Source: a virus
Lineage: Duplodnaviria > Heunggongvirae > Uroviricota > Caudoviricetes
Strand: one strand, 5' to 3'
Length of the DNA stretch: 64,000 nucleotides
Virus record (IMG/VR): IMGVR_UViG_3300029610_000240
Made by a program: the position numbers and the translations under genes. Shown one piece after another: positions 1 through 64,000 of the stretch. Every line of letters starts with the position of its first letter. Position 1 is the stretch's first letter. The notes under the pieces are model-generated. The model did no database searches. It was not told where the DNA came from and saw only the letters and a program-made list of their open reading frames with translations.

Positions 1-2
1 AA

Positions 3-3000
3 GCAACAAAAAAAGTTGCCGATACGATCACAACGAATACGGAAGGATATGCAGAATCCAAAGAACTGGATCCGGGAACATATTATGTTCATCAGATCGA
101 AGGAACTCCAAACTATAAATTTAGTGAGGATTCCGCAGATATCAAGATCGAGAATGGAGATACAGGAAAATACAATCACAATGTTGTATTAAAGAACTAT
201 GGTTCCACAAAACTTCGTATCATCAAGAAGATGAGTAAGAATAAACGAAGCAAGGCAGAAGTTGGAGCTTCCTTTACGGTTCTGGATGCATCTTATACCA
301 AAGATATTGAAAAACAGGATCTTGGAAATGCACAAAAAAGAATCGACTATATCAATTCCCTGGACAAAAAAGCAATCCTTGGAGAGATCGTAACGAACAA
401 AGAGGGAAAAGCTGCCCTGATGTTAGACAAATACAGTAAGAAGAATGGATTTGTCGTTATTCAGACCATGGGAGCTGACGGATATGATCTGATGGGAATC
501 TACTATTCCAAAGATCATAACCCAAAGACGGAAAAAGGACAGGATGTTTATGAGATCGAGGCATCTGATCCATACTCTGATTCCGGATGGGTAGAAATCT
601 ACAAGCAAAAGAGAGTCGCAGCGGATGAATATGTACCAGAAGTCGGAGCGAAGTTTGAGTTAAAAGAAGCGGATGGACATGTCGTAGAAACACTGACGAT
701 CGGAAAGGACGGAAAAGCAAAGACCAGCGAAAAAGTAGCACTGGGAGCTTATATCCTGCATCAGGTAGCCGGTGAAAATGGCTGCACAAAAGAACAGGAT
801 AAGCATGACTGGATCGAAGATCAGGATATCGTCTTAACAAAAGACAACAAAAATAAGACTGTCAGCTATTCTTACGATGATAATGAAAAACCGATCGAAG
901 TAGAACTTGTCAAACAATCCTCTGAAACAAAAAAACTGTTAAACGGAGCTGTCTACAAAGTCTATGACAGTGAAAAGAATCAGGTGGCAACATTAACAAC
1001 AGGAACGACCTCTGACGGGAAAGCATCCTGCAGACTGCCATATGGAACTTATACGATCAAAGAAACAACTGCACCGGATGGTTACAATCTTGATACAGAA
1101 CAAAGAACCTTTACCTTAAGTGAAAAGTCTGACAGTATCAAGATCAAATATGACAATGCCGGAAACGGAAAAGCAACCTTAAACGAGACAGATACACCGG
1201 TCATGGGTTCGATCTCCTTACAGAAGAAAGGAGAGTATCTGACAGGGCATGATGGAGATGTAGGATTCACATATGAAGATGATAACATCAATGGAGCTGT
1301 TTACGGCTTGTTTGCCAAAGAAGATATCACAAAAGATGATGGAACCGTTGTATGGAAAGCGGGAACAAAGATCGATGAAAAGACAACAAGCAAAGACGGA
1401 CCAGTGATTTTCACAAGAACAGGCAGCGATGGAAAACAGACGACTAATTTCTATCAGGGCCACTATTATGTCAAAGAACTTTCCGGTCCAAACGGATATA
1501 CCATTGATAAAGAAGAGCATGAAGTCAATATCACATGGGATACGAAACCAGATGCTATGAACAATCTGAATAAAAACAATACAACGCCGGATGTGGAAGA
1601 TCCAATGGGAAGTGAAGATGCGAAACCATCAACAGGGATCTATGTTCTGGAAGAAGGCGAAACTTTAAACAAAGAATTTGCCAATGCAGAGACGATCACG
1701 TTTACATGGGAAAAGGCAGCAGACGGAGTCCAGACAAAAGACGTTTCCCAGAACAAGGACGGAAGTGTTGTTTTATGGAAAGATGGAAACAACTATTATG
1801 TATCCACACAGAGAGCCGGACAGGTCATCTACATGAACGCTGTATCAAGTAAGATGTTCTTAAACTGTACAGCACTGACAACGATCAAATTTAAAAACAT
1901 TGATACTTCACAGACCGTGGATATGTCTGAGATGTTTGCCGGATGCGGAGCATTAAAAGAACTCGACTTATCAAGTTTCAACACATCTAATGTGGAAGAT
2001 GTATCCAAAATGTTTTACGGATGTTCTGAACTAAAGACAACCTATACACAGGATCAGAAGTTACAGATCACGGATGATTACGTGGCAGCAAAAGGATTAC
2101 AGATCACAGCTTCTCCAAAAACAGACTTTATGTTAGGAGATAAATACAAAGCCAGTGATTTTGACTTCTCTATGCTCTATGATGATAATGGAGAGGAAAC
2201 ACTGGAAGATGTGACGGACGCAGATGTCAGCTTCAATCCAACCTATGCAGATATGTCTGGAAAACAGAAAGTTCAGATCAGCTTTAAGTCATCCAGTAAA
2301 TATGCAAAATACCAGACGATTGAAACAACAGTCAAAGTCATCGATCCTGATGATACGAGTGATGTATCCTTAGATACGGCAAAACATGTAAACATCGACC
2401 TGAACCTGACTGATAAGCTTCAGAAATACAGCATTCAGTTTATCAAAACAGACAACAAAGGAAATATGTTACCGGGTGCGAAGTTTGCATTAAAAGCAGC
2501 CTGTGAGATCGTGGACCGCAATGGAAAGACGATCTTTAAGAAAGGTGATACGATCGCAACAACTGTTTCCGGAGATGATCAGTTTGGTTATCTGGAATTC
2601 TTCGGACTGCCAACTGGTATTTATGCAAAAGACGGTGTTGGCAAAGAAATGTATACGGTGGAAGAGATCGAAGCACCACTTGGATATAATAAGTCCGATG
2701 AAAAGCTGACATTTGGCGGAGAAGTATTAAACAATACGGCTGCGGACTTTATCCATGACGTGGCATCCCAGGGAAATACCAATACCGATGAAACAACTTA
2801 CAAACATGATTCCAAGACAATTGTCAACACTCCATCAGATTATGTGCAGGTGAAGAAGTACTGGATTGATGATAACAACTCCATGAACACAAGACCTGTA
2901 TCAGTGACCATCAAAGCCGAAAATAAGAATACACATGAAGTGAAGACTTATGTTCTGAACAAAGATAACAACTGGGCAATGCAGACAGATATCAAGCGTG

Positions 3001-4673
3001 GTGAGGAAAAGAACTATACGTTTAGTGAAGTTTGTAATGCAGCAGGTTACACAAGAGTTAGTGAAGCAAGTGGCGATTGGGATGAAAAAACATATACTTT
3101 ATCTTATACAAACAAATATGATAAGAATGATAAAGTACGGATTGTTGTCAAGAAAAACTGGAATGACAGTAATAATAGTGATGGTATTCGCCCAGATTCT
3201 GTTGTTGTGAGAGTTTATCAAAATGGTACAGAAATAAATCATAAAACATTAGATGCGAGCAATAACTGGACTGCAGAATTTAATAACCTCAATAAGACTG
3301 ATCCTGTTGGAGAAGATTACGAATATGAAGTGAAAGAAGATTCATCCTCTGTTGTTAACGGAAATGCAAAAACAGGTTATGAAGTGGCATATGAAGTAAA
3401 GAAATCAACGGATAAATCTACAGGTATCACAACGATCTCAACAGATATCACAAACACACATAGTCCAGATTCAACGACCAAATCCATTCAGAAGAAATGG
3501 AGTGATAACAACGATTCCGATGGCATCCGCCCAGATTCTGTCAAGTTCAATCTTGTCGGAAACGGAAAAGTCGCAGATACCGTAACCTTGTCTGAAAAGA
3601 ATGGATGGAAAGCGACATCCAAGCTCGTTCCAAAGAAAGAAAATGGAAAAGCGATCACTTATACATGGCAGGAAGTACAAGAAGGTGTGGTCACAGGAGA
3701 GAGTCAGATCGGATATAAGGCAACTTATACAACCGATAAAGATGATCCTGATACAACGATCGCAACCAATACCCATACACCGGGAAGAGGAAAGGTAACG
3801 ATCACGAAAGAGATCGATCCATCTAACTTAAACATGGATATCGGAAGTGCGAAATTTACGTTTACACTGAAAGGAACCGATGCTTATGGAAAGAAACATA
3901 CGTACAAGGAAGAGGTTGAATTCAGCAAGGATGAAGTAGCAAAACAGTTAAAAGCTCATCCGGGAGAAAGGATCAAACTTTCTGCAACCTTCGATGATCT
4001 GATCTACGGTACTTATACATGCAGCGAGAGTGGTGGAGAGAAATACTTTAAGCTCCTGACACTTACATCTGACAGCACCAATGCAACGGTTGACCAGAGC
4101 AAAGGAACTGTAACATTTAAGATCGGACCAGAAGGAACTATGGGAAATGCGAAACTGACAGCAGATGCAACTTTCGTTAACCAGATGATCCGTGGATCCG
4201 TAAAATTAGTTAAGAAAGATTCCTCCGGAAAACGATTAAAAGGTGTGGAATTTACGATCGAAGATTCCGATGGAAACAAGATCGCCAGTGACACAACAAA
4301 CGAGAATGGAGAGATTAAGTTTGATGGATTACTGCCAGATAAGTATAAGATCACAGAGACAAAGACACAGAGCGGTAAGACACTGTTAAAAGAACCAATC
4401 GATGTAACGATCCCAATGACAGTGACACAAAGCGAAGTGAACGATCAAAATATCGATGTGAGCAATGCGATCAAGCAGGGAAATAACTATTATTTCTATC
4501 ACTTAACTTATGAGGTGAGCAATGATTCCACACTGAACCTGCCATCAACTGGTGGATTCAGTAATATCAAGACTTACCTTCCACTGATCGGTGGATTCGT
4601 ACTGATCTTAGCAGCAGGATTCTATTATCTGAAAAAGAAAAAGGGTATGAAAATCCTGAAGAAGAAAAAATAA
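3..4673 (+). CDS. LPXTG-anchored surface adhesin, 5'-partial (Cna-B/SpaA-type repeats plus BspA-type leucine-rich repeats)
   Basis: The frame is open from the window edge; there is no stop upstream of the listed Met at 231. Repeated isopeptide-domain-like modules: GTYTIKETTAPDGY, GHYYVKELSGPNGY, YTVEEIEAPLGY, DKYKITETKTQSG. LRR block: LNCTALTTIKF..FAGCGALKELDLSSFNTSNV. C-terminal LPSTGG, hydrophobic helix and KKKK tail. Confidence 0.85.
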   Translation, partial: ATKKVADTITTNTEGYAESKELDPGTYYVHQIEGTPNYKFSEDSADIKIENGDTGKYNHNVVLKNYGSTKLRIIKKMSKNKRSKAEVGASFTVLDASYTKDIEKQDLGNAQKRIDYINSLDKKAILGEIVTNKEGKAALMLDKYSKKNGFVVIQTMGADGYDLMGIYYSKDHNPKTEKGQDVYEIEASDPYSDSGWVEIYKQKRVAADEYVPEVGAKFELKEADGHVVETLTIGKDGKAKTSEKVALGAYILHQVAGENGCTKEQDKHDWIEDQDIVLTKDNKNKTVSYSYDDNEKPIEVELVKQSSETKKLLNGAVYKVYDSEKNQVATLTTGTTSDGKASCRLPYGTYTIKETTAPDGYNLDTEQRTFTLSEKSDSIKIKYDNAGNGKATLNETDTPVMGSISLQKKGEYLTGHDGDVGFTYEDDNINGAVYGLFAKEDITKDDGTVVWKAGTKIDEKTTSKDGPVIFTRTGSDGKQTTNFYQGHYYVKELSGPNGYTIDKEEHEVNITWDTKPDAMNNLNKNNTTPDVEDPMGSEDAKPSTGIYVLEEGETLNKEFANAETITFTWEKAADGVQTKDVSQNKDGSVVLWKDGNNYYVSTQRAGQVIYMNAVSSKMFLNCTALTTIKFKNIDTSQTVDMSEMFAGCGALKELDLSSFNTSNVEDVSKMFYGCSELKTTYTQDQKLQITDDYVAAKGLQITASPKTDFMLGDKYKASDFDFSMLYDDNGEETLEDVTDADVSFNPTYADMSGKQKVQISFKSSSKYAKYQTIETTVKVIDPDDTSDVSLDTAKHVNIDLNLTDKLQKYSIQFIKTDNKGNMLPGAKFALKAACEIVDRNGKTIFKKGDTIATTVSGDDQFGYLEFFGLPTGIYAKDGVGKEMYTVEEIEAPLGYNKSDEKLTFGGEVLNNTAADFIHDVASQGNTNTDETTYKHDSKTIVNTPSDYVQVKKYWIDDNNSMNTRPVSVTIKAENKNTHEVKTYVLNKDNNWAMQTDIKRGEEKNYTFSEVCNAAGYTRVSEASGDWDEKTYTLSYTNKYDKNDKVRIVVKKNWNDSNNSDGIRPDSVVVRVYQNGTEINHKTLDASNNWTAEFNNLNKTDPVGEDYEYEVKEDSSSVVNGNAKTGYEVAYEVKKSTDKSTGITTISTDITNTHSPDSTTKSIQKKWSDNNDSDGIRPDSVKFNLVGNGKVADTVTLSEKNGWKATSKLVPKKENGKAITYTWQEVQEGVVTGESQIGYKATYTTDKDDPDTTIATNTHTPGRGKVTITKEIDPSNLNMDIGSAKFTFTLKGTDAYGKKHTYKEEVEFSKDEVAKQLKAHPGERIKLSATFDDLIYGTYTCSESGGEKYFKLLTLTSDSTNATVDQSKGTVTFKIGPEGTMGNAKLTADATFVNQMIRGSVKLVKKDSSGKRLKGVEFTIEDSDGNKIASDTTNENGEIKFDGLLPDKYKITETKTQSGKTLLKEPIDVTIPMTVTQSEVNDQNIDVSNAIKQGNNYYFYHLTYEVSNDSTLNLPSTGGFSNIKTYLPLIGGFVLILAAGFYYLKKKKGMKILKKKK

Positions 4674-4740
4674 CAACCAATAATGATCTCACAGTCTTTG
4701 GGCTGTGGGATCGTTTCTGTAAAAAAAGGAGAAGAACAAG

Positions 4741-5031
4741 ATGGAAAAATGTTTCGATGAAAAGAAAATAGCAAAACTTACAGGAACCGCAGTACAGGAT
4801 GATGAAACATTTAAAGCAGAAGGTGGATTTGTTCCTGAAAGAGATCAGTTTTATTTTGAGATGAAGCAGGGAGATTATGTTTTTATGGTTGGATTTAAAG
4901 AGCTGCTGATATGTCTGCGACTACTTGAAAAGATGGATGAAATCCCAGAGATCGGTGAAAAATGGTGGCAGCAGATGGCAACACTTTATGGGAATGATAT
5001 TTATATGCTAAAATATGATGAAGCAAAATAA
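4741..5031 (+). CDS. hypothetical protein
   Basis: 96-aa ORF with the RBS-like AAGGAGAAG 8 nt upstream. No motif recognised. Confidence 0.5.
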   Translation: MEKCFDEKKIAKLTGTAVQDDETFKAEGGFVPERDQFYFEMKQGDYVFMVGFKELLICLRLLEKMDEIPEIGEKWWQQMATLYGNDIYMLKYDEAK

Positions 5032-5054
5032 AATCATATACAGGAGACGATGTC

Positions 5055-5174
5055 ATGAAAGAAATTAAGTTTGTCACAGGCGGATGGACTGATTATTTTC
5101 CACTTGCAGGAGGAATCATTCTGATTGTAGGAGGATTGTTTGTATATTACAGAAAGAAAAGGAGAAAGATGTGA
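5055..5174 (+). CDS. 39-aa mini-ORF resembling an orphan cell-wall sorting tail
   Basis: ATG at 5055 lies 6 nt after AGGAGA. Product: MKEIKFVTGGWTDYFPLAGGIILIVGGLFVYYRKKRRKM, i.e. TGG, hydrophobic helix and basic tail. Below the ORF-track size cut-off. Confidence 0.3.
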   Translation: MKEIKFVTGGWTDYFPLAGGIILIVGGLFVYYRKKRRKM

Positions 5175-5398
5175 AGAAAAACCAAGATGAAGAGATTAAT
5201 AAAGAAATTGTAAAATCAGTAATCAGTCGAGGAATCCCAGTTGAAAAGTTCTTTGAGCTTGGTGGAGAAATAATAAAGTTAGACCCAAGCCCTAACTCAA
5301 CACATGTTAATGTGTTTGAGATGGCAGGGATCGATCCAAAGAAAGTGGAAGAAAACACGAAACTGATTAATGACCTGATTAATTCTATGAAAGAATAA
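5171..5398 (+). CDS. hypothetical protein
   Basis: 75-aa ORF with a GTG start overlapping the previous stop (GTGA). No motif recognised. Confidence 0.4.
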   Translation: MKKNQDEEINKEIVKSVISRGIPVEKFFELGGEIIKLDPSPNSTHVNVFEMAGIDPKKVEENTKLINDLINSMKE

Positions 5399-5509
5399 CG
5401 AAAAGAGTCCAGATACACGAAAGAGATAAATCGAAAGACGGTACGCATGTTGATTGGTGGATATACGAGGAATCAGATCCTCAAAATTATTTTAAGGAGG
5501 TAAAAGAAA

Positions 5510-5920
5510 ATGAGTAATTTATATTTCAATAATGTAGAAAAAGTTGGCCAATTATATTTAGAATATGTTTTTTTTGAATTTGAAAGCGAGCCAATACTAT
5601 TTATATGCCACGATCAATTAAATCAAACATATCTTTGTTTATGTTCCGATATTCGATATGGCCAAAAATGGATAATTACTAAGTGTGATACGAAAATATT
5701 AAGGGCTTTAATTACTGCAGAAATTGATATTGTGACTGCCTTTTTAAAACATCAAAAAGCAATAGTTATAGATATGGATATGGAAGGAACGGAAAAAAGT
5801 TATGAAATAAATACCGAGGAAATTGATCCTTTAGATTTACCTAAACCTGGAACTTTTATTAGATGTAATAAGGAAAAAGCTCAAAATTATTTATTACAAT
5901 TGGAAACAAACTCTGAGTAG
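5510..5920 (+). CDS. hypothetical protein, paralogue of 5944..6417
   Basis: RBS AAGGAGG. Shares an N-terminal pattern with the next ORF: YLEYVFFEFESEPILFICHDQLNQTYLCLCSD versus YLDHILVDYEYVPIFLLCKDDECQYYLALCTN. Confidence 0.6.
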   Translation: MSNLYFNNVEKVGQLYLEYVFFEFESEPILFICHDQLNQTYLCLCSDIRYGQKWIITKCDTKILRALITAEIDIVTAFLKHQKAIVIDMDMEGTEKSYEINTEEIDPLDLPKPGTFIRCNKEKAQNYLLQLETNSE

Positions 5921-5943
5921 CTTTAGAATTATGGAGAATAAAA

Positions 5944-6417
5944 ATGAATAAAGAATTGTGTTTTATTTTGGAAAATAAAAATGTATATTTAGATCATATA
6001 TTAGTTGATTATGAATATGTTCCAATTTTTTTATTATGTAAAGACGATGAGTGTCAATATTATTTGGCATTATGTACGAATATAGAAAATGGAGAATATA
6101 TTGTTGTAAAGATATCTTTATTAAGTGTTTATAACTTATTACATGGAAATATTGCAATGAGGGATGTAATCTTAAATCAGAAAATGTTTTGGAAAGTTGT
6201 TTCTGGTGACGAAATAAAAAATGATATTATAAATCAATATCCAATTAATCATATAAATGATCAAGATTTACCAGAGAAGGATGTAAAGTTTAAAATCCTT
6301 CAGAAACATATAAAAGAGTATGTGCAAAAATTTGATAAAGAGTTTTTTGCATTGGAACAATATAATAAAGAAGAGTGGTGGAGAGAAATACTTCAAACTC
6401 TTAGCACTGACATCTGA
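5944..6417 (+). CDS. hypothetical protein, paralogue of 5510..5920
   Basis: Tandem paralogue. Its last ~15 codons run out of frame into the adhesin relic at 6373..6527. Confidence 0.6.
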   Translation: MNKELCFILENKNVYLDHILVDYEYVPIFLLCKDDECQYYLALCTNIENGEYIVVKISLLSVYNLLHGNIAMRDVILNQKMFWKVVSGDEIKNDIINQYPINHINDQDLPEKDVKFKILQKHIKEYVQKFDKEFFALEQYNKEEWWREILQTLSTDI

Positions 6418-6527
6418 CAGCACCAATGCAACCGTTGATCAGAGCAAAGGAATTGTGACGTTCAAGATTGGACCGGAAGAAACCAAGATTGCAAAAGATA
6501 CAACTAATGAAAACGGAGAAGTTAAGT
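6373..6527 (+). pseudogene. relic of a second adhesin copy
   Basis: 6373..6480 aligns by eye to 4028..4135 (GAGTGGTGGAGAGAAATACTT..). 6481..6527 aligns to about 4275..4322, so about 140 bp are deleted. The encoded SGGEKYFKLLALTSDSTNATVDQSKGIVTFKIGPE matches the adhesin C-terminal region. Confidence 0.75.
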
Positions 6528-6641
6528 TATGTAAGAGAAAATAAAACAAATAGAATTAAAAAACAATACATTGACAATGATTAATATAACCATAAATGCT
6601 GATTATGATCATATACATACATATGGCAAGGAGGATTTAAC

Positions 6642-6950
6642 ATGATAATACAATTAAAATCATTTACAAATGATGCAGCATCAAGAACAAAAGGATTACA
6701 GTTGAAAACAAAGTTGGAACATGCTATAAAAGAAGAAAGGAATATATCTGTTGATTTTGATGGTATTGACAAATTTGCTTCTCCATTTTTTAACAATAGC
6801 TTTTCTGCACTTGGAATTCAATATGGTTTTGAAATAATAGAAAAAATTGAATTATTAAATATTTCCGATAATGGCAAATTAGTATTTGATTCTTCAATAG
6901 AAAATGCAAAATTTTTAACAGACCATAATGATCAAAAAACTGATAAATAG
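6642..6950 (+). CDS. STAS-like (DUF4325-type) small protein
   Basis: 102 aa. The ISVDFDGIDKFASPFFNNSF pattern is typical of DUF4325/STAS-like domains, recalled from memory. RBS AAGGAGG. Confidence 0.45.
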   Translation: MIIQLKSFTNDAASRTKGLQLKTKLEHAIKEERNISVDFDGIDKFASPFFNNSFSALGIQYGFEIIEKIELLNISDNGKLVFDSSIENAKFLTDHNDQKTDK

Positions 6951-6997
6951 TTCTGTGGAAAGATAAACAAAATACCAGAAATTTAATTATCCTCCAG

Positions 6998-7025
6998 TCC
7001 AATTTCGGATTGGATGATTTTTTTT
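6998..7025 (+). terminator. rho-independent terminator
   Basis: TCCAAT-TTCGG-ATTGGA hairpin followed by TGATTTTTTTT. Confidence 0.6.
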
Positions 7026-7055
7026 GAACATTTTGATATATTGTAGCTGTATAAC

Positions 7056-7493
7056 TTGCAAACAGCTACATACTTGTGCTATAATAAAAGTATGAAAAGA
7101 GAATATAAAGTTACAAAAACAACAACATCACTGATCAAGTATCATTTCGTTTTTTGCCCAAAGTATCGAAGAAAGATATTTCTGATCCATGGGGTAGAAG
7201 AACGAATGAAAGAATTGACAAAGGAACAGTGTGAAAAGGATCAGATCGAGATTCTTGAGATGAAATGTGATGTGGATCATGTATATTTATATGTAAGAGC
7301 ATATCCACAGACAACAATAACAAGGATCATGGGGAGCATCAGAGAGTACACATCAAAAATATTAAGAAAGGAATTTAAAGAACTATCAAAAATGAGTTCT
7401 CTTTGGACTAGATCTTATTTTGTTAGCACAGAAGATTTTATTAGTCTGGATACGATCAAATGGTATGTTGAGCAGCAAAAAACTAGAGGGTAA
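7056..7493 (+). CDS. tnpA: IS200/IS605-family Y1 transposase TnpA with a variant HUH motif
   Basis: YHFVFCPKYRRKIF, DHVYLYV (HUH reads H-V-Y) and C-terminal WYVEQQ Tyr helix. Likely true start is the Met at 7092. An 8-bp hairpin GTAGCTGT..ACAGCTAC at 7043..7069 lies just upstream. Confidence 0.85.
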   Translation: MQTATYLCYNKSMKREYKVTKTTTSLIKYHFVFCPKYRRKIFLIHGVEERMKELTKEQCEKDQIEILEMKCDVDHVYLYVRAYPQTTITRIMGSIREYTSKILRKEFKELSKMSSLWTRSYFVSTEDFISLDTIKWYVEQQKTRG

Positions 7494-7512
7494 GTAAAAT
7501 TGGAGGTAGATT

Positions 7513-10500
7513 ATGAGTAAGGTAAAAAAAGGAAAACGAGTGGCAGCAGCTGCGATGGCTGTTGCGTTATCTATGGCTACGGTAACGACTGGTGTGTTAC
7601 CGAACACAACGGTTCATGTACATGCAGAAGAAGATGGAAGTGTATATAAAAAGATTGCTGATTCAAGCGTAGATGGATTCTATTACGAGCAAAATGTATG
7701 GGGATATGTACAATGTACAACAGACAAAACATTGGAATATTCTTCTTATGATGAAATGATAAAAAAACTTTCAGCAATTACAAAAAAAATCGTTCAGGAA
7801 AATGCTTATGATCGGTATAGTTTTAGTTTTCCTATAAAGATCAGTTCTGCTGCAAAGGATGAAAGATTTGAAAATGGTCAAGTTAATAAAGATTTAAAAA
7901 ATGAAATATATAAAGAAACAGGAGATCCAAAGGGTGGACATACAATGATTGCTATGGGCGGTGGATCGACACAAATTTATGATATAAGTTATTCTGAGTC
8001 TGAAAAAGCATATGTAGGTGAAGTATCTGGAAGTGGTGGATATGGAGAAAAACGAAATAGATATCAAGAAGCTACAAAGAAATTAGATGAAGTTATCAGA
8101 TCATTGAATCTTGATGGAAAATCTGATTATGATAAATTTAAAGCAGTCACGAATTGGATTGTTTCAAATGTGCGATATGACGATGATAATGAAACAAAAT
8201 ATCAGCACGACCTAACAGGAGCTGTCTTAGATGGATTGGCCGTTTGCGATGGATACGCAGGAACTTTTTATTATATGGCAAATGCAGTTGGATTAAATGC
8301 TTTGTTTGAGGATGGTATAGATAATGATAATAGAATTCGACATGCATGGAATCTGGTACAGATTGATGGAATTTACTATTATGCAGATCCTACAAATGCA
8401 TATTTTAAAGAGGATGGAGAACCAGGAAGTGAAGTATTATATGGACAGAAACACTTTTTTTCTCTGGACACACCAGACAGTACTACGATAGAAGATACCT
8501 ACAAAAATATATCACAGGATGACTACTTGAAAGAGCATTCTGTATGTAAAGGAAATCACAATCTTCGAGAAAATGGAGGAAAATCTGCTCAATGTACAAC
8601 ACCTGCTACAATACATTATGAATGTACAAACCCTGGCTGCCTATATGAATACGATGTAGAATCATCCCCAGCTTTAGGACATGCATGGGATGAAGGCAAA
8701 ATCACACAGGAACAATCCTGTGATAATCCAGAAATTACAACATATACATGTACCAGAAGTAATTGTAAAAAGAAGAAACAGGTAGAAACCAAACCCGCAC
8801 TTGGTCATACATGGGATGAAGGAAAGATCACAAAAGAAGCTACCTGTTCCGAAACAGGAGTTAAGACTTATACATGTAGTCGCTGCGGTGGAACAAAGAC
8901 TGAAGAGATCCCAAAAACAAAACATGACTATAAAGAGCATGTAGTAAAAGCTCCTACTTGCACAGAAAAAGGTGTTAGCTACTATGTATGTAAAAACTGT
9001 GGACTTACAACATCAAGACATCAGACACCTGCGACTGGGCATATCCATACAGAAGTACGGAATCAAAAGGATGCAACATATAAGGAAAATGGGTACACCG
9101 GAGATACTTACTGCAAAGATTGTGGTAAGAAACTGGAAACAGGAACCGTGATCCCAAAATTGGTAGAGAAAGAACATGATTACGGCGAATGGGTTCTTGA
9201 TCAGGCTCCAACGTGCAAAAAATACGGGGCAAGGCACAGAATCTGCAAGAACTGCGGAGATCGAGAGGTCGATGTGCTTGACAAGGTCGATCATTCATGG
9301 GAACTTGTCTCAACGACACCTGCTACATGCACCATTGGAGAAATCCAACATTATAAGTGCAGCGTTTGTGGAGAGACAAAAGATGTGACATTAAGTAATC
9401 CATTAGGAGAACATTCCTGGGATAACGGAAAGGTAACCAAAAAAGCTACCTGTACGGAAGATGGAGAAAAGACTTATACCTGTACTGTCTGCAATACGAC
9501 AAAAACGGAAGTCATTTCTGCTACCGGACATCAGCACAAAGAAGTGAGAAACGCAAAGAAAGCTACCTGTACCGAAGATGGTTATACAGGAGATACTTAC
9601 TGCAAGGACTGTGGAGAAAAGCTAGAAACAGGTTCTGTGATCAAAAAGCTTGGTCACACATGGGATAACGGAGTGATTACAAAAGAAGCAACAGAAACCG
9701 AGGAAGGTGTTAAGACTTATACTTGTAAAACATGTGGAGAAACAAAGACAGAGAGTATTCCAGTCACATCTCACCACTGGGATCAGGGAACGATCACAAA
9801 GAAAGCTACTTGTACAGAAAACGGAGAAAAGACGTACCGTTGTACGGATGCAGACTGTGATAAAACATATGTAGAGACAATTCCTGCCACTGGACATCAG
9901 CATACAGAAGTCCGTGATAAAAAGGATGCCACATGCGAGAAAGATGGTTACAGCGGAGATACCTACTGTAAAGATTGTGGTCAGCTGATCAGTAAAGGAG
10001 CAATAGTGAAAGCCACTGGACATTCTTGGGATGATGGAAAAGTGACCGAAGCAGCGACCTGCAAGAAAGAGGGAATAAAAACCTACACCTGCAAGAACTG
10101 TGGAGAGACAAAGACAGAATCCATTCCAAAAACAGAACATCAGTGGGATAACGGTAAGGTTACAAAAGAAGCTACCTGCAAAGAAGAAGGAAGCAAAACC
10201 TATACCTGCAGCATTTGTGGTGACACGAAAACAGAAGTAATTCCAAAGAAAGACCACACATGGGATGAAGGAAAGGTAACCAAAAAAGCAACCTGTACCG
10301 AAGATGGCTTAAAAGTCTACACTTGTAAGTCTTGTGGAGAAACCAAAGAAGAGGCACTAAAAGCAACAGGGCATCAGTATACAGAACTCCGCAATGAAAA
10401 GAAAGCGACCTGTACGGAAGAAGGTTACACAGGAGATACTTACTGTACCGACTGCGGCGAGCTGATCAAAAAAGGTTCTGCGACAGAAAAAGCCAATCAT

Positions 10501-11232
10501 AACTGGGAAGTAACCAGTGAAGAGAAAGCTACTTGTGAAAAAGATGGTTCTAAGACATACACTTGTGCAGACTGCAAAGAAACAAAGACAGAAACGATTC
10601 CTGCCACTGGACACAAGTTTAGTGATTGGCAGACCGTAACAACACAAAGTGTCTTTACTGGCGGGGTACAGAAACGAATTTGTAGTATCTGTGGAAAAGA
10701 AGAAACCAGAAATGTGGGCAATCAGCTGAAAGCTACGATCAAAACCAATGCATCATCCTTAAAGCTGAAACGCAAACAGGCAACAAAGAAATTTGTGGTA
10801 AGTGGACTTGCAGCGGGAGATTCTGTAAAATCTTGGACAAGCAGCAATCAGAAGATTGTAAAAGTTTTCGGAAGTAGAAACGGAGCGTGTACGATCAAAG
10901 CAGGAAATAAGACTGGAAAAGCTAAGATCACGATTACACTGGTATCAGGACTGAAAAAGACGATCAATGTAACCGTTCAGAAAAATGCGGTTGCTTGTAC
11001 ATCCATTAAAAATGTACCGAAAAAAATAACATTAAATGCGAAAAAATCTTATCAGTTGAAACCAGTGATCAATCCGATCACATGCACTTACAAAGCGATA
11101 TATAAGACTTCTAACAAAAAGATCGTAAAAGTGACATCAAGAGGAAAAATCACAGCTGTAAAGAAAGGGAAAGCAAAGATCACAGTTATGGTAGGTAAAA
11201 AGAAGTTTGTATGCACTGTAACAATCAAATAA
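7513..11232 (+). CDS. secreted transglutaminase-like protein with Cys-rich tandem repeats and C-terminal Big_2 domains
   Basis: Signal peptide. Cys-His-Asp core context: CDGYAGTFYY..RHAWNLVQIDGIYYYADPT. More than 15 repeats of the type ATCTEDGEKTYTC..CG.TKTE.IPATGH. Big_2-like tail: KITAVKKGKAKITV. Confidence 0.8.
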   Translation: MSKVKKGKRVAAAAMAVALSMATVTTGVLPNTTVHVHAEEDGSVYKKIADSSVDGFYYEQNVWGYVQCTTDKTLEYSSYDEMIKKLSAITKKIVQENAYDRYSFSFPIKISSAAKDERFENGQVNKDLKNEIYKETGDPKGGHTMIAMGGGSTQIYDISYSESEKAYVGEVSGSGGYGEKRNRYQEATKKLDEVIRSLNLDGKSDYDKFKAVTNWIVSNVRYDDDNETKYQHDLTGAVLDGLAVCDGYAGTFYYMANAVGLNALFEDGIDNDNRIRHAWNLVQIDGIYYYADPTNAYFKEDGEPGSEVLYGQKHFFSLDTPDSTTIEDTYKNISQDDYLKEHSVCKGNHNLRENGGKSAQCTTPATIHYECTNPGCLYEYDVESSPALGHAWDEGKITQEQSCDNPEITTYTCTRSNCKKKKQVETKPALGHTWDEGKITKEATCSETGVKTYTCSRCGGTKTEEIPKTKHDYKEHVVKAPTCTEKGVSYYVCKNCGLTTSRHQTPATGHIHTEVRNQKDATYKENGYTGDTYCKDCGKKLETGTVIPKLVEKEHDYGEWVLDQAPTCKKYGARHRICKNCGDREVDVLDKVDHSWELVSTTPATCTIGEIQHYKCSVCGETKDVTLSNPLGEHSWDNGKVTKKATCTEDGEKTYTCTVCNTTKTEVISATGHQHKEVRNAKKATCTEDGYTGDTYCKDCGEKLETGSVIKKLGHTWDNGVITKEATETEEGVKTYTCKTCGETKTESIPVTSHHWDQGTITKKATCTENGEKTYRCTDADCDKTYVETIPATGHQHTEVRDKKDATCEKDGYSGDTYCKDCGQLISKGAIVKATGHSWDDGKVTEAATCKKEGIKTYTCKNCGETKTESIPKTEHQWDNGKVTKEATCKEEGSKTYTCSICGDTKTEVIPKKDHTWDEGKVTKKATCTEDGLKVYTCKSCGETKEEALKATGHQYTELRNEKKATCTEEGYTGDTYCTDCGELIKKGSATEKANHNWEVTSEEKATCEKDGSKTYTCADCKETKTETIPATGHKFSDWQTVTTQSVFTGGVQKRICSICGKEETRNVGNQLKATIKTNASSLKLKRKQATKKFVVSGLAAGDSVKSWTSSNQKIVKVFGSRNGACTIKAGNKTGKAKITITLVSGLKKTINVTVQKNAVACTSIKNVPKKITLNAKKSYQLKPVINPITCTYKAIYKTSNKKIVKVTSRGKITAVKKGKAKITVMVGKKKFVCTVTIK

Positions 11233-11324
11233 GGACTATTTGCCGAGTAGTTCACGAAAATAGAGCACCAGAGATATCCACAGTCAATTTGACTGTGGAT
11301 ATCTAACAAAGGAGAATAATTTTT

Positions 11325-12146
11325 ATGAAAATAATAAAGTACCTCACAGTATTTTGCATGATGATATGTATGATCATGCAATTAAATATAAATGTTTCAG
11401 CAAATGAAAATAATATATGTTATGTCGCTCACAGAGGATATACGAAATATGCACCAGAGAATTCAATTCCTGCATTCGAAGCCGCAGGAAAAGAAGGTTT
11501 TCAAGCAGTTGAGTGTGACATTCATGAAACTGCCAAGGATAAAAAGGGAAAACGTAGATTTGTGATCATGCACGATCAAACATTAAATCGTATGTGTGGA
11601 TTATCTGGAAAAAATATATATCAAAAGAAATTAACATATCAAAAGATTCGAAGCAAATATCATATCAAAACAGGAAACAATATTGAATCATATACAAAAA
11701 AACAATTAAGGATACCGTCTCTTGAGGAATATTTAAGTATTTGCAAAAGATATCATATGAAGCCTGTGATCGAGATCAAACAAAAGATGAAAAAAGATAC
11801 GATCAAACGACTGTATCAAAGTCTAAAAAAAGCAAAAATGCAAAATCAGGCAGTCGTTACTTGTAAATACAAACAACAGCTTACTTATATGAGAAAATAC
11901 GCACGTAAAATGCCATTAGAATATGTTAGGCATGATTTTACTCAGAACGATCTCTCATGGATGAAGAAGTATCATATTAATGTAAGTATTAACAAAAATA
12001 TCTTGTCGGATGATATGATTCAGTTATTTGAAGCAAATAATATAAAGATTAATATCTGGACGATCAATAATAAAGATCAATTATATAATTTTACCAACAA
12101 AGGAATAAAAATTGTAACAAGTGATGATGCTTTGTGGAAAGAGTAA
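11325..12146 (+). CDS. glycerophosphodiester phosphodiesterase family protein
   Basis: Signal peptide, then VAHRGYTKYAPENSIPAFEAA..GFQAVECDIHET..IMHDQTLNR, the GDPD catalytic pattern. Confidence 0.8.
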   Translation: MKIIKYLTVFCMMICMIMQLNINVSANENNICYVAHRGYTKYAPENSIPAFEAAGKEGFQAVECDIHETAKDKKGKRRFVIMHDQTLNRMCGLSGKNIYQKKLTYQKIRSKYHIKTGNNIESYTKKQLRIPSLEEYLSICKRYHMKPVIEIKQKMKKDTIKRLYQSLKKAKMQNQAVVTCKYKQQLTYMRKYARKMPLEYVRHDFTQNDLSWMKKYHINVSINKNILSDDMIQLFEANNIKINIWTINNKDQLYNFTNKGIKIVTSDDALWKE

Positions 12147-12332
12147 GAAGGATGATTCCACAGTCTTTTGGCTGTGGGATTTTTGTATATCTTTAGAATT
12201 TTAGAATAATTTCATAAAATACGCATAAAATAAAAAATATGACACATATTGATAAAAAATATGATTTTTAGTATAATAAAGGAGTGTTATTTCGTGAATT
12301 ACGAATTTAAAATTTCAAGGGGGAAAGAGAAA

Positions 12333-13451
12333 ATGATAGTGATGGATGTTAAAATCAATAATTTTTATGCGTTTAAAGATTTTCATATGAACATGTCATA
12401 TCCAAAAAAAATAGTGAATTCATACATTCGAGATGAACATTTAAAAGAACGTCCGAATTTCAGATACAAAAAAGTAAATATCATAATGGGAGCAAATGCA
12501 ACAGGAAAGACATCGTTTGGTCAAATGTTGATGTCCGTATTTAACTTTATTCATAAAAAAGAGACTGCATATTTGATAAATCGTATTTGTGATGTGAAAA
12601 AAGAAGCAAATTTTTCGATAGATTTTGTCATGAATAGATTTACTTTATATTCTATGCAGATAATTATACATCCAGTGAACGACGATGATTATACGGAAAA
12701 CAATATAGAAGTAAAGATTGATAAGATAAAAATAAATAAAAATGATAGTTATGAAAGTTGCAAGAAGCGTATGGAAAGCAAAAATAACCTTTCAGAATAC
12801 ACAGCAAGTTATGTAGAGGAATTAGATAAGTTGAGCAGATTATCATGGCTGTTTGTTTCTCCAGAAAAAGAAGAAAAATTTAAATTTCCAAAAGGAGATT
12901 TTAAGAAAATTTATATTACAGTTTTAGAAAAGACATTAAAAGCATTAGATCCTTCCATAGAAAAAGTAGAAGAACTAAACGATATTGATGATTCTTATGT
13001 AATACGCATGAAATCAAAAAATGTGATTATTCAGGAAGGATCAATTGTAAATGAAAGTATTTTATCAAGTGGTACGAAAGCAGGACTTGAAATCGCTAGG
13101 ATCGTTGCTTCAATCCTGACAAATAGAAATCAGTTTTATTATTGTGACGAAAAATTTTCTTACGTGCATAGTGATATTGAAAAAGCTTTTCTATCAATCA
13201 TGATTGACAAGCTGGGGGAAAATGAACAGTTATTTTTCACAACGCATAACATGGATATTCTGGATTTAACATTGCCTAAACACTCATTCATATTTATGAA
13301 AAAAGATATTTATAATGAAAAGATGCCAATAAAATGTATCAGTGCAGACGAAATATTAAAAAGAAATACAGATTCTCTAAAATCAGCAGTTGAAAATGAT
13401 TTATTCTGTACCGCACCAAGTGTAGATTGCGTATATGATATCATTTCGTAA
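12333..13451 (+). CDS. AAA/ABC-type ATPase (AAA_21-like), candidate defence ATPase
   Basis: Walker A GANATGKTS and late FFTTHNMDILD motif. Start moved to the ATG at 12333, behind the RBS GGGGGAAAGAG. Confidence 0.7.
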   Translation: MIVMDVKINNFYAFKDFHMNMSYPKKIVNSYIRDEHLKERPNFRYKKVNIIMGANATGKTSFGQMLMSVFNFIHKKETAYLINRICDVKKEANFSIDFVMNRFTLYSMQIIIHPVNDDDYTENNIEVKIDKIKINKNDSYESCKKRMESKNNLSEYTASYVEELDKLSRLSWLFVSPEKEEKFKFPKGDFKKIYITVLEKTLKALDPSIEKVEELNDIDDSYVIRMKSKNVIIQEGSIVNESILSSGTKAGLEIARIVASILTNRNQFYYCDEKFSYVHSDIEKAFLSIMIDKLGENEQLFFTTHNMDILDLTLPKHSFIFMKKDIYNEKMPIKCISADEILKRNTDSLKSAVENDLFCTAPSVDCVYDIIS

Positions 13452-13465
13452 AAGGGGATAAAACA

Positions 13466-13969
13466 ATGGCTACAAAATATTATTTATATTATGTTGAAGG
13501 AGAAGATGAAAAGAAGGTTGTTGATACATTAAAAAAAGATATGAAGTTAATCAGACCTGGAGTTTCGCAAGTATTTAATGTTGTAGAAAATGAATTGACA
13601 AATGCTAGACTTATGACAATTAAGGAAAATACAACCGTTGTGCTGATTTTTGATACAGATACAGGAAATACAGAAAAAGTCAGGAAAAATATCGAGCTTC
13701 TAAAAAAAGCTAGAAATGTGAAAGAGATTGTATGTATTACACAAGTAAAAAATTTGGAAGATGAATGGGTTCGAAGCTGCGATGTGAAGAAACCTCAAGA
13801 ATTAACTGGAAGTGATTCCTTAACTAATTATAAAAGAGCATTAAGAAAAATCACAAATCTTGATAAAAAATTAAAAGAACATCATTTTGATTTTCAAAAG
13901 TTTTGGAAAAAATCAGATCCTGTGTATGAAGATATAAAAAATGAATCAGATAAAATTCGATTAAAATAA
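13466..13969 (+). CDS. small DUF4435/TOPRIM-like partner of the ATPase
   Basis: YYVEGEDEKKVV..VVLIFDTDTG acidic pattern as in DUF4435/OLD-type TOPRIM, recalled from memory. Tightly coupled to the upstream ATPase. Confidence 0.4.
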   Translation: MATKYYLYYVEGEDEKKVVDTLKKDMKLIRPGVSQVFNVVENELTNARLMTIKENTTVVLIFDTDTGNTEKVRKNIELLKKARNVKEIVCITQVKNLEDEWVRSCDVKKPQELTGSDSLTNYKRALRKITNLDKKLKEHHFDFQKFWKKSDPVYEDIKNESDKIRLK

Positions 13970-13978
13970 AGGAGTTTA

Positions 13979-15370
13979 TTGCTAATGTTGCGTACAATCG
14001 AAATGTGCACAAATGAATACAAAGATACAACACAAAAGGAAATCCGAAAGAAAAAAGGACAGTTTTTTACACCGGCAGAGGTTTCGATGAGAATGGCTGC
14101 TGTAGAAAATAAATATCCGAAGAATCAATTAATAAGGGTGTTAGATCCAGGAGCAGGAAACGGTATTTTATCTTTTGCCATGATTGATAAATTACTAAGA
14201 AGTGGGTATAAACGGCTTGATATTACACTGATTGAAACGGATACAGAGATTTTACCAGTCTTAGAATATACAATCACTAAAATTAGACAAATCTGTGAAT
14301 CATATCATGCAGAATGTACTATCCATTATATTGATCAAAATTTCGTGTTATGGGAATCCTCCTGTTTATATGATATCGTCATATGTAATCCTCCATATAT
14401 GAAAGTAAGAAAAGATTCTATCGAAGCAACGGCAATGAAGGCATATGTATATGGACAGCCTAACCTATATGGATTGTTTATGGCAAAAGCAGTAGAATTA
14501 TTGCGTGATAATGGACAGTACATTTTTATTACTCCCCGTTCGTGGACTTCTGGAAAATATTTTACGAAAGTACGGAGCTTCTTACAAAAAGAATTGAACA
14601 TAAAAGAAATCGACCTTTTTTCAAGTCGTGATGAAGTTTTTCAGGGAGAGAAAGTTCTTCAGGAGACAATGATCTTATATGGAGAAAAAGGACAGATTCA
14701 AAATGAGAAAATTAAAATTAATATTCTTAAAGACGGAACTTTAGATACAGGAAACAGTTTTTGGGCAGCAGCAGATCAGATTAAGTTTAAAGGATCAGAA
14801 CAATATCTGCTTTTACCAGAAAATGAAAATGATCTTAAAATTATAGATATAATGTCTGATATGACAGATTCTTTTGAGTCCAGTGGATATCACTTCAAAA
14901 CGGGACCAGTTGTAGAATTTCGAAATTTAGATCATATTCATAAAATATATCAAACTGGAGATATCCCAATGTATCGTTCGATACATATACAAAATGGAAC
15001 TCTGCAGTTTCCTGCCGATACTCAAAAAGCACAATATGTTAGTGCGGATGAAGAATCCTTGTTGATCCCAAAGCAAAATACTATTTTAGTTCGTCGGTTG
15101 AGTATGAAAGAAGATTTAAAACGTATTCAGGCTTGCAAATATTTTGCAGATGAAAATACAGACTTAAATACAGAATTTATGACTGTTGAAAATCATGTAA
15201 ATTATCTAACACGTAAAGATGGTATGGAAATGACCAGAAATGAAATAGATCAGCTGTTTGATATTTTAATGTCAGATATGTATGAACGTTATATCCGATT
15301 GATCAACGGAAGTACACAGATAAATGCGGGAGAACTTAATAAATTACCATTACAGAGGATTGAACGATGA
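13979..15370 (+). CDS. N6-adenine DNA methyltransferase (gamma class)
   Basis: GQFFTP, the AdoMet motif VLDPGAGNGIL and the catalytic NPPY (ICNPPYMKV). Confidence 0.85.
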   Translation: MLMLRTIEMCTNEYKDTTQKEIRKKKGQFFTPAEVSMRMAAVENKYPKNQLIRVLDPGAGNGILSFAMIDKLLRSGYKRLDITLIETDTEILPVLEYTITKIRQICESYHAECTIHYIDQNFVLWESSCLYDIVICNPPYMKVRKDSIEATAMKAYVYGQPNLYGLFMAKAVELLRDNGQYIFITPRSWTSGKYFTKVRSFLQKELNIKEIDLFSSRDEVFQGEKVLQETMILYGEKGQIQNEKIKINILKDGTLDTGNSFWAAADQIKFKGSEQYLLLPENENDLKIIDIMSDMTDSFESSGYHFKTGPVVEFRNLDHIHKIYQTGDIPMYRSIHIQNGTLQFPADTQKAQYVSADEESLLIPKQNTILVRRLSMKEDLKRIQACKYFADENTDLNTEFMTVENHVNYLTRKDGMEMTRNEIDQLFDILMSDMYERYIRLINGSTQINAGELNKLPLQRIER

Positions 15371-16359
15371 AAAGAAATGTAGAAAAATATGATTATCAGG
15401 TATTGAATGATGCAAAAAATATTCTTATGGAAATTGATATGCCAAAAGAACTTTATAATCCAAGGTGTGTTATGATATTTTGTGCATGTGCCCAGATGAT
15501 AGATGGAAAATCATGGAGGCATATATCAGAAGAATATATGAGTGTCCATGATATTATCAAATATGTAAATGATGTATTTCCTAATAAAGCAGGTTTGGAT
15601 AAAAAAGGATATCAGGAAAATAGCAGGGAAACATTTCGGGATGAAACTCTAAAACGTTGGGTAAGTGCAGCAATCATTGAATCTAAAGCAGGACTGGCAG
15701 CCAATGATAGAAACAATGGATATCGTTTTACTTCCGCTTTTGCCGCATTGGTAAGAACTTATGGAAGTGATCAGTGGGAAGATTCCCTGTCAGCATTTAT
15801 GGAAACTTATGAAAGCTATAGTAAAAAATTAAAACAAGTAAAATCCCTGCCGAAAGGATATGATGTGACTTGCGGAAATATTACAGTTAAATTAGGATTA
15901 TCCGCACATAATAAATTACAAAAACAGATTTTAGAAGAGTTTGTTCCCAATTTTGCATCTGGAGCAGAATTATTATATATAGGCGATACATCCGATCGTA
16001 CATTACAAAGAGATGACAAACGATTATCAGAATTAGGAATTAAAATCCTAGAAGATACTTCAAAACTTCCAGATATTATTTTATATGATTCTGATAAAAA
16101 TCGAATCATATATGTGGAAGCGTACTCCAGTACCGGAGAATTTAATAAGGATCGAGTCGATTATATTAATACATATTGCTCATATAAAAATGATATTGAA
16201 GTGGCATTTGTAACAGCATTTGCAACAACAAAAAAGATGCTTCAGGTTTATCCAAAGATTGCATGGGACACAGAGATCTGGATTGCCGAAGAAGCAACAC
16301 ATCTGACTCATAAAAACGGAGATAGATTTATGGGAAGGAATCCCGAAGAGTTTTTATAG
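15367..16359 (+). CDS. type II restriction endonuclease, BsuBI/PstI-like
   Basis: Overlaps the methyltransferase stop (ATGA). 330 aa with PD-(D/E)xK-like PDIILYDSDKNRIIYVEAYSS. Family assignment is from memory of PstI-type size and organisation. Confidence 0.55.
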   Translation: MKRNVEKYDYQVLNDAKNILMEIDMPKELYNPRCVMIFCACAQMIDGKSWRHISEEYMSVHDIIKYVNDVFPNKAGLDKKGYQENSRETFRDETLKRWVSAAIIESKAGLAANDRNNGYRFTSAFAALVRTYGSDQWEDSLSAFMETYESYSKKLKQVKSLPKGYDVTCGNITVKLGLSAHNKLQKQILEEFVPNFASGAELLYIGDTSDRTLQRDDKRLSELGIKILEDTSKLPDIILYDSDKNRIIYVEAYSSTGEFNKDRVDYINTYCSYKNDIEVAFVTAFATTKKMLQVYPKIAWDTEIWIAEEATHLTHKNGDRFMGRNPEEFL

Positions 16360-16410
16360 AAATACTTTGATTGGTATAGAATTCTTTTTGTGGTTGTGAT
16401 AATATAATAT

Positions 16411-16650
16411 GAAAGTTGTGTTTGCGAACGCAAGACACTGGCAACAAGGCAAAAAGTTGTAGTCCATACAGAGGACTTCCGAAATCTGTAACGTAATACA
16501 CATTTTTAGAATGTGTGATCCCGGTGACTGGGCGATAAGTCATAACCCATATGGAGGGTTTCCAAAATCCATAACTGAATAGCTCATCTACCATTTACTA
16601 GGAAGAAAGAGAAACCCTACCTGTGTTATTATATAGGTAGGGTTTGTTAT
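16411..16650 (+). ncRNA. candidate structured RNA of unknown class
   Basis: TATAAT at 16403..16408. Several local hairpins: GTGTTTGCG/CGCAAGACAC, AGTCC/GGACT, ACACAT/ATGTGT, ATGGA/TCCAT. Ends with an 11-bp terminator stem AAACCCTACCT/AGGTAGGGTTT at 16612..16645. No ORF. Confidence 0.3.
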
Positions 16651-16843
16651 AAATTTGTGGCGAAAACCCACACGCTTGCGTGTGGGATGAAAGCTACATT
16701 TCACTTGACATATACATAGATTAAATATATATATTAAAATACAGAAAGAAAACAGACCATGAGTAAGAGCAACTATGATATAAACACGCATACAACACAA
16801 AATAATGCTACACAATATCATTCAAGTCGTGGAGGAAAAAATA

Positions 16844-17023
16844 ATGGCACAAACTAAAAGTGACAATGTACAAATAAATATTTCTATTCCTACTGGATGG
16901 AAAACAGAACTTGAAAATCTTGCTCGTATCTATTCTGTTGAAGAAGGAAAAACCATCACTTTTCTTGACTTAATGCGTAGAGGTATTCAGGAAAAATATC
17001 AATTAGGAGAAAAAAGGCAGTGA
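16844..17023 (+). CDS. ribbon-helix-helix (CopG-like) small protein
   Basis: ATG at 16844 behind GGAGGAAAAAA. Beta-strand then two helices: VQINISIPTGWKTELENLARIYSVEEGKTITFLDLMRRGI. Confidence 0.5.
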   Translation: MAQTKSDNVQINISIPTGWKTELENLARIYSVEEGKTITFLDLMRRGIQEKYQLGEKRQ

Positions 17024-17433
17024 GTGAGGAACAATATCATAGTGCTTCACATTGTAAATATTTGATACAGTATCATATCATTTGGTGTCCCAAGTTCAGA
17101 TTTTCAGTATTACAAGGAAATGTCGATATCATTCTTAAACAGATATTACAGAAAATTTGTAATGATTATAAATACAAGATCAAAGCACTCGAAGTGATGC
17201 CAGATCATATACATATTTTCATAGATGTTCCGCAGACAGTTGCTCCTTGTGATGTTGTAAGAACTCTCAAAAGTATCAGTGCTATCGAATTATTTAAAGT
17301 ATTTCCAAAATTAAAACAGTTCTATGCGAAATGCGGAGTATTATGGCCAAGAGGATACTTTGTATCTACTGTCGGACATATAAGCGAAGCTACAGTAATT
17401 AAGTATATTGAGGAGCAGAAAAATGATAAGTGA
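17020..17433 (+). CDS. tnpA: IS200/IS605 Y1 transposase TnpA
   Basis: YHIIWCPKFR, intact HUH (PDHIHIFI) and the catalytic Tyr helix VIKYIEEQ. Confidence 0.9.
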   Translation: MSEEQYHSASHCKYLIQYHIIWCPKFRFSVLQGNVDIILKQILQKICNDYKYKIKALEVMPDHIHIFIDVPQTVAPCDVVRTLKSISAIELFKVFPKLKQFYAKCGVLWPRGYFVSTVGHISEATVIKYIEEQKNDK

Positions 17434-19036
17434 TAAAGAATATAAAAAACTTTTAAAACAATTTCATAAACTTTCTGACAGGCATATCTTGGTTGTAGAA
17501 ACCGATATGCCATCTTCTGATGTACAAAAGGTTGTGATTCTTTCTGATAAGATCAGAAAAGCAGGTAATGAGCTTGTTGGTCTTATGAGAAAGAATTATG
17601 ACCAACTTATGCGTACTAAAAAATATCGCAAGTTGCTAAAACTCTATGGTTCTACCAACGATAAAAAGAAACACAGAGATCTAGCAAATCAGCTCAATGA
17701 AATGCAAAAACAGTACAATGTCACATGGGATCATTGCAGAAACGCTATGATACATATAGGTAAGAAATATAGTATTGATGCCGTATTTGCCCTTACAAAA
17801 GCTGAAGATATATGGCGTGGTATTGAAAAATGTCTTTATAACAATGGTAAAACTATTCATTTTTCTAAATATGGTGAGTTGCCTTGTATCAGGGCAAAAC
17901 AGATAAATCGTGGCATTTCAATGTCTGTTAAAGATAATGAATTAAAATTCAAATTAAAGGGAAATGTATTTGGGATACAGGTTAAAGATAGATTTCAAAC
18001 AGATGAAGTTTGTGCGGTTTTAGAATATTTATCAAGATCAGAGATCATAAATGATAAAGCAATAAATAAATTTTTAGATAAAGCATACTGTATTGATACA
18101 TACAGACCTTGCTATGCTACTCTTGTACCTAAATTTATTCGTGGAAAATATAGGGTGTATTTGCATCTTACTATTGAAGGTAAGGCGAAACCTAAATATG
18201 ATAGGTTTGGTAATCCAAGACATAAGTTTGGCAAAGGTATTATAGGCGCAGATATTGGTACACAGACTGTTGCGTATACATCAAATACTGAGGTGGGCTT
18301 GAAAAATCTTTCAGAGCGTGGTAACAGTATTCAGACTTCTGAAAGAAGAGAACGTCTGCTTTACCGTGCGATGGACAGGTCAAGACGTGCAACTGATCCG
18401 CAAAACTATAATGATGATGGTACTGTTAAAAAAGGCCGCAAAACTTGGAAATATTCTAATCATTATAAAAAGCTAAAAGCTAAACACTCTGAACTATGTC
18501 GTATCAATGCTATAAACAGACAGCTTGCAATAAATGAAGACGCTAACCATTTAAGAAGTCTTGGAGATGTATTTATCACGGAACCTAAAAATGCAAGTAA
18601 ACTTATGAAACGAACTAAAGATACTACGGTCAATAGTAAAGGTAAGTTTCATAAGAAAAAGCGTTTTGGAAAATCCATAAAGAACAGATGTCCTTCTGGG
18701 TTTCAAACTACTGTAGAGCGGAAATTTAAGGTATCAGGTGGTATATATATTGAAGTACCTAATAATTACAGAGCAAGTCAATATGACCATACAGCAGATG
18801 ATTATATCAAGAAAAAGCTGTCTGATAGAATATATAAACTTACTGACGGAACATTGGTACAAAGAGATTGGTATTCATCATTCTTATTATACTGTTACGA
18901 TTACAGAACTAAAGATATAGATAAAAACAAATGTATTTCTGAATTTGATAAGTGTTACAACAAAGAAAAAGCTCTGATCGAATGGATCAAGGCTAACAAG
19001 ATCAAAATATTAAATAGCGGAATTAAGATATCGTAA
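17408..19036 (+). CDS. TnpB-like RuvC protein, 542 aa, without a recognisable Zn finger
   Basis: RuvC-like triad candidates: GADIGTQTVAY (D), FITEPKNASK (E), LVQRDWYSSF (D). No CxxC..CxxC between the last two. Confidence 0.6.
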   Translation: MRSRKMISDKEYKKLLKQFHKLSDRHILVVETDMPSSDVQKVVILSDKIRKAGNELVGLMRKNYDQLMRTKKYRKLLKLYGSTNDKKKHRDLANQLNEMQKQYNVTWDHCRNAMIHIGKKYSIDAVFALTKAEDIWRGIEKCLYNNGKTIHFSKYGELPCIRAKQINRGISMSVKDNELKFKLKGNVFGIQVKDRFQTDEVCAVLEYLSRSEIINDKAINKFLDKAYCIDTYRPCYATLVPKFIRGKYRVYLHLTIEGKAKPKYDRFGNPRHKFGKGIIGADIGTQTVAYTSNTEVGLKNLSERGNSIQTSERRERLLYRAMDRSRRATDPQNYNDDGTVKKGRKTWKYSNHYKKLKAKHSELCRINAINRQLAINEDANHLRSLGDVFITEPKNASKLMKRTKDTTVNSKGKFHKKKRFGKSIKNRCPSGFQTTVERKFKVSGGIYIEVPNNYRASQYDHTADDYIKKKLSDRIYKLTDGTLVQRDWYSSFLLYCYDYRTKDIDKNKCISEFDKCYNKEKALIEWIKANKIKILNSGIKIS

Positions 19037-19235
19037 AACATATTTAGGAAGATTGACTATACTTCCTTACGAAAGTAGAAATTTACCGTCAATGTGGTCG
19101 TTGGACTGCTTGGTAATGAAAGCTCTGATTCAAATAGACTTACACTTGTAACTCCAAAGTCTGAAAATGATGTACGATTACAAGCTACACTTGATAATCA
19201 GAACCCCACGGGCTTGCCCGTGGGAGTAGTCAGAT
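19037..19235 (+). ncRNA. putative omega/right-end RNA of the TnpB-like gene
   Basis: Non-coding 3' flank ending in the right-end hairpin. Position is as expected for TnpB guide RNAs; no direct evidence. Confidence 0.35.
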
Positions 19236-19460
19236 ATAAAATTATATTTATTGTTTTGAATAAAAAATAAATTTTTTATCAAGATACACAAATGATATAA
19301 TTTGTGCTATAATTTATATCATGAGTTGTTGTATCAAAAGGCAACTTTTTATTAGAAAATTGGATATAAGGACAGTTTATGTCAAGGAAATAGAGATATT
19401 CAGAGAAATATCTCTATTTTTTTATCATTTTTTGCTTTAGTGGAGAAAGGAGACGTGCAA

Positions 19461-19772
19461 ATGAAACAGTATATCGGAATAAAGGTTGTTGCTGCGAGAC
19501 CAATGACAAGAGGTGACTATAATATCTTTCGAGGATGGCAGATTCCGGCAGACGAAGATCCTGCCGATGAAGGATATGTGATGAAATACGAGAATGGACA
19601 TGTGCAATGGTTGCCAAAGGATATGTTTGAGTCTGACTATAAAGAATATGACGAGAGTACCCTGCCGGCAACAGCTATTGGTATGGTAAGTTCAGATTAC
19701 AAAGAATGTTTTCAGGCAGAGTACAAGCAGCTCAGAATTCGTTATGAAAAATTGAAGAGAATGCGTCAATAA
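19461..19772 (+). CDS. hypothetical small protein
   Basis: ATG at 19461 behind GGAGAAAGGAG. Its stop codon directly abuts the IscB element's left hairpin. Confidence 0.5.
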   Translation: MKQYIGIKVVAARPMTRGDYNIFRGWQIPADEDPADEGYVMKYENGHVQWLPKDMFESDYKEYDESTLPATAIGMVSSDYKECFQAEYKQLRIRYEKLKRMRQ

Positions 19773-20044
19773 CCCCGACCTACAGTAATAACTGTTGAGG
19801 TCGGAGCTTGTAAAAGCTCATATTGACTAGCCTAAGTTCTTCGAGAACTACGTTGTTTATGTTATCACACCTGCGAATGATACCATAGTTTGCAGCCTTG
19901 TGTAGGCTCTGTAAAAGTTCTGTGAGGTAGGAACGGTCAACCTAGTATGTTCGATCACGACAAGCATTTACAACATTGGCGAAGGGTAACAAACTTTCAA
20001 AAGAAAGGGACAGCACTTGAGAGTAGCTGTCAAAGGTAAAAACT
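19773..20044 (+). ncRNA. IscB omega-RNA region
   Basis: About 270 nt of non-coding, visibly GC-richer and hairpin-rich sequence immediately 5' of iscB, which is the known position of IscB omega-RNAs. Confidence 0.65.
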
Positions 20045-21319
20045 ATGAGAGTATTTGTATTCAATATGCGTGGCAGACCATTAATGCCATGCTCACAAAG
20101 AAAAGCCAGATTACTCCTAAGGGAAAATAAGGCTATGATTTATAAATATCATCCATTTACGATTCAGCTGACTTATACAACTGGAGAAACAAAGCAGGAC
20201 TGTCATATAGGTATAGACACAGGTTCTAAATATATAGGAGCTGCTGTCAGATCAGAGGATAAGGTTTTTTGGAAAGGCGAAATCGAGCTTCGACAGGATA
20301 TCAGGTCAAATCTTGATACGAAACGTATTTATCGCAGAAGCAGACGAAATCGTAAAACAAGATACCGAAAACCAAGGTTTTTAAATCGTAAGAGAAGAGA
20401 TGAATGGCTTCCACCTAGCTTGCAAAGCAGGATAAATCATACGTTTCATTGGATTGACACATTGAGTAGTTTGGTTCCAAACCCCATTCTTCACATAGAA
20501 GTCGGTAAGTTTGATGTAGCAAAGATGATAAATCCTGAAATCCATGGAGTTGACTATCAACATGGTCAGACATATGGTTTCTTCGATGAAAGGTATTTTG
20601 TTTTTGCAAGAGATAACTACACTTGTCAGTGCTGTGGAAAGTCAAAAAATAAGATTTTGAACACACATCATATCATCTACCGCAGTAATGGCGGAACAAA
20701 CAGAGTTGATAATCTTATTACAGTTTGCACAGATTGTCATACATCGCAGAATCACAGGAAAGGTGGAATATTCTATCAATGGCAGGAGCAGCATAAAAAG
20801 GTAAAACAATACAAAGAACCGCCGTTCATGAATACCTTACGTAAGAGGATATTTGTAGCGTATCCAGATGCTGAGATCACATATGGATCTGAAACAACAC
20901 CAAAACGTAAGGCGATGAAATTGGATAAGACGCACTATAATGATGCGATTGTCATTAGTGGTATCAATGAAATTAAAGAAAATCCTGAAGAATGGTTACT
21001 GATAAAACAATTCCGCAAAAAGAAACGCTCTTTACACGAGGCTACCGCCCGTAAGGGAAGAAAAAAGCCAAACAGAAATCAGACGCGTAACAGTAAGAAT
21101 ACGCCTTATTATAAAGGATTTTATCTTAACGATAAGGTTTCAGTTTTTGGAAAGAGTGGATATATTACAGGATTTACGAGCAATGCGGCATATATAAAAG
21201 ATGAGAACAATGACTATATTACTCTGCCAAACAAAACCTATAAACAGGTCAGCATCAATAAAATGAAGTTGGAATGTCATAACAACAATTGGCAGTACAT
21301 AATAAAAAATGCTGTGTAA
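20045..21319 (+). CDS. iscB: IscB RNA-guided nuclease (PLMP, split RuvC, HNH)
   Basis: PLMP motif (RGRPLMPC), RuvC-I IGIDTGSKYIGAAV, Arg-rich bridge RRSRRNRKTRYRKPRF, RuvC-II LHIEVGKFD, HNH CQCCGK..THHIIYRSNGGTNRVDNLITVCTDCH, RuvC-III HYNDAIV. Confidence 0.9.
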   Translation: MRVFVFNMRGRPLMPCSQRKARLLLRENKAMIYKYHPFTIQLTYTTGETKQDCHIGIDTGSKYIGAAVRSEDKVFWKGEIELRQDIRSNLDTKRIYRRSRRNRKTRYRKPRFLNRKRRDEWLPPSLQSRINHTFHWIDTLSSLVPNPILHIEVGKFDVAKMINPEIHGVDYQHGQTYGFFDERYFVFARDNYTCQCCGKSKNKILNTHHIIYRSNGGTNRVDNLITVCTDCHTSQNHRKGGIFYQWQEQHKKVKQYKEPPFMNTLRKRIFVAYPDAEITYGSETTPKRKAMKLDKTHYNDAIVISGINEIKENPEEWLLIKQFRKKKRSLHEATARKGRKKPNRNQTRNSKNTPYYKGFYLNDKVSVFGKSGYITGFTSNAAYIKDENNDYITLPNKTYKQVSINKMKLECHNNNWQYIIKNAV

Positions 21320-21404
21320 TCCGCAATTCATCCCACCACCTATAGAGGTGGGGGACTTCTTGCTCACGGCGTGTTAAATAATTTCCATGAAAGAGAGGTT
21401 TTTT

Positions 21405-21878
21405 ATGCAAAAAAGATATCAATACTGTATGTCAGGTATGTTTGCTGCGACAGATCAAAATTATTACGAAATTAACATCCCATCTCCGCATACATATGAG
21501 ACGGAAGAAGAAGCTATGGCAGATGGAGCTTTTGGATATCGTTTTGTTTTATTGCCTGGTGGTAAAGGACCACAAGTAGTTATATTTGAAGGATCTGGCT
21601 TTCGTCTGGTTTGTGATGGAAAAGAAAATTATATAAAAGACTGGGTTGAAGGAGATATTGTCGGAATATATGATTTCGATGAATTTACAAAAGCTGGTGG
21701 CTATATCCGCTTACTAAATCCAGAACTGGGAGACGATGTTTGTATTATTGAAGATTCAGACTTTTTGGACACAGATAAAACGTTTGCGGATATTTTCCCT
21801 AATATGGAACATCTAAAGCTGTATTATATCGATAATCTTGCATATTCCATTGATGAAATAACAGAAGGAGATAAATAA
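21405..21878 (+). CDS. hypothetical protein
   Basis: ATG at 21405 behind GAGAGG. No motif recognised. Confidence 0.5.
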   Translation: MQKRYQYCMSGMFAATDQNYYEINIPSPHTYETEEEAMADGAFGYRFVLLPGGKGPQVVIFEGSGFRLVCDGKENYIKDWVEGDIVGIYDFDEFTKAGGYIRLLNPELGDDVCIIEDSDFLDTDKTFADIFPNMEHLKLYYIDNLAYSIDEITEGDK

Positions 21879-22399
21879 TGGCAAAAACAGAAGAAACATT
21901 GATCATTGAAGATGTCTTATATCAAAACCTGTTTGGATCCAACCCATGCCTTGCAAGAGAGTATGGAACAAAGGAAGTTACCGTAACTCTTCTCAAGGAG
22001 AAAAAAGTAAAGGAAATCGTTGATTTTCTAAGCTATAACGCAAAAAAAGATGAATTTCGATGCTATGAGATTAAAGTCAGCATGGCCGATTTTAAGAGTA
22101 AGGCTGCCAAAACATGGATTGGAAATTATAATTATTTGGTTATTCCAAGAGAGTTATATTTAAAGCAATCCTTGTATGAATGGAAAGAACAGATTCCATA
22201 TTACGTGGGTATTATCGTTGTAAACGTAGAGCGTAGATCGAAATGGGTTGCTAAAAGACCTTCACCAATGGAAGTATCTGCAGGAATGAAGTTTATGTTA
22301 AGACAGAGTCTAATCAGAACTTTATTTTATCAAAATGATAAATTAAAAAAGAATAGTGCTGCTAAAATAGAGCAGATCTGTCAAGAGACAGAAAAGTAA
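21878..22399 (+). CDS. MmcB-like PD-(D/E)xK family protein
   Basis: EIVDFLSYN..FRCYEIKVSMADFKSK resembles the MmcB-family nuclease-fold core, recalled from memory. Confidence 0.4.
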   Translation: MAKTEETLIIEDVLYQNLFGSNPCLAREYGTKEVTVTLLKEKKVKEIVDFLSYNAKKDEFRCYEIKVSMADFKSKAAKTWIGNYNYLVIPRELYLKQSLYEWKEQIPYYVGIIVVNVERRSKWVAKRPSPMEVSAGMKFMLRQSLIRTLFYQNDKLKKNSAAKIEQICQETEK

Positions 22400-22434
22400 C
22401 TGTTAAGTATCAAATAAAGAAAGGAATTTAAATT

Positions 22435-23001
22435 ATGGAAAAAATCTTGAATTTACAGAGAGGATGGAAATCCAGACTATGGTTTGGAGAAAAAGCATTT
22501 GCATTATGTTTTGTGATATTTACAGCATTTACTGGTTTAGTAAGTGTTAATGCAGGACCTGGAGCCTTGTATGAATCTCATACATTTCGTACAATTTTAA
22601 ATGTCATGTTGACTGCTGCTGCATATGTAATCGCAATTGATCTTGTGTATAACATGATGTTTAATTTTTCCCAACGTTTTTATCAGTCAATCGTCATAGA
22701 AGAAGCAATCGCTATCATTCCATTTATCGTTGGATTGATTATTTTATATGTATTTTCCTGCGGAAAAACAGTGGCAGATTTAATGTATTTTAAGACATAT
22801 GAGCATTTATGGGTGACATTTGTAATTGCTGCATGTATGATTCATGTGGTTTGCAGCTTTGTATTTCGTATGATCCGAAAGGATTACTATAAAAAACATC
22901 CAGAAGAAGAACCACATTATGGCACCATGTATGTATATGATCTTAATAAAAGTAAGAATGATGAAGGAGGAGATGTAGATGAAAAAAGGGAAAGTGATTA
23001 G
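22435..23001 (+). CDS. multi-pass membrane protein
   Basis: Four or five hydrophobic helices and an acidic C-terminal tail. Confidence 0.55.
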   Translation: MEKILNLQRGWKSRLWFGEKAFALCFVIFTAFTGLVSVNAGPGALYESHTFRTILNVMLTAAAYVIAIDLVYNMMFNFSQRFYQSIVIEEAIAIIPFIVGLIILYVFSCGKTVADLMYFKTYEHLWVTFVIAACMIHVVCSFVFRMIRKDYYKKHPEEEPHYGTMYVYDLNKSKNDEGGDVDEKRESD

Positions 23002-23446
23002 AGTAGAAAATGATATTGTAACGATCGGGATGAACAATGGTTCCATTAAAGAAGTTCGAAGATGTGATCTTGGATTTGATCCTGTTCTTGGAGATTTGGT
23101 GGAAATTTTCGAGAATGAAGATCAGATCATTGTGACAAAGGCAAAAAAAGAGCCTGAGAATCACAACGATGCTGGAATCAATATTAACATGACAAACAGT
23201 ATTAACAATGCATCTGATGTGGCAGCAGGAAATGGAAAGAAAGTAGTGAATAAAGTAGCTTACTGCTTACTGGCACTTTTCCTTGGTGGTTTCGGTGCTC
23301 ATAAGTTTTACAGTGGAAAGACTGGGATGGGAATCCTCTATATTGTGTTTTGTTGGACAGCGATTCCAAGTTTTGTTGCATGGGTAGAATTGATCATTGC
23401 TGTATTTACCAAAAAAGCCGATGCAAACGGAAACATTGTTATGTGA
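22979..23446 (+). CDS. TM2-domain membrane protein
   Basis: AYCLLALFLGGFGAHKFYSGKTGMGILYIVFCWTAIPSFVAWVE is the TM2 domain signature. Confidence 0.7.
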   Translation: MKKGKVIRVENDIVTIGMNNGSIKEVRRCDLGFDPVLGDLVEIFENEDQIIVTKAKKEPENHNDAGININMTNSINNASDVAAGNGKKVVNKVAYCLLALFLGGFGAHKFYSGKTGMGILYIVFCWTAIPSFVAWVELIIAVFTKKADANGNIVM

Positions 23447-23600
23447 CATCCTCTCCCATCTATAGAGGTGGGAGCTTCCCTAACCTCGGCAGGTTTGGTT
23501 CTCGTTCGATAGCACCAATGTGCTAAGCTTAAGCGAGCTAACCCCGTGTGTCCCACGGTTGTATTATGTGAAATTGTGGTTATGCAGTTACTATCCGCAT
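23447..23600 (-). ncRNA. TnpB omega-RNA region
   Basis: Sequence overlapping and extending past the 3' end of tnpB, GC-richer than its surroundings, ending at the element-end hairpin. Confidence 0.55.
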
Positions 23601-24698
23601 TCCCTCATTTCTGATATTGATCGCTGCATTTACATCTCTGTCGTGATGGATTCCACACTGCGGACAATCCCACTGCCTGAGTGCAAGATCCTTTGTTTTC
23701 GCATTCTTGTAACCACAGGCAGAACACATCTGACTGCTTGCAAAAAATCTGTCCACTTTCACAAGTTTTTTCCCTTGTTCCTCAAGTTTATACTTTAGAA
23801 AGGCTGTGAACATTCCCCATCCATTATCCGAAACGGATTTTCCCAATTTCAACGACCGAGACATTGCTTTCATATCCAGATCCTCTATACATACACAATC
23901 ATAGGCATTGGTTATCTGTCTTGACTGCTTATGCAGAAAATCTTTTCGCTGATTGGAAACTTTTTCGTGAAGTTTGGCTACCTTGATTCTCTGTTTCCTG
24001 CGATTGTTCGAACCTTTCTGCATCTTGGAAAGTCTGCGTTGTTCTCTTGCTAATCTTTTCTCTGCGTTCCGGTAATATCCTGGATATGCCGGTTCATTGC
24101 CATTACTGTCACGATATAATCCGTGCATGGAAAAGTCCAGACCTAAAAAACTGTGCATCTCCTTTTCTGGTATCTGATCTTCATACTCAAAAAGGATACT
24201 TGCATAGTATCTTCCGCCTGGTGTCTGGCTGATCGTCACTGATTTCAACCTGTATCCCTTTGGAACAGATCTGTGCTGCTTTAATCGGACTTGTCCGATC
24301 TTTGGCAGTTTCAGATACCCATCCGATATGGTGATGTTGCCATTGATACATATGGTTGAATAGCTGTTTTTATGATTCTTTTTTGATTTGAACCTTGGAA
24401 ATCCTGTTTTCGGCCGTTTGAAAAAGTTCTGAAATGCTGTATCAAGGTGTCGGAGTGATTGCTGTAAGGATATACTATCGACTTCCCGCAAAAATGCGTA
24501 TTCTTCCGTTTTCTTCATTTCAGCCATTTCTTTCGCACAGACAGTATATGTTATATTTGTCTTGTTCTTCTTATACTGCCTGATCCTTCGATTAAGCCAA
24601 TGGTTGTACACCATTCTGACACAGCCGAAAGTCCTGGCAAACAGAATCATCTGCTCATTATTGGGATATATTCTGAATTTATATGCTCTGTTTGCCAT
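23580..24698 (-). CDS. tnpB: TnpB RNA-guided nuclease (IS605 OrfB type)
   Basis: N-terminal AYKFRIYPN..Q, RuvC D (GLDFSMHG), E (CIEDLDMK), Zn finger CSACGY..CPQCG, RuvC-III HDRDVNAAINI. Confidence 0.9.
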   Translation of the reverse strand: MANRAYKFRIYPNNEQMILFARTFGCVRMVYNHWLNRRIRQYKKNKTNITYTVCAKEMAEMKKTEEYAFLREVDSISLQQSLRHLDTAFQNFFKRPKTGFPRFKSKKNHKNSYSTICINGNITISDGYLKLPKIGQVRLKQHRSVPKGYRLKSVTISQTPGGRYYASILFEYEDQIPEKEMHSFLGLDFSMHGLYRDSNGNEPAYPGYYRNAEKRLAREQRRLSKMQKGSNNRRKQRIKVAKLHEKVSNQRKDFLHKQSRQITNAYDCVCIEDLDMKAMSRSLKLGKSVSDNGWGMFTAFLKYKLEEQGKKLVKVDRFFASSQMCSACGYKNAKTKDLALRQWDCPQCGIHHDRDVNAAINIRNEGMRIVTA

Positions 24699-25247
24699 GG
24701 TATCACTCCCTTAGTTTTCTGCTTGTGTTTTTGATCATTTTAACAATTTATTATATTTTATCATTTCTTTATTATTCTTTTAAATATATTATACTATGAT
24801 CAGAATACAATATCAAGTGCTTAACAGACGCAATTCATCTCTCACCTTAGAGGTCGGAGTCTTCTTGCTGGAAGAAGATAAAGTATAAGAATAAAAGCCC
24901 CAAAATCTTAACGGATAACGGGGCTTATTTTTTTGTTTAGAAGTTGGAATAAATTATAAATAATAATTTAAAATATGTAATATTCCCATATAATTATAAT
25001 GTTATTCTTGAAATATGTTCAAATAAAGCTAAAAAATATGGGAGCGTTACATATTTTTGCTTGTAATTTGTCAAGGTTATTGTATAATTAAATTATAACG
25101 AACGTTCGTACTAATTAATTTTGAAATGGAACAAAATGTGATTAGAAAGGTAACATTTTTACATGAATTTGGAAAAACAAAAAGAAAATTTCAAGAATCA
25201 TAGGGCAATATTTAAAGATCTTGGAAATAAGGAAGGAGTTGATTTTA

Positions 25248-25451
25248 ATGTTTGAAACTATATCTCACTTTGTTTTGGGTGTTGTTGCAATAGCTATTTT
25301 GCATATAGCTCTCACTTATGGTATGAGCGATAAAACAAACGACAATCCAAAGATAAGATTCTTAAAAACTGTGTGTTTTGTGGGTGCTTTTGTGGGTGCA
25401 AATATAATGATCATATTTTTCATTTATATTATTGTTAGGAGTCCATTATGA
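25248..25451 (+). CDS. small membrane protein
   Basis: ATG at 25248 behind AGGAAGGAG. Two hydrophobic helices. Confidence 0.45.
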   Translation: MFETISHFVLGVVAIAILHIALTYGMSDKTNDNPKIRFLKTVCFVGAFVGANIMIIFFIYIIVRSPL

Positions 25452-25479
25452 TATTGATTTTGCAAAAGGAGGAACAAGA

Positions 25480-25644
25480 ATGAGAATGGAAACTTTTTAC
25501 AAAATAATACTTGGAATAAGAGAGTTTCCCGGCTGTGCAGACTTGTTGTTAACTTATGATGATCAAGAAATTTTGCATCAATTATATAATCAGAATCACA
25601 TTGGAATACACATTATAGGTAGAAATTATAGTTGCCGCCGGTAA
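25480..25644 (+). CDS. hypothetical small protein
   Basis: ATG at 25480 behind AAAGGAGGA. Confidence 0.4.
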   Translation: MRMETFYKIILGIREFPGCADLLLTYDDQEILHQLYNQNHIGIHIIGRNYSCRR

Positions 25645-25675
25645 AATAGAGAAAATTATGTGAAGGAGAACGTTT

Positions 25676-25912
25676 ATGACAATAGCACAGCAGATTGCAC
25701 ATGACTTTTTAGCGAGTATAGAAAAAGTATGTGTCGAAAATAAAATAGATATTGGGTCATTAGAAACAAGTATTATTTATGACAAAGGAGCACAAGCAGG
25801 AATAGCAGTAAAAGATGCACAAGCAGGAATAATTATTGCATCTCTATTTTATGCCTTTTATTTTTCCCATATAAGAGAAATCCTTTTTATGATCTGCAAA
25901 AAGATGGAATAG
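25676..25912 (+). CDS. hypothetical small protein
   Basis: RBS GAAGGAGAA. Contains an internal duplicated GAQAGIAVKDAQAGII. Confidence 0.4.
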   Translation: MTIAQQIAHDFLASIEKVCVENKIDIGSLETSIIYDKGAQAGIAVKDAQAGIIIASLFYAFYFSHIREILFMICKKME

Positions 25913-25992
25913 ATATGATGGAAAAGGATTTCGGAAGTTTTTTGGACAAGTAGATCATATAGGCAGATATAAACGAATTGATCACAAGTTAA

Positions 25993-26667
25993 ATGAAAGA
26001 GGTTTTGAAGAAAATGAAAATAAAATGTAGTAAAAAATTAAAGAAAACGCATTTGAGTGATGGTGCTTATAATTTGCTAATCGAAGCTATTGTACTATAC
26101 GGCTTATTAATCAATCTTATAACATGTGCATTTTTTGCGGATTATGTAGCTATGATTCCATTAAGAGCATTGGTGATTGGATACCTGCTCATTTCAATTA
26201 TTGGAATAGTAATGTTAACCAGATATAAGGCTGTCCTTGTAAAATTTGTTGGATATAACATGATTGTGATTCCATGTGGAATAACATTATCAACCATCAT
26301 CAGTGATTATGCTGGTAGATCTGATCTTGTATTGCAAGCATTGATCATTACAACTATGATCACTTTTTGTATGATTACTCTTAGTTGCATATTCCCAAAG
26401 TTTTTTGTAGGTATTGGGAAAATGCTTTTTGTAGCATTAGTAGGAGTTGTTATTGCATATGTCGTATGCTATTTTGTCGGATTAAATACAGGAATTATAG
26501 CATGGATTTCGGCAATTATTTTTTCCTTATATATTGGATACGATTTTGTTTCAGCACAGCAGGCTAAACATACAGTTGCAAACGCAATTATTTACGGGGC
26601 TGATATTTATTTGGATCTGGTCAATCTTTTTGTTGAGATTTTAAGAATTTTAAAAGATAACGATTAA
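25993..26667 (+). CDS. Bax-inhibitor-1/YccA-like membrane protein
   Basis: Seven hydrophobic helices and the C-terminal GADIYLDLVNLFVEILRIL pattern typical of BI-1 family proteins. Confidence 0.6.
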   Translation: MKEVLKKMKIKCSKKLKKTHLSDGAYNLLIEAIVLYGLLINLITCAFFADYVAMIPLRALVIGYLLISIIGIVMLTRYKAVLVKFVGYNMIVIPCGITLSTIISDYAGRSDLVLQALIITTMITFCMITLSCIFPKFFVGIGKMLFVALVGVVIAYVVCYFVGLNTGIIAWISAIIFSLYIGYDFVSAQQAKHTVANAIIYGADIYLDLVNLFVEILRILKDND

Positions 26668-26703
26668 TCATTATATGTCAAAATAAGATAGGAGAGAAAG
26701 ATT

Positions 26704-26913
26704 ATGAGTCAAAATACGAATAAGCAGCATCGAGAAATAAAAGTAGTTGTGAGGGATTTTACGCAGCAGGGAGAAAGAGATAAAGTAAGGGATGAACTAA
26801 TTAAAAGTGGCTATAAAGTAGTTGTGAAAAATTTTACAAAGGAAGAGAGTCACGGAGAGTTTCGAATGCCTGAAAATGAAGATGTAGACATTGACTCAAA
26901 AAGATTTATCTGA
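26704..26913 (+). CDS. hypothetical protein with a KVVV(R/K)(D/N)FT repeat
   Basis: Two internal copies, KVVVRDFTQQGE and KVVVKNFTKEESHGE. A third orphan copy lies at 28019..28084. Confidence 0.5.
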   Translation: MSQNTNKQHREIKVVVRDFTQQGERDKVRDELIKSGYKVVVKNFTKEESHGEFRMPENEDVDIDSKRFI

Positions 26914-26946
26914 TTACGAAAATGAAGTTCTTATAGGAGAAAATTT

Positions 26947-27978
26947 ATGAAAATGAGAAAGAAAGAAGTCGTTAAAATGTTAAAAGAAATGCAAAAAACT
27001 GTATATAATTCTGTTATGTTTGAAAAAGCCGGACCCCAGCAGAAATGGATTATTGAAAACCTGCTTGGAAGTGCAATCGCAGAGTTAGATGAGTATCCAT
27101 ATGCGATTGGACTCAAAAATAAGAATTTGATCGAGTCTAAAGTGGTTCATCCAGAAAGCGAATATGATTACGTTGATAGATTTGATGATGATGAAACGGA
27201 CTACTTAGATTATGATTGCAGGTATTCACTTTTTGAACCAAATACGAAAGAATCAAAGAATATTTCTGCAAAACAGGAATGCATGAAAGAAGGTATCGTA
27301 AAAAAGATTCCTTTTCTGCTCACAAAGGAAATAATCGCTGTATGTATCAATCACTCAAATACTACATACGCCAAATTCATCTATGAAAAAACGGATGATG
27401 GAAAGACCAAAGTAATTTTATATCCAGGCAATGTAAGCTTCGTGGTCGAAATAGAATCATTATCTATGTCATCTGATATTAGAAAAGCAAAAATTATATT
27501 TTCTTCTCTAAAAGCACAGTATAAAGACATGAATGAAGAATTATTTAATGAAATTCAGGAACGGATTATTGAACGATATATCAGGCTTATGGCATGGGAA
27601 GAAATCGAAAAAATAAGTACCTTAAATTTTCATGTAAGAATGCGAGAATGTGATCTGCTAAAATTATATCAATATTATATTTTTGATCGTAGCCGGCAGC
27701 GTCTAATAGTAAATGCGAAACCCTATGATAATGATCAATTATATGTCAATATCCTTGGAAATAGAATTAATTTGAATGATATATTAATCGGAGATCACTA
27801 TAAGTGGAATCCTGAAAAATTTCCAAAAATTTATGATGGATCATTTAAAGATTTTTTAGAATCATTTGATTTTGAAGCAAACGGAATTTGTCGTGTTCAT
27901 GATTCTATATATGCAAGTGATGAAAATGACATTCTTATTGGAAGAAAAATGAAATCTGTAATTGATAAATTATTCTAA
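26947..27978 (+). CDS. hypothetical protein
   Basis: 343-aa ORF with RBS TAGGAGAAA. Confidence 0.55.
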   Translation: MKMRKKEVVKMLKEMQKTVYNSVMFEKAGPQQKWIIENLLGSAIAELDEYPYAIGLKNKNLIESKVVHPESEYDYVDRFDDDETDYLDYDCRYSLFEPNTKESKNISAKQECMKEGIVKKIPFLLTKEIIAVCINHSNTTYAKFIYEKTDDGKTKVILYPGNVSFVVEIESLSMSSDIRKAKIIFSSLKAQYKDMNEELFNEIQERIIERYIRLMAWEEIEKISTLNFHVRMRECDLLKLYQYYIFDRSRQRLIVNAKPYDNDQLYVNILGNRINLNDILIGDHYKWNPEKFPKIYDGSFKDFLESFDFEANGICRVHDSIYASDENDILIGRKMKSVIDKLF

Positions 27979-28087
27979 AAAGAGAAATCAAAGAAGAAGT
28001 TGTTTTCAAAAGAAACAGCTACAAAATAGTTGTAAGAGATTTTACAAAGAAAGAGAATCACGGAAGGATTTGCGTGTTTGAAAAGGA

Positions 28088-28648
28088 GTGATGATAGTGA
28101 ACAATGCACAATTAATGAGAGAATTGAAAGAATCTGAGGAAATTAAGCAAGTTATTAACCATTTAACTCAAGATATTATTGATCTGTATCATATCCAGAT
28201 ACCAATTCAGGATATTGATGAAGCAGTTAAGATGTTTGGCGGCCGCGTGGAAGAAGATCGAGAAAAATACTGTAAATATTGCGATTTTATCAGCAAAGAG
28301 AGAGATTCTTTTGCAATTTATATTTCCCCATATTATAAATCTGAACGGAGAAAAATGATTATTGCTCAACAGTTAGGTCATTTGTTCTTGCATATGGGGT
28401 ATCAAACGAATCATGATCTTTGGAATCATCAAAAAGAAGGGCGGTTCCAAGAGAAGAACGATCCTGAACAGGCACGGCAGGCAAATAGTTTTGCATTTGC
28501 ATTGCTTATGCCGGAAAAAGAGTATCGAAAAATGATTGATCTTAATTCCGAAGGATTGCTAGTACAAACGAAAAATATTGCAGAGTATTTTGGAGTATCC
28601 CTGGCTGCTGCCGCTCAAAGAGGTAGAGGACTTAATATTTTAACATAA
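28088..28648 (+). CDS. ImmA/IrrE-like protein with degenerate metalloprotease motif
   Basis: IAQQLGHLFLH occupies the place of the family HExxH (aHELGHlllH). The trailing AFALLMPEKEY is typical of ImmA/IrrE. Confidence 0.5.
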   Translation: MMIVNNAQLMRELKESEEIKQVINHLTQDIIDLYHIQIPIQDIDEAVKMFGGRVEEDREKYCKYCDFISKERDSFAIYISPYYKSERRKMIIAQQLGHLFLHMGYQTNHDLWNHQKEGRFQEKNDPEQARQANSFAFALLMPEKEYRKMIDLNSEGLLVQTKNIAEYFGVSLAAAAQRGRGLNILT

Positions 28649-28698
28649 TACTAGCAGAAAAACTCCGTTTGTAAAACGTAAAAAGGAGAATCGTATTT

Positions 28699-28992
28699 AT
28701 GAGTGAATTCATTAAAACATTATTTGAAGAAAAAGAAAAGCTTGACGAAATATGCCATATTGAAGAGCAACAACGAAAGAAAATCCAGAAACATCTGGAT
28801 ACATTAACTGATGATCAGGTTAGGGAAATGTCATTTGAGGATAAAGTATTATTAAAAGAAAAATATGGATTTTTTATTGATACTAAATTAGTCAATCTTT
28901 TACATAGAGAAATCAAAAATGGATTAATTAAAGCAAAAGGACCTGCCATTCATTATCCTTTCTTGAAAGGACTTGTTTTTTTAACTGAATAA
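28699..28992 (+). CDS. hypothetical protein
   Basis: 97-aa ORF with RBS AAAGGAGAA. Confidence 0.5.
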   Translation: MSEFIKTLFEEKEKLDEICHIEEQQRKKIQKHLDTLTDDQVREMSFEDKVLLKEKYGFFIDTKLVNLLHREIKNGLIKAKGPAIHYPFLKGLVFLTE

Positions 28993-29015
28993 TCTGGTGC
29001 TAATTGATCCATCTG

Positions 29016-29215
29016 TCCGGTGTAAAGTGAGCCACTTCATTTACAATTGTTTTTTCTACAGCTAGGGTATGAGATTGAACACATCTTATAAAGCCTGCTA
29101 TCGCACCGCTGTGGCGGCAAGGGCTTGACAAGATATGTCCACTCTCATAAATAGCACCTAAGCAAAATCAAAGTGGATTAATGTTAGCCGGAATACCGGC
29201 TCACTCAACACCGGA
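29016..29215 (+). other. about 200-bp GC-richer element with nested inverted repeats (structured RNA or MITE-like)
   Basis: TCCGGTGTAAAGTGAGCC (29016..29033) versus GGCTCACTCAACACCGGA (29198..29215) pairs at 16 of 18. CCACTT pairs AAGTGG. Inner arms 29068..29096 and 29121..29149 pair at about 24 of 29. Confidence 0.45.
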
Positions 29216-29698
29216 ATGATGGCTCTCGCGAGGCAGAATCTCCATTTAACAAAAGAACAGATTTATGATTTAGATGAATTCGTTAATCAAATGAGAAACT
29301 TAAATGCTTTAACTCAAAGTCTGGCAAACAGAAAATTGAATGACACATTAAAAGAAACGGCAGAATATGAGAACATAGAATATAAAGAAATGACATTAAC
29401 AGATGAAAAATGGAAGCAGATTGTTGATTTACTTGTACAGCATAAGATTGGAAAATGTATGTTGCATATAGCTGTTAATGACTGTGGCGATACATGTTGG
29501 ATTGATCGCAAACAATATGAGAAAGTAAAATCTGGAAAAGCTTCCGAAGACGAAAAAGAAGAATTGTATGATCAAATTTGGGGTAATACCTGTGGATATT
29601 GTGAAATATCTACAAATTGTCAAGATTTAGAATATTGTAATTTTATGAAACAAATTAAGATTTGTGGTTTTTCCTTCATAAAAAATGATGTCAATTAG
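29216..29698 (+). CDS. hypothetical Cys-rich protein (start uncertain)
   Basis: 160-aa ORF. The first codons overlap the right arm of the structured element. Confidence 0.4.
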   Translation: MMALARQNLHLTKEQIYDLDEFVNQMRNLNALTQSLANRKLNDTLKETAEYENIEYKEMTLTDEKWKQIVDLLVQHKIGKCMLHIAVNDCGDTCWIDRKQYEKVKSGKASEDEKEELYDQIWGNTCGYCEISTNCQDLEYCNFMKQIKICGFSFIKNDVN

Positions 29699-29752
29699 CT
29701 CGTATTAAGCATGAATCATAGAGATTGAATTAGAAAGAAGGATTTCTTATTT

Positions 29753-30253
29753 ATGACGAACAAACAACAGTATGTGGAACGAAAGAAATATAAAAAAGAG
29801 CAGATTTATGATGCAATCGCAAAAAGAATTAGAGAAATTTGCGATCTTACTGATTCAGTAACTTCTGCAGAGTGTCTTAAAAATACACTGCTTAGAATGG
29901 GTTATGAAATAATCTGTACGAATGATATAAGCAGATACAATGATCGCTATGAATTAATACCAAAGTTTGATAAAACTTATCAAATTAAGGTTCCATTTGT
30001 ATCGAGAGAAAAAGAAAATATGCTGCTTGCACGAGCTTTGTGTGAAATACAAACAGGTATACATAATGATATGGAATGTAAGATTATAGCAAGAAGATTA
30101 TTGATGCCAAAACAAGAGTTTTTAGATCAAATCAAAAAAAATGAAGATGTTTCTGGACGAGTTAATCTTACCAATATTGCCAGACATTTTTGTGTAGATG
30201 AATCAGTTGTATCGTCATTGGGTGTGGACCTTAATCTTTTAAGTATTTTTTGA
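29753..30253 (+). CDS. hypothetical protein, weakly ImmA-like
   Basis: LLARALCEIQTGIH..RRLLMPKQEF resembles a decayed ImmA/IrrE core. Confidence 0.4.
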   Translation: MTNKQQYVERKKYKKEQIYDAIAKRIREICDLTDSVTSAECLKNTLLRMGYEIICTNDISRYNDRYELIPKFDKTYQIKVPFVSREKENMLLARALCEIQTGIHNDMECKIIARRLLMPKQEFLDQIKKNEDVSGRVNLTNIARHFCVDESVVSSLGVDLNLLSIF

Positions 30254-30297
30254 TCAATAACAAAAGGACTTCAACCAAATAGTCAAAGTCCCTTTGC

Positions 30298-30498
30298 TTA
30301 ATCCGGAATGATCTCTATAACATCCTCTATTTTACAATTGAGATAGAGACAGATTTTGTCAATTGTCTCTAAAGAAATGTATTCTCCCTTAGACATTTTT
30401 GCGAGTGCATTTGTCCCAAATCCAATGTTTTTTCTAAGTTCGGTTTTTGTCATTCCTTTTTTAGTTAACGTTGTAAATAATGGTGTATAACTTACCAT
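30298..30498 (-). CDS. XRE-family helix-turn-helix regulator
   Basis: 66 aa. MTKTELRKNIGFGTNALAKMSKGEYISLETIDKICLYLNCKIEDVI is the classic short Cro/CI-type HTH. Confidence 0.85.
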   Translation of the reverse strand: MVSYTPLFTTLTKKGMTKTELRKNIGFGTNALAKMSKGEYISLETIDKICLYLNCKIEDVIEIIPD

Positions 30499-30499
30499 A

Positions 30500-30674
30500 A
30501 TGCAACCTCCTATGTTTGTATTATAGCATATTTTATTTCAAAATCAAAATAAAATATCTCGAAAAGCAAATATTTCTATTGACTTAATATCTCGAAAGTG
30601 ATACATTATATTTAGAAAAGCAAATAATTTATCTCGAAACAGAGATATATATTTATGAGTAAGGAGAATGTAAA
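30500..30674. promoter_or_regulatory. divergent promoter and operator region
   Basis: Three ATCTCGAAA boxes (30556, 30589, 30631), the last inside the palindrome TATCTC-N6-GAGATA. GAAAAGCAAATA occurs twice. Plus-strand TTGACT-17-TACATT; minus-strand TTGATT-16-TATAAT with TGc extension. Confidence 0.6.
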
Positions 30675-31259
30675 ATGAGCGAAATTGAAGTAAAAATTAG
30701 AGACGATAAAGCAATGTTATATACACCATATAATCCAGAGTTTGTTAAAAGGATTAAAAAATTTTCAGATGCGAGATGGAATTCGGGCGAAAAATGTTGG
30801 ACGATTGATGAATCAAATCTGGATGCTGCCAGAGTGATTATGAAAGAAATCTACGGATATGCAGATAATGAAATTAATGAAAAGGTCACACTCAAAATTC
30901 ATGTAAAGGAATCTGTAAGTAAAAAACATGGTGACGTAATCCTCTTTGGAAAAATCTTAAGTCATGCAACAGGTCGAGACAGTGGAGCACATCCCGGCAG
31001 TGACGTAGCCTATATTCATGGATCAGCTTACAGCGGTGGAAGTGCTAAGAACTGGGAGAGTGTAGTTAGTGAAGATAGTGAGATCTTATTACATAATGTC
31101 AATAAAAATCTTTATGAGGAATATCTTGAGAATCCGCAGGAAGAGTATGAGATAGAAGTTGTAACAGACAGTATTGACTCTGCTGCCTTGAAGCAAGAAA
31201 AGGAACGTTTATTAAAAAGAATCAAAGAAATTGATCATGTATTGAATTGTGAGGGATAA
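30675..31259 (+). CDS. hypothetical protein
   Basis: 194-aa ORF with RBS AAGGAGAA. Confidence 0.55.
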   Translation: MSEIEVKIRDDKAMLYTPYNPEFVKRIKKFSDARWNSGEKCWTIDESNLDAARVIMKEIYGYADNEINEKVTLKIHVKESVSKKHGDVILFGKILSHATGRDSGAHPGSDVAYIHGSAYSGGSAKNWESVVSEDSEILLHNVNKNLYEEYLENPQEEYEIEVVTDSIDSAALKQEKERLLKRIKEIDHVLNCEG

Positions 31260-31261
31260 AA

Positions 31262-31765
31262 ATGAGAAAGACATTTGTAGTATTTATAGCATTTATAATG
31301 CTGTACGTTGTAGTAGATCAATATGATACTTGGATGAGCTATAACGAAATAAAACAATATTATACGGATAATTATACTTTTATCTATAAGCAGAAAACTC
31401 TTTCAAAAAGTCTTACAAAGCAGTTTTTGCAACAATTAAAAGGACAGTCACATATCCATGGATCTAAAGATAAAGATATGGTTTTGCATCAATTTAATGA
31501 TTCTGAATCCGATGATTTTGGACAAATTATAATTCAAATTGATAAAAAAACGAAAACCATTTATGCATTTAGAGTGAAATCAGGATCTAAAGAATATATA
31601 GGTACACAGATTGCTTATCAGCGTGGATATAAGATATTTCATAACGATAAAGAACTTTCTTCAAAGAAAGACGTAAATAAAGTTTTAGATAAAATGGAAG
31701 ATGCTGATAACTATATGATTGAAGCGAATGACAAAAATAAAACACTAAATATCATAGATCCATAG
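31262..31765 (+). CDS. hypothetical membrane-anchored protein
   Basis: N-terminal hydrophobic helix, coupled to the upstream stop. Confidence 0.5.
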   Translation: MRKTFVVFIAFIMLYVVVDQYDTWMSYNEIKQYYTDNYTFIYKQKTLSKSLTKQFLQQLKGQSHIHGSKDKDMVLHQFNDSESDDFGQIIIQIDKKTKTIYAFRVKSGSKEYIGTQIAYQRGYKIFHNDKELSSKKDVNKVLDKMEDADNYMIEANDKNKTLNIIDP

Positions 31766-31786
31766 AGAAATCATGGAAAGTAGTAT

Positions 31787-32218
31787 TTGGTGTATGACAT
31801 TTATGGTAGAAATGGAGAAAAGATTATGTTGTTAGATGAATTAAAGATTGAGCAGGATGATTTAAAAGTTGGAGATGTTGTATATACATCACATCATCCT
31901 AATATTGGAGTATGGGTAAGTTTCCGGTATTCAAAAATGCGAAAAGAAGTGATTCAACGGATCACTCCGAAACGAACAAAAATTGTAACGGACTATGGAG
32001 AATATACGAATCGTGATCATTTTTATAAAATGACTGATGAATTGAAGAAACAGTCGGAAATTGCAGAGGCAGCAGAAAACATCTGTGATGATCTTGCTAA
32101 AATTGATCAATTTATTAAGAAACACAGTTATAAAGGGATTCGTGATGAAGATATGCTAAATATCAAAGATCATATGAATGCTGTTCGTAAAATATTAGAC
32201 TCATATGAGCAAGAATAA
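31787..32218 (+). CDS. hypothetical protein (start may be 31826)
   Basis: ORF with an internal ATG behind GGAGAAAAG. Confidence 0.45.
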   Translation: MVYDIYGRNGEKIMLLDELKIEQDDLKVGDVVYTSHHPNIGVWVSFRYSKMRKEVIQRITPKRTKIVTDYGEYTNRDHFYKMTDELKKQSEIAEAAENICDDLAKIDQFIKKHSYKGIRDEDMLNIKDHMNAVRKILDSYEQE

Positions 32219-32224
32219 CAGAAG

Positions 32225-32710
32225 ATGAAGCATATGATTATAAACACATTGATCATTATATTTTGGTTACTTGTAATTATTTACATACTTATAGAAAGTT
32301 ATATCTACGGCCCATTAACAGTACTATGTGGATGTGTTTTGGCAAGCATAATAGTAATTGCCGGCATAAAAATAGTAACGGGAATAGCCCCTAAAGGATG
32401 GATTAAAACATATACAACCGTAGCGACTGTATCAAAAAAATATACAAAAGATGATAAATATGGATAAGGTACCACAATAAGAGGGAAATATGAAATAACA
32501 GGTGTTCTACTATGTAGAAAATATTATATTGTTTTAAATGAGAATGGGAAAGATCATACATTTGAGATTCCTAAAAGCCAATACAATTCAATAAAGCTGA
32601 ACAGTCGTGTATTGTGTAAGATAAATTATAAAGAAAATAAAATTACAAAAATTAAAATGATCGATAAATCAAGAATTTTATATAATCCTTTCGTTCAAAA
32701 ACTTAGATAA
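32225..32710 (+). pseudogene. membrane protein gene with an in-frame TAA at 32465 (paralogue of 32905..33267)
   Basis: The frame continues 81 codons past the TAA with no restart codon. The combined product mirrors the paralogue: TM helices, DDKY, then a small beta-rich domain (KLNSRVLCKINY versus KIGDKVLCNVY). Confidence 0.45.
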
Positions 32711-32730
32711 CGTAACTATAAAGAGATTCA

Positions 32731-32802
32731 TGATGATGACTTAATTGATGATTTAAGACAAAGTTTTAAAAATATGTAACAGATATATGTAAAAACAAAT
32801 GG
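32731..32802 (+). CRISPR. guide module A: one spacer-like segment plus one repeat
   Basis: Repeat GTTTTAAAAATATGTAACAGATATATGTAAAAACAAATGG (32763..32802), preceded by TGATGATGACTTAATTGATGATTTAAGACAAA. Confidence 0.6.
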
Positions 32803-32804
32803 CA

Positions 32805-32872
32805 GTTACATAATGCGTAAGAATAAGAATGTATCGAATAAGTCTATATAAGTAGAATCTACCAGGTGGTAG
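32805..32872 (+). ncRNA. tracrRNA-like scaffold A
   Basis: Anti-repeat GTTACATAATGCGTAAGAAT pairs with ATATGTAAC of the repeat. Nexus AAGAATGTATCGAAT. Hairpins TCTA/TAGA and CTACC-AGG-TGGTAG (32859..32872). Confidence 0.65.
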
Positions 32873-32904
32873 AAAATATTAAAACTAACAGGAGATAATA
32901 TTTC

Positions 32905-33267
32905 ATGGACACAGAAGATTTAATTGAAAAAAAGGTAAATATCATGATTTTACTATGTATCATGATGATAATGTTGGCTATGCTTCCCCGTATGGTTAAC
33001 CAGGTAATAAAAATTTGTAACTATAAACAAACAGCTTCTCTAAATGTGGATGATAAATATTACCAAAATTCTCGCTGGGGAAACAGCTATAAAATTGTTA
33101 TTAATTGTCATGATGAAGAAAAAGAAATTGCAGTTTCAGAAAAAGAATTTCACGCAATTAAAATCGGAGATAAAGTATTGTGTAATGTATATCGTTCAGC
33201 AAATCAAGTTGTAACTGTAGAATTAAATGAACATTGGAAAGACGCAGGTGACAAGTATGATAACTAA
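32905..33267 (+). CDS. small membrane-anchored protein
   Basis: RBS AGGAGA and one TM helix. Paralogue of 32225..32710. Confidence 0.55.
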   Translation: MDTEDLIEKKVNIMILLCIMMIMLAMLPRMVNQVIKICNYKQTASLNVDDKYYQNSRWGNSYKIVINCHDEEKEIAVSEKEFHAIKIGDKVLCNVYRSANQVVTVELNEHWKDAGDKYDN

Positions 33268-33730
33268 TTCAAAAAAATGGAACGATCCTGATTATTATGA
33301 AGAAAATTTCGTAAATATCATTTACGACAAACTTACAGAAGGAATGGGTTTGTCAAAAGATGAAAGAAAAAGCCTTTTGGATTTGCTTCTTAATCAAAGA
33401 CACGATCCGATGTATTATGACATTATTTGCCAAGAGTTTAAAAATCATTTATTTAAAGAGGAAGTAAGAACTATTTTTAGACTGAATGGTAAGTATTTTG
33501 AGATTCGTTGGATTCGCAAAAATGAATCTTTTGATGAACCAGATGAATTCCCTAATGATCCAATAGAGGTAGTAAAAACAACAAGGGTTGTAAAGGAATG
33601 GGTTGCAAAATCTGATCAGTATAATTTTGATCCCGTTCTTTTAAAGGAGCAAAAAGCAAAATTGCAAAAATATCTAAAAAAAATTGATTGTATTTTGGAT
33701 ATATTAGAAATGGAAAAAATGGATTACTAA
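33257..33730 (+). CDS. hypothetical protein, paralogue of 33806..34147
   Basis: WNDPDYYEENFVNIIYDKLTEGMGLSKDE..KYFEIRW versus WDDRDYYDEHFYDIMYDKITEGMKLTVDE..KYFEIRW. Confidence 0.55.
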   Translation: MITNSKKWNDPDYYEENFVNIIYDKLTEGMGLSKDERKSLLDLLLNQRHDPMYYDIICQEFKNHLFKEEVRTIFRLNGKYFEIRWIRKNESFDEPDEFPNDPIEVVKTTRVVKEWVAKSDQYNFDPVLLKEQKAKLQKYLKKIDCILDILEMEKMDY

Positions 33731-33805
33731 AGCAGACTGAAAAAAATTAGTCATTTATTAGTTTGTAATAATACAAAATAAGATAATTGAAAGGAGAAGC
33801 AGCTA

Positions 33806-34147
33806 ATGATAACAGATCAGGGAAGATGGGACGATAGAGATTACTATGATGAACATTTCTATGACATCATGTATGACAAGATTACGGAAGGAATGAAATT
33901 AACAGTAGATGAAATGGACAACCTTGTAAGTGCAGGATTATTTGATAAGGAAATTGTTCCGCATGAAGAATACTTAGAGGTTAATGATAATAATCAGAAG
34001 ATGAGAACCATTGTTAAGCTTCATGACAAATACTTTGAGATCCGTTGGACTCAATGGACACACAAAGATTCGGAATTTCCAAATGATCCAGTGGAAGTAA
34101 GAAAGAAACCTAAAATTATAGATGACTGGATTCCAGTAGAAAAATAA
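33806..34147 (+). CDS. hypothetical protein, paralogue of 33257..33730
   Basis: RBS AAAGGAGAA. Paralogy as described for 33257..33730. Confidence 0.55.
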   Translation: MITDQGRWDDRDYYDEHFYDIMYDKITEGMKLTVDEMDNLVSAGLFDKEIVPHEEYLEVNDNNQKMRTIVKLHDKYFEIRWTQWTHKDSEFPNDPVEVRKKPKIIDDWIPVEK

Positions 34148-34160
34148 GAGGGGGTTATTT

Positions 34161-34328
34161 ATGAATGAATTAACATTGCTTTCTATTGCAGTGACATTAT
34201 TTGTTATTATTTTGGTGATTGCAGGAGTTTTTACTTTTTTAAAATCAATCGTGCATAGATTAGATGGCGATATATATACAACAGCTGGTATCGTTGCTTT
34301 ATCCATTATGATGGAGAGGAGTGAATAA
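34161..34328 (+). CDS. 55-aa membrane protein
   Basis: ATG behind GAGGGGG. Product MNELTLLSIAVTLFVIILVIAGVFTFL.. Its stop abuts the next start. Below the ORF-track cut-off. Confidence 0.45.
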   Translation: MNELTLLSIAVTLFVIILVIAGVFTFLKSIVHRLDGDIYTTAGIVALSIMMERSE

Positions 34329-35135
34329 ATGAGTTTAGGAATCTACGATGCATTTATTTTTGATAGATCTTACACTATGGAAGAATTGACAAAAAAGATT
34401 GATATTCTAAGAAAAGATGTAAAAAAAACTATTGATATTCAATTACACAAATATGTACTGGAAAAGTTTTTATATTGCTATTTTTTGAGAGAAAATCTCA
34501 GCACCGATGAAATTTTAGAAATAGCGAAGAAAGAAACAGATTATGATAGGAAAATGTGGTTACAAGATACTGCTCAAGGGCAATGGAAATCATTATATCG
34601 AAACATTGTTCTGTATATTCGTGGTAAAGTCAGAAATCAAACAAGGGATAATTTGTTAGAAAGCTTGGATTATAATTATCGAGCTGTCTTGTTTTTGTTT
34701 GCTGTAGAAGGAAAAATACTTTGCGTTTACAGTGGAAATTCGAGTATTATTCCAATTTTGGAACAGCAAAAGTATCTAAGTGATTTTCAATATTGGAACA
34801 ATACAGATCGACCGAAAGAAATTTCAGAAAAAGACTGGGAAAAAAGATATTATCTTTGGGAAAAGGCAATTGGACCAGAGTATTTTCTACCAGATCATGG
34901 TTTCATGGTGAATCTTTATGATACTTCTATGGAATTATTTCGGTCAAATTTTCCATTTTATAAAGAATCTGTTCCAGATTATGATGATATTTTATACCGC
35001 TTAATGAACACGCTATATCCAGATATTGAAGGTGATCAATGGGAAGATAAATGGAATAAGCTAAAAAGGAATTGCCCAAAGATGGATATGGATGGGATTG
35101 GTCAGATTTTTGATCTTACTGAAAGGAGAAGCTAA
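34329..35135 (+). CDS. hypothetical protein
   Basis: 268-aa ORF with RBS GGAGAGGAG. Confidence 0.55.
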   Translation: MSLGIYDAFIFDRSYTMEELTKKIDILRKDVKKTIDIQLHKYVLEKFLYCYFLRENLSTDEILEIAKKETDYDRKMWLQDTAQGQWKSLYRNIVLYIRGKVRNQTRDNLLESLDYNYRAVLFLFAVEGKILCVYSGNSSIIPILEQQKYLSDFQYWNNTDRPKEISEKDWEKRYYLWEKAIGPEYFLPDHGFMVNLYDTSMELFRSNFPFYKESVPDYDDILYRLMNTLYPDIEGDQWEDKWNKLKRNCPKMDMDGIGQIFDLTERRS

Positions 35136-35137
35136 CC

Positions 35138-36085
35138 ATGAGTATTAAAGATGCGATATACAAAAAAATTATTTTTCATATTATCAATGATAATAGTTTT
35201 TTGTATAAACAAGCCATAAAAGAGTATGTATCACATAAGACTTTATCATTGGTTCAGAAAAGTATTCAGGACAAAAACATGAGTTCTATTATCTTAGATT
35301 ATGATTGGCAGATTTATAATGTTGTGGAAAATAAACAGATCCTTGATCAAACAAATATTCAGATTTTAAATTTTACACAACAATTAAATCCGAAAGCCGA
35401 AAATGAGGAATTTATTGGATATAATCCCTTTGATTATATTCATAGTAATTTAGAAATCAAAGAAGCCATTGATAATATAATTATCCGTAAAGATTCTGTG
35501 AACGATGTATGTGAAAAAATTTTGCTAGAAAAAATATTCCAAAACATGATGCAAGAACCTGTTCCAAAACGTAACTTTACTTTTGTTTTAGATGTTCTAA
35601 ATAATTGGGAAAAACATGGAATGCCTCATTTTGATTGGGGCTTTGGTCGGGAAAAACATGATGTATTTGAGGTACTTGATTTTACTACAGTAAATAATTT
35701 GATCGAAGATATTAAAATATTTTGTGATGATAAAATCGAATTTGTTGACAAGGAAAAACTTGAGATTGGTATGTTAAGAAAAGAAAAAACTACATTATTT
35801 ATAGAAATTCCGTCAGAGAATAATACGTATGATGCAATTATACGCATATTAATTCAACAATTATGGCAGGAATTAGCTTTAAATCAATACGATAATTATG
35901 GAAACGATGAATTCCCACATTTTGTAAGAATGATAACTCCATTATTTGAGGAAACGACAGTTAATATAAGAGATGGGTTGCTGCCAACATATGAACAATT
36001 ATTTCGATGGGCTCATTTCACGAGACGGCCGGAAGATTATAATTTAAATATTTCGGTAGTCTCAATGTATGATAATGCATTTTAG
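35138..36085 (+). CDS. hypothetical protein
   Basis: 315-aa ORF with RBS AAAGGAGAA. Confidence 0.55.
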   Translation: MSIKDAIYKKIIFHIINDNSFLYKQAIKEYVSHKTLSLVQKSIQDKNMSSIILDYDWQIYNVVENKQILDQTNIQILNFTQQLNPKAENEEFIGYNPFDYIHSNLEIKEAIDNIIIRKDSVNDVCEKILLEKIFQNMMQEPVPKRNFTFVLDVLNNWEKHGMPHFDWGFGREKHDVFEVLDFTTVNNLIEDIKIFCDDKIEFVDKEKLEIGMLRKEKTTLFIEIPSENNTYDAIIRILIQQLWQELALNQYDNYGNDEFPHFVRMITPLFEETTVNIRDGLLPTYEQLFRWAHFTRRPEDYNLNISVVSMYDNAF

Positions 36086-36133
36086 TAAACTTGTCTTTAA
36101 AAAGGAAATAATCATAATAGAAATGAACCAACT

Positions 36134-36277
36134 GTTTTGTAATCGTGTAAAAGCACTTAAATATGCTGTAGAAGATGTTTTGTTACTGTGCAACGGAAAT
36201 ATGTCTAAATGATTTAATTTATTACTACTTTTTATTCCTTTGTTTTGTAACCGTGTAACGGAGACATGTCTAAATGG
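36134..36277 (+). CRISPR. guide module B mini-array (3 repeats)
   Basis: Repeats at 36134..36165 (decayed), 36177..36212 and 36242..36277 (GTTTTGTAACCGTGTAACGGAGACATGTCTAAATGG). Spacers are 11 nt and 29 nt (TTTAATTTATTACTACTTTTTATTCCTTT). Confidence 0.7.
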
Positions 36278-36356
36278 TCAAATTATTTTGCACGGTGCGT
36301 AAAAATAAGAAATTATCGAATAGGCTCGTTAAAACGAGAGCTGCCGTGTGGCAGTA
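36278..36356 (+). ncRNA. tracrRNA-like scaffold B
   Basis: TCAAATTATT linker. Anti-repeat TTGCACGGTGCGTAAAAAT pairs with ACCGTGTAA. Nexus AAGAAATTATCGAAT. Hairpins CTCGT-TAAA-ACGAG and CTGCC-GTGT-GGCAG. Confidence 0.75.
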
Positions 36357-36499
36357 AATCTAAGCTACATCAATTTCAAGATTATAATTTGGGAGGAGAA
36401 AATGTTTGGGAAAATTAATGTTTTTTATTTATTGTTGGCTATATATTTGTATTATTTGTTATATTCTTGCAGCCAAGAACAAGAAAGAAGGTGTAGTGT

Positions 36500-37183
36500 A
36501 TGATTAATTTTTCAGTAGTTCATAATTCTTTATTCATTTTGCTTAGTATCATCTTTATATTATCTACAATAAATCCGCTCAAACATCGCTACGAACCAAT
36601 CATAGATATTGAGCCGCAGATCATAAAAATTAAAGATGGAAAATATGTAAAAATTGATTATATCATATACTCTCAGATTATAGATTCAAAATTGTATCGT
36701 AAGAAAAAGAATGAAAATATAATGAAATTAATGAGGATGAAATCATTATATATATTAGAACGTATTATTCGAAATATGCCATACAAAACAATTGTTGATC
36801 AAAGAGAATATATCGAAAATAATCTACAGACACAATTAAATGATAGTTTAAGAAAATATGGAATTGGAGTAGAACGTGTTGCTTTAAAAAATATTTTGGA
36901 AGATTCAGTTCTTGTATCTTGTGTAGATAAAAGCTCGAATGAAACTCATAAATGTACTTCCGAAGAAGTAGGAGATATTCCAAGTTATGTTGATGATCAT
37001 GTACGGACAGATTATATATCTATTTTTCAATATAATGATCAGATAATCAAATCAAGAAATAAAGATATTTATGATCAAGTAGAAGTTGGGAAAAAATACA
37101 ATGCTAGAATTAAGATTCTAATACATAATGATCAAACAGAAAATTATGATGTGGCAGAAATTATATCCGGAATTAAAAAATGA
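36500..37183 (+). CDS. membrane protein with weak SPFH/band-7-like segment
   Basis: N-terminal TM helix. LNDSLRKYGIGVERVALKNI resembles the SPFH core. Confidence 0.4.
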   Translation: MINFSVVHNSLFILLSIIFILSTINPLKHRYEPIIDIEPQIIKIKDGKYVKIDYIIYSQIIDSKLYRKKKNENIMKLMRMKSLYILERIIRNMPYKTIVDQREYIENNLQTQLNDSLRKYGIGVERVALKNILEDSVLVSCVDKSSNETHKCTSEEVGDIPSYVDDHVRTDYISIFQYNDQIIKSRNKDIYDQVEVGKKYNARIKILIHNDQTENYDVAEIISGIKK

Positions 37184-37201
37184 GGAAGGGAGCAAAAGAA
37201 A

Positions 37202-38038
37202 ATGTCAAACAAAAAACTTATACTTTGTAAGTTTATATTTTTTATAGGAATGTGCATTTTATATTCATGTTCCTGGCAAGGACTTGAACTATATTTTTAT
37301 GGAAAAATTACTACAGAGGATTTTGATACAATACGGTGCATTACCATGTTGCCGGTATTCTGGAAGTTGACAAATTATTTTGCTACTTCGTTTATACAAA
37401 AGATTCACATTATACCACTTCCTGGGCAGGAAAGAGAATTTTCTCACAAACGATTAGAAGTTTTTGCTACAAGATGTGCTACATATTTAGGTATTTGGGC
37501 TTTGTTAGAGGTAATGTTTTTCAAGAGTTATAAACATCAGATTGTAGAATTAATAATGCTTTTCGTTTTTGGCGGTTTAGTTTGGATTGTATCAAAATAT
37601 AGCCTTCTATCAGCAATCATGGGAAGTGCTAATACAGGTAAATCAAATCTTGTGAATAGATTTAATAAATTGAATCTAAGAGATATTTATATGATTTATA
37701 AAGATCATAACGAATATTCAATGTATATATATGATCCGAAAGATAAAGATGACGAATTTATTGGATTCCAGATTGCTTATTTCCGTTTTGAGTTTTTAAA
37801 TCTTACTAAAACGCAAAGGAATATCATTCAAGAAGTGCTTGATCGAGCATACAGTGATCATTCATTTGAGCTAGTTGAAATTATCATGGCTCTACGTAGT
37901 ATTCATATTGCTTATTATCTGACTTTTGCCCCAACATCGGATATGTCAGGAGAAGTAGCTGTGTATACTTATGCTTCATCATTTCTTCCATTTTATAAAC
38001 GATGCATTGAAGCAAAATTATATAAACCGATAAGATGA
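37202..38038 (+). CDS. multi-pass membrane protein
   Basis: 278-aa ORF with RBS GGAAGGGAG and several hydrophobic helices. Confidence 0.55.
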   Translation: MSNKKLILCKFIFFIGMCILYSCSWQGLELYFYGKITTEDFDTIRCITMLPVFWKLTNYFATSFIQKIHIIPLPGQEREFSHKRLEVFATRCATYLGIWALLEVMFFKSYKHQIVELIMLFVFGGLVWIVSKYSLLSAIMGSANTGKSNLVNRFNKLNLRDIYMIYKDHNEYSMYIYDPKDKDDEFIGFQIAYFRFEFLNLTKTQRNIIQEVLDRAYSDHSFELVEIIMALRSIHIAYYLTFAPTSDMSGEVAVYTYASSFLPFYKRCIEAKLYKPIR

Positions 38039-38340
38039 TAATATAAAGAGGTGTAAAGATGTTTATGTTAGGAACTGGATTTTTCTTTTTTGTTTTCTGA
38101 TTGCAATTGGATATTTTTTGTACAAGTATTTTTCTCATTTTGGAGTTAACATACTTTCTGTAACGTTTCTAATTGTTATGTCCATTTTTTATTATTTCTT
38201 CATTTGTTTTGCCAAAACTTTGGAATGCCGGAGTTAATTCACCAGAACAATTTGTATTGGAATGCCAGAATGAAAAATAAATATCAGAAGAAATAACCTT
38301 TATATTTTTTTGAAATATGATATAATATAGTTGTATTTTT

Positions 38341-38421
38341 TATTAGATTTTAGAATTCCTATTAGAAGGATTCTGGACTTTATTAGACTTTGGAAATTCC
38401 ATTAGGGAAGTGCTGAACTTT
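38341..38421 (+). repeat. two tandem ~40-bp repeats downstream of an extended -10 promoter
   Basis: TTATTAGATTTTAGAATTCCTATTAGAAGGATTCTGGACT and TTATTAGACTTTGGAAATTCCATTAGGGAAGTGCTGAACT. TGATATAAT lies at about 38318..38326. Confidence 0.6.
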
Positions 38422-38611
38422 TTAAAGAAAAACTTAAATAGAAACTTAATAACCAATTTAGGATGTAAATTTAGCAATTACTTTAGTATTGCGTATTTTT
38501 ACATCCTTTTTTATTTTACAAAGGAGGAAAATAAATGTAAAACATAATGGATAAACGTGTAATGTTGCGTATTTTTTAACAGTATGCTACTCTAAAAGAA
38601 AGGAAATAACG

Positions 38612-39127
38612 ATGGACATAATAAATAAATTAAACAAGAAAGGCAATGTTACTATGGAAGATATTTTATATCATGGAAGTAAAATGATTGTTTCTGAGCC
38701 AGAAATAAGAAAATCACGATTTACAAAAGATTTTTCGTGGGGATTTTATTGTACTAATCGAAGGAAACAAGCTGAAATTTGGTCAGTTCGTCATTGCGAA
38801 ACAGGATACGTCAGTGTTTATAAATTTCATAAGAGAAATGATTTAAAAATCAAAGTCTTTTCTACGACAGATGCAGAATGGTTAGATTTTGTTGCAAAAT
38901 GCAGAAATGGAGATATTCATGAATATGACATTGTAGAAGGCCCTATGGCGGATGATACTATTTACAATTATGTAGAGGATTATCTTGATGGGAAAATTTC
39001 GAAAGATGATTTTTTACAGTTGGCAAAATTCAAACATCCAACACATCAAATATCTTTTCATACCATTAAAGCATTGTCTTGTCTTGAATTTTTAAATGCA
39101 GAGGAGGTGCATGATGAAGGTCAATGA
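38612..39127 (+). CDS. DUF3990-like protein
   Basis: ILYHGSKMIVSEPEIRKSRFTKDFSWGFYCT matches my memory of DUF3990. It overlaps its usual partner gene. Confidence 0.5.
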   Translation: MDIINKLNKKGNVTMEDILYHGSKMIVSEPEIRKSRFTKDFSWGFYCTNRRKQAEIWSVRHCETGYVSVYKFHKRNDLKIKVFSTTDAEWLDFVAKCRNGDIHEYDIVEGPMADDTIYNYVEDYLDGKISKDDFLQLAKFKHPTHQISFHTIKALSCLEFLNAEEVHDEGQ

Positions 39128-39539
39128 AAATGATTTATTTTATATTTGTTCTTTGATTGAGTCTGTATCGAGAAAATCCGGAAATAGTAAGGCTGATATT
39201 GTTGATACACTTGGAGAAAAAAAGCTTCGACGTTTGTATCGATTTGCCAATATCAATCACTGTTTGCCAATAGAACAGGTTACACAAGAAGTAATTGAGG
39301 ATAATCAGATTGTATGTCAAGAAAAGATTTCTCAGAGTCGCAAGCAATCCGTATGGGATTCTGGTCATATATATCAAAGATTGATTGTAGATACGATGAA
39401 TGGGAATGATTGGCTATCAAAAATGAAAGAGATATATCATTCCTGGATCTGCAAATATTTAGACAACGATAAGAAGCCTATCTACTGGCAACCTCGCAGC
39501 TATATACGAGAATGCTATTTACAGCAGAAAATTTTGTAA
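39111..39539 (+). CDS. DUF3791-like protein
   Basis: ATG at 39111 behind GAGGAGG. Overlapping pair with the DUF3990-like gene. Confidence 0.45.
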   Translation: MMKVNENDLFYICSLIESVSRKSGNSKADIVDTLGEKKLRRLYRFANINHCLPIEQVTQEVIEDNQIVCQEKISQSRKQSVWDSGHIYQRLIVDTMNGNDWLSKMKEIYHSWICKYLDNDKKPIYWQPRSYIRECYLQQKIL

Positions 39540-39804
39540 TAATAGTGGAACTTAAGAATCATTGATGATTCAGTGTATTCGGGTAAAATGGAGTCCATGT
39601 TAGGATATCCCAAGGAACCCCTCTGTACGGCAATACGGAGGGGTTTATTTTTGTATTATAATAAAATGATATGCAAATGTTATAATTTATGTTATAATAT
39701 ATATAGTGAGTTCGTGCATATATTAATATGTACGAACTTTTTGTATATGGGCATTCTGTATAAACAGAGTGCCTTTTTTCATGTCTAAAATTAGGAGGAT
39801 AACA

Positions 39805-40899
39805 ATGAGAAAAAGAAGAATTGCAGTAGAGTTGTTTGCAATGATGATCGCGGTTACCGGTGTATTTCATGGAAGTATGAATGTTAATGCAGCGACAAAA
39901 AAGATTACCGTAGATCAAACATATGAAAATGCAACGAAAATCAAGGGAAAAACCAAAAAGGGATGTGTTGTTAAGGTAAAAATCGGGAAAAAGACATATC
40001 AATCCAAAGTAAACAAGAAAGGAAACTATAGTGTTAAGGTTTCTAAATTAAAACTTGGAAAGAAATATACTATGACTGCATATCAGAAGAAAAAGGTATA
40101 TGCGAAAAAGAGTTTTTATGCAGAAACAAAGAATATCAAAGTAAATGCATTTACAGAAAATGATCATATTTTTTCTGGATATGCTCCATCCAAAGCATAC
40201 ATTGTATTAAAATGCAGCGGAAAATCATATACGACAACAGCCAGCGTATCAGGATATTGGAAAATTGATACGAAAAAGCCGCTTGGAAGAAATCGTATTG
40301 AAATGAAAGTTTATAAAAAAGGAAAAGTTATTGCGAAGTATTGGAAAGAATATCAGAAAGAATCATCCGTAACGGATAAAAATGATGATCAAAACAATGC
40401 AGCATCCGCTGTACATAAGCATTTATATAATATTCCTGTATATAAAACCGTTCATTTTGATGAAGCAGGTCATTATGAGACAATCATAAGCTCAGGATCT
40501 TATTATGAAAAAGAAGTTTCTCACGACATCTGTGATACATGTGTGAAAGATCTTACGCAGGAATATATCAATGGGATAAAAGATGGGACTTATAAAAAAG
40601 TTGAGATTCCAAAGAATGATGAGAATACAAGTAGCTCTAAAAGTCGAGACATTCTTGACGATTATAAAGAAATTCGATGGAGTAATGATATGCCACTATA
40701 TGAAGATTTTATCGCATATGGTGGATGGAATCATACATGTTCCGATCATAAACTAACAGAGCAAACAGAAACAATTATGGCGTATTTTCCTGGGGCTATT
40801 CGTAAGGATTGGATTGTGGATCAGAAAGCTCATGATGAGCAAGTTGTAATCGGATACCAATGTAGTTGTGGAGACATCCATAAAGTAGAAAATAATTAG
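39805..40899 (+). CDS. secreted protein with bacterial Ig-like repeats
   Basis: ATG at 39805 behind AGGAGGA. Signal peptide ending NVNA. Repeated K-rich beta modules: KIKGKTKKGCVVKVKIGKKTYQSKVNKKGNYSVKV. Confidence 0.65.
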   Translation: MRKRRIAVELFAMMIAVTGVFHGSMNVNAATKKITVDQTYENATKIKGKTKKGCVVKVKIGKKTYQSKVNKKGNYSVKVSKLKLGKKYTMTAYQKKKVYAKKSFYAETKNIKVNAFTENDHIFSGYAPSKAYIVLKCSGKSYTTTASVSGYWKIDTKKPLGRNRIEMKVYKKGKVIAKYWKEYQKESSVTDKNDDQNNAASAVHKHLYNIPVYKTVHFDEAGHYETIISSGSYYEKEVSHDICDTCVKDLTQEYINGIKDGTYKKVEIPKNDENTSSSKSRDILDDYKEIRWSNDMPLYEDFIAYGGWNHTCSDHKLTEQTETIMAYFPGAIRKDWIVDQKAHDEQVVIGYQCSCGDIHKVENN

Positions 40900-40986
40900 A
40901 ATATTAACATATTAAAAAAGGCATTCCGCTTATTGAACGGAGTGTCTTTTTTTGTGCGTAGACTTATTTAGAAGGACTCAATAATA

Positions 40987-43065
40987 ATGATAAAAATGGG
41001 ATTTAATAAGGGATTTGTTAACGATAAATGTAAAAAGGAGCATAACAAGAAATTTAAGTGTTTGTTTATGGGAATGAAAAAAATTGCTGTAGTAAATCTG
41101 GCTGCTGCCGGAGCAATGATCACAATTCCTGGACTATTTTCAGATTGCAATGTTATGGCCAATCAAAAAGTAAAATTATCCATAGGGAAAAATAAATTGG
41201 TCAATAAATCTAAATACGGTTATCTTCAAGTAGCCACACAGAAAAATTCAAACAGTCAAGGTTATCGTTCAGTAAATAGCAGAAAAATGACAACAGCTTA
41301 TCATTTACCTTCATCTTATGGTTCTACATCAAAAGCTGTAAAAAATCAGCTGCCTTGGGGAACATGTTGGATATTTTCAGCTATCGGCACAATGGAATAT
41401 ACTGCAGATAAGAAGGAATCATCAGATCATATCTTTTCAGAAGAAGAAATGCTTCGTTCATTTACAAAGAAATCAAATGTCGGATGGCAATTAACGAATA
41501 AAAATGATGGTGGTAACGAAGAGATGTCCGCGGGATATCTTGTATCGCACGGAGCTGTTAGCAGTGATATTCCATATGATACGAAAAATGTATTGATGGA
41601 ATTGACATATATAAGTCATGAGCAAAGCCAATCTGCGTATCGAGCTACAGATATAAAGTTTTTTCAAAAGAATTATAATCAGGATCAAACATTAACTGAT
41701 AATTATATCAATGAGGTAAAGCAGGCAGTTTATAACAACGGCAGTGTTTTAACTCTTGCAAATTGGAATTATCTTTATATCAAAGGTAATTCTATGAACA
41801 GTATTAATAGCAATGCTAGGGATAACCTTAATCATGCCGTTGTAATCGTTGGATGGGATGATAATTATGATAAATCGAACTTCTTGCAGAAGCCTAAAAA
41901 TAATGGTGCCTTCCTCGTTCGAAACAGCTGGGGAACTAATGATCATGGATATTACTGGGTATCTTATGAGGATAAATCAATTGTACCAACATATACAATT
42001 CAAGATTATGAAAAAACAGCATCAAATGAGAGAATTTATAATTTAGAAGAAGGTGCTTTATGTTCTACAGTAGCGATCAATAAAAAAACGGCCGGATTTG
42101 TAAATATATTTTCATTAAAGGGAAAAGAACAACTTGATAAAATAAGTTTTTATACGTCTAATGTTGGAGCAGAGTATCAGATATATTATGTTCCTTTAGA
42201 TCAGGATGGAAATTTGGATCTGAATGGTATGAAAGCAATTTCTGAATCTGGAACAGTGAATTATGAGGGATATTATACGAAACAAATCAAATCACCGATT
42301 ATTAAGCAGGGAAAAGTTGCGATTATGGTTGTAATTAAATCTTCTGGAAAAAATACATCAATGGGTGCTGAGGGAACGTATGATGCTGCATCCGCAAAAT
42401 ATTATGTTCCATCTATTTCTAAAGGAGAATCCTATTTAGTTACCGATTATGGTTCTCAGGATTCATATAAAGAAAATTATGGGAATTGGACGATTAAGCT
42501 AACAACACGAAATGCAAATGATAAATCAGTAACACAAGATAACAAAATACAGAATATAAAGAAAGAGATTACGGAGAAAGATTTAGGACTTCATTCAACC
42601 TCTGATTTAGAGCTTGATGCTGGTAATGTTGTGTATAACGGAAAAAGTAAAAAGCCCAATACGATTGTAACAACAGATAATGATGAATTATTAGATTTAA
42701 ACGATGATTATTATGCGGTATATAAAAATAATAAAAATATAGGATTGGCTACAGTTACAATTAAAGGCAAAAGTTTTTTTGTTGGTTCTAAGACAAAAAA
42801 GTTCTGGATTCATCCAGATAAGGTTAAATCCTTAAAAGTAAAACAAAAAAGAAACATAACCACAATTCGATTCAGAAAGAATAAAGGCGGAGTTACTGGT
42901 TATAGAATTAAGTATTCTACAAGAAGAGATATGAAACATTGCAAATATATTATGACGAAGAAGAATGTCTGTAAGATTAAGAATCGTCACAAATTATATG
43001 TTAGAGTTAAAGCTTATAAACAGGTTGGAACGAAAAAGGTATATTCTGTTAAATGGGCAAAATGA
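40987..43065 (+). CDS. secreted papain-like (C1 family) cysteine peptidase with C-terminal beta-domains
   Basis: Catalytic Cys context QLPWGTCWIFSAIG, His NHAVVIVGWDD, Asn/Trp VRNSWG. The start is possibly the Met at 41068, just before the signal peptide. Confidence 0.8.
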   Translation: MIKMGFNKGFVNDKCKKEHNKKFKCLFMGMKKIAVVNLAAAGAMITIPGLFSDCNVMANQKVKLSIGKNKLVNKSKYGYLQVATQKNSNSQGYRSVNSRKMTTAYHLPSSYGSTSKAVKNQLPWGTCWIFSAIGTMEYTADKKESSDHIFSEEEMLRSFTKKSNVGWQLTNKNDGGNEEMSAGYLVSHGAVSSDIPYDTKNVLMELTYISHEQSQSAYRATDIKFFQKNYNQDQTLTDNYINEVKQAVYNNGSVLTLANWNYLYIKGNSMNSINSNARDNLNHAVVIVGWDDNYDKSNFLQKPKNNGAFLVRNSWGTNDHGYYWVSYEDKSIVPTYTIQDYEKTASNERIYNLEEGALCSTVAINKKTAGFVNIFSLKGKEQLDKISFYTSNVGAEYQIYYVPLDQDGNLDLNGMKAISESGTVNYEGYYTKQIKSPIIKQGKVAIMVVIKSSGKNTSMGAEGTYDAASAKYYVPSISKGESYLVTDYGSQDSYKENYGNWTIKLTTRNANDKSVTQDNKIQNIKKEITEKDLGLHSTSDLELDAGNVVYNGKSKKPNTIVTTDNDELLDLNDDYYAVYKNNKNIGLATVTIKGKSFFVGSKTKKFWIHPDKVKSLKVKQKRNITTIRFRKNKGGVTGYRIKYSTRRDMKHCKYIMTKKNVCKIKNRHKLYVRVKAYKQVGTKKVYSVKWAK

Positions 43066-43252
43066 TTGTTATTATAACAGATAAAATATAACATTATATC
43101 ATAATTCAAATAAAAAAATTCGGTTTATAAAACCCATTTTTTTCGATAAAAATCATAAACAATAAATAAAGGTCCGGTATCACAGACGGAATTCTCATGG
43201 ATGAGAAATGTAACCATCAATATGCAGATTAGAAATAAGAAAGGACAGAAGT

Positions 43253-43600
43253 ATGTCAGGAATTAACATGGAGACAATCAAAACATTAGAAATGATCAAT
43301 ATGCTTGTACAAAAAGCAAAAAATGGAGTAAAGCCATTTTCAGAAGCCACATTAGAAAATATGGATAACTATATTTTTTATGATGAAAAAGCCGAAACTG
43401 AAAATGGATTCCCGATTGTACATGGCATGATGGTGGATGAAGATCATCATGATGTACTGTCAACATTAGACCAGTATATCAACAGTGACGATGAATATAC
43501 TGTCAGAGTAAGATTCGATGAAGACGATTACATGTACATCGAATTTCAGTTAGATGATGGCATCATTGAGATCGATGAAAATGGATGGTATGTTGCCTAA
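43253..43600 (+). CDS. hypothetical acidic protein
   Basis: 115-aa ORF with RBS AAAGGACAG. Confidence 0.5.
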   Translation: MSGINMETIKTLEMINMLVQKAKNGVKPFSEATLENMDNYIFYDEKAETENGFPIVHGMMVDEDHHDVLSTLDQYINSDDEYTVRVRFDEDDYMYIEFQLDDGIIEIDENGWYVA

Positions 43601-43699
43601 ATCTAAAAAAAGATAGTGTTTAATATTTTTAGACAGATTCATTGGATGTATAAGAAATGTAAATAATCATCCGTTATTATCCATATCATATACAAAATG

Positions 43700-43847
43700 T
43701 GTATTTTGTGTAAAATGTGTTAAAAACATAATTGCCACAAATGATGATATGTGATACAATTTCATGGTAACATATGAATTGCACTCTGATGCAACGTAGT
43801 ATGTGATAAAGTTATGCTCGCATGAGACGAGATCTGCCGGGTGGCAG
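43700..43847 (+). ncRNA. degenerate tracr-like scaffold (module X)
   Basis: Repeat-like ATTTTGTGTAAAATGTG..ATTGCCACAAATGATG. Shortened nexus GTATGTGATAAAGTTATG. Intact hairpins CTCG-CATGAGA-CGAG (43817..43831) and CTGCC-GGGT-GGCAG (43834..43847). Confidence 0.45.
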
Positions 43848-43856
43848 AGGTAAAAA

Positions 43857-43880
43857 GGCCAGAGAATATCTGGTCTTTTT
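43857..43880 (+). terminator. rho-independent terminator after module X
   Basis: CCAGA-GAATAT-CTGG stem followed by TCTTTTT. Confidence 0.5.
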
Positions 43881-44159
43881 ACTTAAAAATAGAGTATTAT
43901 TTATTAGCATTTTCTGATATAATATAAGCAGTGTTAGAGAGATATATGTAACACCATCGTTTATTAGAAAAGAATATACAGGGAAATTGCATCATTTTAT
44001 ACAATTTCTAAAGCGAGAGGTATTCATATATCTCTCGTTTTTTTTATGTGAAGAGTATTCGATTGAATGCTCTTTTTTCTTTGTAATAATCTAAACGATT
44101 TGTTACAGATCATCTCCTGGCATGAGTAACAAAAAGCTAATATGAAAGGAAGATGCTCT

Positions 44160-45038
44160 ATGATGAAAGAAAAAGGACAATTCAAGAAAAAGTTTGTACA
44201 GAAGATTGCTACAATTATGATGGCAGCAGCTATGGTTGTGAGTGGTGGATTTGGAGTTGCACCAGCAGCGGATCATTCAGTATCCGTATATGCAACAGAT
44301 AATGCATATCGTGGTTATCATGTAACTTCTACGAAGACGGAAAAGAAACCTGCGACCTCATCTACAAAGAAAAGCAAGTTGTCAAAAAATCATGCAAACA
44401 AAACAACAAAAACAGTAACAACTACGACAACTAGCACAGGTTACAAGCATGTTGTTGCAAAAGACACGAAAACTGTAACAAAGACTGTCGTAACTACAAC
44501 AAAGGTATATTACAAAAAGACCTTAACAACAACTGTAAAAAAACAGGTAACTGTAACGACAACAACGATCAATTATCTGAGAAGCGGTAATCCAGATTAT
44601 ATGAAATTAATGGGAACAGTAAATACTCAGATTCCTACAAAGGTGGGGAATGCAATGAAAGCAGATGGATTAAAAGTAGTCCTGAATCCTAATTTATCTT
44701 ATGATGGAGTATATTCTGCTTCCAGAAATTCCATTGAAATGAAAAATAATGTAGATTATGGTTTTATGCATGAAATTGGACACTATGTGGATCGTAAGAC
44801 AGGATATGTTTCAGGCAGTACAGAATTTAAAAATATCTTTAATTCTGAAAAATCCAAATACAAAGGATTTTATTCTGACTGGAATTTAGATAGTGGAAAT
44901 TATGCAAGAACAAGCACTTCTGATTATTTTGCAGAATGTTTTAGAGATTACTACTTTAGTGCAAACTCCAGAAGCAAGTTAAAAGCAAATTGTCCTAAAT
45001 CTTATAGTTTTATTCAGAAAACAATCAATAAGTTCTAA
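44160..45038 (+). CDS. secreted zinc metalloprotease, anthrax-lethal-factor/PPEP (M34)-like domain
   Basis: Signal peptide, T/K-rich linker, MHEIGHYVD and downstream SDYFAECFRDYYFS. Confidence 0.6.
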   Translation: MMKEKGQFKKKFVQKIATIMMAAAMVVSGGFGVAPAADHSVSVYATDNAYRGYHVTSTKTEKKPATSSTKKSKLSKNHANKTTKTVTTTTTSTGYKHVVAKDTKTVTKTVVTTTKVYYKKTLTTTVKKQVTVTTTTINYLRSGNPDYMKLMGTVNTQIPTKVGNAMKADGLKVVLNPNLSYDGVYSASRNSIEMKNNVDYGFMHEIGHYVDRKTGYVSGSTEFKNIFNSEKSKYKGFYSDWNLDSGNYARTSTSDYFAECFRDYYFSANSRSKLKANCPKSYSFIQKTINKF

Positions 45039-45131
45039 ACAATCAATATTAATTTATCTCAGGAGTCAGTAAGCAGATGCTTACTGGCTCTTTTAGTATA
45101 CAGAAAAAAATGAGGAGAAGAACACGAAACA

Positions 45132-45959
45132 ATGGAAAACAAAAATAACATAAGCAAGTTAACAAAAATCTTATTTGTTGCACTAGCAATGGGAATGATC
45201 TTGATTTCCCCATATCAATTATGCAATGTGGCAGCAGCTGATAAATACTATGGATACCAGAAGAAAACAAAGAGTGTAAAAACAAAGATAACAGCATCTA
45301 AAAAGAAAGTACGTATAAAAAAGAAATATAGAGGAACAAGAACCACAAAAAATGTTGAAAGCAAATGGTCTGATTCTTATAAATATACATATGGAGATGC
45401 AAAAAAGATACATATAAAGACAGTTATAACCACTCAAAAAACATATCACGGATATTTTATTACGACAAAGCGAAATATTAAAACGACAACTACAGAAAAT
45501 AAAATCAATTTTGTTCGCAATCAGAAGAAAGTTAGTTTTAATGGCCGAATTCCAAGTAATGTACAGAAACAATTGAATAGTGAAAAAATACAGATCGTCA
45601 TAAATCCAAAATTGAAACATAATGGAATCTTTTCTCTGAAAGATAAGAAAATATCCATAAAATATAACTCCGACTATGTTTTATTACATGAAATAGGACA
45701 TTTTGTAAATTACAAAAATGGTGATGCTGCACATAGTTCAGAATTTTATAATATCTACTTAAAAGAAAGAAGTAAATATCGTGGATTCTATAACGATTAT
45801 TATGAAAAGTTAGACCTTGGAAAATATGAAAGAACTACTCCTGCGGAATATTTTGCCGGAGCATATCGGGATTATTATTTTAGCAAAGATTCTCGGAATC
45901 GATTAAAAAAATATTGTCCAAATACTTATAATTTTATTACTAAATACCATTTTATTTAA
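45132..45959 (+). CDS. secreted zinc metalloprotease, paralogue of 44160..45038
   Basis: Signal peptide, LHEIGHFVN and AEYFAGAYRDYYFS. Confidence 0.6.
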   Translation: MENKNNISKLTKILFVALAMGMILISPYQLCNVAAADKYYGYQKKTKSVKTKITASKKKVRIKKKYRGTRTTKNVESKWSDSYKYTYGDAKKIHIKTVITTQKTYHGYFITTKRNIKTTTTENKINFVRNQKKVSFNGRIPSNVQKQLNSEKIQIVINPKLKHNGIFSLKDKKISIKYNSDYVLLHEIGHFVNYKNGDAAHSSEFYNIYLKERSKYRGFYNDYYEKLDLGKYERTTPAEYFAGAYRDYYFSKDSRNRLKKYCPNTYNFITKYHFI

Positions 45960-46126
45960 AATATTGTAATTTTGTAATAAATATATATTAATGTGGGGGC
46001 ATTACATAAATAATGAAATAAAAAGGCGTATTATATTGAAAAAAGTATCAAAAAGTGTTAGCATATTACATATAGACAAGAGAATTCAGAAAAACAAAAT
46101 GTGTATTTTATAAGGAGGATACTTAC

Positions 46127-49100
46127 GTGCAGAATGGATTTTTAGGAATAACTGTTAGTAGTGAACAGGTTGGTTGGGCAGTTACAAATCCCAAATATGA
46201 GTTAGAACGTGCATCTCGAAAAGATTTATGGGGTGTAAGGCTTTTTGATAAAGCAGAAACAGCGGAAGATCGAAGAATGTTCCGTACAAACAGACGATTA
46301 AATCAGAGAAAAAAGAACAGAATACATTATCTTAGAGATATTTTCCATGAGGAAGTAAATCAAAAAGATCCTAACTTTTTTCAGCAATTAGATGAAAGCA
46401 ATTTCTGTGAAGATGATCGTACTGTAGAGTTTAATTTTGATACTAATCTTTATAAGAATCAGTTTCCAACAGTGTATCATTTAAGAAAATATCTAATGGA
46501 AACAAAAGATAAACCAGATATTCGTCTGGTATACTTAGCTTTTTCAAAATTTATGAAAAATCGAGGACATTTCTTATACAAAGGAAATCTTGGAGAGGTT
46601 ATGGACTTTGAAAATTCCATGAAAGGCTTTTGTGAAAGTTTAGAGAAATTTAATATTGACTTCCCTACATTATCAGATGAACAGGTAAAAGAAGTCCGAG
46701 ATATCTTATGTGATCATAAAATTGCTAAAACTGTGAAAAAGAAAAACATCATTACTATTACAAAAGTAAAAAGTAAGACAGCAAAAGCATGGATTGGACT
46801 GTTTTGTGGTTGCAGCGTTCCTGTTAAAGTATTATTTCAGGATATCGATGAAGAAATTGTAACGGATCCAGAAAAAATCTCATTTGAAGATGCTTCTTAT
46901 GATGATTGTATTGCAAATATTGAAAAGGGTGTCGGTATTTATTATGAAGCTATTGTTTCTGCAAAGATGCTTTTTGACTGGTCTATCCTGAATGAAATTT
47001 TAGGTGACCATCAGTTATTAAGTGATGCAATGATCGCAGAATACAATAAGCATCATGATGATTTAAAGCGTTTACAGAAGATCATTAAAGGAACTGGCAG
47101 TAGAGAATTATATCAGGATATCTTTATTAATGATGTTTCTGGAAATTATGTATGCTACGTTGGTCATGCAAAAACAATGAGTAGTGCAGATCAGAAACAG
47201 TTTTATACATTTTTAAAAAATCGATTAAAAAATGTGAATGGTATTTCATCAGAAGATGCAGAATGGATTGATACAGAGATTAAAAACGGTACTTTACTAC
47301 CAAAACAGACAAAACGTGATAACAGTGTTATTCCGCATCAATTACAGTTAAGGGAATTTGAATTAATTCTTGATAACATGCAGGAAATGTATCCATTCTT
47401 AAAAGAAAACAGAGAAAAATTATTAAAAATCTTCAATTTCGTTATTCCTTATTATGTAGGTCCGCTAAAGGGCGTTGTAAGAAAAGGAGAGAGTACAAAC
47501 TGGATGGTGCCTAAAAAAGATGGTGTGATTCATCCATGGAATTTCGATGAAATGGTAGACAAAGAAGCGTCTGCGGAATGTTTTATTTCCCGAATGACAG
47601 GAAATTGTAGTTATTTATTTAATGAAAAAGTTCTTCCAAAGAATTCTCTTCTTTATGAGACATTTGAGGTATTAAATGAGCTAAATCCATTAAAGATCAA
47701 TGGAGAACCTATCAGCGTGGAATTAAAACAGAGAATTTATGAACAGCTTTTCTTGACAGGGAAAAAAGTTACAAAAAAATCTCTGACAAAATATCTTATC
47801 AAGAATGGCTATGACAAAGATATTGAATTATCAGGTATTGATAATGAATTTCACAGCAATCTAAAATCTCATATTGATTTTGAGGATTACGATAATCTAT
47901 CTGATGAAGAAGTTGAACAGATTATTCTTAGAATTACAGTATTTGAAGATAAGCAGCTGTTAAAAGATTATTTAAATCGCGAGTTTGTAAAGCTCTCTGA
48001 GGATGAGAGAAAACAGATTTGCTCATTATCTTATAAAGGATGGGGAAACTTATCAGAAATGCTATTAAACGGTATTACTGTAACAGATTCCAATGGTGTA
48101 GAAGTTTCTGTAATGGATATGCTGTGGAATACAAACTTAAATCTGATGCAGATCTTAAGTAAGAAATATGGATATAAAGCAGAAATCGAACATTACAATA
48201 AAGAACATGAAAAAACCATTTATAATCGTGAAGATTTGATGGATTATTTAAATATTCCACCGGCTCAGCGTAGGAAGGTAAATCAGCTGATTACGATAGT
48301 AAAATCTCTCAAAAAGACATATGGAGTTCCAAATAAGATTTTCTTCAAAATAAGCAGAGAACATCAGGATGATCCAAAGAGAACTTCATCCAGAAAAGAA
48401 CAGCTAAAATATTTATACAAATCCTTAAAATCAGAAGATGAAAAACATCTTATGAAAGAGCTTGATGAATTGAACGATCATGAATTATCCAATGATAAAG
48501 TTTATCTTTATTTTCTACAGAAAGGACGCTGCATTTATTCTGGCAAGAAATTAAATCTTTCAAGATTAAGAAAATCTAATTATCAGAATGATATTGACTA
48601 CATTTATCCATTATCTGCAGTAAATGATCGTTCTATGAATAATAAGGTATTAACGGGAATCCAGGAGAATCGAGCAGACAAGTATACCTATTTTCCAGTT
48701 GATTCAGAAATTCAGAAAAAAATGAAGGGATTTTGGATGGAACTGGTTCTGCAGGGATTTATGACAAAGGAGAAATACTTCCGATTATCCAGAGAAAATG
48801 ATTTTTCAAAGAGCGAACTTGTTAGCTTTATTGAACGTGAAATTTCAGATAATCAGCAAAGTGGAAGAATGATTGCTTCTGTATTACAGTATTATTTCCC
48901 TGAATCAAAGATTGTATTTGTAAAAGAAAAGCTGATTTCTTCCTTTAAGAGGGATTTCCATTTAATTAGTAGTTATGGTCACAATCATTTACAAGCTGCA
49001 AAAGATGCTTATATTACGATTGTAGTTGGAAATGTATATCATACAAAATTTACAATGGACCCAGCAATCTATTTTAAGAATCATAAGAGAAAAGATTATG

Positions 49101-50065
49101 ATCTGAACCGATTATTCTTAGAAAATATCAGCAGAGATGGACAGATTGCATGGGAAAGTGGTCCATATGGGTCAATTCAGACGGTTCGAAAAGAATATGC
49201 TCAAAACCATATTGCTGTTACAAAAAGAGTCGTGGAAGTAAAAGGCGGCTTATTTAAGCAGATGCCATTAAAAAAAGGACATGGCGAATATCCATTAAAA
49301 ACCAATGATCCTAGATTTGGCAATATCGCACAGTATGGAGGGTATACGAATGTCACAGGTTCCTATTTTGTATTAGTAGAATCAATGGAGAAAGGGAAAA
49401 AACGTATTTCTTTAGAATATGTTCCAGTATATCTTCATGAGCGTTTAGAGGATGATCCTGGACATAAACTGTTAAAAGAATATCTGGTTGATCACAGAAA
49501 ACTTAATCATCCAAAGATTTTACTTGCAAAAGTAAGAAAAAACTCATTACTTAAGATTGACGGTTTTTATTATCGTTTAAATGGTCGAAGTGGAAATGCT
49601 CTTATCCTTACAAATGCAGTGGAATTGATCATGGATGACTGGCAGACAAAAACAGCAAACAAGATTTCTGGATACATGAAACGCAGAGCTATTGATAAGA
49701 AAGCAAGGGTTTATCAAAATGAATTCCATATTCAGGAATTAGAACAGCTTTATGATTTTTATTTAGATAAATTAGAGAATGGTGTTTATAAAAATCGTAA
49801 GAATAATCAGGCTGAATTAATTCACAACGAAAAAGAACAGTTTATGGAACTCAAGACAGAAGATCAGTGTGTATTATTGACTGAGATTAAAAAGCTTTTT
49901 GTATGTTCTCCAATGCAGGCAGACCTTACATTGATTGGTGGCAGCAAACACACAGGAATGATTGCTATGTCAAGCAATGTTACAAAAGCAGATTTTGCAG
50001 TCATTGCGGAAGATCCTTTAGGACTTAGAAACAAAGTAATTTATTCTCATAAAGGTGAGAAGTAA
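46127..50065 (+). CDS. cas9: Cas9 homologue (type II-A-like size) with substituted RuvC and HNH catalytic residues
   Basis: GTG start 7 nt after AAGGAGGA. Conserved: bridge helix RRMFRTNRRLNQRKKNRIHYLRDIF, FPTVYHLRKYL, NRGHFLYKG, IPHQLQL, IPYYVGPL, PWNFDEMVDKEASAECFISRMT, YKGWGNLS. Catalytic columns: LGITVSSEQVGWAV (D10 is T), IFFKISREHQ (E762 is K), DIDYIYPLS (H840 is Y), QAAKDAYITIVVG (H983 is A, D986 kept). Confidence 0.9.
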   Translation: MQNGFLGITVSSEQVGWAVTNPKYELERASRKDLWGVRLFDKAETAEDRRMFRTNRRLNQRKKNRIHYLRDIFHEEVNQKDPNFFQQLDESNFCEDDRTVEFNFDTNLYKNQFPTVYHLRKYLMETKDKPDIRLVYLAFSKFMKNRGHFLYKGNLGEVMDFENSMKGFCESLEKFNIDFPTLSDEQVKEVRDILCDHKIAKTVKKKNIITITKVKSKTAKAWIGLFCGCSVPVKVLFQDIDEEIVTDPEKISFEDASYDDCIANIEKGVGIYYEAIVSAKMLFDWSILNEILGDHQLLSDAMIAEYNKHHDDLKRLQKIIKGTGSRELYQDIFINDVSGNYVCYVGHAKTMSSADQKQFYTFLKNRLKNVNGISSEDAEWIDTEIKNGTLLPKQTKRDNSVIPHQLQLREFELILDNMQEMYPFLKENREKLLKIFNFVIPYYVGPLKGVVRKGESTNWMVPKKDGVIHPWNFDEMVDKEASAECFISRMTGNCSYLFNEKVLPKNSLLYETFEVLNELNPLKINGEPISVELKQRIYEQLFLTGKKVTKKSLTKYLIKNGYDKDIELSGIDNEFHSNLKSHIDFEDYDNLSDEEVEQIILRITVFEDKQLLKDYLNREFVKLSEDERKQICSLSYKGWGNLSEMLLNGITVTDSNGVEVSVMDMLWNTNLNLMQILSKKYGYKAEIEHYNKEHEKTIYNREDLMDYLNIPPAQRRKVNQLITIVKSLKKTYGVPNKIFFKISREHQDDPKRTSSRKEQLKYLYKSLKSEDEKHLMKELDELNDHELSNDKVYLYFLQKGRCIYSGKKLNLSRLRKSNYQNDIDYIYPLSAVNDRSMNNKVLTGIQENRADKYTYFPVDSEIQKKMKGFWMELVLQGFMTKEKYFRLSRENDFSKSELVSFIEREISDNQQSGRMIASVLQYYFPESKIVFVKEKLISSFKRDFHLISSYGHNHLQAAKDAYITIVVGNVYHTKFTMDPAIYFKNHKRKDYDLNRLFLENISRDGQIAWESGPYGSIQTVRKEYAQNHIAVTKRVVEVKGGLFKQMPLKKGHGEYPLKTNDPRFGNIAQYGGYTNVTGSYFVLVESMEKGKKRISLEYVPVYLHERLEDDPGHKLLKEYLVDHRKLNHPKILLAKVRKNSLLKIDGFYYRLNGRSGNALILTNAVELIMDDWQTKTANKISGYMKRRAIDKKARVYQNEFHIQELEQLYDFYLDKLENGVYKNRKNNQAELIHNEKEQFMELKTEDQCVLLTEIKKLFVCSPMQADLTLIGGSKHTGMIAMSSNVTKADFAVIAEDPLGLRNKVIYSHKGEK

Positions 50066-50106
50066 GTTTTCATATTTGTTCGGAAAATTCATAATCATAT
50101 CGAACG

Positions 50107-50259
50107 GCTTTGGAACTGCGTAGAACATGATATGTCTTATGGCTAAAAGAATTACAGGTGCATATTTTGAACTGTGTAAAACATGGCATATGGGAGAATT
50201 GGCAACGACTGGAACAGAACACAGTTTTGAAACTGTATAAAACATGACATGTCTTATGG
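50107..50259 (+). CRISPR. guide module C mini-array (3 repeats), starting 42 nt after the cas9 stop
   Basis: Repeats at 50107..50142 (6 mismatches), 50164..50193 (30 nt, decayed) and 50224..50259 (GTTTTGAAACTGTATAAAACATGACATGTCTTATGG). Spacers: 21 nt CTAAAAGAATTACAGGTGCAT and 30 nt GAGAATTGGCAACGACTGGAACAGAACACA. Confidence 0.75.
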
Positions 50260-50336
50260 TTCAAATTATTTATACAGTACGTGAAAATAAGAAATTATCG
50301 AATAAACTCGTTTAGACGAGAACTGCTAGAGGCAGT
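50260..50336 (+). ncRNA. tracrRNA-like scaffold C
   Basis: Anti-repeat TTTATACAGTACGTGAAAAT gives a 10-bp perfect pairing with ACTGTATAAA. Nexus AAGAAATTATCGAAT. Hairpins CTCGT-TTAG-ACGAG and CTGC-TAGAG-GCAG (50323..50335). Confidence 0.8.
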
Positions 50337-50352
50337 AATTGCAGAAAATGTC

Positions 50353-50385
50353 ATGAACCCCAAGCGACTTCGTCGGCCGGGGGTT
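50353..50385 (+). terminator. GC-rich hairpin after module C
   Basis: AACCCC..CGAC-TTC-GTCG..GGGGTT nested stem followed by a short T run. Confidence 0.45.
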
Positions 50386-50448
50386 TACGCACCAATTTGA
50401 TAATATTTCTAATCATATATTACCTTATATGATTAATGGAGAAAATAG

Positions 50449-50595
50449 ATGTTTCAAGTAAAAAATAAAGAAACTGGGCAAGAATATACCGTATATGCTG
50501 TCGGGGATGAATATCTGACAAAATTTCTGATTTATGAAGATGGACATTGGAAATGGCAGACTATAGATGATTTTGTTCCAGTGATTGTAGATTAA
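50449..50595 (+). CDS. 48-aa hypothetical protein
   Basis: ATG behind GGAGAAAATAG. Product MFQVKNKETGQEYTVYAVGDEYLTKFLIYEDGHWKWQTIDDFVPVIVD. Below the ORF-track cut-off. Confidence 0.4.
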   Translation: MFQVKNKETGQEYTVYAVGDEYLTKFLIYEDGHWKWQTIDDFVPVIVD

Positions 50596-50612
50596 GAAAG
50601 CGAGAAATTCAC

Positions 50613-50957
50613 ATGAAGATTACAAGAACGATTAAATTTAAAGAATATATCCTCGGATATTTAGAAAAATTAGAGGTTCATGAAGTTCGACGCATTGAAA
50701 AAGCCGGACGATTAAGCCGTGACATTATCAAAGAGGAATCTGAAAAATGCGGACACAAATTAATGATTCTTGATACGATTGAAAAAGAAAGACGTTATGA
50801 ATGTTCATTAGAAGATTTCTTATCCGTTGCAAGAGAGATTCCACTAAAAAATCAGGAGACTGTTAATACAGAAGAAAAAAATGTTCAGGAAGATAATTCA
50901 GAGGATTCTAAGTCTAAGTTAGGCGATTCTGACTGTGCCCCTTGGATTGAAGATTAA
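50613..50957 (+). CDS. hypothetical protein
   Basis: 114-aa ORF lying between guide modules C and D. Confidence 0.5.
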   Translation: MKITRTIKFKEYILGYLEKLEVHEVRRIEKAGRLSRDIIKEESEKCGHKLMILDTIEKERRYECSLEDFLSVAREIPLKNQETVNTEEKNVQEDNSEDSKSKLGDSDCAPWIED

Positions 50958-50961
50958 TGTT

Positions 50962-51117
50962 ATTTTGAGAAATGATTGCAAATGTGATCGTAGCGTACCT
51001 TACTTCACAGCTTAGTTTTGGAACTATGTAAAATCAAATGATTGCAAATGGGCAGAGAGAAAATTTGAAAAATTGTCTGTGTTTTGGAACTATGTAAAAT
51101 CAAATGATTGCAAATGG
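50962..51117 (+). CRISPR. guide module D mini-array (3 repeats)
   Basis: Repeats at 50962..50985 (internally deleted), 51015..51051 and 51081..51117 (GTTTTGGAACTATGTAAAATCAAATGATTGCAAATGG). Spacers: GATCGTAGCGTACCTTACTTCACAGCTTA and GCAGAGAGAAAATTTGAAAAATTGTCTGT. Confidence 0.8.
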
Positions 51118-51193
51118 TCAAAGTAATTGCATGGCGTGTAAAAATAAGAATTTATCGAAATAATTTGCTCCGGCGAAATCTGCAAGATGCAGA
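51118..51193 (+). ncRNA. tracrRNA-like scaffold D
   Basis: TCAAAGTAA linker. Anti-repeat TTGCATGGCGTGTAAAAAT pairs with CTATGTAA through two G:U. Nexus AAGAATTTATCGAAAT. Hairpins TTTGC-TCCG-GCGAA and TCTGC-AAGA-TGCAGA. Confidence 0.75.
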
Positions 51194-51197
51194 AATC

Positions 51198-51265
51198 AAG
51201 CTGATCGATGCTTTACATATTTATCTATTTCAATATTTCTTCAACCATATACATTGATCAGCTTT
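51198..51265 (+). terminator. long-loop inverted repeat with AGCTGATC core (possible terminator)
   Basis: AAGCTGATCGATG pairs with CATTGATCAGCTT (13 bp, one G:U) around a 42-nt loop. A related element lies at 54054..54131. Confidence 0.4.
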
Positions 51266-51290
51266 AATAAAAAGAATTAAAATTACGAAA

Positions 51291-51445
51291 ATAAAATTGA
51301 ATGATTCCAATGGATAGTCGAAAAAGAATTGGATAGTCGACGGGTTTTAGAATAGTGTAAAATTGAATGATTCTAAGGGTTAGATACTCCACTAGATAGC
51401 AAAGTACTTGTTTTAGAATAGTGTAAAATTAAATGATTCTAAGGG
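51291..51445 (+). CRISPR. guide module E mini-array (3 repeats)
   Basis: Repeats at 51292..51313 (3' half only), 51344..51379 (GTTTTAGAATAGTGTAAAATTGAATGATTCTAAGGG) and 51410..51445. Spacers: ATAGTCGAAAAAGAATTGGATAGTCGACGG and TTAGATACTCCACTAGATAGCAAAGTACTT. Confidence 0.8.
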
Positions 51446-51528
51446 GTCAAATAGATTCTATACAATGCGTGAAAATAAGAAACTTATCGAACAAACCTGT
51501 GTAGGAAACAGGAACTGCCGAGGGCAGT
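51446..51528 (+). ncRNA. tracrRNA-like scaffold E
   Basis: GTCAAATAGAT linker, anti-repeat TCTATACAATGCGTGAAAAT, nexus AAGAAACTTATCGAAC. Hairpins CCTGT-GTAGGAA-ACAGG and CTGCC-GAG-GGCAG (51515..51527). Confidence 0.75.
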
Positions 51529-51823
51529 AAAAATAAAAAGCATATTTTTATTATGTTTTATTTTATGATGAAGAGGTGGATGATGGTTCTATCTCTGTTT
51601 TTGAGAAAATGGATGCATTGCAAAATGCAACAATCTTAGAAGTACAAATACATATTGATGACTTAAAAGATAAATTGGAAGAAGTAAAATTTACTCTTAA
51701 AATATCAGGTTTGTATTTGAAGAAGATAATTTTATGGATTCTTATTATAAATCTTATACGTTACCGATTGTATATCACAAAAACTATTTATTAAGTATTA
51801 ACAATGATAAGGAATAACAATAA

Positions 51824-53755
51824 ATGGAAATAGATTACAGAAAAGAATTAAATAAGAGTCAATATGAAGCTGTTACAACGACAGAAGGACCAGTCCTAAT
51901 CCTTGCCGGTGCCGGAACTGGCAAAACTCGTTGTATGGTATATCGTGTGGCATATCTGATTGAAAAAGGCGTGTCACCCAATAATATCTTATTATTGACC
52001 TTTACAAATAAAGCAGCAAATGAAATGAAGCAAAGGGCAGCAGATATGCTTGATGAACGATGTAGTCAAATTACTGCATGTACATATCATTCATTCTGTG
52101 CAAAGATGCTTCGCAAATATTCACAACTGATTGGAATTCAATCAGATTATACAATTATTGATCCGGGAGATTGTGCAGATATCATATCGATCATCGAAAC
52201 AGAACACGGTATGGATAAAGTAAAAGATTTTCCAAGATCATCTCAACTGGTATCAGCACATAGCAAAGCCTTAAATACGAATCAGTCATTAGAGGATACT
52301 TTGTTTGATATGCTCGGTAAATGGAAGTATATGGAAATCGAAAGATTCATTCCAGATATAAAGAAAATCTTAGCGGATTATCAATCATACAAAAAACAAA
52401 ACAACATGATGGATTATGATGATTTGCTAATCAATTTTATATCTGTATTGAAAAGAAACCCTTCTATAAAGAATAAATTAGCTGATATTTATCAGTATAT
52501 TATGATCGACGAATATCAGGATTCTAATTATTTACAGGAAAAGATTATTTTTATGTTACGTGAAAAGAATCGTAACTTAGCAGTGGTAGGTGATGATTAC
52601 CAATGCATCTATGGATTTAGAGGAAGTATGGTAGAAAATATCATTAATTTTCCACAAAAGATGTCCGGATGTAAAGTTGTTTACTTAACACAGAATTATC
52701 GCAGCAATCAAGAGATCATGGATTTATCCAATATTGTTATGAAAAAACATTCACTGGAAGGTTTTTTTAAAAAGCTTGTCGCAACTCATGTGGCCAATAT
52801 TCAGCCATTGCTAGTTCGATCAGAGGACGAGGGCGAAGAAGCTTCTTATATTTTAAATAAGATTATGGCATTACATGATGAAGAAGAGATTCCGTATCAT
52901 GAAATTTGTGTTCTTGAAAGAAGTTCTTATCATTCTGTAAGACTAGAAGCACTTTTAAATAAAATGAAAATCCCATATGACAAATATGGTGGAATGAAGT
53001 TTTTTGATTATGATCATATCAAAAACTTCTTATGCTTTTTGCGATGTCAGATAAATCCACATGATGAAATTGCGTGGTTTCGACTATTAAAGTTATTTGA
53101 TGGTATTGGAAATGTTTATGCCAGAAATATCGCAGCAACATGTAAAACTCTTGGATTAGAGGGACTTGTTCAACACAAATACATAAAAAGAAAATTTCAG
53201 CCGGATCTTGAAAATTTAAAGAGTTTTATTGAAAAGCTTAATGATCAAGATTTTCAGATCGAATTGCAAAGCATTAAATCATTTTATTCACGTTTAATGG
53301 ACATTACATTAATGCTGATGAAAACATCGGAGAAGAAACGTAGGGAGCTTGCTAGAGCAAATAAACAAGCGGTCCGCGATTTTGATACACTGATTGAAAT
53401 GGCAGATGGATATGATTCTCCAGTGACATTTCTGGAAGAAATAATGCTTGAAGCCAGTCCTCAGAAAGAGGAAGAGGAAGATCGAATGGTTATATCTACA
53501 ATTCATTCCGCAAAAGGCTTAGAGTTTCACTCTGTTTTTGTTATGAACTGCGTAGATACAATGTTTCCATCTACAGATAAAGATCAGATTGGAACAGTAG
53601 AAGATAACGAAGAGTTGAGATGCTTCTATGTGGCAATAACACGGGCAAAAGAACGATTATTTTTAATGGCACCGAAATATATAGCCAAATTTGGATGTGT
53701 TGAAGAGGGAATTATCTCCCATTTTATTAGTGATGTTTTTCAAGTAAAGGAGTAA
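51824..53755 (+). CDS. UvrD/PcrA-type SF1 DNA helicase
   Basis: Walker A AGAGTGKT, motif II IMIDEYQDSN, QNYRSNQEI, late STIHSAKGLEF and FYVAITRAKERL. Confidence 0.85.
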   Translation: MEIDYRKELNKSQYEAVTTTEGPVLILAGAGTGKTRCMVYRVAYLIEKGVSPNNILLLTFTNKAANEMKQRAADMLDERCSQITACTYHSFCAKMLRKYSQLIGIQSDYTIIDPGDCADIISIIETEHGMDKVKDFPRSSQLVSAHSKALNTNQSLEDTLFDMLGKWKYMEIERFIPDIKKILADYQSYKKQNNMMDYDDLLINFISVLKRNPSIKNKLADIYQYIMIDEYQDSNYLQEKIIFMLREKNRNLAVVGDDYQCIYGFRGSMVENIINFPQKMSGCKVVYLTQNYRSNQEIMDLSNIVMKKHSLEGFFKKLVATHVANIQPLLVRSEDEGEEASYILNKIMALHDEEEIPYHEICVLERSSYHSVRLEALLNKMKIPYDKYGGMKFFDYDHIKNFLCFLRCQINPHDEIAWFRLLKLFDGIGNVYARNIAATCKTLGLEGLVQHKYIKRKFQPDLENLKSFIEKLNDQDFQIELQSIKSFYSRLMDITLMLMKTSEKKRRELARANKQAVRDFDTLIEMADGYDSPVTFLEEIMLEASPQKEEEEDRMVISTIHSAKGLEFHSVFVMNCVDTMFPSTDKDQIGTVEDNEELRCFYVAITRAKERLFLMAPKYIAKFGCVEEGIISHFISDVFQVKE

Positions 53756-53791
53756 TTTATAGTGAAATGCTTAAATTATGTTGTCAATGTG

Positions 53792-53965
53792 GATTTGAAT
53801 CCATGTAAAAATGTAAAGCAAATGATTCCAAATGGCAATCTTCTCGAATTGTCGTGTAGGCAAAGTTTTGAAACCATGTAAAAAAATGATTCCAAATGGG
53901 TATGCATTGGTGTTTGAAGCGTTTGTGTGTTTTGGAACCATGTAAAAGCAAATGATTCCAAATGG
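53792..53965 (+). CRISPR. guide module F mini-array (3 repeats)
   Basis: Repeats at 53792..53835 (internal duplication), 53865..53899 (2-nt deletion) and 53929..53965 (GTTTTGGAACCATGTAAAAGCAAATGATTCCAAATGG). Spacers: CAATCTTCTCGAATTGTCGTGTAGGCAAA and GTATGCATTGGTGTTTGAAGCGTTTGTGT. Confidence 0.8.
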
Positions 53966-54043
53966 TTAAAAGCAGATTACATGGTGTGTCAAAATAAGAA
54001 CTTATCGAATAGATCTATATAAATGGAATCTGCCAGGTGGCAG
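53966..54043 (+). ncRNA. tracrRNA-like scaffold F
   Basis: Anti-repeat TTACATGGTGTGTCAAAAT gives a 9-bp perfect pairing with ACCATGTAA. Nexus AAGAACTTATCGAAT. Hairpin 2 CTGCC-AGGT-GGCAG (54030..54043). Hairpin 1 is weak and resembles that of scaffold A. Confidence 0.75.
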
Positions 54044-54053
54044 AAAAAAACTG

Positions 54054-54131
54054 AAAAAGCTGATCAATAATAACTGTTGTTACCATAATATTAATTTATG
54101 TTTTTGTATTTTGTCTATTGATCAGCTTTTT
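54054..54131 (+). terminator. 16-bp perfect long-loop inverted repeat with AGCTGATC core
   Basis: AAAAAGCTGATCAATA pairs perfectly with TATTGATCAGCTTTTT around a 46-nt loop. Confidence 0.5.
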
Positions 54132-54133
54132 GC

Positions 54134-55411
54134 ATGAAAATGAAAGTTATAAATATGGCAATGAAGAAAGTCGGTGATGATAAATTGAGAAGAAAAGTAG
54201 TCAGTTTTTTACTTGTTACACTTATGATGGCAACGATCACTCCTGTACATGCAGATGAGGTGTCAGAACCAACAACTGCTGCGACAGAAGTTACAACAAC
54301 AGAAACGAAGCCGACTACGACAGAAAAAAAAGAAACAACTCATCATAAGGAAAAAACAGTAAAAAAAGATAAGAAAACAAAAAAGAAAAATACTAAAAAA
54401 GATGGGAAAAAGAAAAGTAAACAAAAAGAAAAATCTAAAAAAAAGGAAAACAAAAAATCAACAATTCCGATGCCTAAACGGGCTGTAAAGAAAAAAGGTT
54501 GTGATACTGTACAAAAGAAGATTGTAAAAATGCAATCAAAGATTAAAAAGTTGCAGAAAGAACAAAAAAATATCCGAAAAGAGATCAAAAAAGAAAATAA
54601 TAAAAAAGAAGCACTGCAGCGATTTTATCAGCAATATCCTACAGAGCGTGAAGCAACTATGAAACTGCGAGGACAAAAGATTACACCTCTTACTAAGATT
54701 TCAGAGGAAGACGATGCATTAAGAAATAGATTATTCAGTTTAGCTAATACATTTCATGACGATCAACTACGTAAAATTGCCTCTGAGTACGTCTTTGGCG
54801 TAAGAGATCTTAATTTTGAAGACCTGTTAAACGAGGATGATACCATTGACCTTAATACATATTTAAAAGGCAAATATATTGCTCCAACGCAGAATATGCA
54901 GATAGGAATTAAAAATAAGGATCAAGAAATTCAAAAATTAAAGAAACAGATCAAAGAGGAAAAGAAAACCAGATTTTTTGATCCGAAAAACGTAAATTCT
55001 ATTAGCAATATTACAGTTGATGATGCTAAAAAGATGTTGTCTGGAACGCAATTATATCCAGAAGCAGAAGCTTTTGTTAAAGCAGAAAGAATTCATCATG
55101 TAAATGCAGTCTTTTTAATGGGAATTGCTGCACATGAAAGTGCCTGGGGAACAAGCCGGCGTGCCAGAGAAGATAATAATTTAACTGGATATGGAGTTTA
55201 CTCAGATAGTGCAAAGGGCATCAATAAGACAAGCAAAGAAGAAGGATTATTAGCCACCGCTGAGACATTGCACGAACGATACTTAACCCCTGGAGGCAGC
55301 TATTACGAAGGAACTTCCGTTGCTGATGTAAATAAACATTATTGTGTCGGAAATGAATGGGCCGGAGCGGTAGTTGGTTATGCTTATCAATTAATGAATA
55401 AACTAAATTAG
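54134..55411 (+). CDS. secreted Lys-rich protein with C-terminal GH73-type glucosaminidase domain
   Basis: Signal peptide and K/E-rich low-complexity linker. AVFLMGIAAHESAWGTSRRAREDNNLTGYGV is the FlgJ/GH73 catalytic region. Confidence 0.75.
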   Translation: MKMKVINMAMKKVGDDKLRRKVVSFLLVTLMMATITPVHADEVSEPTTAATEVTTTETKPTTTEKKETTHHKEKTVKKDKKTKKKNTKKDGKKKSKQKEKSKKKENKKSTIPMPKRAVKKKGCDTVQKKIVKMQSKIKKLQKEQKNIRKEIKKENNKKEALQRFYQQYPTEREATMKLRGQKITPLTKISEEDDALRNRLFSLANTFHDDQLRKIASEYVFGVRDLNFEDLLNEDDTIDLNTYLKGKYIAPTQNMQIGIKNKDQEIQKLKKQIKEEKKTRFFDPKNVNSISNITVDDAKKMLSGTQLYPEAEAFVKAERIHHVNAVFLMGIAAHESAWGTSRRAREDNNLTGYGVYSDSAKGINKTSKEEGLLATAETLHERYLTPGGSYYEGTSVADVNKHYCVGNEWAGAVVGYAYQLMNKLN

Positions 55412-55543
55412 ATATCATCAAAGAGGTTTTGGTTAACTAAAGGTTGATTATCGGTATATCATTGTTCGGTGTCTGTAGACAGCATTTTTTCAAATCTATA
55501 GTTGTTATAAAATAAGAGACACTTTCATGTATAGTGGAGTTTA

Positions 55544-55570
55544 GTTTCAGAAGTTTATAAAAACAGATAA
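55544..55570 (+). CRISPR. guide module G: single divergent repeat
   Basis: GTTTCAGAAGTTTATAAAAACAGATAA, preceded by the candidate guide GAGACACTTTCATGTATAGTGGAGTTTA. Confidence 0.5.
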
Positions 55571-55580
55571 CTATTAATGA

Positions 55581-55658
55581 TTATCTGTTTCATGGATTGT
55601 GTAAAAATAAGCAAATTAGCGAATATGCTCGTTGAAACGAGAGCTGTTAGATAACAGC
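55581..55658 (+). ncRNA. tracrRNA-like scaffold G
   Basis: TTATCTGTTT pairs perfectly with AAACAGATAA across a 10-nt loop. GATTGTGTAAAAAT, nexus variant AAGCAAATTAGCGAAT. Hairpins CTCGT-TGAA-ACGAG and GCTGTTA-GA-TAACAGC. Confidence 0.6.
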
Positions 55659-55710
55659 TAAAAATGTAACTATATAAATTAATTTGTAAATTATAGGGAG
55701 GACTATTTTA

Positions 55711-55866
55711 GTGAAACACGGTAAAGTTCCAACAAGAAATCAAAAAGAACTTATGTTAAAAAATAATCTTAATCCGAAAGAATGGCTGGTTGTAAAGAAA
55801 ATGGCGGATGGATTTGAGATTGTTAATAGAGAAAATGAAGCAGATCGTAAATTTCTGTATTGTTAA
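55711..55866 (+). CDS. 51-aa small protein
   Basis: GTG start behind GGGAGGA. Product MKHGKVPTRNQKELMLKNNLNPKEWLVVKK.. resembles small conserved proteins of Firmicutes mobile elements, recalled from memory. Below the ORF-track cut-off. Confidence 0.45.
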   Translation: MKHGKVPTRNQKELMLKNNLNPKEWLVVKKMADGFEIVNRENEADRKFLYC

Positions 55867-55875
55867 GGTGAAATA

Positions 55876-56091
55876 ATGATGGATATTTACACAAGATTAT
55901 TGATGATGGATATTATGATATCGGCAGTAGCTATTATGGTAAATATCTTAGAAAATTGTCCGATTAACGGTAAAATACACAATATTTCAAGAATTTTAAT
56001 CATATCTAGTATTGCTGCAGACATTATCTTACTTTTAGGAATTGTCAATACGTTCATCTCATACAGTATCCTGTATTCTTATTTTAAATAA
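55876..56091 (+). CDS. small membrane protein
   Basis: 71 aa with two hydrophobic helices. Its stop overlaps the first, partial repeat of module H. Confidence 0.45.
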   Translation: MMDIYTRLLMMDIMISAVAIMVNILENCPINGKIHNISRILIISSIAADIILLLGIVNTFISYSILYSYFK

Positions 56092-56094
56092 GAT

Positions 56095-56249
56095 ACAGAA
56101 GAATCATTGTCGATGTTAAACATATTATGTGAAACATTATTGTCAGGCTTTAGAAGTCTATAAAACAGAATCATTGTCAATGAGATCAAATTCTTTATGA
56201 CAACGCAATACAGCTTTAGAAGTCTATAAAACAGAATCATTGTCAATGG
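56095..56249 (+). CRISPR. guide module H mini-array (3 repeats)
   Basis: Repeats at 56095..56115 (3' half only), 56147..56183 and 56213..56249 (GCTTTAGAAGTCTATAAAACAGAATCATTGTCAATGG). Spacers: TTAAACATATTATGTGAAACATTATTGTCAG and GATCAAATTCTTTATGACAACGCAATACA. Confidence 0.8.
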
Positions 56250-56325
56250 TCAAATAAGCAGACTGCGTAAAAATAAGAATTTTATCGATATTGCTCGTGT
56301 AGTCGAGAACTGCCAAGTGGCAGCA
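56250..56325 (+). ncRNA. tracrRNA-like scaffold H
   Basis: TCAAATAAG linker, anti-repeat CAGACTGCGTAAAAAT, nexus AAGAATTTTATCGAT. Hairpins CTCG-TGTAGT-CGAG and CTGCC-AAGT-GGCAG (56310..56323). The next gene's RBS follows 18 nt later. Confidence 0.75.
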
Positions 56326-56352
56326 ACATTTATAATAAAAAGGAGGAATTAT

Positions 56353-57006
56353 ATGCGAAAACAAGTTTTTGCAACGATTGGTTGTGCTATCTTTTTACTG
56401 ATCGTAGTAGGTTTCCTGATGATGGCATATTCTTCTTATACAAAACATCAAGAGGAAATTGCTGAACAAAAATTAATAAAGCAGGAAAGAAAAGAATCAC
56501 GAAAAACACTTCAATCATCAGAAGAAAGGGAATGGAATCTGGACTGCCTGTGGGAGCATGTTATCGAAATTGATGGTACAGAAATTGAAGTACCAATTAA
56601 ATACAATGATCTGATCAAGACACTTGGAAACAAAGTGAAAGAAGCTAAAGATAAAAAAATCATGCTACAAAATGGACAGGTTTTATGGCTGAATTGTACA
56701 AAAGATGAAAAAGACTCTATGAATAATGGAAAAGATAAAGCAATGGTTTATGGTATATCTACACAACAGGACGCTAAAGATTCTTGTGTTACAATTCAGA
56801 AAATCAAAACTGGAATGTCTTATGATAAATTAAAGGAATATTATGAGACTCCAGTTACGAAAGATGATTCCCAAAGTATTTCTGTACTGCAATATGCTGA
56901 TCCGAAATCTGATTTAGATATCACACAGCAGAATGTGACTGTTTATCTGGATAACAATACAGTGGTTGGATTAGGTATATATTATGACGGAAGTAAGGAG
57001 GAATAG
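56353..57006 (+). CDS. membrane-anchored hypothetical protein
   Basis: ATG at 56353 behind AAAGGAGGA. One N-terminal TM helix. Confidence 0.55.
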   Translation: MRKQVFATIGCAIFLLIVVGFLMMAYSSYTKHQEEIAEQKLIKQERKESRKTLQSSEEREWNLDCLWEHVIEIDGTEIEVPIKYNDLIKTLGNKVKEAKDKKIMLQNGQVLWLNCTKDEKDSMNNGKDKAMVYGISTQQDAKDSCVTIQKIKTGMSYDKLKEYYETPVTKDDSQSISVLQYADPKSDLDITQQNVTVYLDNNTVVGLGIYYDGSKEE

Positions 57007-57007
57007 G

Positions 57008-57238
57008 ATGGAAAATAAAAATAAACCAAACCAAGAATTATTAACTATTAAAGAAACGGCAAAATTATTAAAAGTAAATCCACATAGAGTATATGACTTA
57101 GTGAGAATGGGAATTTTGCCAGCACTAAAATTAGGAAGCCTGAAAATACGAAGACAGGCATTAAATGAATTCCTTGAAGAATATGAAGGGATGGATCTGA
57201 CAGATTTAAATGAGATCAAAAAATTAGAAGTTAAATAA
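57008..57238 (+). CDS. excisionase-type HTH DNA-binding protein
   Basis: ATG behind AAGGAGGA. LLTIKETAKLLKVNPHRVYDLVRMGILPALKLGSLKIRRQALNEF is the excisionase/MerR-like winged helix. Confidence 0.7.
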   Translation: MENKNKPNQELLTIKETAKLLKVNPHRVYDLVRMGILPALKLGSLKIRRQALNEFLEEYEGMDLTDLNEIKKLEVK

Positions 57239-57660
57239 AAAGGAGCTGTTATGTCGGGATAATCTGATATAATAGCTCTTTTTTTGTAGCAAATTCTAAA
57301 TACTAATTAACAAATTAACTATATTATAAAGGATAATTTGATGATGGTAAATAATGAAGTCCCACGTCAGGCCCACGGAGAGTGCGGCACGAATAAGCAC
57401 GTATATGCATAATATACATAAAAATAGCATGCGTGATACGTTCTGGTTGTGAAAAATATACGAAAAAAGCACAAAATAACACGATATAACATAGGTAGTC
57501 ATTCGCAGTTGGGTTGGGTAACAACCCAATGGTAGGAGCTACAGTAGCTGTAGCTGTATCTATTGAGGAAGCTGCTAAAGCAGGTAAATTCTAGGAAACC
57601 ACGTATTTAAGCGGTTTTTTGAGGGTGTTAGAAGTGGTAAAAAGTAGTGAAATGTAGACA

Positions 57661-57704
57661 ATCTCTATATTATCTCTACACTATCTCTATACCACATCTC
57701 TACA
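57661..57704 (+). repeat. four direct ATCTCTA(T/C)A repeats (candidate recombinase arm sites)
   Basis: Copies start at 57661, 57672, 57683 and 57696 (spacing 11, 11, 13 bp), about 65 bp beyond the 3' end (stop) of the integrase gene. Confidence 0.5.
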
Positions 57705-57769
57705 CTCAAAAATGTGAATAAGAAGAGAGAGCCAATTAATTTTGACTCTCTTTTTTTCTTCGTTTTATT

Positions 57770-59011
57770 TTATTTTATTTTCATGATCTCGGCCATTAGC
57801 CACTCTGGTTTTCGTTTTGTGTAAGTAGCTTCTGTGATATCGTTGATCTTGTGACCCATCATATATTTTAATGCATATTCATCTACTTTATCTCTTTTTG
57901 CCATCGTGGAAAACTGAATCCTTGGATCATGAGCTCTGTGATCTGGATTGAGCTCTAATTTCTTAACAATCTTTTCGAATCGATGTCTATATTTATCATA
58001 CGTCATTTTTAAGCTACTTCGGTGTGTTTTTGTATCAGTGCAGTTGATTAAATAATCACTTCCAAGATTTATTGCTTCCTGGTATCGATGCTTGACTAGA
58101 TCACGAATCCGTGGATGGATTGGAACCAAGCGATCTTTACCTGCGTCAGTCTTCATACCGCCGATAAAAAACCAATTTTCCAGATCTACATTTTTTAATT
58201 CAATTAGACCCAATTCTTGTGGTCGCCATCCAGAGTAGCATTGGATCAGAATCACATCCACATAATCAGTATCATACAAATGATCCCATAATTTTTTTAT
58301 TTCTTCATCCGTAAAATCAATATGGTCCTTCTTCGCTTCTTTAACATCTTTAATAACATCATCAGACAAATTAAAGGTCCTTGCATAATTCTTGTCTACT
58401 AATTCATACTCTAGCGCATAATCCAACATTAAGTTGAATAGAGATTTTATCTTTGTCTTTGTAGTAGGAGATGCGTGTTTTTCTTTACCATCGACTACAT
58501 ACGTTCCATCTTCCATACAACCTTTAATATGTCGGGCACGTAAATCTTTTGCACGCATATCATAAACAGCAGAGCAGTAGTTCCAGGCAGATTTAATTGT
58601 ACGTTCACTTGAAGGACTTGACAGGGATTCAAAATATTTATCAGTCCACTTTTCGTATAATTGCTCGACTGTCAGATCAGAGTCAAGATCATACGGATTT
58701 TTATGATATTCAAGTAATGCAGCGTAAGCATCATTATAGGTTTTGAAATATGTTTCTGGTTTCAATGATTTATAAATAGGTTTTCCATAAAAATTTTTTC
58801 CAACACAGACTAATGCACGAAAAGGCTTTCTAAGATTTTGATTTTTTAATTCGGATATAGTGCCAAATCCATTTGGAAGACGTTTTCGTTTATTAGTTTT
58901 TCTTTGTTGTTGTTTAATAACTTTTGTATCTAGAGGATAACCGCAGTGAGGACAAGTTATTGCCTTATCACTTACCTGCAATTGACATTCTGGACATTTG
59001 ATCAGTGCCAT
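57770..59011 (-). CDS. tyrosine recombinase/integrase with N-terminal zinc ribbon
   Basis: CPECQ..CPHCG at the N-terminus. C-terminal catalytic pattern RAHDPRIQF..MMGHKINDITEATYTKR (R..HxxR..Y). Confidence 0.85.
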   Translation of the reverse strand: MALIKCPECQLQVSDKAITCPHCGYPLDTKVIKQQQRKTNKRKRLPNGFGTISELKNQNLRKPFRALVCVGKNFYGKPIYKSLKPETYFKTYNDAYAALLEYHKNPYDLDSDLTVEQLYEKWTDKYFESLSSPSSERTIKSAWNYCSAVYDMRAKDLRARHIKGCMEDGTYVVDGKEKHASPTTKTKIKSLFNLMLDYALEYELVDKNYARTFNLSDDVIKDVKEAKKDHIDFTDEEIKKLWDHLYDTDYVDVILIQCYSGWRPQELGLIELKNVDLENWFFIGGMKTDAGKDRLVPIHPRIRDLVKHRYQEAINLGSDYLINCTDTKTHRSSLKMTYDKYRHRFEKIVKKLELNPDHRAHDPRIQFSTMAKRDKVDEYALKYMMGHKINDITEATYTKRKPEWLMAEIMKIK

Positions 59012-59177
59012 ATATCATCATTCCTTTCTAAAAAAGGGTACAAAAAATACACCCTTATCAATTTGTAATTTTGCAGGATGTATGATATAATTCTGGTGTT
59101 CAGGCAGAGATTACATCAATCACCCATGATTGATAATTTCTGAAATTCCGTCCAGTTGGTAGCTGGGCGGTTTTCTT

Positions 59178-59864
59178 TTATTGTAAATTACTTACATTAT
59201 CAAATAATTTCCAGATATAGTTAGAATATTTTTGATACGGAAAATAATAATTACTTTTTGGAGTAGGAGTTCCGTTTTTGTCAAGGATATTCTTCAGTCG
59301 AACAGTTTCAGCGTCAAGCTTTTCCCAAGTCTTTTTGAATTTAGAATAATGTTTACCTTGTACAGAATAAACAAATTTATTCCAAGAATTTCTTTTTTTA
59401 TAATTTTTATTTAAGTCGGAAATGGTTTTATCAATATTTAATTTGTTTCCGCAAGAGTCGGTTCCATCTTCTATATAGTGATATATATCACAGTATCCAT
59501 TGTTCCAAATATCTTCACACTGCCAGTCATAAGCATCCCATAATTTATTAGTTATTGATTTATGACTACGAACAGATACTTCACATTTTAATGTTTGACC
59601 ATTAACTTTTGCAGTAATATAAGCAGTTCCAGATTTTTTAGCAATAACCTTTCCAGACTTTGTAACTGCTACAACTTTCTTTTTACTAGAACTCCATTTA
59701 ACTTTCTTTTTCGTTCCTTTAATTTTTAGCGTATAGCTATTTTTCTTTGGTAAAGTTATGAATGTTTTATTTATTGTTGTATTCTGTTTTGCGTGTATCG
59801 GTACAGCAGGTAATAGCATCATTGCAGACAATGCAACGCATAAAAACTTTTTTTTCATACGCAT
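59178..59864 (-). CDS. secreted Big_2-domain protein
   Basis: Signal peptide. KVKWSSSKKKVVAVTKSGKVIAKKSGTAYITAKV is Big_2-like. Confidence 0.7.
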   Translation of the reverse strand: MRMKKKFLCVALSAMMLLPAVPIHAKQNTTINKTFITLPKKNSYTLKIKGTKKKVKWSSSKKKVVAVTKSGKVIAKKSGTAYITAKVNGQTLKCEVSVRSHKSITNKLWDAYDWQCEDIWNNGYCDIYHYIEDGTDSCGNKLNIDKTISDLNKNYKKRNSWNKFVYSVQGKHYSKFKKTWEKLDAETVRLKNILDKNGTPTPKSNYYFPYQKYSNYIWKLFDNVSNLQ

Positions 59865-59932
59865 TTCTCCTTCTTTATTTTAATAATAAAAACGACAATT
59901 CGAGATTATATCCCATTAAGTCATTTAGATAA

Positions 59933-60540
59933 TTATTTCACAGTAGTTTTTGAAACATTTAGATAATCAATAATGTAACCATCTGATGCCCAGATACTAA
60001 AAACACCTGCGAAAGAAGTACATTCAGGATTTTTAATTTTAGCTTTTAAAATAAAATTTCTAGTGTCTTTTGAAGCAATATACGGAGAAGTGGTCATTTC
60101 ATCTGGTTCGTAATCCGTATCGTTCAATTTAAAATATTCACAGTCAAACTTAAATAAGGAATCTGTTTTATTATATACTGAAAACGCAATTTCAGAAGAA
60201 GTTGTATATGCCAACTTTATCTGAAGTTTATCGTTATCCAAAATAATTCTATTATATGTATAATTTTTAACAGTAGGAGCTGAAGGGGTTTTAACAACTT
60301 TCTTTTTGATAGTCATTTTGCTCCGATAAGTCTTTTTACCGATCTTAGCTTTTATATAAGCTGATCCAACTTTCAGCCCTTTGATAGTTGCATATTTGTT
60401 ATTTTTGTTCACTATTCTTATTTTATTATTAGATACTGTCCATTTTACTTTAGTTTTATTGTTCTGTAAATTAATTTTACAAGTCTGGTTAATATAAATA
60501 GTCTTTTTTAATGGTGTAATACTTACTTTAGATTTTATCC
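59933..60540 (-). pseudogene. 5'-truncated paralogue of the Big_2 protein
   Basis: Big_2 segment KVKWTVSNNKIRIV..GSAYIKAKIG but no Met or signal peptide. The listed ORF extension (to 60862) is antisense to the parA/parB relics. Confidence 0.5.
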
Positions 60541-60693
60541 ATGATTGAAGTATTTGAAAATGTGATCCCGATGTCTGTAAAAGCTGCTGAGACCAGTGCA
60601 GAGGGAAAAAGCATCTACATGCATTGTCCGAAAGGAAAGGTTGCAGAGGCCTATATGAACTTAACACAGGAGGTTTTGAAGAATGAAAAATAG
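60541..60693 (+). pseudogene. ParA/Soj C-terminal fragment
   Basis: Translates to ..VFENVIPMSVKAAETSAEGKSIYMHCPKGKVAEAYMNLTQEVLKNEK, a typical ParA C-terminus with no upstream part. Confidence 0.65.
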
Positions 60694-60799
60694 AAGTGGC
60701 GAAAAGATTAAACTGGCAAGCATTGATGAACTGCTTGGTGTGGTAAATGAAGAATCTGCAATGGAGATAGAAATTAGTAAGATCCATCCGTTTAAAATT
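60683..60799 (+). pseudogene. ParB-like N-terminal fragment
   Basis: MKNRSGEKIKLASIDELLGVVNEESAMEIEISKIHPFK, broken where family members continue with NHPF. Confidence 0.6.
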
Positions 60800-60912
60800 G
60801 TGCGCCCAGATAAGGGCGAGTAGTCTAGCAGGTGGAATGCCTGTCTGGTAAGGTCTAACCAACCGCCAGTAGCGAGTCTTGGGTCTTCCATAGTCTGCGC
60901 CATACCAGCGTT
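60800..60912 (+). mobile_element. 5' fragment of a group II intron (about 110 bp)
   Basis: GTGCGCCCAGATAAGGGCGAGTAG.. matches the conserved bacterial group II intron 5' end (GUGCG; Ll.LtrB starts GTGCGCCCAGATAGGGTG). No RT/maturase or domain V follows. Confidence 0.6.
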
Positions 60913-60935
60913 TATGAAGAAAAAATCAAAGGCTC

Positions 60936-60966
60936 TTGACTTGGAGTTAACTTCAAGTAGTATACT
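60936..60966 (+). promoter_or_regulatory. MerR-type promoter with 19-bp spacer and dyad operator
   Basis: TTGACT, 19 nt, TATACT. The spacer carries the near-palindrome ACTTGGAGTTAACTTCAAGT (60939..60958). Confidence 0.65.
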
Positions 60967-60988
60967 AATCGAAACAGGAGGTAAAAAG

Positions 60989-61486
60989 ATGAAGAAATTA
61001 CTGATTATATATTATTCATGGTCAAATGGAAACACGGAAAGAATTGCAAAAATGCTGCAGAGTGAGACTGATAGCGATATTCTAAAAATAGATACCGTAG
61101 TTCCATATTCTGGCAGTTATGATGATGTGGTAAATCAGGGACAGAATGAAGTGCAGCGCGGATACGAACCTGAAATTAAACCGCTGGATATCAATATTGC
61201 AGATTATGATGTCATCGCAGTTGGGACACCTACATGGTGGTACACAATGGCTCCGGCTGTAAAAACATTTCTGCACCAACAGGATTTTACCGGAAAGACA
61301 GTAGTACCTTTTATGACAAATGGTGGCTGGCCAGGGCATGTAATAAAGGATATGAAAGTAGCCTGCAAAGGCGCAAATGTGGTTTGCGATATGCAGATAC
61401 AGTTTGATTCTACAGGTGGAAGTAATATGGAGACACCTCAGGAACAAATTAATGAATGGATACAGAGTGTGAAAAATCTTCTTTAA
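60989..61486 (+). CDS. flavodoxin-like protein
   Basis: ATG behind AGGAGGT. KKLLIIYYSWSNGNTERIA and GTPTWWYTMAPAV are the flavodoxin_4 pattern. Confidence 0.75.
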   Translation: MKKLLIIYYSWSNGNTERIAKMLQSETDSDILKIDTVVPYSGSYDDVVNQGQNEVQRGYEPEIKPLDINIADYDVIAVGTPTWWYTMAPAVKTFLHQQDFTGKTVVPFMTNGGWPGHVIKDMKVACKGANVVCDMQIQFDSTGGSNMETPQEQINEWIQSVKNLL

Positions 61487-61502
61487 ATTGTGGAGGAAGA
61501 AT

Positions 61503-61886
61503 ATGACAATAAAAGAAGTGTCAGAAAAATATGGTATTTCACAGGATACCCTTCGTTATTATGAGAGGGTTAATGTGATTCCTAAAGTTACAAGAACATC
61601 CGGAGGAATTCGGGATTACCAGGAAGAAGATCTTAGATGGGTTGAGCTTGCAGTATGCATGAGAAATGCAGGACTTCCCATAGAAAGTCTGATTGAATAT
61701 CAAAGGCTATTTAGGGCGGGAGATTCTACAATACCTGCGAGACTTGAGTTGTTGAATGAGCAGATGGATATTCTTCAGAAGCAAAAAGAGCAGATAGAGG
61801 AAACTATGGACAGGCTTTCTTATAAGATATCACGGTATGAAGAAGCAGTGAAAACAGGAAAACTGGTATGGACAAAGGAGGAATAG
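61503..61886 (+). CDS. MerR-family transcriptional regulator
   Basis: MTIKEVSEKYGISQDTLRYYERVNVIP HTH followed by a coiled-coil dimerisation helix. Confidence 0.85.
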   Translation: MTIKEVSEKYGISQDTLRYYERVNVIPKVTRTSGGIRDYQEEDLRWVELAVCMRNAGLPIESLIEYQRLFRAGDSTIPARLELLNEQMDILQKQKEQIEETMDRLSYKISRYEEAVKTGKLVWTKEE

Positions 61887-61891
61887 TACAA

Positions 61892-62398
61892 ATGGCAAAG
61901 CTGGTAGCATTTTATTCAAGAGCAGATGAAAATTATTTTGGCGGTTCCATGAAATATATTCAGATTGGCAATACTGAGAAAGCTGCAAAAATGATAGCTG
62001 ATATGACAGGAGCAGACCTTTTCAAAATCGAGCAAAAGATTCCCTATGCCGCTGATTATAATACCTGCATTGCACAGGCAAAAGAGGATAAACAGACAGG
62101 AAAACGACCAGAGATACTAAATCTGCCACAGGACATAGATCAATATGACGAGATTTATCTTGGATACCCGAATTACTGGGGAACCATGCCAATGGCTGTA
62201 TATACTTTTCTGGAAAGTTATGATTTTACAGGAAAGAAAATTCATCCATTCTGTACGCATGAAGGAAGCGGATTGTCAAATACGGAGAGTGATATTAAAA
62301 AAAGTGCAAAAGGTGCAGTGATTGAGAAAGGCATTGCGATACATGGAAGCGGCGTAGATCAAGCGAAAGATGTACTTGAAAGATGGATACAGAAATAG
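61892..62398 (+). CDS. flavodoxin-like protein
   Basis: ATG behind AAGGAGGA. YLGYPNYWGTMPMAVYTFLE. Paralogous in type to 60989..61486. Confidence 0.75.
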   Translation: MAKLVAFYSRADENYFGGSMKYIQIGNTEKAAKMIADMTGADLFKIEQKIPYAADYNTCIAQAKEDKQTGKRPEILNLPQDIDQYDEIYLGYPNYWGTMPMAVYTFLESYDFTGKKIHPFCTHEGSGLSNTESDIKKSAKGAVIEKGIAIHGSGVDQAKDVLERWIQK

Positions 62399-62964
62399 AG
62401 GTTAGAAAAATGGAATGCAAGGAAATACGTGTTGATGTAAGAACTGCGTCAATAAAAGAAAGTACAGAAGGGCAACGCCAGACAAAAATATTATTTCAGA
62501 TTAATCATACAATGCCTTTTACTGATGAATATAATCATTTATTAAAGGAATTGTTTGGAAATAACCTAGGAGATGGGAGTATGATATCACCACCGCTTAA
62601 TGGAGCATGTGTTGGAAGCGTAAAGATTGGCAGGAATGTATTTATCAATTCTAATCTTCTTGCAATGGCAAGAGGTGGAATAACGATTGAAGACAATGCT
62701 ATGATTGCTGCAAATGTACAGCTTATTTCCAATAATCATGATCCATATGATTTGTGTACTCTGACTTGTAAGCCTGTTCTGATAAGAGAATATGCCTGGG
62801 TAGGAGCTGGAGCTACGATACTTCCGGGAGTATGTATCGGAAGACACGCAATTGTGGGAGCTGGATCTGTAGTGACAAAGGATGTACCGGATTATGCAGT
62901 AGCAGTTGGAAATCCGGCAAAAGTAATAAAAATGCTTGATAAAGAAAAATTTCAGGAGGACTAA
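62383..62964 (+). CDS. hexapeptide-repeat O-acetyltransferase (maltose/galactoside acetyltransferase-like)
   Basis: Left-handed beta-helix repeats: IGRNVFINSN, ITIEDNAMIAANV, VGAGATILPGVCIGRHAIVGAGSVV. The start may be the Met at 62410. Confidence 0.75.
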   Translation: MDTEIEVRKMECKEIRVDVRTASIKESTEGQRQTKILFQINHTMPFTDEYNHLLKELFGNNLGDGSMISPPLNGACVGSVKIGRNVFINSNLLAMARGGITIEDNAMIAANVQLISNNHDPYDLCTLTCKPVLIREYAWVGAGATILPGVCIGRHAIVGAGSVVTKDVPDYAVAVGNPAKVIKMLDKEKFQED

Positions 62965-62968
62965 AAAG

Positions 62969-63808
62969 ATGGAAAATATGAAGTTGAATAACAATTTGGA
63001 ATGTCCAATGCTTGGACTAGGAACTTTTATGTTATCACCAGAGGATGCCTACACAAGTACATTAGAGGCATTAAAAATGGGATATTCCCTAATTGATACA
63101 GCAAATGCTTATGTAAATGAGCGTGCAGTTGGAAGAGCAATCAAGGATAGTGGAATTGACAGAAAAAATATATTTCTATCAACAAAAATATGGGCTAGTG
63201 AATATGAAAATGAGAATACTGTAGAAGAAACTCTAGAAAGACTTGGTGTTGATTATGTGGATTTACTTTATATACACCAGCCTGCAGGCAACTGGCTTGC
63301 CGGATACAGAATGCTTGAAAAAGCGTATAGAGAGGGCAAAGCAAAATCCATTGGTATCTCGAATTTTGAAGGAAAATATATGGAAGAGTTGGAAACAAAG
63401 TGGGAAATTGTACCTCAGTTTATTCAGGTGGAAGCACATCCATATTTCACACAGAAAGAAATGCGTGTAACTTTAGACAAATATGGAATTAAGCTTATGA
63501 GCTGGTATCCGCTGGGACATGGAGATACAGCATTAATGAATGAGTTGGTATTTGCAGGACTTGGCAAAAAATATGGAAAAACACCTGCACAGGTTATTCT
63601 CCGTTGGCATACTCAGATGGGATTTGTTGTAATTCCTGGAAGTAAAAATGCAGAACACATTAAGGACAATATGGATATCTTTGATTTTGCATTAACAGAT
63701 GAAGAAATGGAACAGATTGCAAAGCTGGACAAGAATGAAAGATATTATCACCGCACGGATGAACAGCTTGTACAGTTTGCAAACTGGAAACCAGAGTTTG
63801 AAAAATAA
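62969..63808 (+). CDS. aldo/keto reductase
   Basis: ATG behind AGGAGGA. LGLGTF, IDTANAYVNE, LSTKIW, YVDLLYIHQP and IPGSKNAEHIKDN. Confidence 0.85.
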   Translation: MENMKLNNNLECPMLGLGTFMLSPEDAYTSTLEALKMGYSLIDTANAYVNERAVGRAIKDSGIDRKNIFLSTKIWASEYENENTVEETLERLGVDYVDLLYIHQPAGNWLAGYRMLEKAYREGKAKSIGISNFEGKYMEELETKWEIVPQFIQVEAHPYFTQKEMRVTLDKYGIKLMSWYPLGHGDTALMNELVFAGLGKKYGKTPAQVILRWHTQMGFVVIPGSKNAEHIKDNMDIFDFALTDEEMEQIAKLDKNERYYHRTDEQLVQFANWKPEFEK

Positions 63809-64000
63809 TATGGAGAAAATAGTATGAGCAAAAATGATGTATGGCTTAATCAGTAAAATGGGGAAGTACGGAGCAACTGCTTCCATCTTTTTATCTAGAA
63901 GTAGCAGTAAGTAAATCCGAGTAAAATATGGTCAAAAAATCATCGACATCCGACCTACAGCACGTTATAATATAGTTAATCTAATAAGAAAACCAAGTGA

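What the first reader, a model, noticed from the sequence alone, without database searches (positions are those of the whole stretch)
56095..56325. Module H overlaps a gene end and feeds straight into the next RBS
The first partial repeat begins within or just after the stop of 55876..56091. Hairpin 2 ends 18 nt before the AAAGGAGGA RBS of 56353..57006. The listed ORF start at 56317 actually sits on the scaffold. The repeat starts GCTTTAG, a C at position 2 shared with the first repeat of module C, and the upper stem is short (AGTCT with AGACT). Spacers are TTAAACATATTATGTGAAACATTATTGTCAG and GATCAAATTCTTTATGACAACGCAATACA.
Basis: seen in the sequence. Interest (0 to 1): 0.5.

Follow-up and report, generated by a model that had tools for sequence, protein, structure and literature searches.

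The report
Guide-RNA module for a dead Cas9
The flagged stretch is a two-spacer mini-CRISPR array whose last repeat is fused to its own tracrRNA, making a natural single-guide RNA; it is one of eight such modules on a conjugative element that carries a Cas9 with all nuclease residues lost, which suggests RNA-guided silencing rather than cutting.

Summary
At 56095-56323 lie a truncated repeat, a 31-nt spacer, a 36-nt repeat, a 30-nt spacer, an identical repeat and a scaffold. Hairpin 2 ends 29 nt before the ATG at 56353.

The scaffold is a full-length Rfam RAGATH-30 match (67.4 bits). It is one of eight in the window, all on the + strand. The terminal repeat pairs in cis with an anti-repeat just before a GUAAAAAUAAG motif. 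Across 17 module variants this sgRNA-like fold keeps 94% of cells paired, 15 of 26 pairs show double changes, and 0 of 500 shuffles match it.

A 1312-aa Cas9 lies 6 kb upstream. Its catalytic residues are replaced: D10 to T, E762 to K, H840 to Y, H983 to A. It is under purifying selection (dN/dS 0.06-0.16). Near-identical relatives have lost the whole HNH domain. No cas1, cas2 or csn2 is in the window. The context is a Tn916-type integrative element.

Spacers differ between 97-100% identical elements, and additions are always next to the tracr. Two spacers of sister arrays match human-gut phages. No target was found for module H.

Best reading: an adaptive, binding-only type II derivative on a mobile element. 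I found no published description.

The parts
56095..56115 (+). Truncated, degenerate repeat (3' half only) at the old (trailer-like) end of the array; it begins 4 nt after the stop of ORF 55876-56091.
   Evidence: sequence. Searches show the same kind of truncated first repeat in modules D, E and F.
56116..56146 (+). Spacer 1 (31 nt), the older spacer. Related elements share it, with SNPs at positions 13, 15 and 30.
56147..56182 (+). Internal 36-nt repeat.
   Evidence: exact duplicate; none expected by chance.
56183..56212 (+). Spacer 2 (30 nt), the tracr-proximal and newer spacer, and the guide of the cis-fused single-guide RNA. It is also present in L025, absent from L012, L001, L016 and L018, and replaced by a different spacer in L021.
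56213..56248 (+). Terminal repeat. Bases 56213-56217 form the lower stem and 56221-56225 the upper stem with the anti-repeat.
56249..56259 (+). Loop segment GTCAAATAAGC. On the minus strand, GTCAAAT reads ATTTGAC next to the repeat. It resembles the type II-A leader end ATTTGAG and is conserved only in the array-bearing modules.
   Evidence: searches (columns 36-43; canonical relative) and PMC5382924. A role in spacer integration is inference.
56260..56274 (+). Anti-repeat: AGACT (upper-stem arm), GCGUA (bulge) and AAAAU (lower-stem arm).
   Evidence: (helices 1 and 2).
56267..56326 (+). tracrRNA-like tail, equal to Rfam RAGATH-30: AAUAAG motif, a 2-bp nexus stem (56277-78 with 56285-86), hairpin 1 (56294-56307) and hairpin 2 (56310-56323). 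No U-tract terminator follows.
   Evidence: 67.4 bits, model positions 1-59 of 59; covariation; no terminator.
56339..56355 (+). RBS AAAGGAGGA and the ATG of the 217-aa gene 56353-57006, 29 nt after hairpin 2.
   Evidence: Orthologues are called from this ATG.
46127..50065 (+). Cas9 homologue (1312 aa) with all four canonical catalytic residues substituted; the presumed protein partner of the module.
   Evidence: Pfam REC, PI, BH and HNH domains; motifs; dN/dS; TIGR01865, 783 bits.
32733..32876 (+). Module A: a single guide plus scaffold, with no array.
36134..36358 (+). Module B: degenerate repeat, 11-nt spacer, repeat, 29-nt spacer, terminal repeat and tail.
50107..50340 (+). Module C, directly after cas9. 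Its content does not vary among close relatives.
50959..51197 (+). Module D: two spacers. Its content varies widely among relatives.
51290..51530 (+). Module E: two spacers.
53791..54047 (+). Module F: two spacers. Its content varies widely among relatives.
55514..55660 (+). Module G: a single invariant guide plus scaffold, with no array.

Best explanation
Module H is a functional mini-CRISPR array whose last repeat runs straight into its own tracrRNA.

How it most likely works:
1. Transcription of the rightward gene string reads through the module. This is inferred: there is no promoter or terminator of its own.
2. Spacer 2, the terminal repeat, a 34-nt loop, the anti-repeat, the nexus and two hairpins fold into a natural single-guide RNA. 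Spacer 1 with the internal repeat can pair with the same anti-repeat in trans.
3. The RNA loads the Cas9 homologue encoded 6 kb upstream on the same Tn916-type integrative element. Loading is inferred.
4. That protein keeps its REC lobe, bridge helix and PAM-interacting domain. It has lost the RuvC residues (D10T, E762K, H983A) and the HNH histidine (H840Y), and close relatives have deleted HNH altogether. The complex should therefore bind complementary DNA without cutting it and silence or block it. This makes it a natural counterpart of dCas9 CRISPRi, and binding-only action is again inferred.
5. Spacers turn over between nearly identical elements. New ones always appear at the tracr-proximal repeat, next to an inverted leader-end-like motif. 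Adaptation is most likely done in trans by a host type II-A Cas1-Cas2-Csn2 module.
6. Targets are probably phages or rival elements.

Shown here: the anatomy, the covariation-supported fold, the residue losses, purifying selection, polarised spacer turnover, and two phage protospacers for sister arrays.
For: - Array: two exact 36-nt repeats 66 nt apart, none expected by chance.
- Tail: eight RAGATH-30 matches on one strand in the window and 18 more in related loci.
- Fold: the sgRNA-like structure was tested on 17 distinct terminal units. 94.2% of cells are paired, against 85.4 +/- 0.8 when shuffled and 33-55% when partners are slid. 15 of 26 pairs change on both sides, and 0 of 500 shuffles reach any of the five measures. 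Each module's upper stem matches its own anti-repeat. For example, orthologous module C has ACTGTATAAA/TTTATACAGT in the window and ACTATGTAAA/TTTACATAGT in L025.
- Protein: Cas9 domains are present and TIGR01865 scores 783 bits. Catalytic motifs are replaced across the whole 71-100% identity clade, while canonical relatives at about 42% identity keep them. HNH-deleted variants have at least two different junctions. dN/dS is 0.06-0.16 with dS up to about 2.
- Adaptation genes: no cas1, cas2 or csn2 among the window ORFs.
- Spacer turnover: module H carries S1 in L012; S1+S2 in the window and L025; and S1 plus a different S2' in L021. Modules B, D, E and F behave the same way.
- Leader-like motif: a canonical relative has cas9-cas1-cas2-csn2 and the junction ATTTGAG|GTTTGAGAA. 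Our minus-strand junction reads ATTTGAC|CATT (PMC5382924).
- Targets of sister arrays: an L012 module D spacer matches phage NatCom_43819 at 29/30, and an L010 spacer matches a fecal phage scaffold at 28/30.
- Transcription: no terminator after the tail and no promoter-like site near it.
Against: - No protospacer was found for either spacer of module H. The window, the related loci, the phage and plasmid collections and IMG/VR gave nothing. The JGI metagenome scan gave only two 20-nt matches with unrelated flanks, about the number expected by chance.
- No RNA data exist, so transcription, processing and loading are unproven.
- MFE folding of H alone is no better than shuffled sequence (z -0.76). 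Its repeat:anti-repeat duplex is weak (-6.4 kcal/mol) and has a C-A mismatch in the lower stem.
- Loss of nuclease activity is inferred from residues, not measured. D986 and N863 are retained, and P0020 keeps the HNH histidine.
- The source of the adaptation machinery is unknown.
- The PAM is unknown.
- Spacer 1 accumulates SNPs among relatives, including one in the seed, so it may be decaying.
Confidence: 0.7

Rival explanations
1. Same guide module and same dead Cas9, but binding is only the targeting step. A recruited partner then unwinds or degrades the target, as Cas3 does in type I systems or DinG in type IV. A candidate partner is the PcrA/UvrD-type helicase encoded among the modules at 51824-53755.
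For: The helicase is syntenic with the Cas9 gene and flanked by modules E and F in the window and in all relatives at 89-100% identity.
Against: The helicase is absent from the 73-74% identity elements L005 and L010, which keep the dead Cas9 and long arrays. It has no nuclease domain by Pfam or NCBIfam. No interaction evidence exists.
Confidence: 0.15
2. The modules are RNA anti-CRISPRs. As in phage vsgRNAs or rAcrIIA1, sgRNA mimics on a mobile element would sequester or redirect the host's own active Cas9 to protect the element.
For: They are sgRNA-shaped RNAs on a mobile element, as in bioRxiv 10.64898/2026.06.01.729453 and 10.64898/2026.06.03.729762. The scaffold is homologous to the tracrRNA of canonical clostridial Cas9 loci.
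Against: - The element encodes its own matching Cas9 under strong purifying selection.
- Guides are full 30-nt spacers in arrays that turn over, not short fixed guides against a cas9 promoter.
- Two sister spacers match phages.
- No seed match to the cas9 upstream region was found.
Confidence: 0.07
3. The module is mainly a cis-acting 5'-UTR structure that controls translation or stability of the downstream 217-aa gene.
For: Hairpin 2 ends 15 nt before the RBS, and there is no room for a separate promoter. The 217-aa gene always follows the module in relatives.
Against: - The same scaffold precedes eight unrelated genes.
- No part of the scaffold pairs with the RBS in the predicted fold.
- In L005 the repeat and anti-repeat are gone and 170 nt of unrelated sequence separate the tail remnant from the same gene.
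- A UTR role does not explain spacer turnover.
Confidence: 0.05
4. The locus is a decaying relic of a type II-A system captured by the element. The protein and arrays no longer function.
For: Catalytic residues are lost, HNH deletions recur, no adaptation genes are present, L005 holds only a tail remnant at the H position, and spacer 1 carries SNPs.
Against: - dN/dS is 0.06-0.16 over dS up to about 2.
- The repeats are perfectly identical.
- Stems show compensatory changes.
- New spacers appear in elements that already lack HNH.
- The protein cluster has 2780 member sequences.
Confidence: 0.05

Closest known systems
Canonical type II-A CRISPR-Cas9 with a crRNA:tracrRNA dual guide (S. pyogenes type; clostridial relative L026)
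   Same: - A Cas9 homologue (TIGR01865).
- 36-nt repeats beginning GTTT with a central ATGTAAAA, and 30-nt spacers.
- A repeat:anti-repeat duplex with lower stem, bulge and upper stem.
- An AAUAAG-type junction followed by 3' hairpins.
- A leader-end-like ATTTGA motif next to the repeat where new spacers appear.
   Different: - All nuclease residues are lost and HNH is deleted in relatives.
- There is no cas1, cas2 or csn2.
- The locus holds eight dispersed mini-arrays in place of one array.
- Each array is fused in cis to a private tracrRNA on its 3' side.
- The acquisition end is the tracr side, with the leader-like motif inverted.
- The tracr has no terminator, and the modules sit inside operons of a conjugative element.
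tracr-L, the natural single guide of S. pyogenes (Workman et al., bioRxiv 10.1101/2020.05.21.102756), and phage vsgRNA / rAcrIIA1 (bioRxiv 10.64898/2026.06.01.729453 and 10.64898/2026.06.03.729762)
   Same: A naturally fused guide, repeat, loop, anti-repeat and tracr tail in one RNA, with a large intervening loop as in tracr-L. vsgRNAs are likewise carried on a mobile element. The outcome is binding without cleavage.
   Different: Those RNAs carry one fixed 11-14-nt guide against the cas9 promoter and act on a nuclease-active host Cas9. Here the guides are full-length exchangeable spacers at the end of an array, and the partner is the element's own dead Cas9.
Rfam RF03055, RAGATH-30
   Same: The 60-nt tail of module H matches the model end to end, above the gathering score.
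   Different: Rfam lists it only as an sRNA candidate. The repeat, anti-repeat, spacers and Cas9 link lie outside the model, and I did not find them described.
Binding-only CRISPR systems: plasmid type IV-A with DinG, and Cas12c / Cas12m of type V (from my own knowledge; not checked in papers here)
   Same: Effectors without target-DNA nuclease activity act by silencing. They are often carried on mobile elements. Type IV-A lacks an adaptation module and is reported to borrow one in trans. A helicase gene lies next to the effector.
   Different: The effector family is different (Cas9, class 2 type II), a tracrRNA is required, and the guide is fused to the array.
Mini-arrays and solitary repeat units on viruses and plasmids (from my own knowledge)
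   Same: Arrays of one to three spacers on a mobile element, away from a full cas operon.
   Different: Those rely on host effectors. These carry their own tracrRNA and their own effector.

Membership tests
Rfam RAGATH-30 (RF03055) | Covariance-model score at or above the gathering score (59.5 bits) over the full model. | tested here: met
   67.4 bits, model positions 1-59 of 59, at 56267-56326.
CRISPR array | At least two near-identical direct repeats of 23-50 nt separated by unique spacers of similar length. | tested here: met
   Two identical 36-nt repeats plus a truncated third, with spacers of 31 and 30 nt.
CRISPR array | Spacer content varies between otherwise near-identical loci, in a polarised way. 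| tested here: met
   Module H carries S1, S1+S2 or S1+S2' in different elements. Additions are always tracr-proximal, and modules B, D, E and F do the same.
CRISPR array | Spacers match foreign DNA (protospacers). | tested here: inconclusive
   No match for the module H spacers. Two spacers of sister arrays in related elements match gut phages at 29/30 and 28/30.
tracrRNA | An anti-repeat complementary to the cognate repeat, forming a lower stem, bulge and upper stem. | tested here: met
   Helices 1 and 2 are 95% and 89% paired, with 5 of 9 upper-stem pairs changed on both sides. For H the lower stem has 4-5 bp and the upper stem 5 bp.
tracrRNA | 3' tail with nexus and hairpins, ending in an intrinsic terminator. 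| tested here: not met
   The nexus and two covarying hairpins are present. No T-run or terminator follows any module (sequence).
tracrRNA | Encoded at a cas9 locus and bound by that Cas9. | not testable with these tools
   The module lies 6.2 kb downstream of the Cas9 gene on the same strand. Binding needs an experiment.
[quoted passage not shown] | Cas9 with intact RuvC (D10, E762, H983, D986) and HNH (H840, N863) catalytic residues. | tested here: not met
   The residues are T, K, A and Y in place of D10, E762, H983 and H840, while D986 and N863 are kept. HNH is deleted in P0003-P0018.
[quoted passage not shown] | An adjacent cas1-cas2-csn2 adaptation module. | tested here: not met
   None among the window ORFs of at least 120 aa scanned by Pfam, nor in the related loci. 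It is present in the canonical relative L026.
Phage vsgRNA / RNA anti-CRISPR | A single short guide (about 11-14 nt) matching the host cas9 promoter, with no array. | tested here: not met
   The spacers are 30-31 nt and sit in an array. No seed match of 11 nt or more occurs anywhere in the window, including upstream of cas9.
Phage vsgRNA / RNA anti-CRISPR | Association with anti-CRISPR protein genes. | not tested
   The neighbours are DUF6906, a 71-aa membrane-like ORF, a 217-aa protein and Xis. No Acr search was run.

The most novel reading that the evidence does not exclude
A clade of conjugative elements carries a long-lived, naturally nuclease-dead Cas9, some copies lacking HNH altogether. 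It is programmed by several private array-tracrRNA fusions, which are the orphan Rfam motif RAGATH-30. New spacers are captured in trans, next to the tracr, so the newest guide is always made as a ready single-guide RNA. The system defends the element or its host by silencing phages or rival elements without cutting them. This would be a type II counterpart of type IV-A and Cas12c/Cas12m, and a natural precedent for both sgRNA and dCas9.
Probability: 0.5. Interest if true: 0.9.

Novelty: new variant of a known kind. Interest (0 to 1): 0.8.

Why it matters
- sgRNA and dCas9 are usually regarded as laboratory inventions. Here both appear together in nature, conserved under selection and abundant in metagenomes (the protein cluster has 2780 member sequences).
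- It would give an orphan Rfam RNA, RAGATH-30, a function.
- It would add type II to the CRISPR types that have evolved binding-only immunity on mobile elements.
- It would show a new array architecture, with the tracr as leader and the newest spacer in the cis guide.
- It would supply compact natural scaffolds, and HNH-less Cas9 proteins of about 1150 aa, for CRISPRi tools.
- For module H itself, it replaces the reading of an odd structured UTR with one of a guide-RNA gene embedded in an operon. That raises a testable question: how are such guides cut out of an mRNA without losing the downstream gene?

Tried and rejected
- Self-targeting: no guide has a 3' seed match of 11 nt or more elsewhere in the window beyond one 13-mer. 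No match with up to 4 mismatches occurs in 13 related loci.
- Megablast of 46000-59100 against the phage and plasmid collections found nothing.
- blastn of the 16 window guides against phages and plasmids found nothing.
- IMG/VR exact 20-mer scans found nothing. I scanned H1, H2, the L021 and L003 module H spacers, the H1 variants and the guides of modules G and C.
- The JGI metagenome scan for the H2 20-mer gave two hits (L014, and L015 inside an hsdS gene). They match only 20-21 nt and have unrelated flanks and no shared PAM. About 1-2 hits are expected by chance, so I rejected them as targets.
- GTDB representative genomes: two scans found no relative of this Cas9, so no host could be assigned.
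- MFE folding of H alone, or of the whole intergenic region, is no better than shuffles. Thermodynamics alone cannot support the fold, so I relied on covariation.
- Repeat-internal promoters of the type II-C kind were considered, because the repeats contain TGTAAAAT or TATAAA. The promoter scan shows no enrichment and no conserved -35, so this stays open.
- Walking left of the window with the 1480-aa surface protein failed, because it is not on record.
- Literature searches for RAGATH-30, natural dCas9, Cas9 with Tn916, and HNH-less Cas9 on ICEs found nothing relevant.

Full report
**1. The observation**

- ORF 55876-56091 ends with TAA at 56089-56091.
- A truncated repeat follows at 56095-56115 (3' half only, with a GAA duplication).
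- Spacer 1 is 56116-56146 (31 nt).
- A 36-nt repeat, GCTTTAGAAGTCTATAAAACAGAATCATTGTCAATG, lies at 56147-56182.
- An identical repeat lies at 56213-56248, followed by a scaffold running to 56323.
- The exact 36-mer occurs twice and is never seen in shuffles.
- Hairpin 2 (56310-56323) ends 15 nt before AAAGGAGGA (56339-56347) and 29 nt before the ATG at 56353.
- The mechanically listed GTG start at 56317 lies in the hairpin loop. Orthologues are called as 217 aa from the ATG.

**2. What the scaffold is**

An Rfam gathering-threshold scan finds eight full-length RAGATH-30 (RF03055) matches in the window. All are on the + strand, and one is at 56267-56326 (67.4 bits). Each is preceded by one to three repeats of the type II kind (GTTTTnGAA...).

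In every module, the first 5 nt of the terminal repeat pair with AAAAU just before AAUAAG. Repeat positions 9-13 and beyond pair with a segment a few nt upstream of that. This is the lower stem, bulge and upper stem of a Cas9 repeat:anti-repeat duplex, formed in cis across a loop of about 30 nt.

I aligned 17 distinct terminal units: eight from the window and nine from related elements. I then counted pairs for that structure plus a 2-bp nexus stem and the two hairpins.
- 94.2% of cells are paired, against 85.4 +/- 0.8 in shuffles and 33-55% when partners are slid.
- 15 of 26 pairs change on both sides.
- No shuffle out of 500 reaches any of the five measures.
- Upper stems are module-specific, so each array matches its own tracr.

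Module H has the shortest upper stem (AGTCT/AGACT). It also has a C-A mismatch at lower-stem position 2 and a weak duplex (-6.4 kcal/mol). MFE folding of H alone is not better than shuffled sequence, so the support comes from covariation.

**3. The protein partner**

ORF 46127-50065 is a Cas9 homologue. Pfam finds the REC lobe (1.5e-138), the PI domain (2e-57), the bridge helix and HNH, and NCBIfam TIGR01865 scores 783 bits.

I aligned it with a solved Cas9 and with canonical relatives of about 42% identity.

| Motif | Canonical | This protein | Residue change |
|---|---|---|---|
| RuvC-I | GLDLGT | GITVSS | D10 to T |
| RuvC-II | FVEMARE | FFKISRE | E762 to K |
| HNH | DIDHIYP | DIDYIYP | H840 to Y |
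| RuvC-III | LHHAKDAY | LQAAKDAY | H983 to A |

The same substitutions occur in relatives down to 71% identity, except that P0020 keeps the HNH histidine. Sixteen clusters at 96-99% identity (1151-1159 aa) lack the whole HNH domain, with at least two different in-frame junctions. Pairwise dN/dS is 0.06-0.16 with dS up to about 2, so the dead protein has been maintained for a long time. No cas1, cas2 or csn2 is found in the window.

**4. Context**

Related metagenome contigs keep this order: ATLF proteases, Cas9, modules C/D/E, a PcrA/UvrD-like helicase, module F, a glucosaminidase, module G, DUF6906, a 71-aa ORF, module H, the 217-aa gene, Tn916-type Xis, Tn916-type integrase, then unrelated host genes. 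The modules therefore lie at the right end of a Tn916-family integrative element.

The window also carries a PstI-like restriction-modification system, IscB with its HEARO RNA, TnpB and IS200-type transposases. All modules sit in short intergenic gaps of co-directional genes. No terminator follows any tail, and promoter-like sites are not enriched: 44 found against 39.5 +/- 6.1 expected, and none on the + strand between 55977 and 57196. The guides are probably cut out of operon transcripts, which is inference.

**5. Arrays are alive and polarised**

Spacer content differs among elements whose Cas9 is 97-100% identical.

| Source | Module H content |
|---|---|
| L012 | S1 only |
| L001, L016, L018 | S1 with two SNPs |
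| Window, L025 | S1 + S2 |
| L021 | S1 + a different second spacer |
| L003 (Cas9 89% identical) | a different spacer and repeat |
| L005 (Cas9 74% identical) | nexus and hairpins only |

Modules B, D, E and F show the same pattern. Shared spacers lie next to the truncated 5' repeat, and differing or extra ones lie next to the tracr. Modules C and G do not vary, and modules A and G have no array.

The sequence GGTCAAAT follows the terminal repeat only in array-bearing modules. On the minus strand the junction reads ATTTGAC|CATT. In a canonical relative (cas9-cas1-cas2-csn2, L026) the leader-repeat junction is ATTTGAG|GTTTGAGAA. That is the conserved group-1 type II-A leader end, and the last 10 leader bases plus one repeat are reported to suffice for adaptation (PMC5382924).

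I infer that new spacers are inserted at the tracr-proximal repeat by a type II-A adaptation module supplied in trans. The newest spacer would then become the cis single guide.

**6. Targets**

No target was found for H1 or H2 in the window, the related loci, phage and plasmid collections or IMG/VR. The single metagenome scan gave two 20-nt matches with unrelated flanks, about the chance expectation.

Among 33 further spacers from related elements, two match human-gut phages over their full length.
- The newest module D spacer of L012 matches phage NatCom_43819 at 29/30. It lies in a small ORF between the DNA-polymerase and regulator genes, and the crRNA would pair with the coding strand.
- The oldest spacer of a five-spacer array in L010 matches a fecal phage scaffold at 28/30.

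The PAM cannot be derived from two sites that belong to two different proteins.

**7. Mechanism and rivals**

The best-supported reading has four parts:
- Module H is a guide-RNA gene for the element's nuclease-dead Cas9.
- The complex binds DNA and does not cut it.
- The system is adaptive.
- It is aimed at phages or rival elements.

The rivals are these:
- A helicase or other partner is recruited to the bound target.
- The RNA is a decoy for host Cas9, as with vsgRNAs.
- The module is a UTR switch for the 217-aa gene.
- The locus is a relic.

Each rival fits part of the data. The decoy, UTR-switch and relic readings are contradicted by one or more of purifying selection, spacer turnover, the element's own Cas9, or the repetition of the same scaffold before eight unrelated genes. 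The helicase reading is weakened only because L005 and L010 lack the helicase.

**8. Novelty**

Fused natural guides are known: tracr-L, vsgRNA and rAcrIIA1. Binding-only CRISPR effectors are known for types IV and V (my own knowledge). RAGATH-30 is a listed Rfam motif.

I found no description of RAGATH-30 as a tracrRNA, of a natural dead or HNH-less Cas9 clade, or of arrays fused to private tracrRNAs. The library lacks most subscription journals, so prior publication cannot be excluded. I rate this a new variant of a known kind.

Noticed in passing
P0003-P0018; loci L001, L012, L016, L018, L020, L021 (Cas9 gene at 10001-13471 in L001): Near-identical (96-99%) copies of the dead Cas9 have the whole HNH domain deleted in frame, with at least two different junctions (KIFFKI|VSFIERE and KIFF|IEREIS). 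Their arrays still show spacer turnover.
   Followed up: partly
window 19765-21319: HEARO RNA (112 bits) directly upstream of an IscB-type ORF (RRXRR + HNH, 424 aa). This is a second RNA-guided system on the same element.
   Followed up: no
window 23580-24698 (-), 7056-7493, 17020-17433: A TnpB (OrfB_IS605 + Cas12f-like TNB) and two IS200-type Y1 transposases lie within the cargo region.
   Followed up: no
window 36134-36241 (module B): A degenerate 32-nt repeat is followed by an interval of only 11 nt (CTGTAGAAGAT) before the next repeat. It resembles the short guides of scaRNA or tracr-L. L012 keeps it but lacks the extra tracr-proximal spacer of the window.
   Followed up: partly
window 53929-53964, 51410-51445; L005 5957-5992; L010 10357-10392: Many repeats are strongly self-complementary (5' half with 3' half, down to -9 kcal/mol), unlike typical type II repeats. 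This hairpin would compete with anti-repeat pairing. The module H repeat has no such fold (0.0 kcal/mol).
   Followed up: partly
window 51824-53755: A PcrA/UvrD-like helicase gene lies among the guide modules in all relatives at 89-100% identity. It is absent from the 73-74% identity elements.
   Followed up: partly
window 57240-59011: The relatives have a Tn916-type integrase on the + strand after Xis. The window instead has a 530-bp gap and then a different tyrosine recombinase with an N-terminal zinc ribbon on the minus strand. The identical IMG/VR contig (L024) ends near window position 57283.
   Followed up: no
window 13979-16359: An Eco57I-type methylase and a BsuBI/PstI-type restriction endonuclease form a restriction-modification pair in the cargo region.
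   Followed up: no
window 7513-11232: A 1239-aa protein with a transglutaminase core contains many roughly 117-nt cysteine-rich tandem repeats. These form the largest repeat families in the window.
   Followed up: no
L005 8020-8090: At the module H position this more distant element keeps only the nexus and the two hairpins. The repeat, anti-repeat and spacer are gone, so it is a decayed module.
   Followed up: yes
L015 8174-8194 (JGI contig OGNQ01000138.1): A 20-nt match to spacer 2 lies inside a type I restriction-modification specificity (hsdS-like) gene. I judged it a chance match, but it is the only hit in a defence gene.
   Followed up: partly
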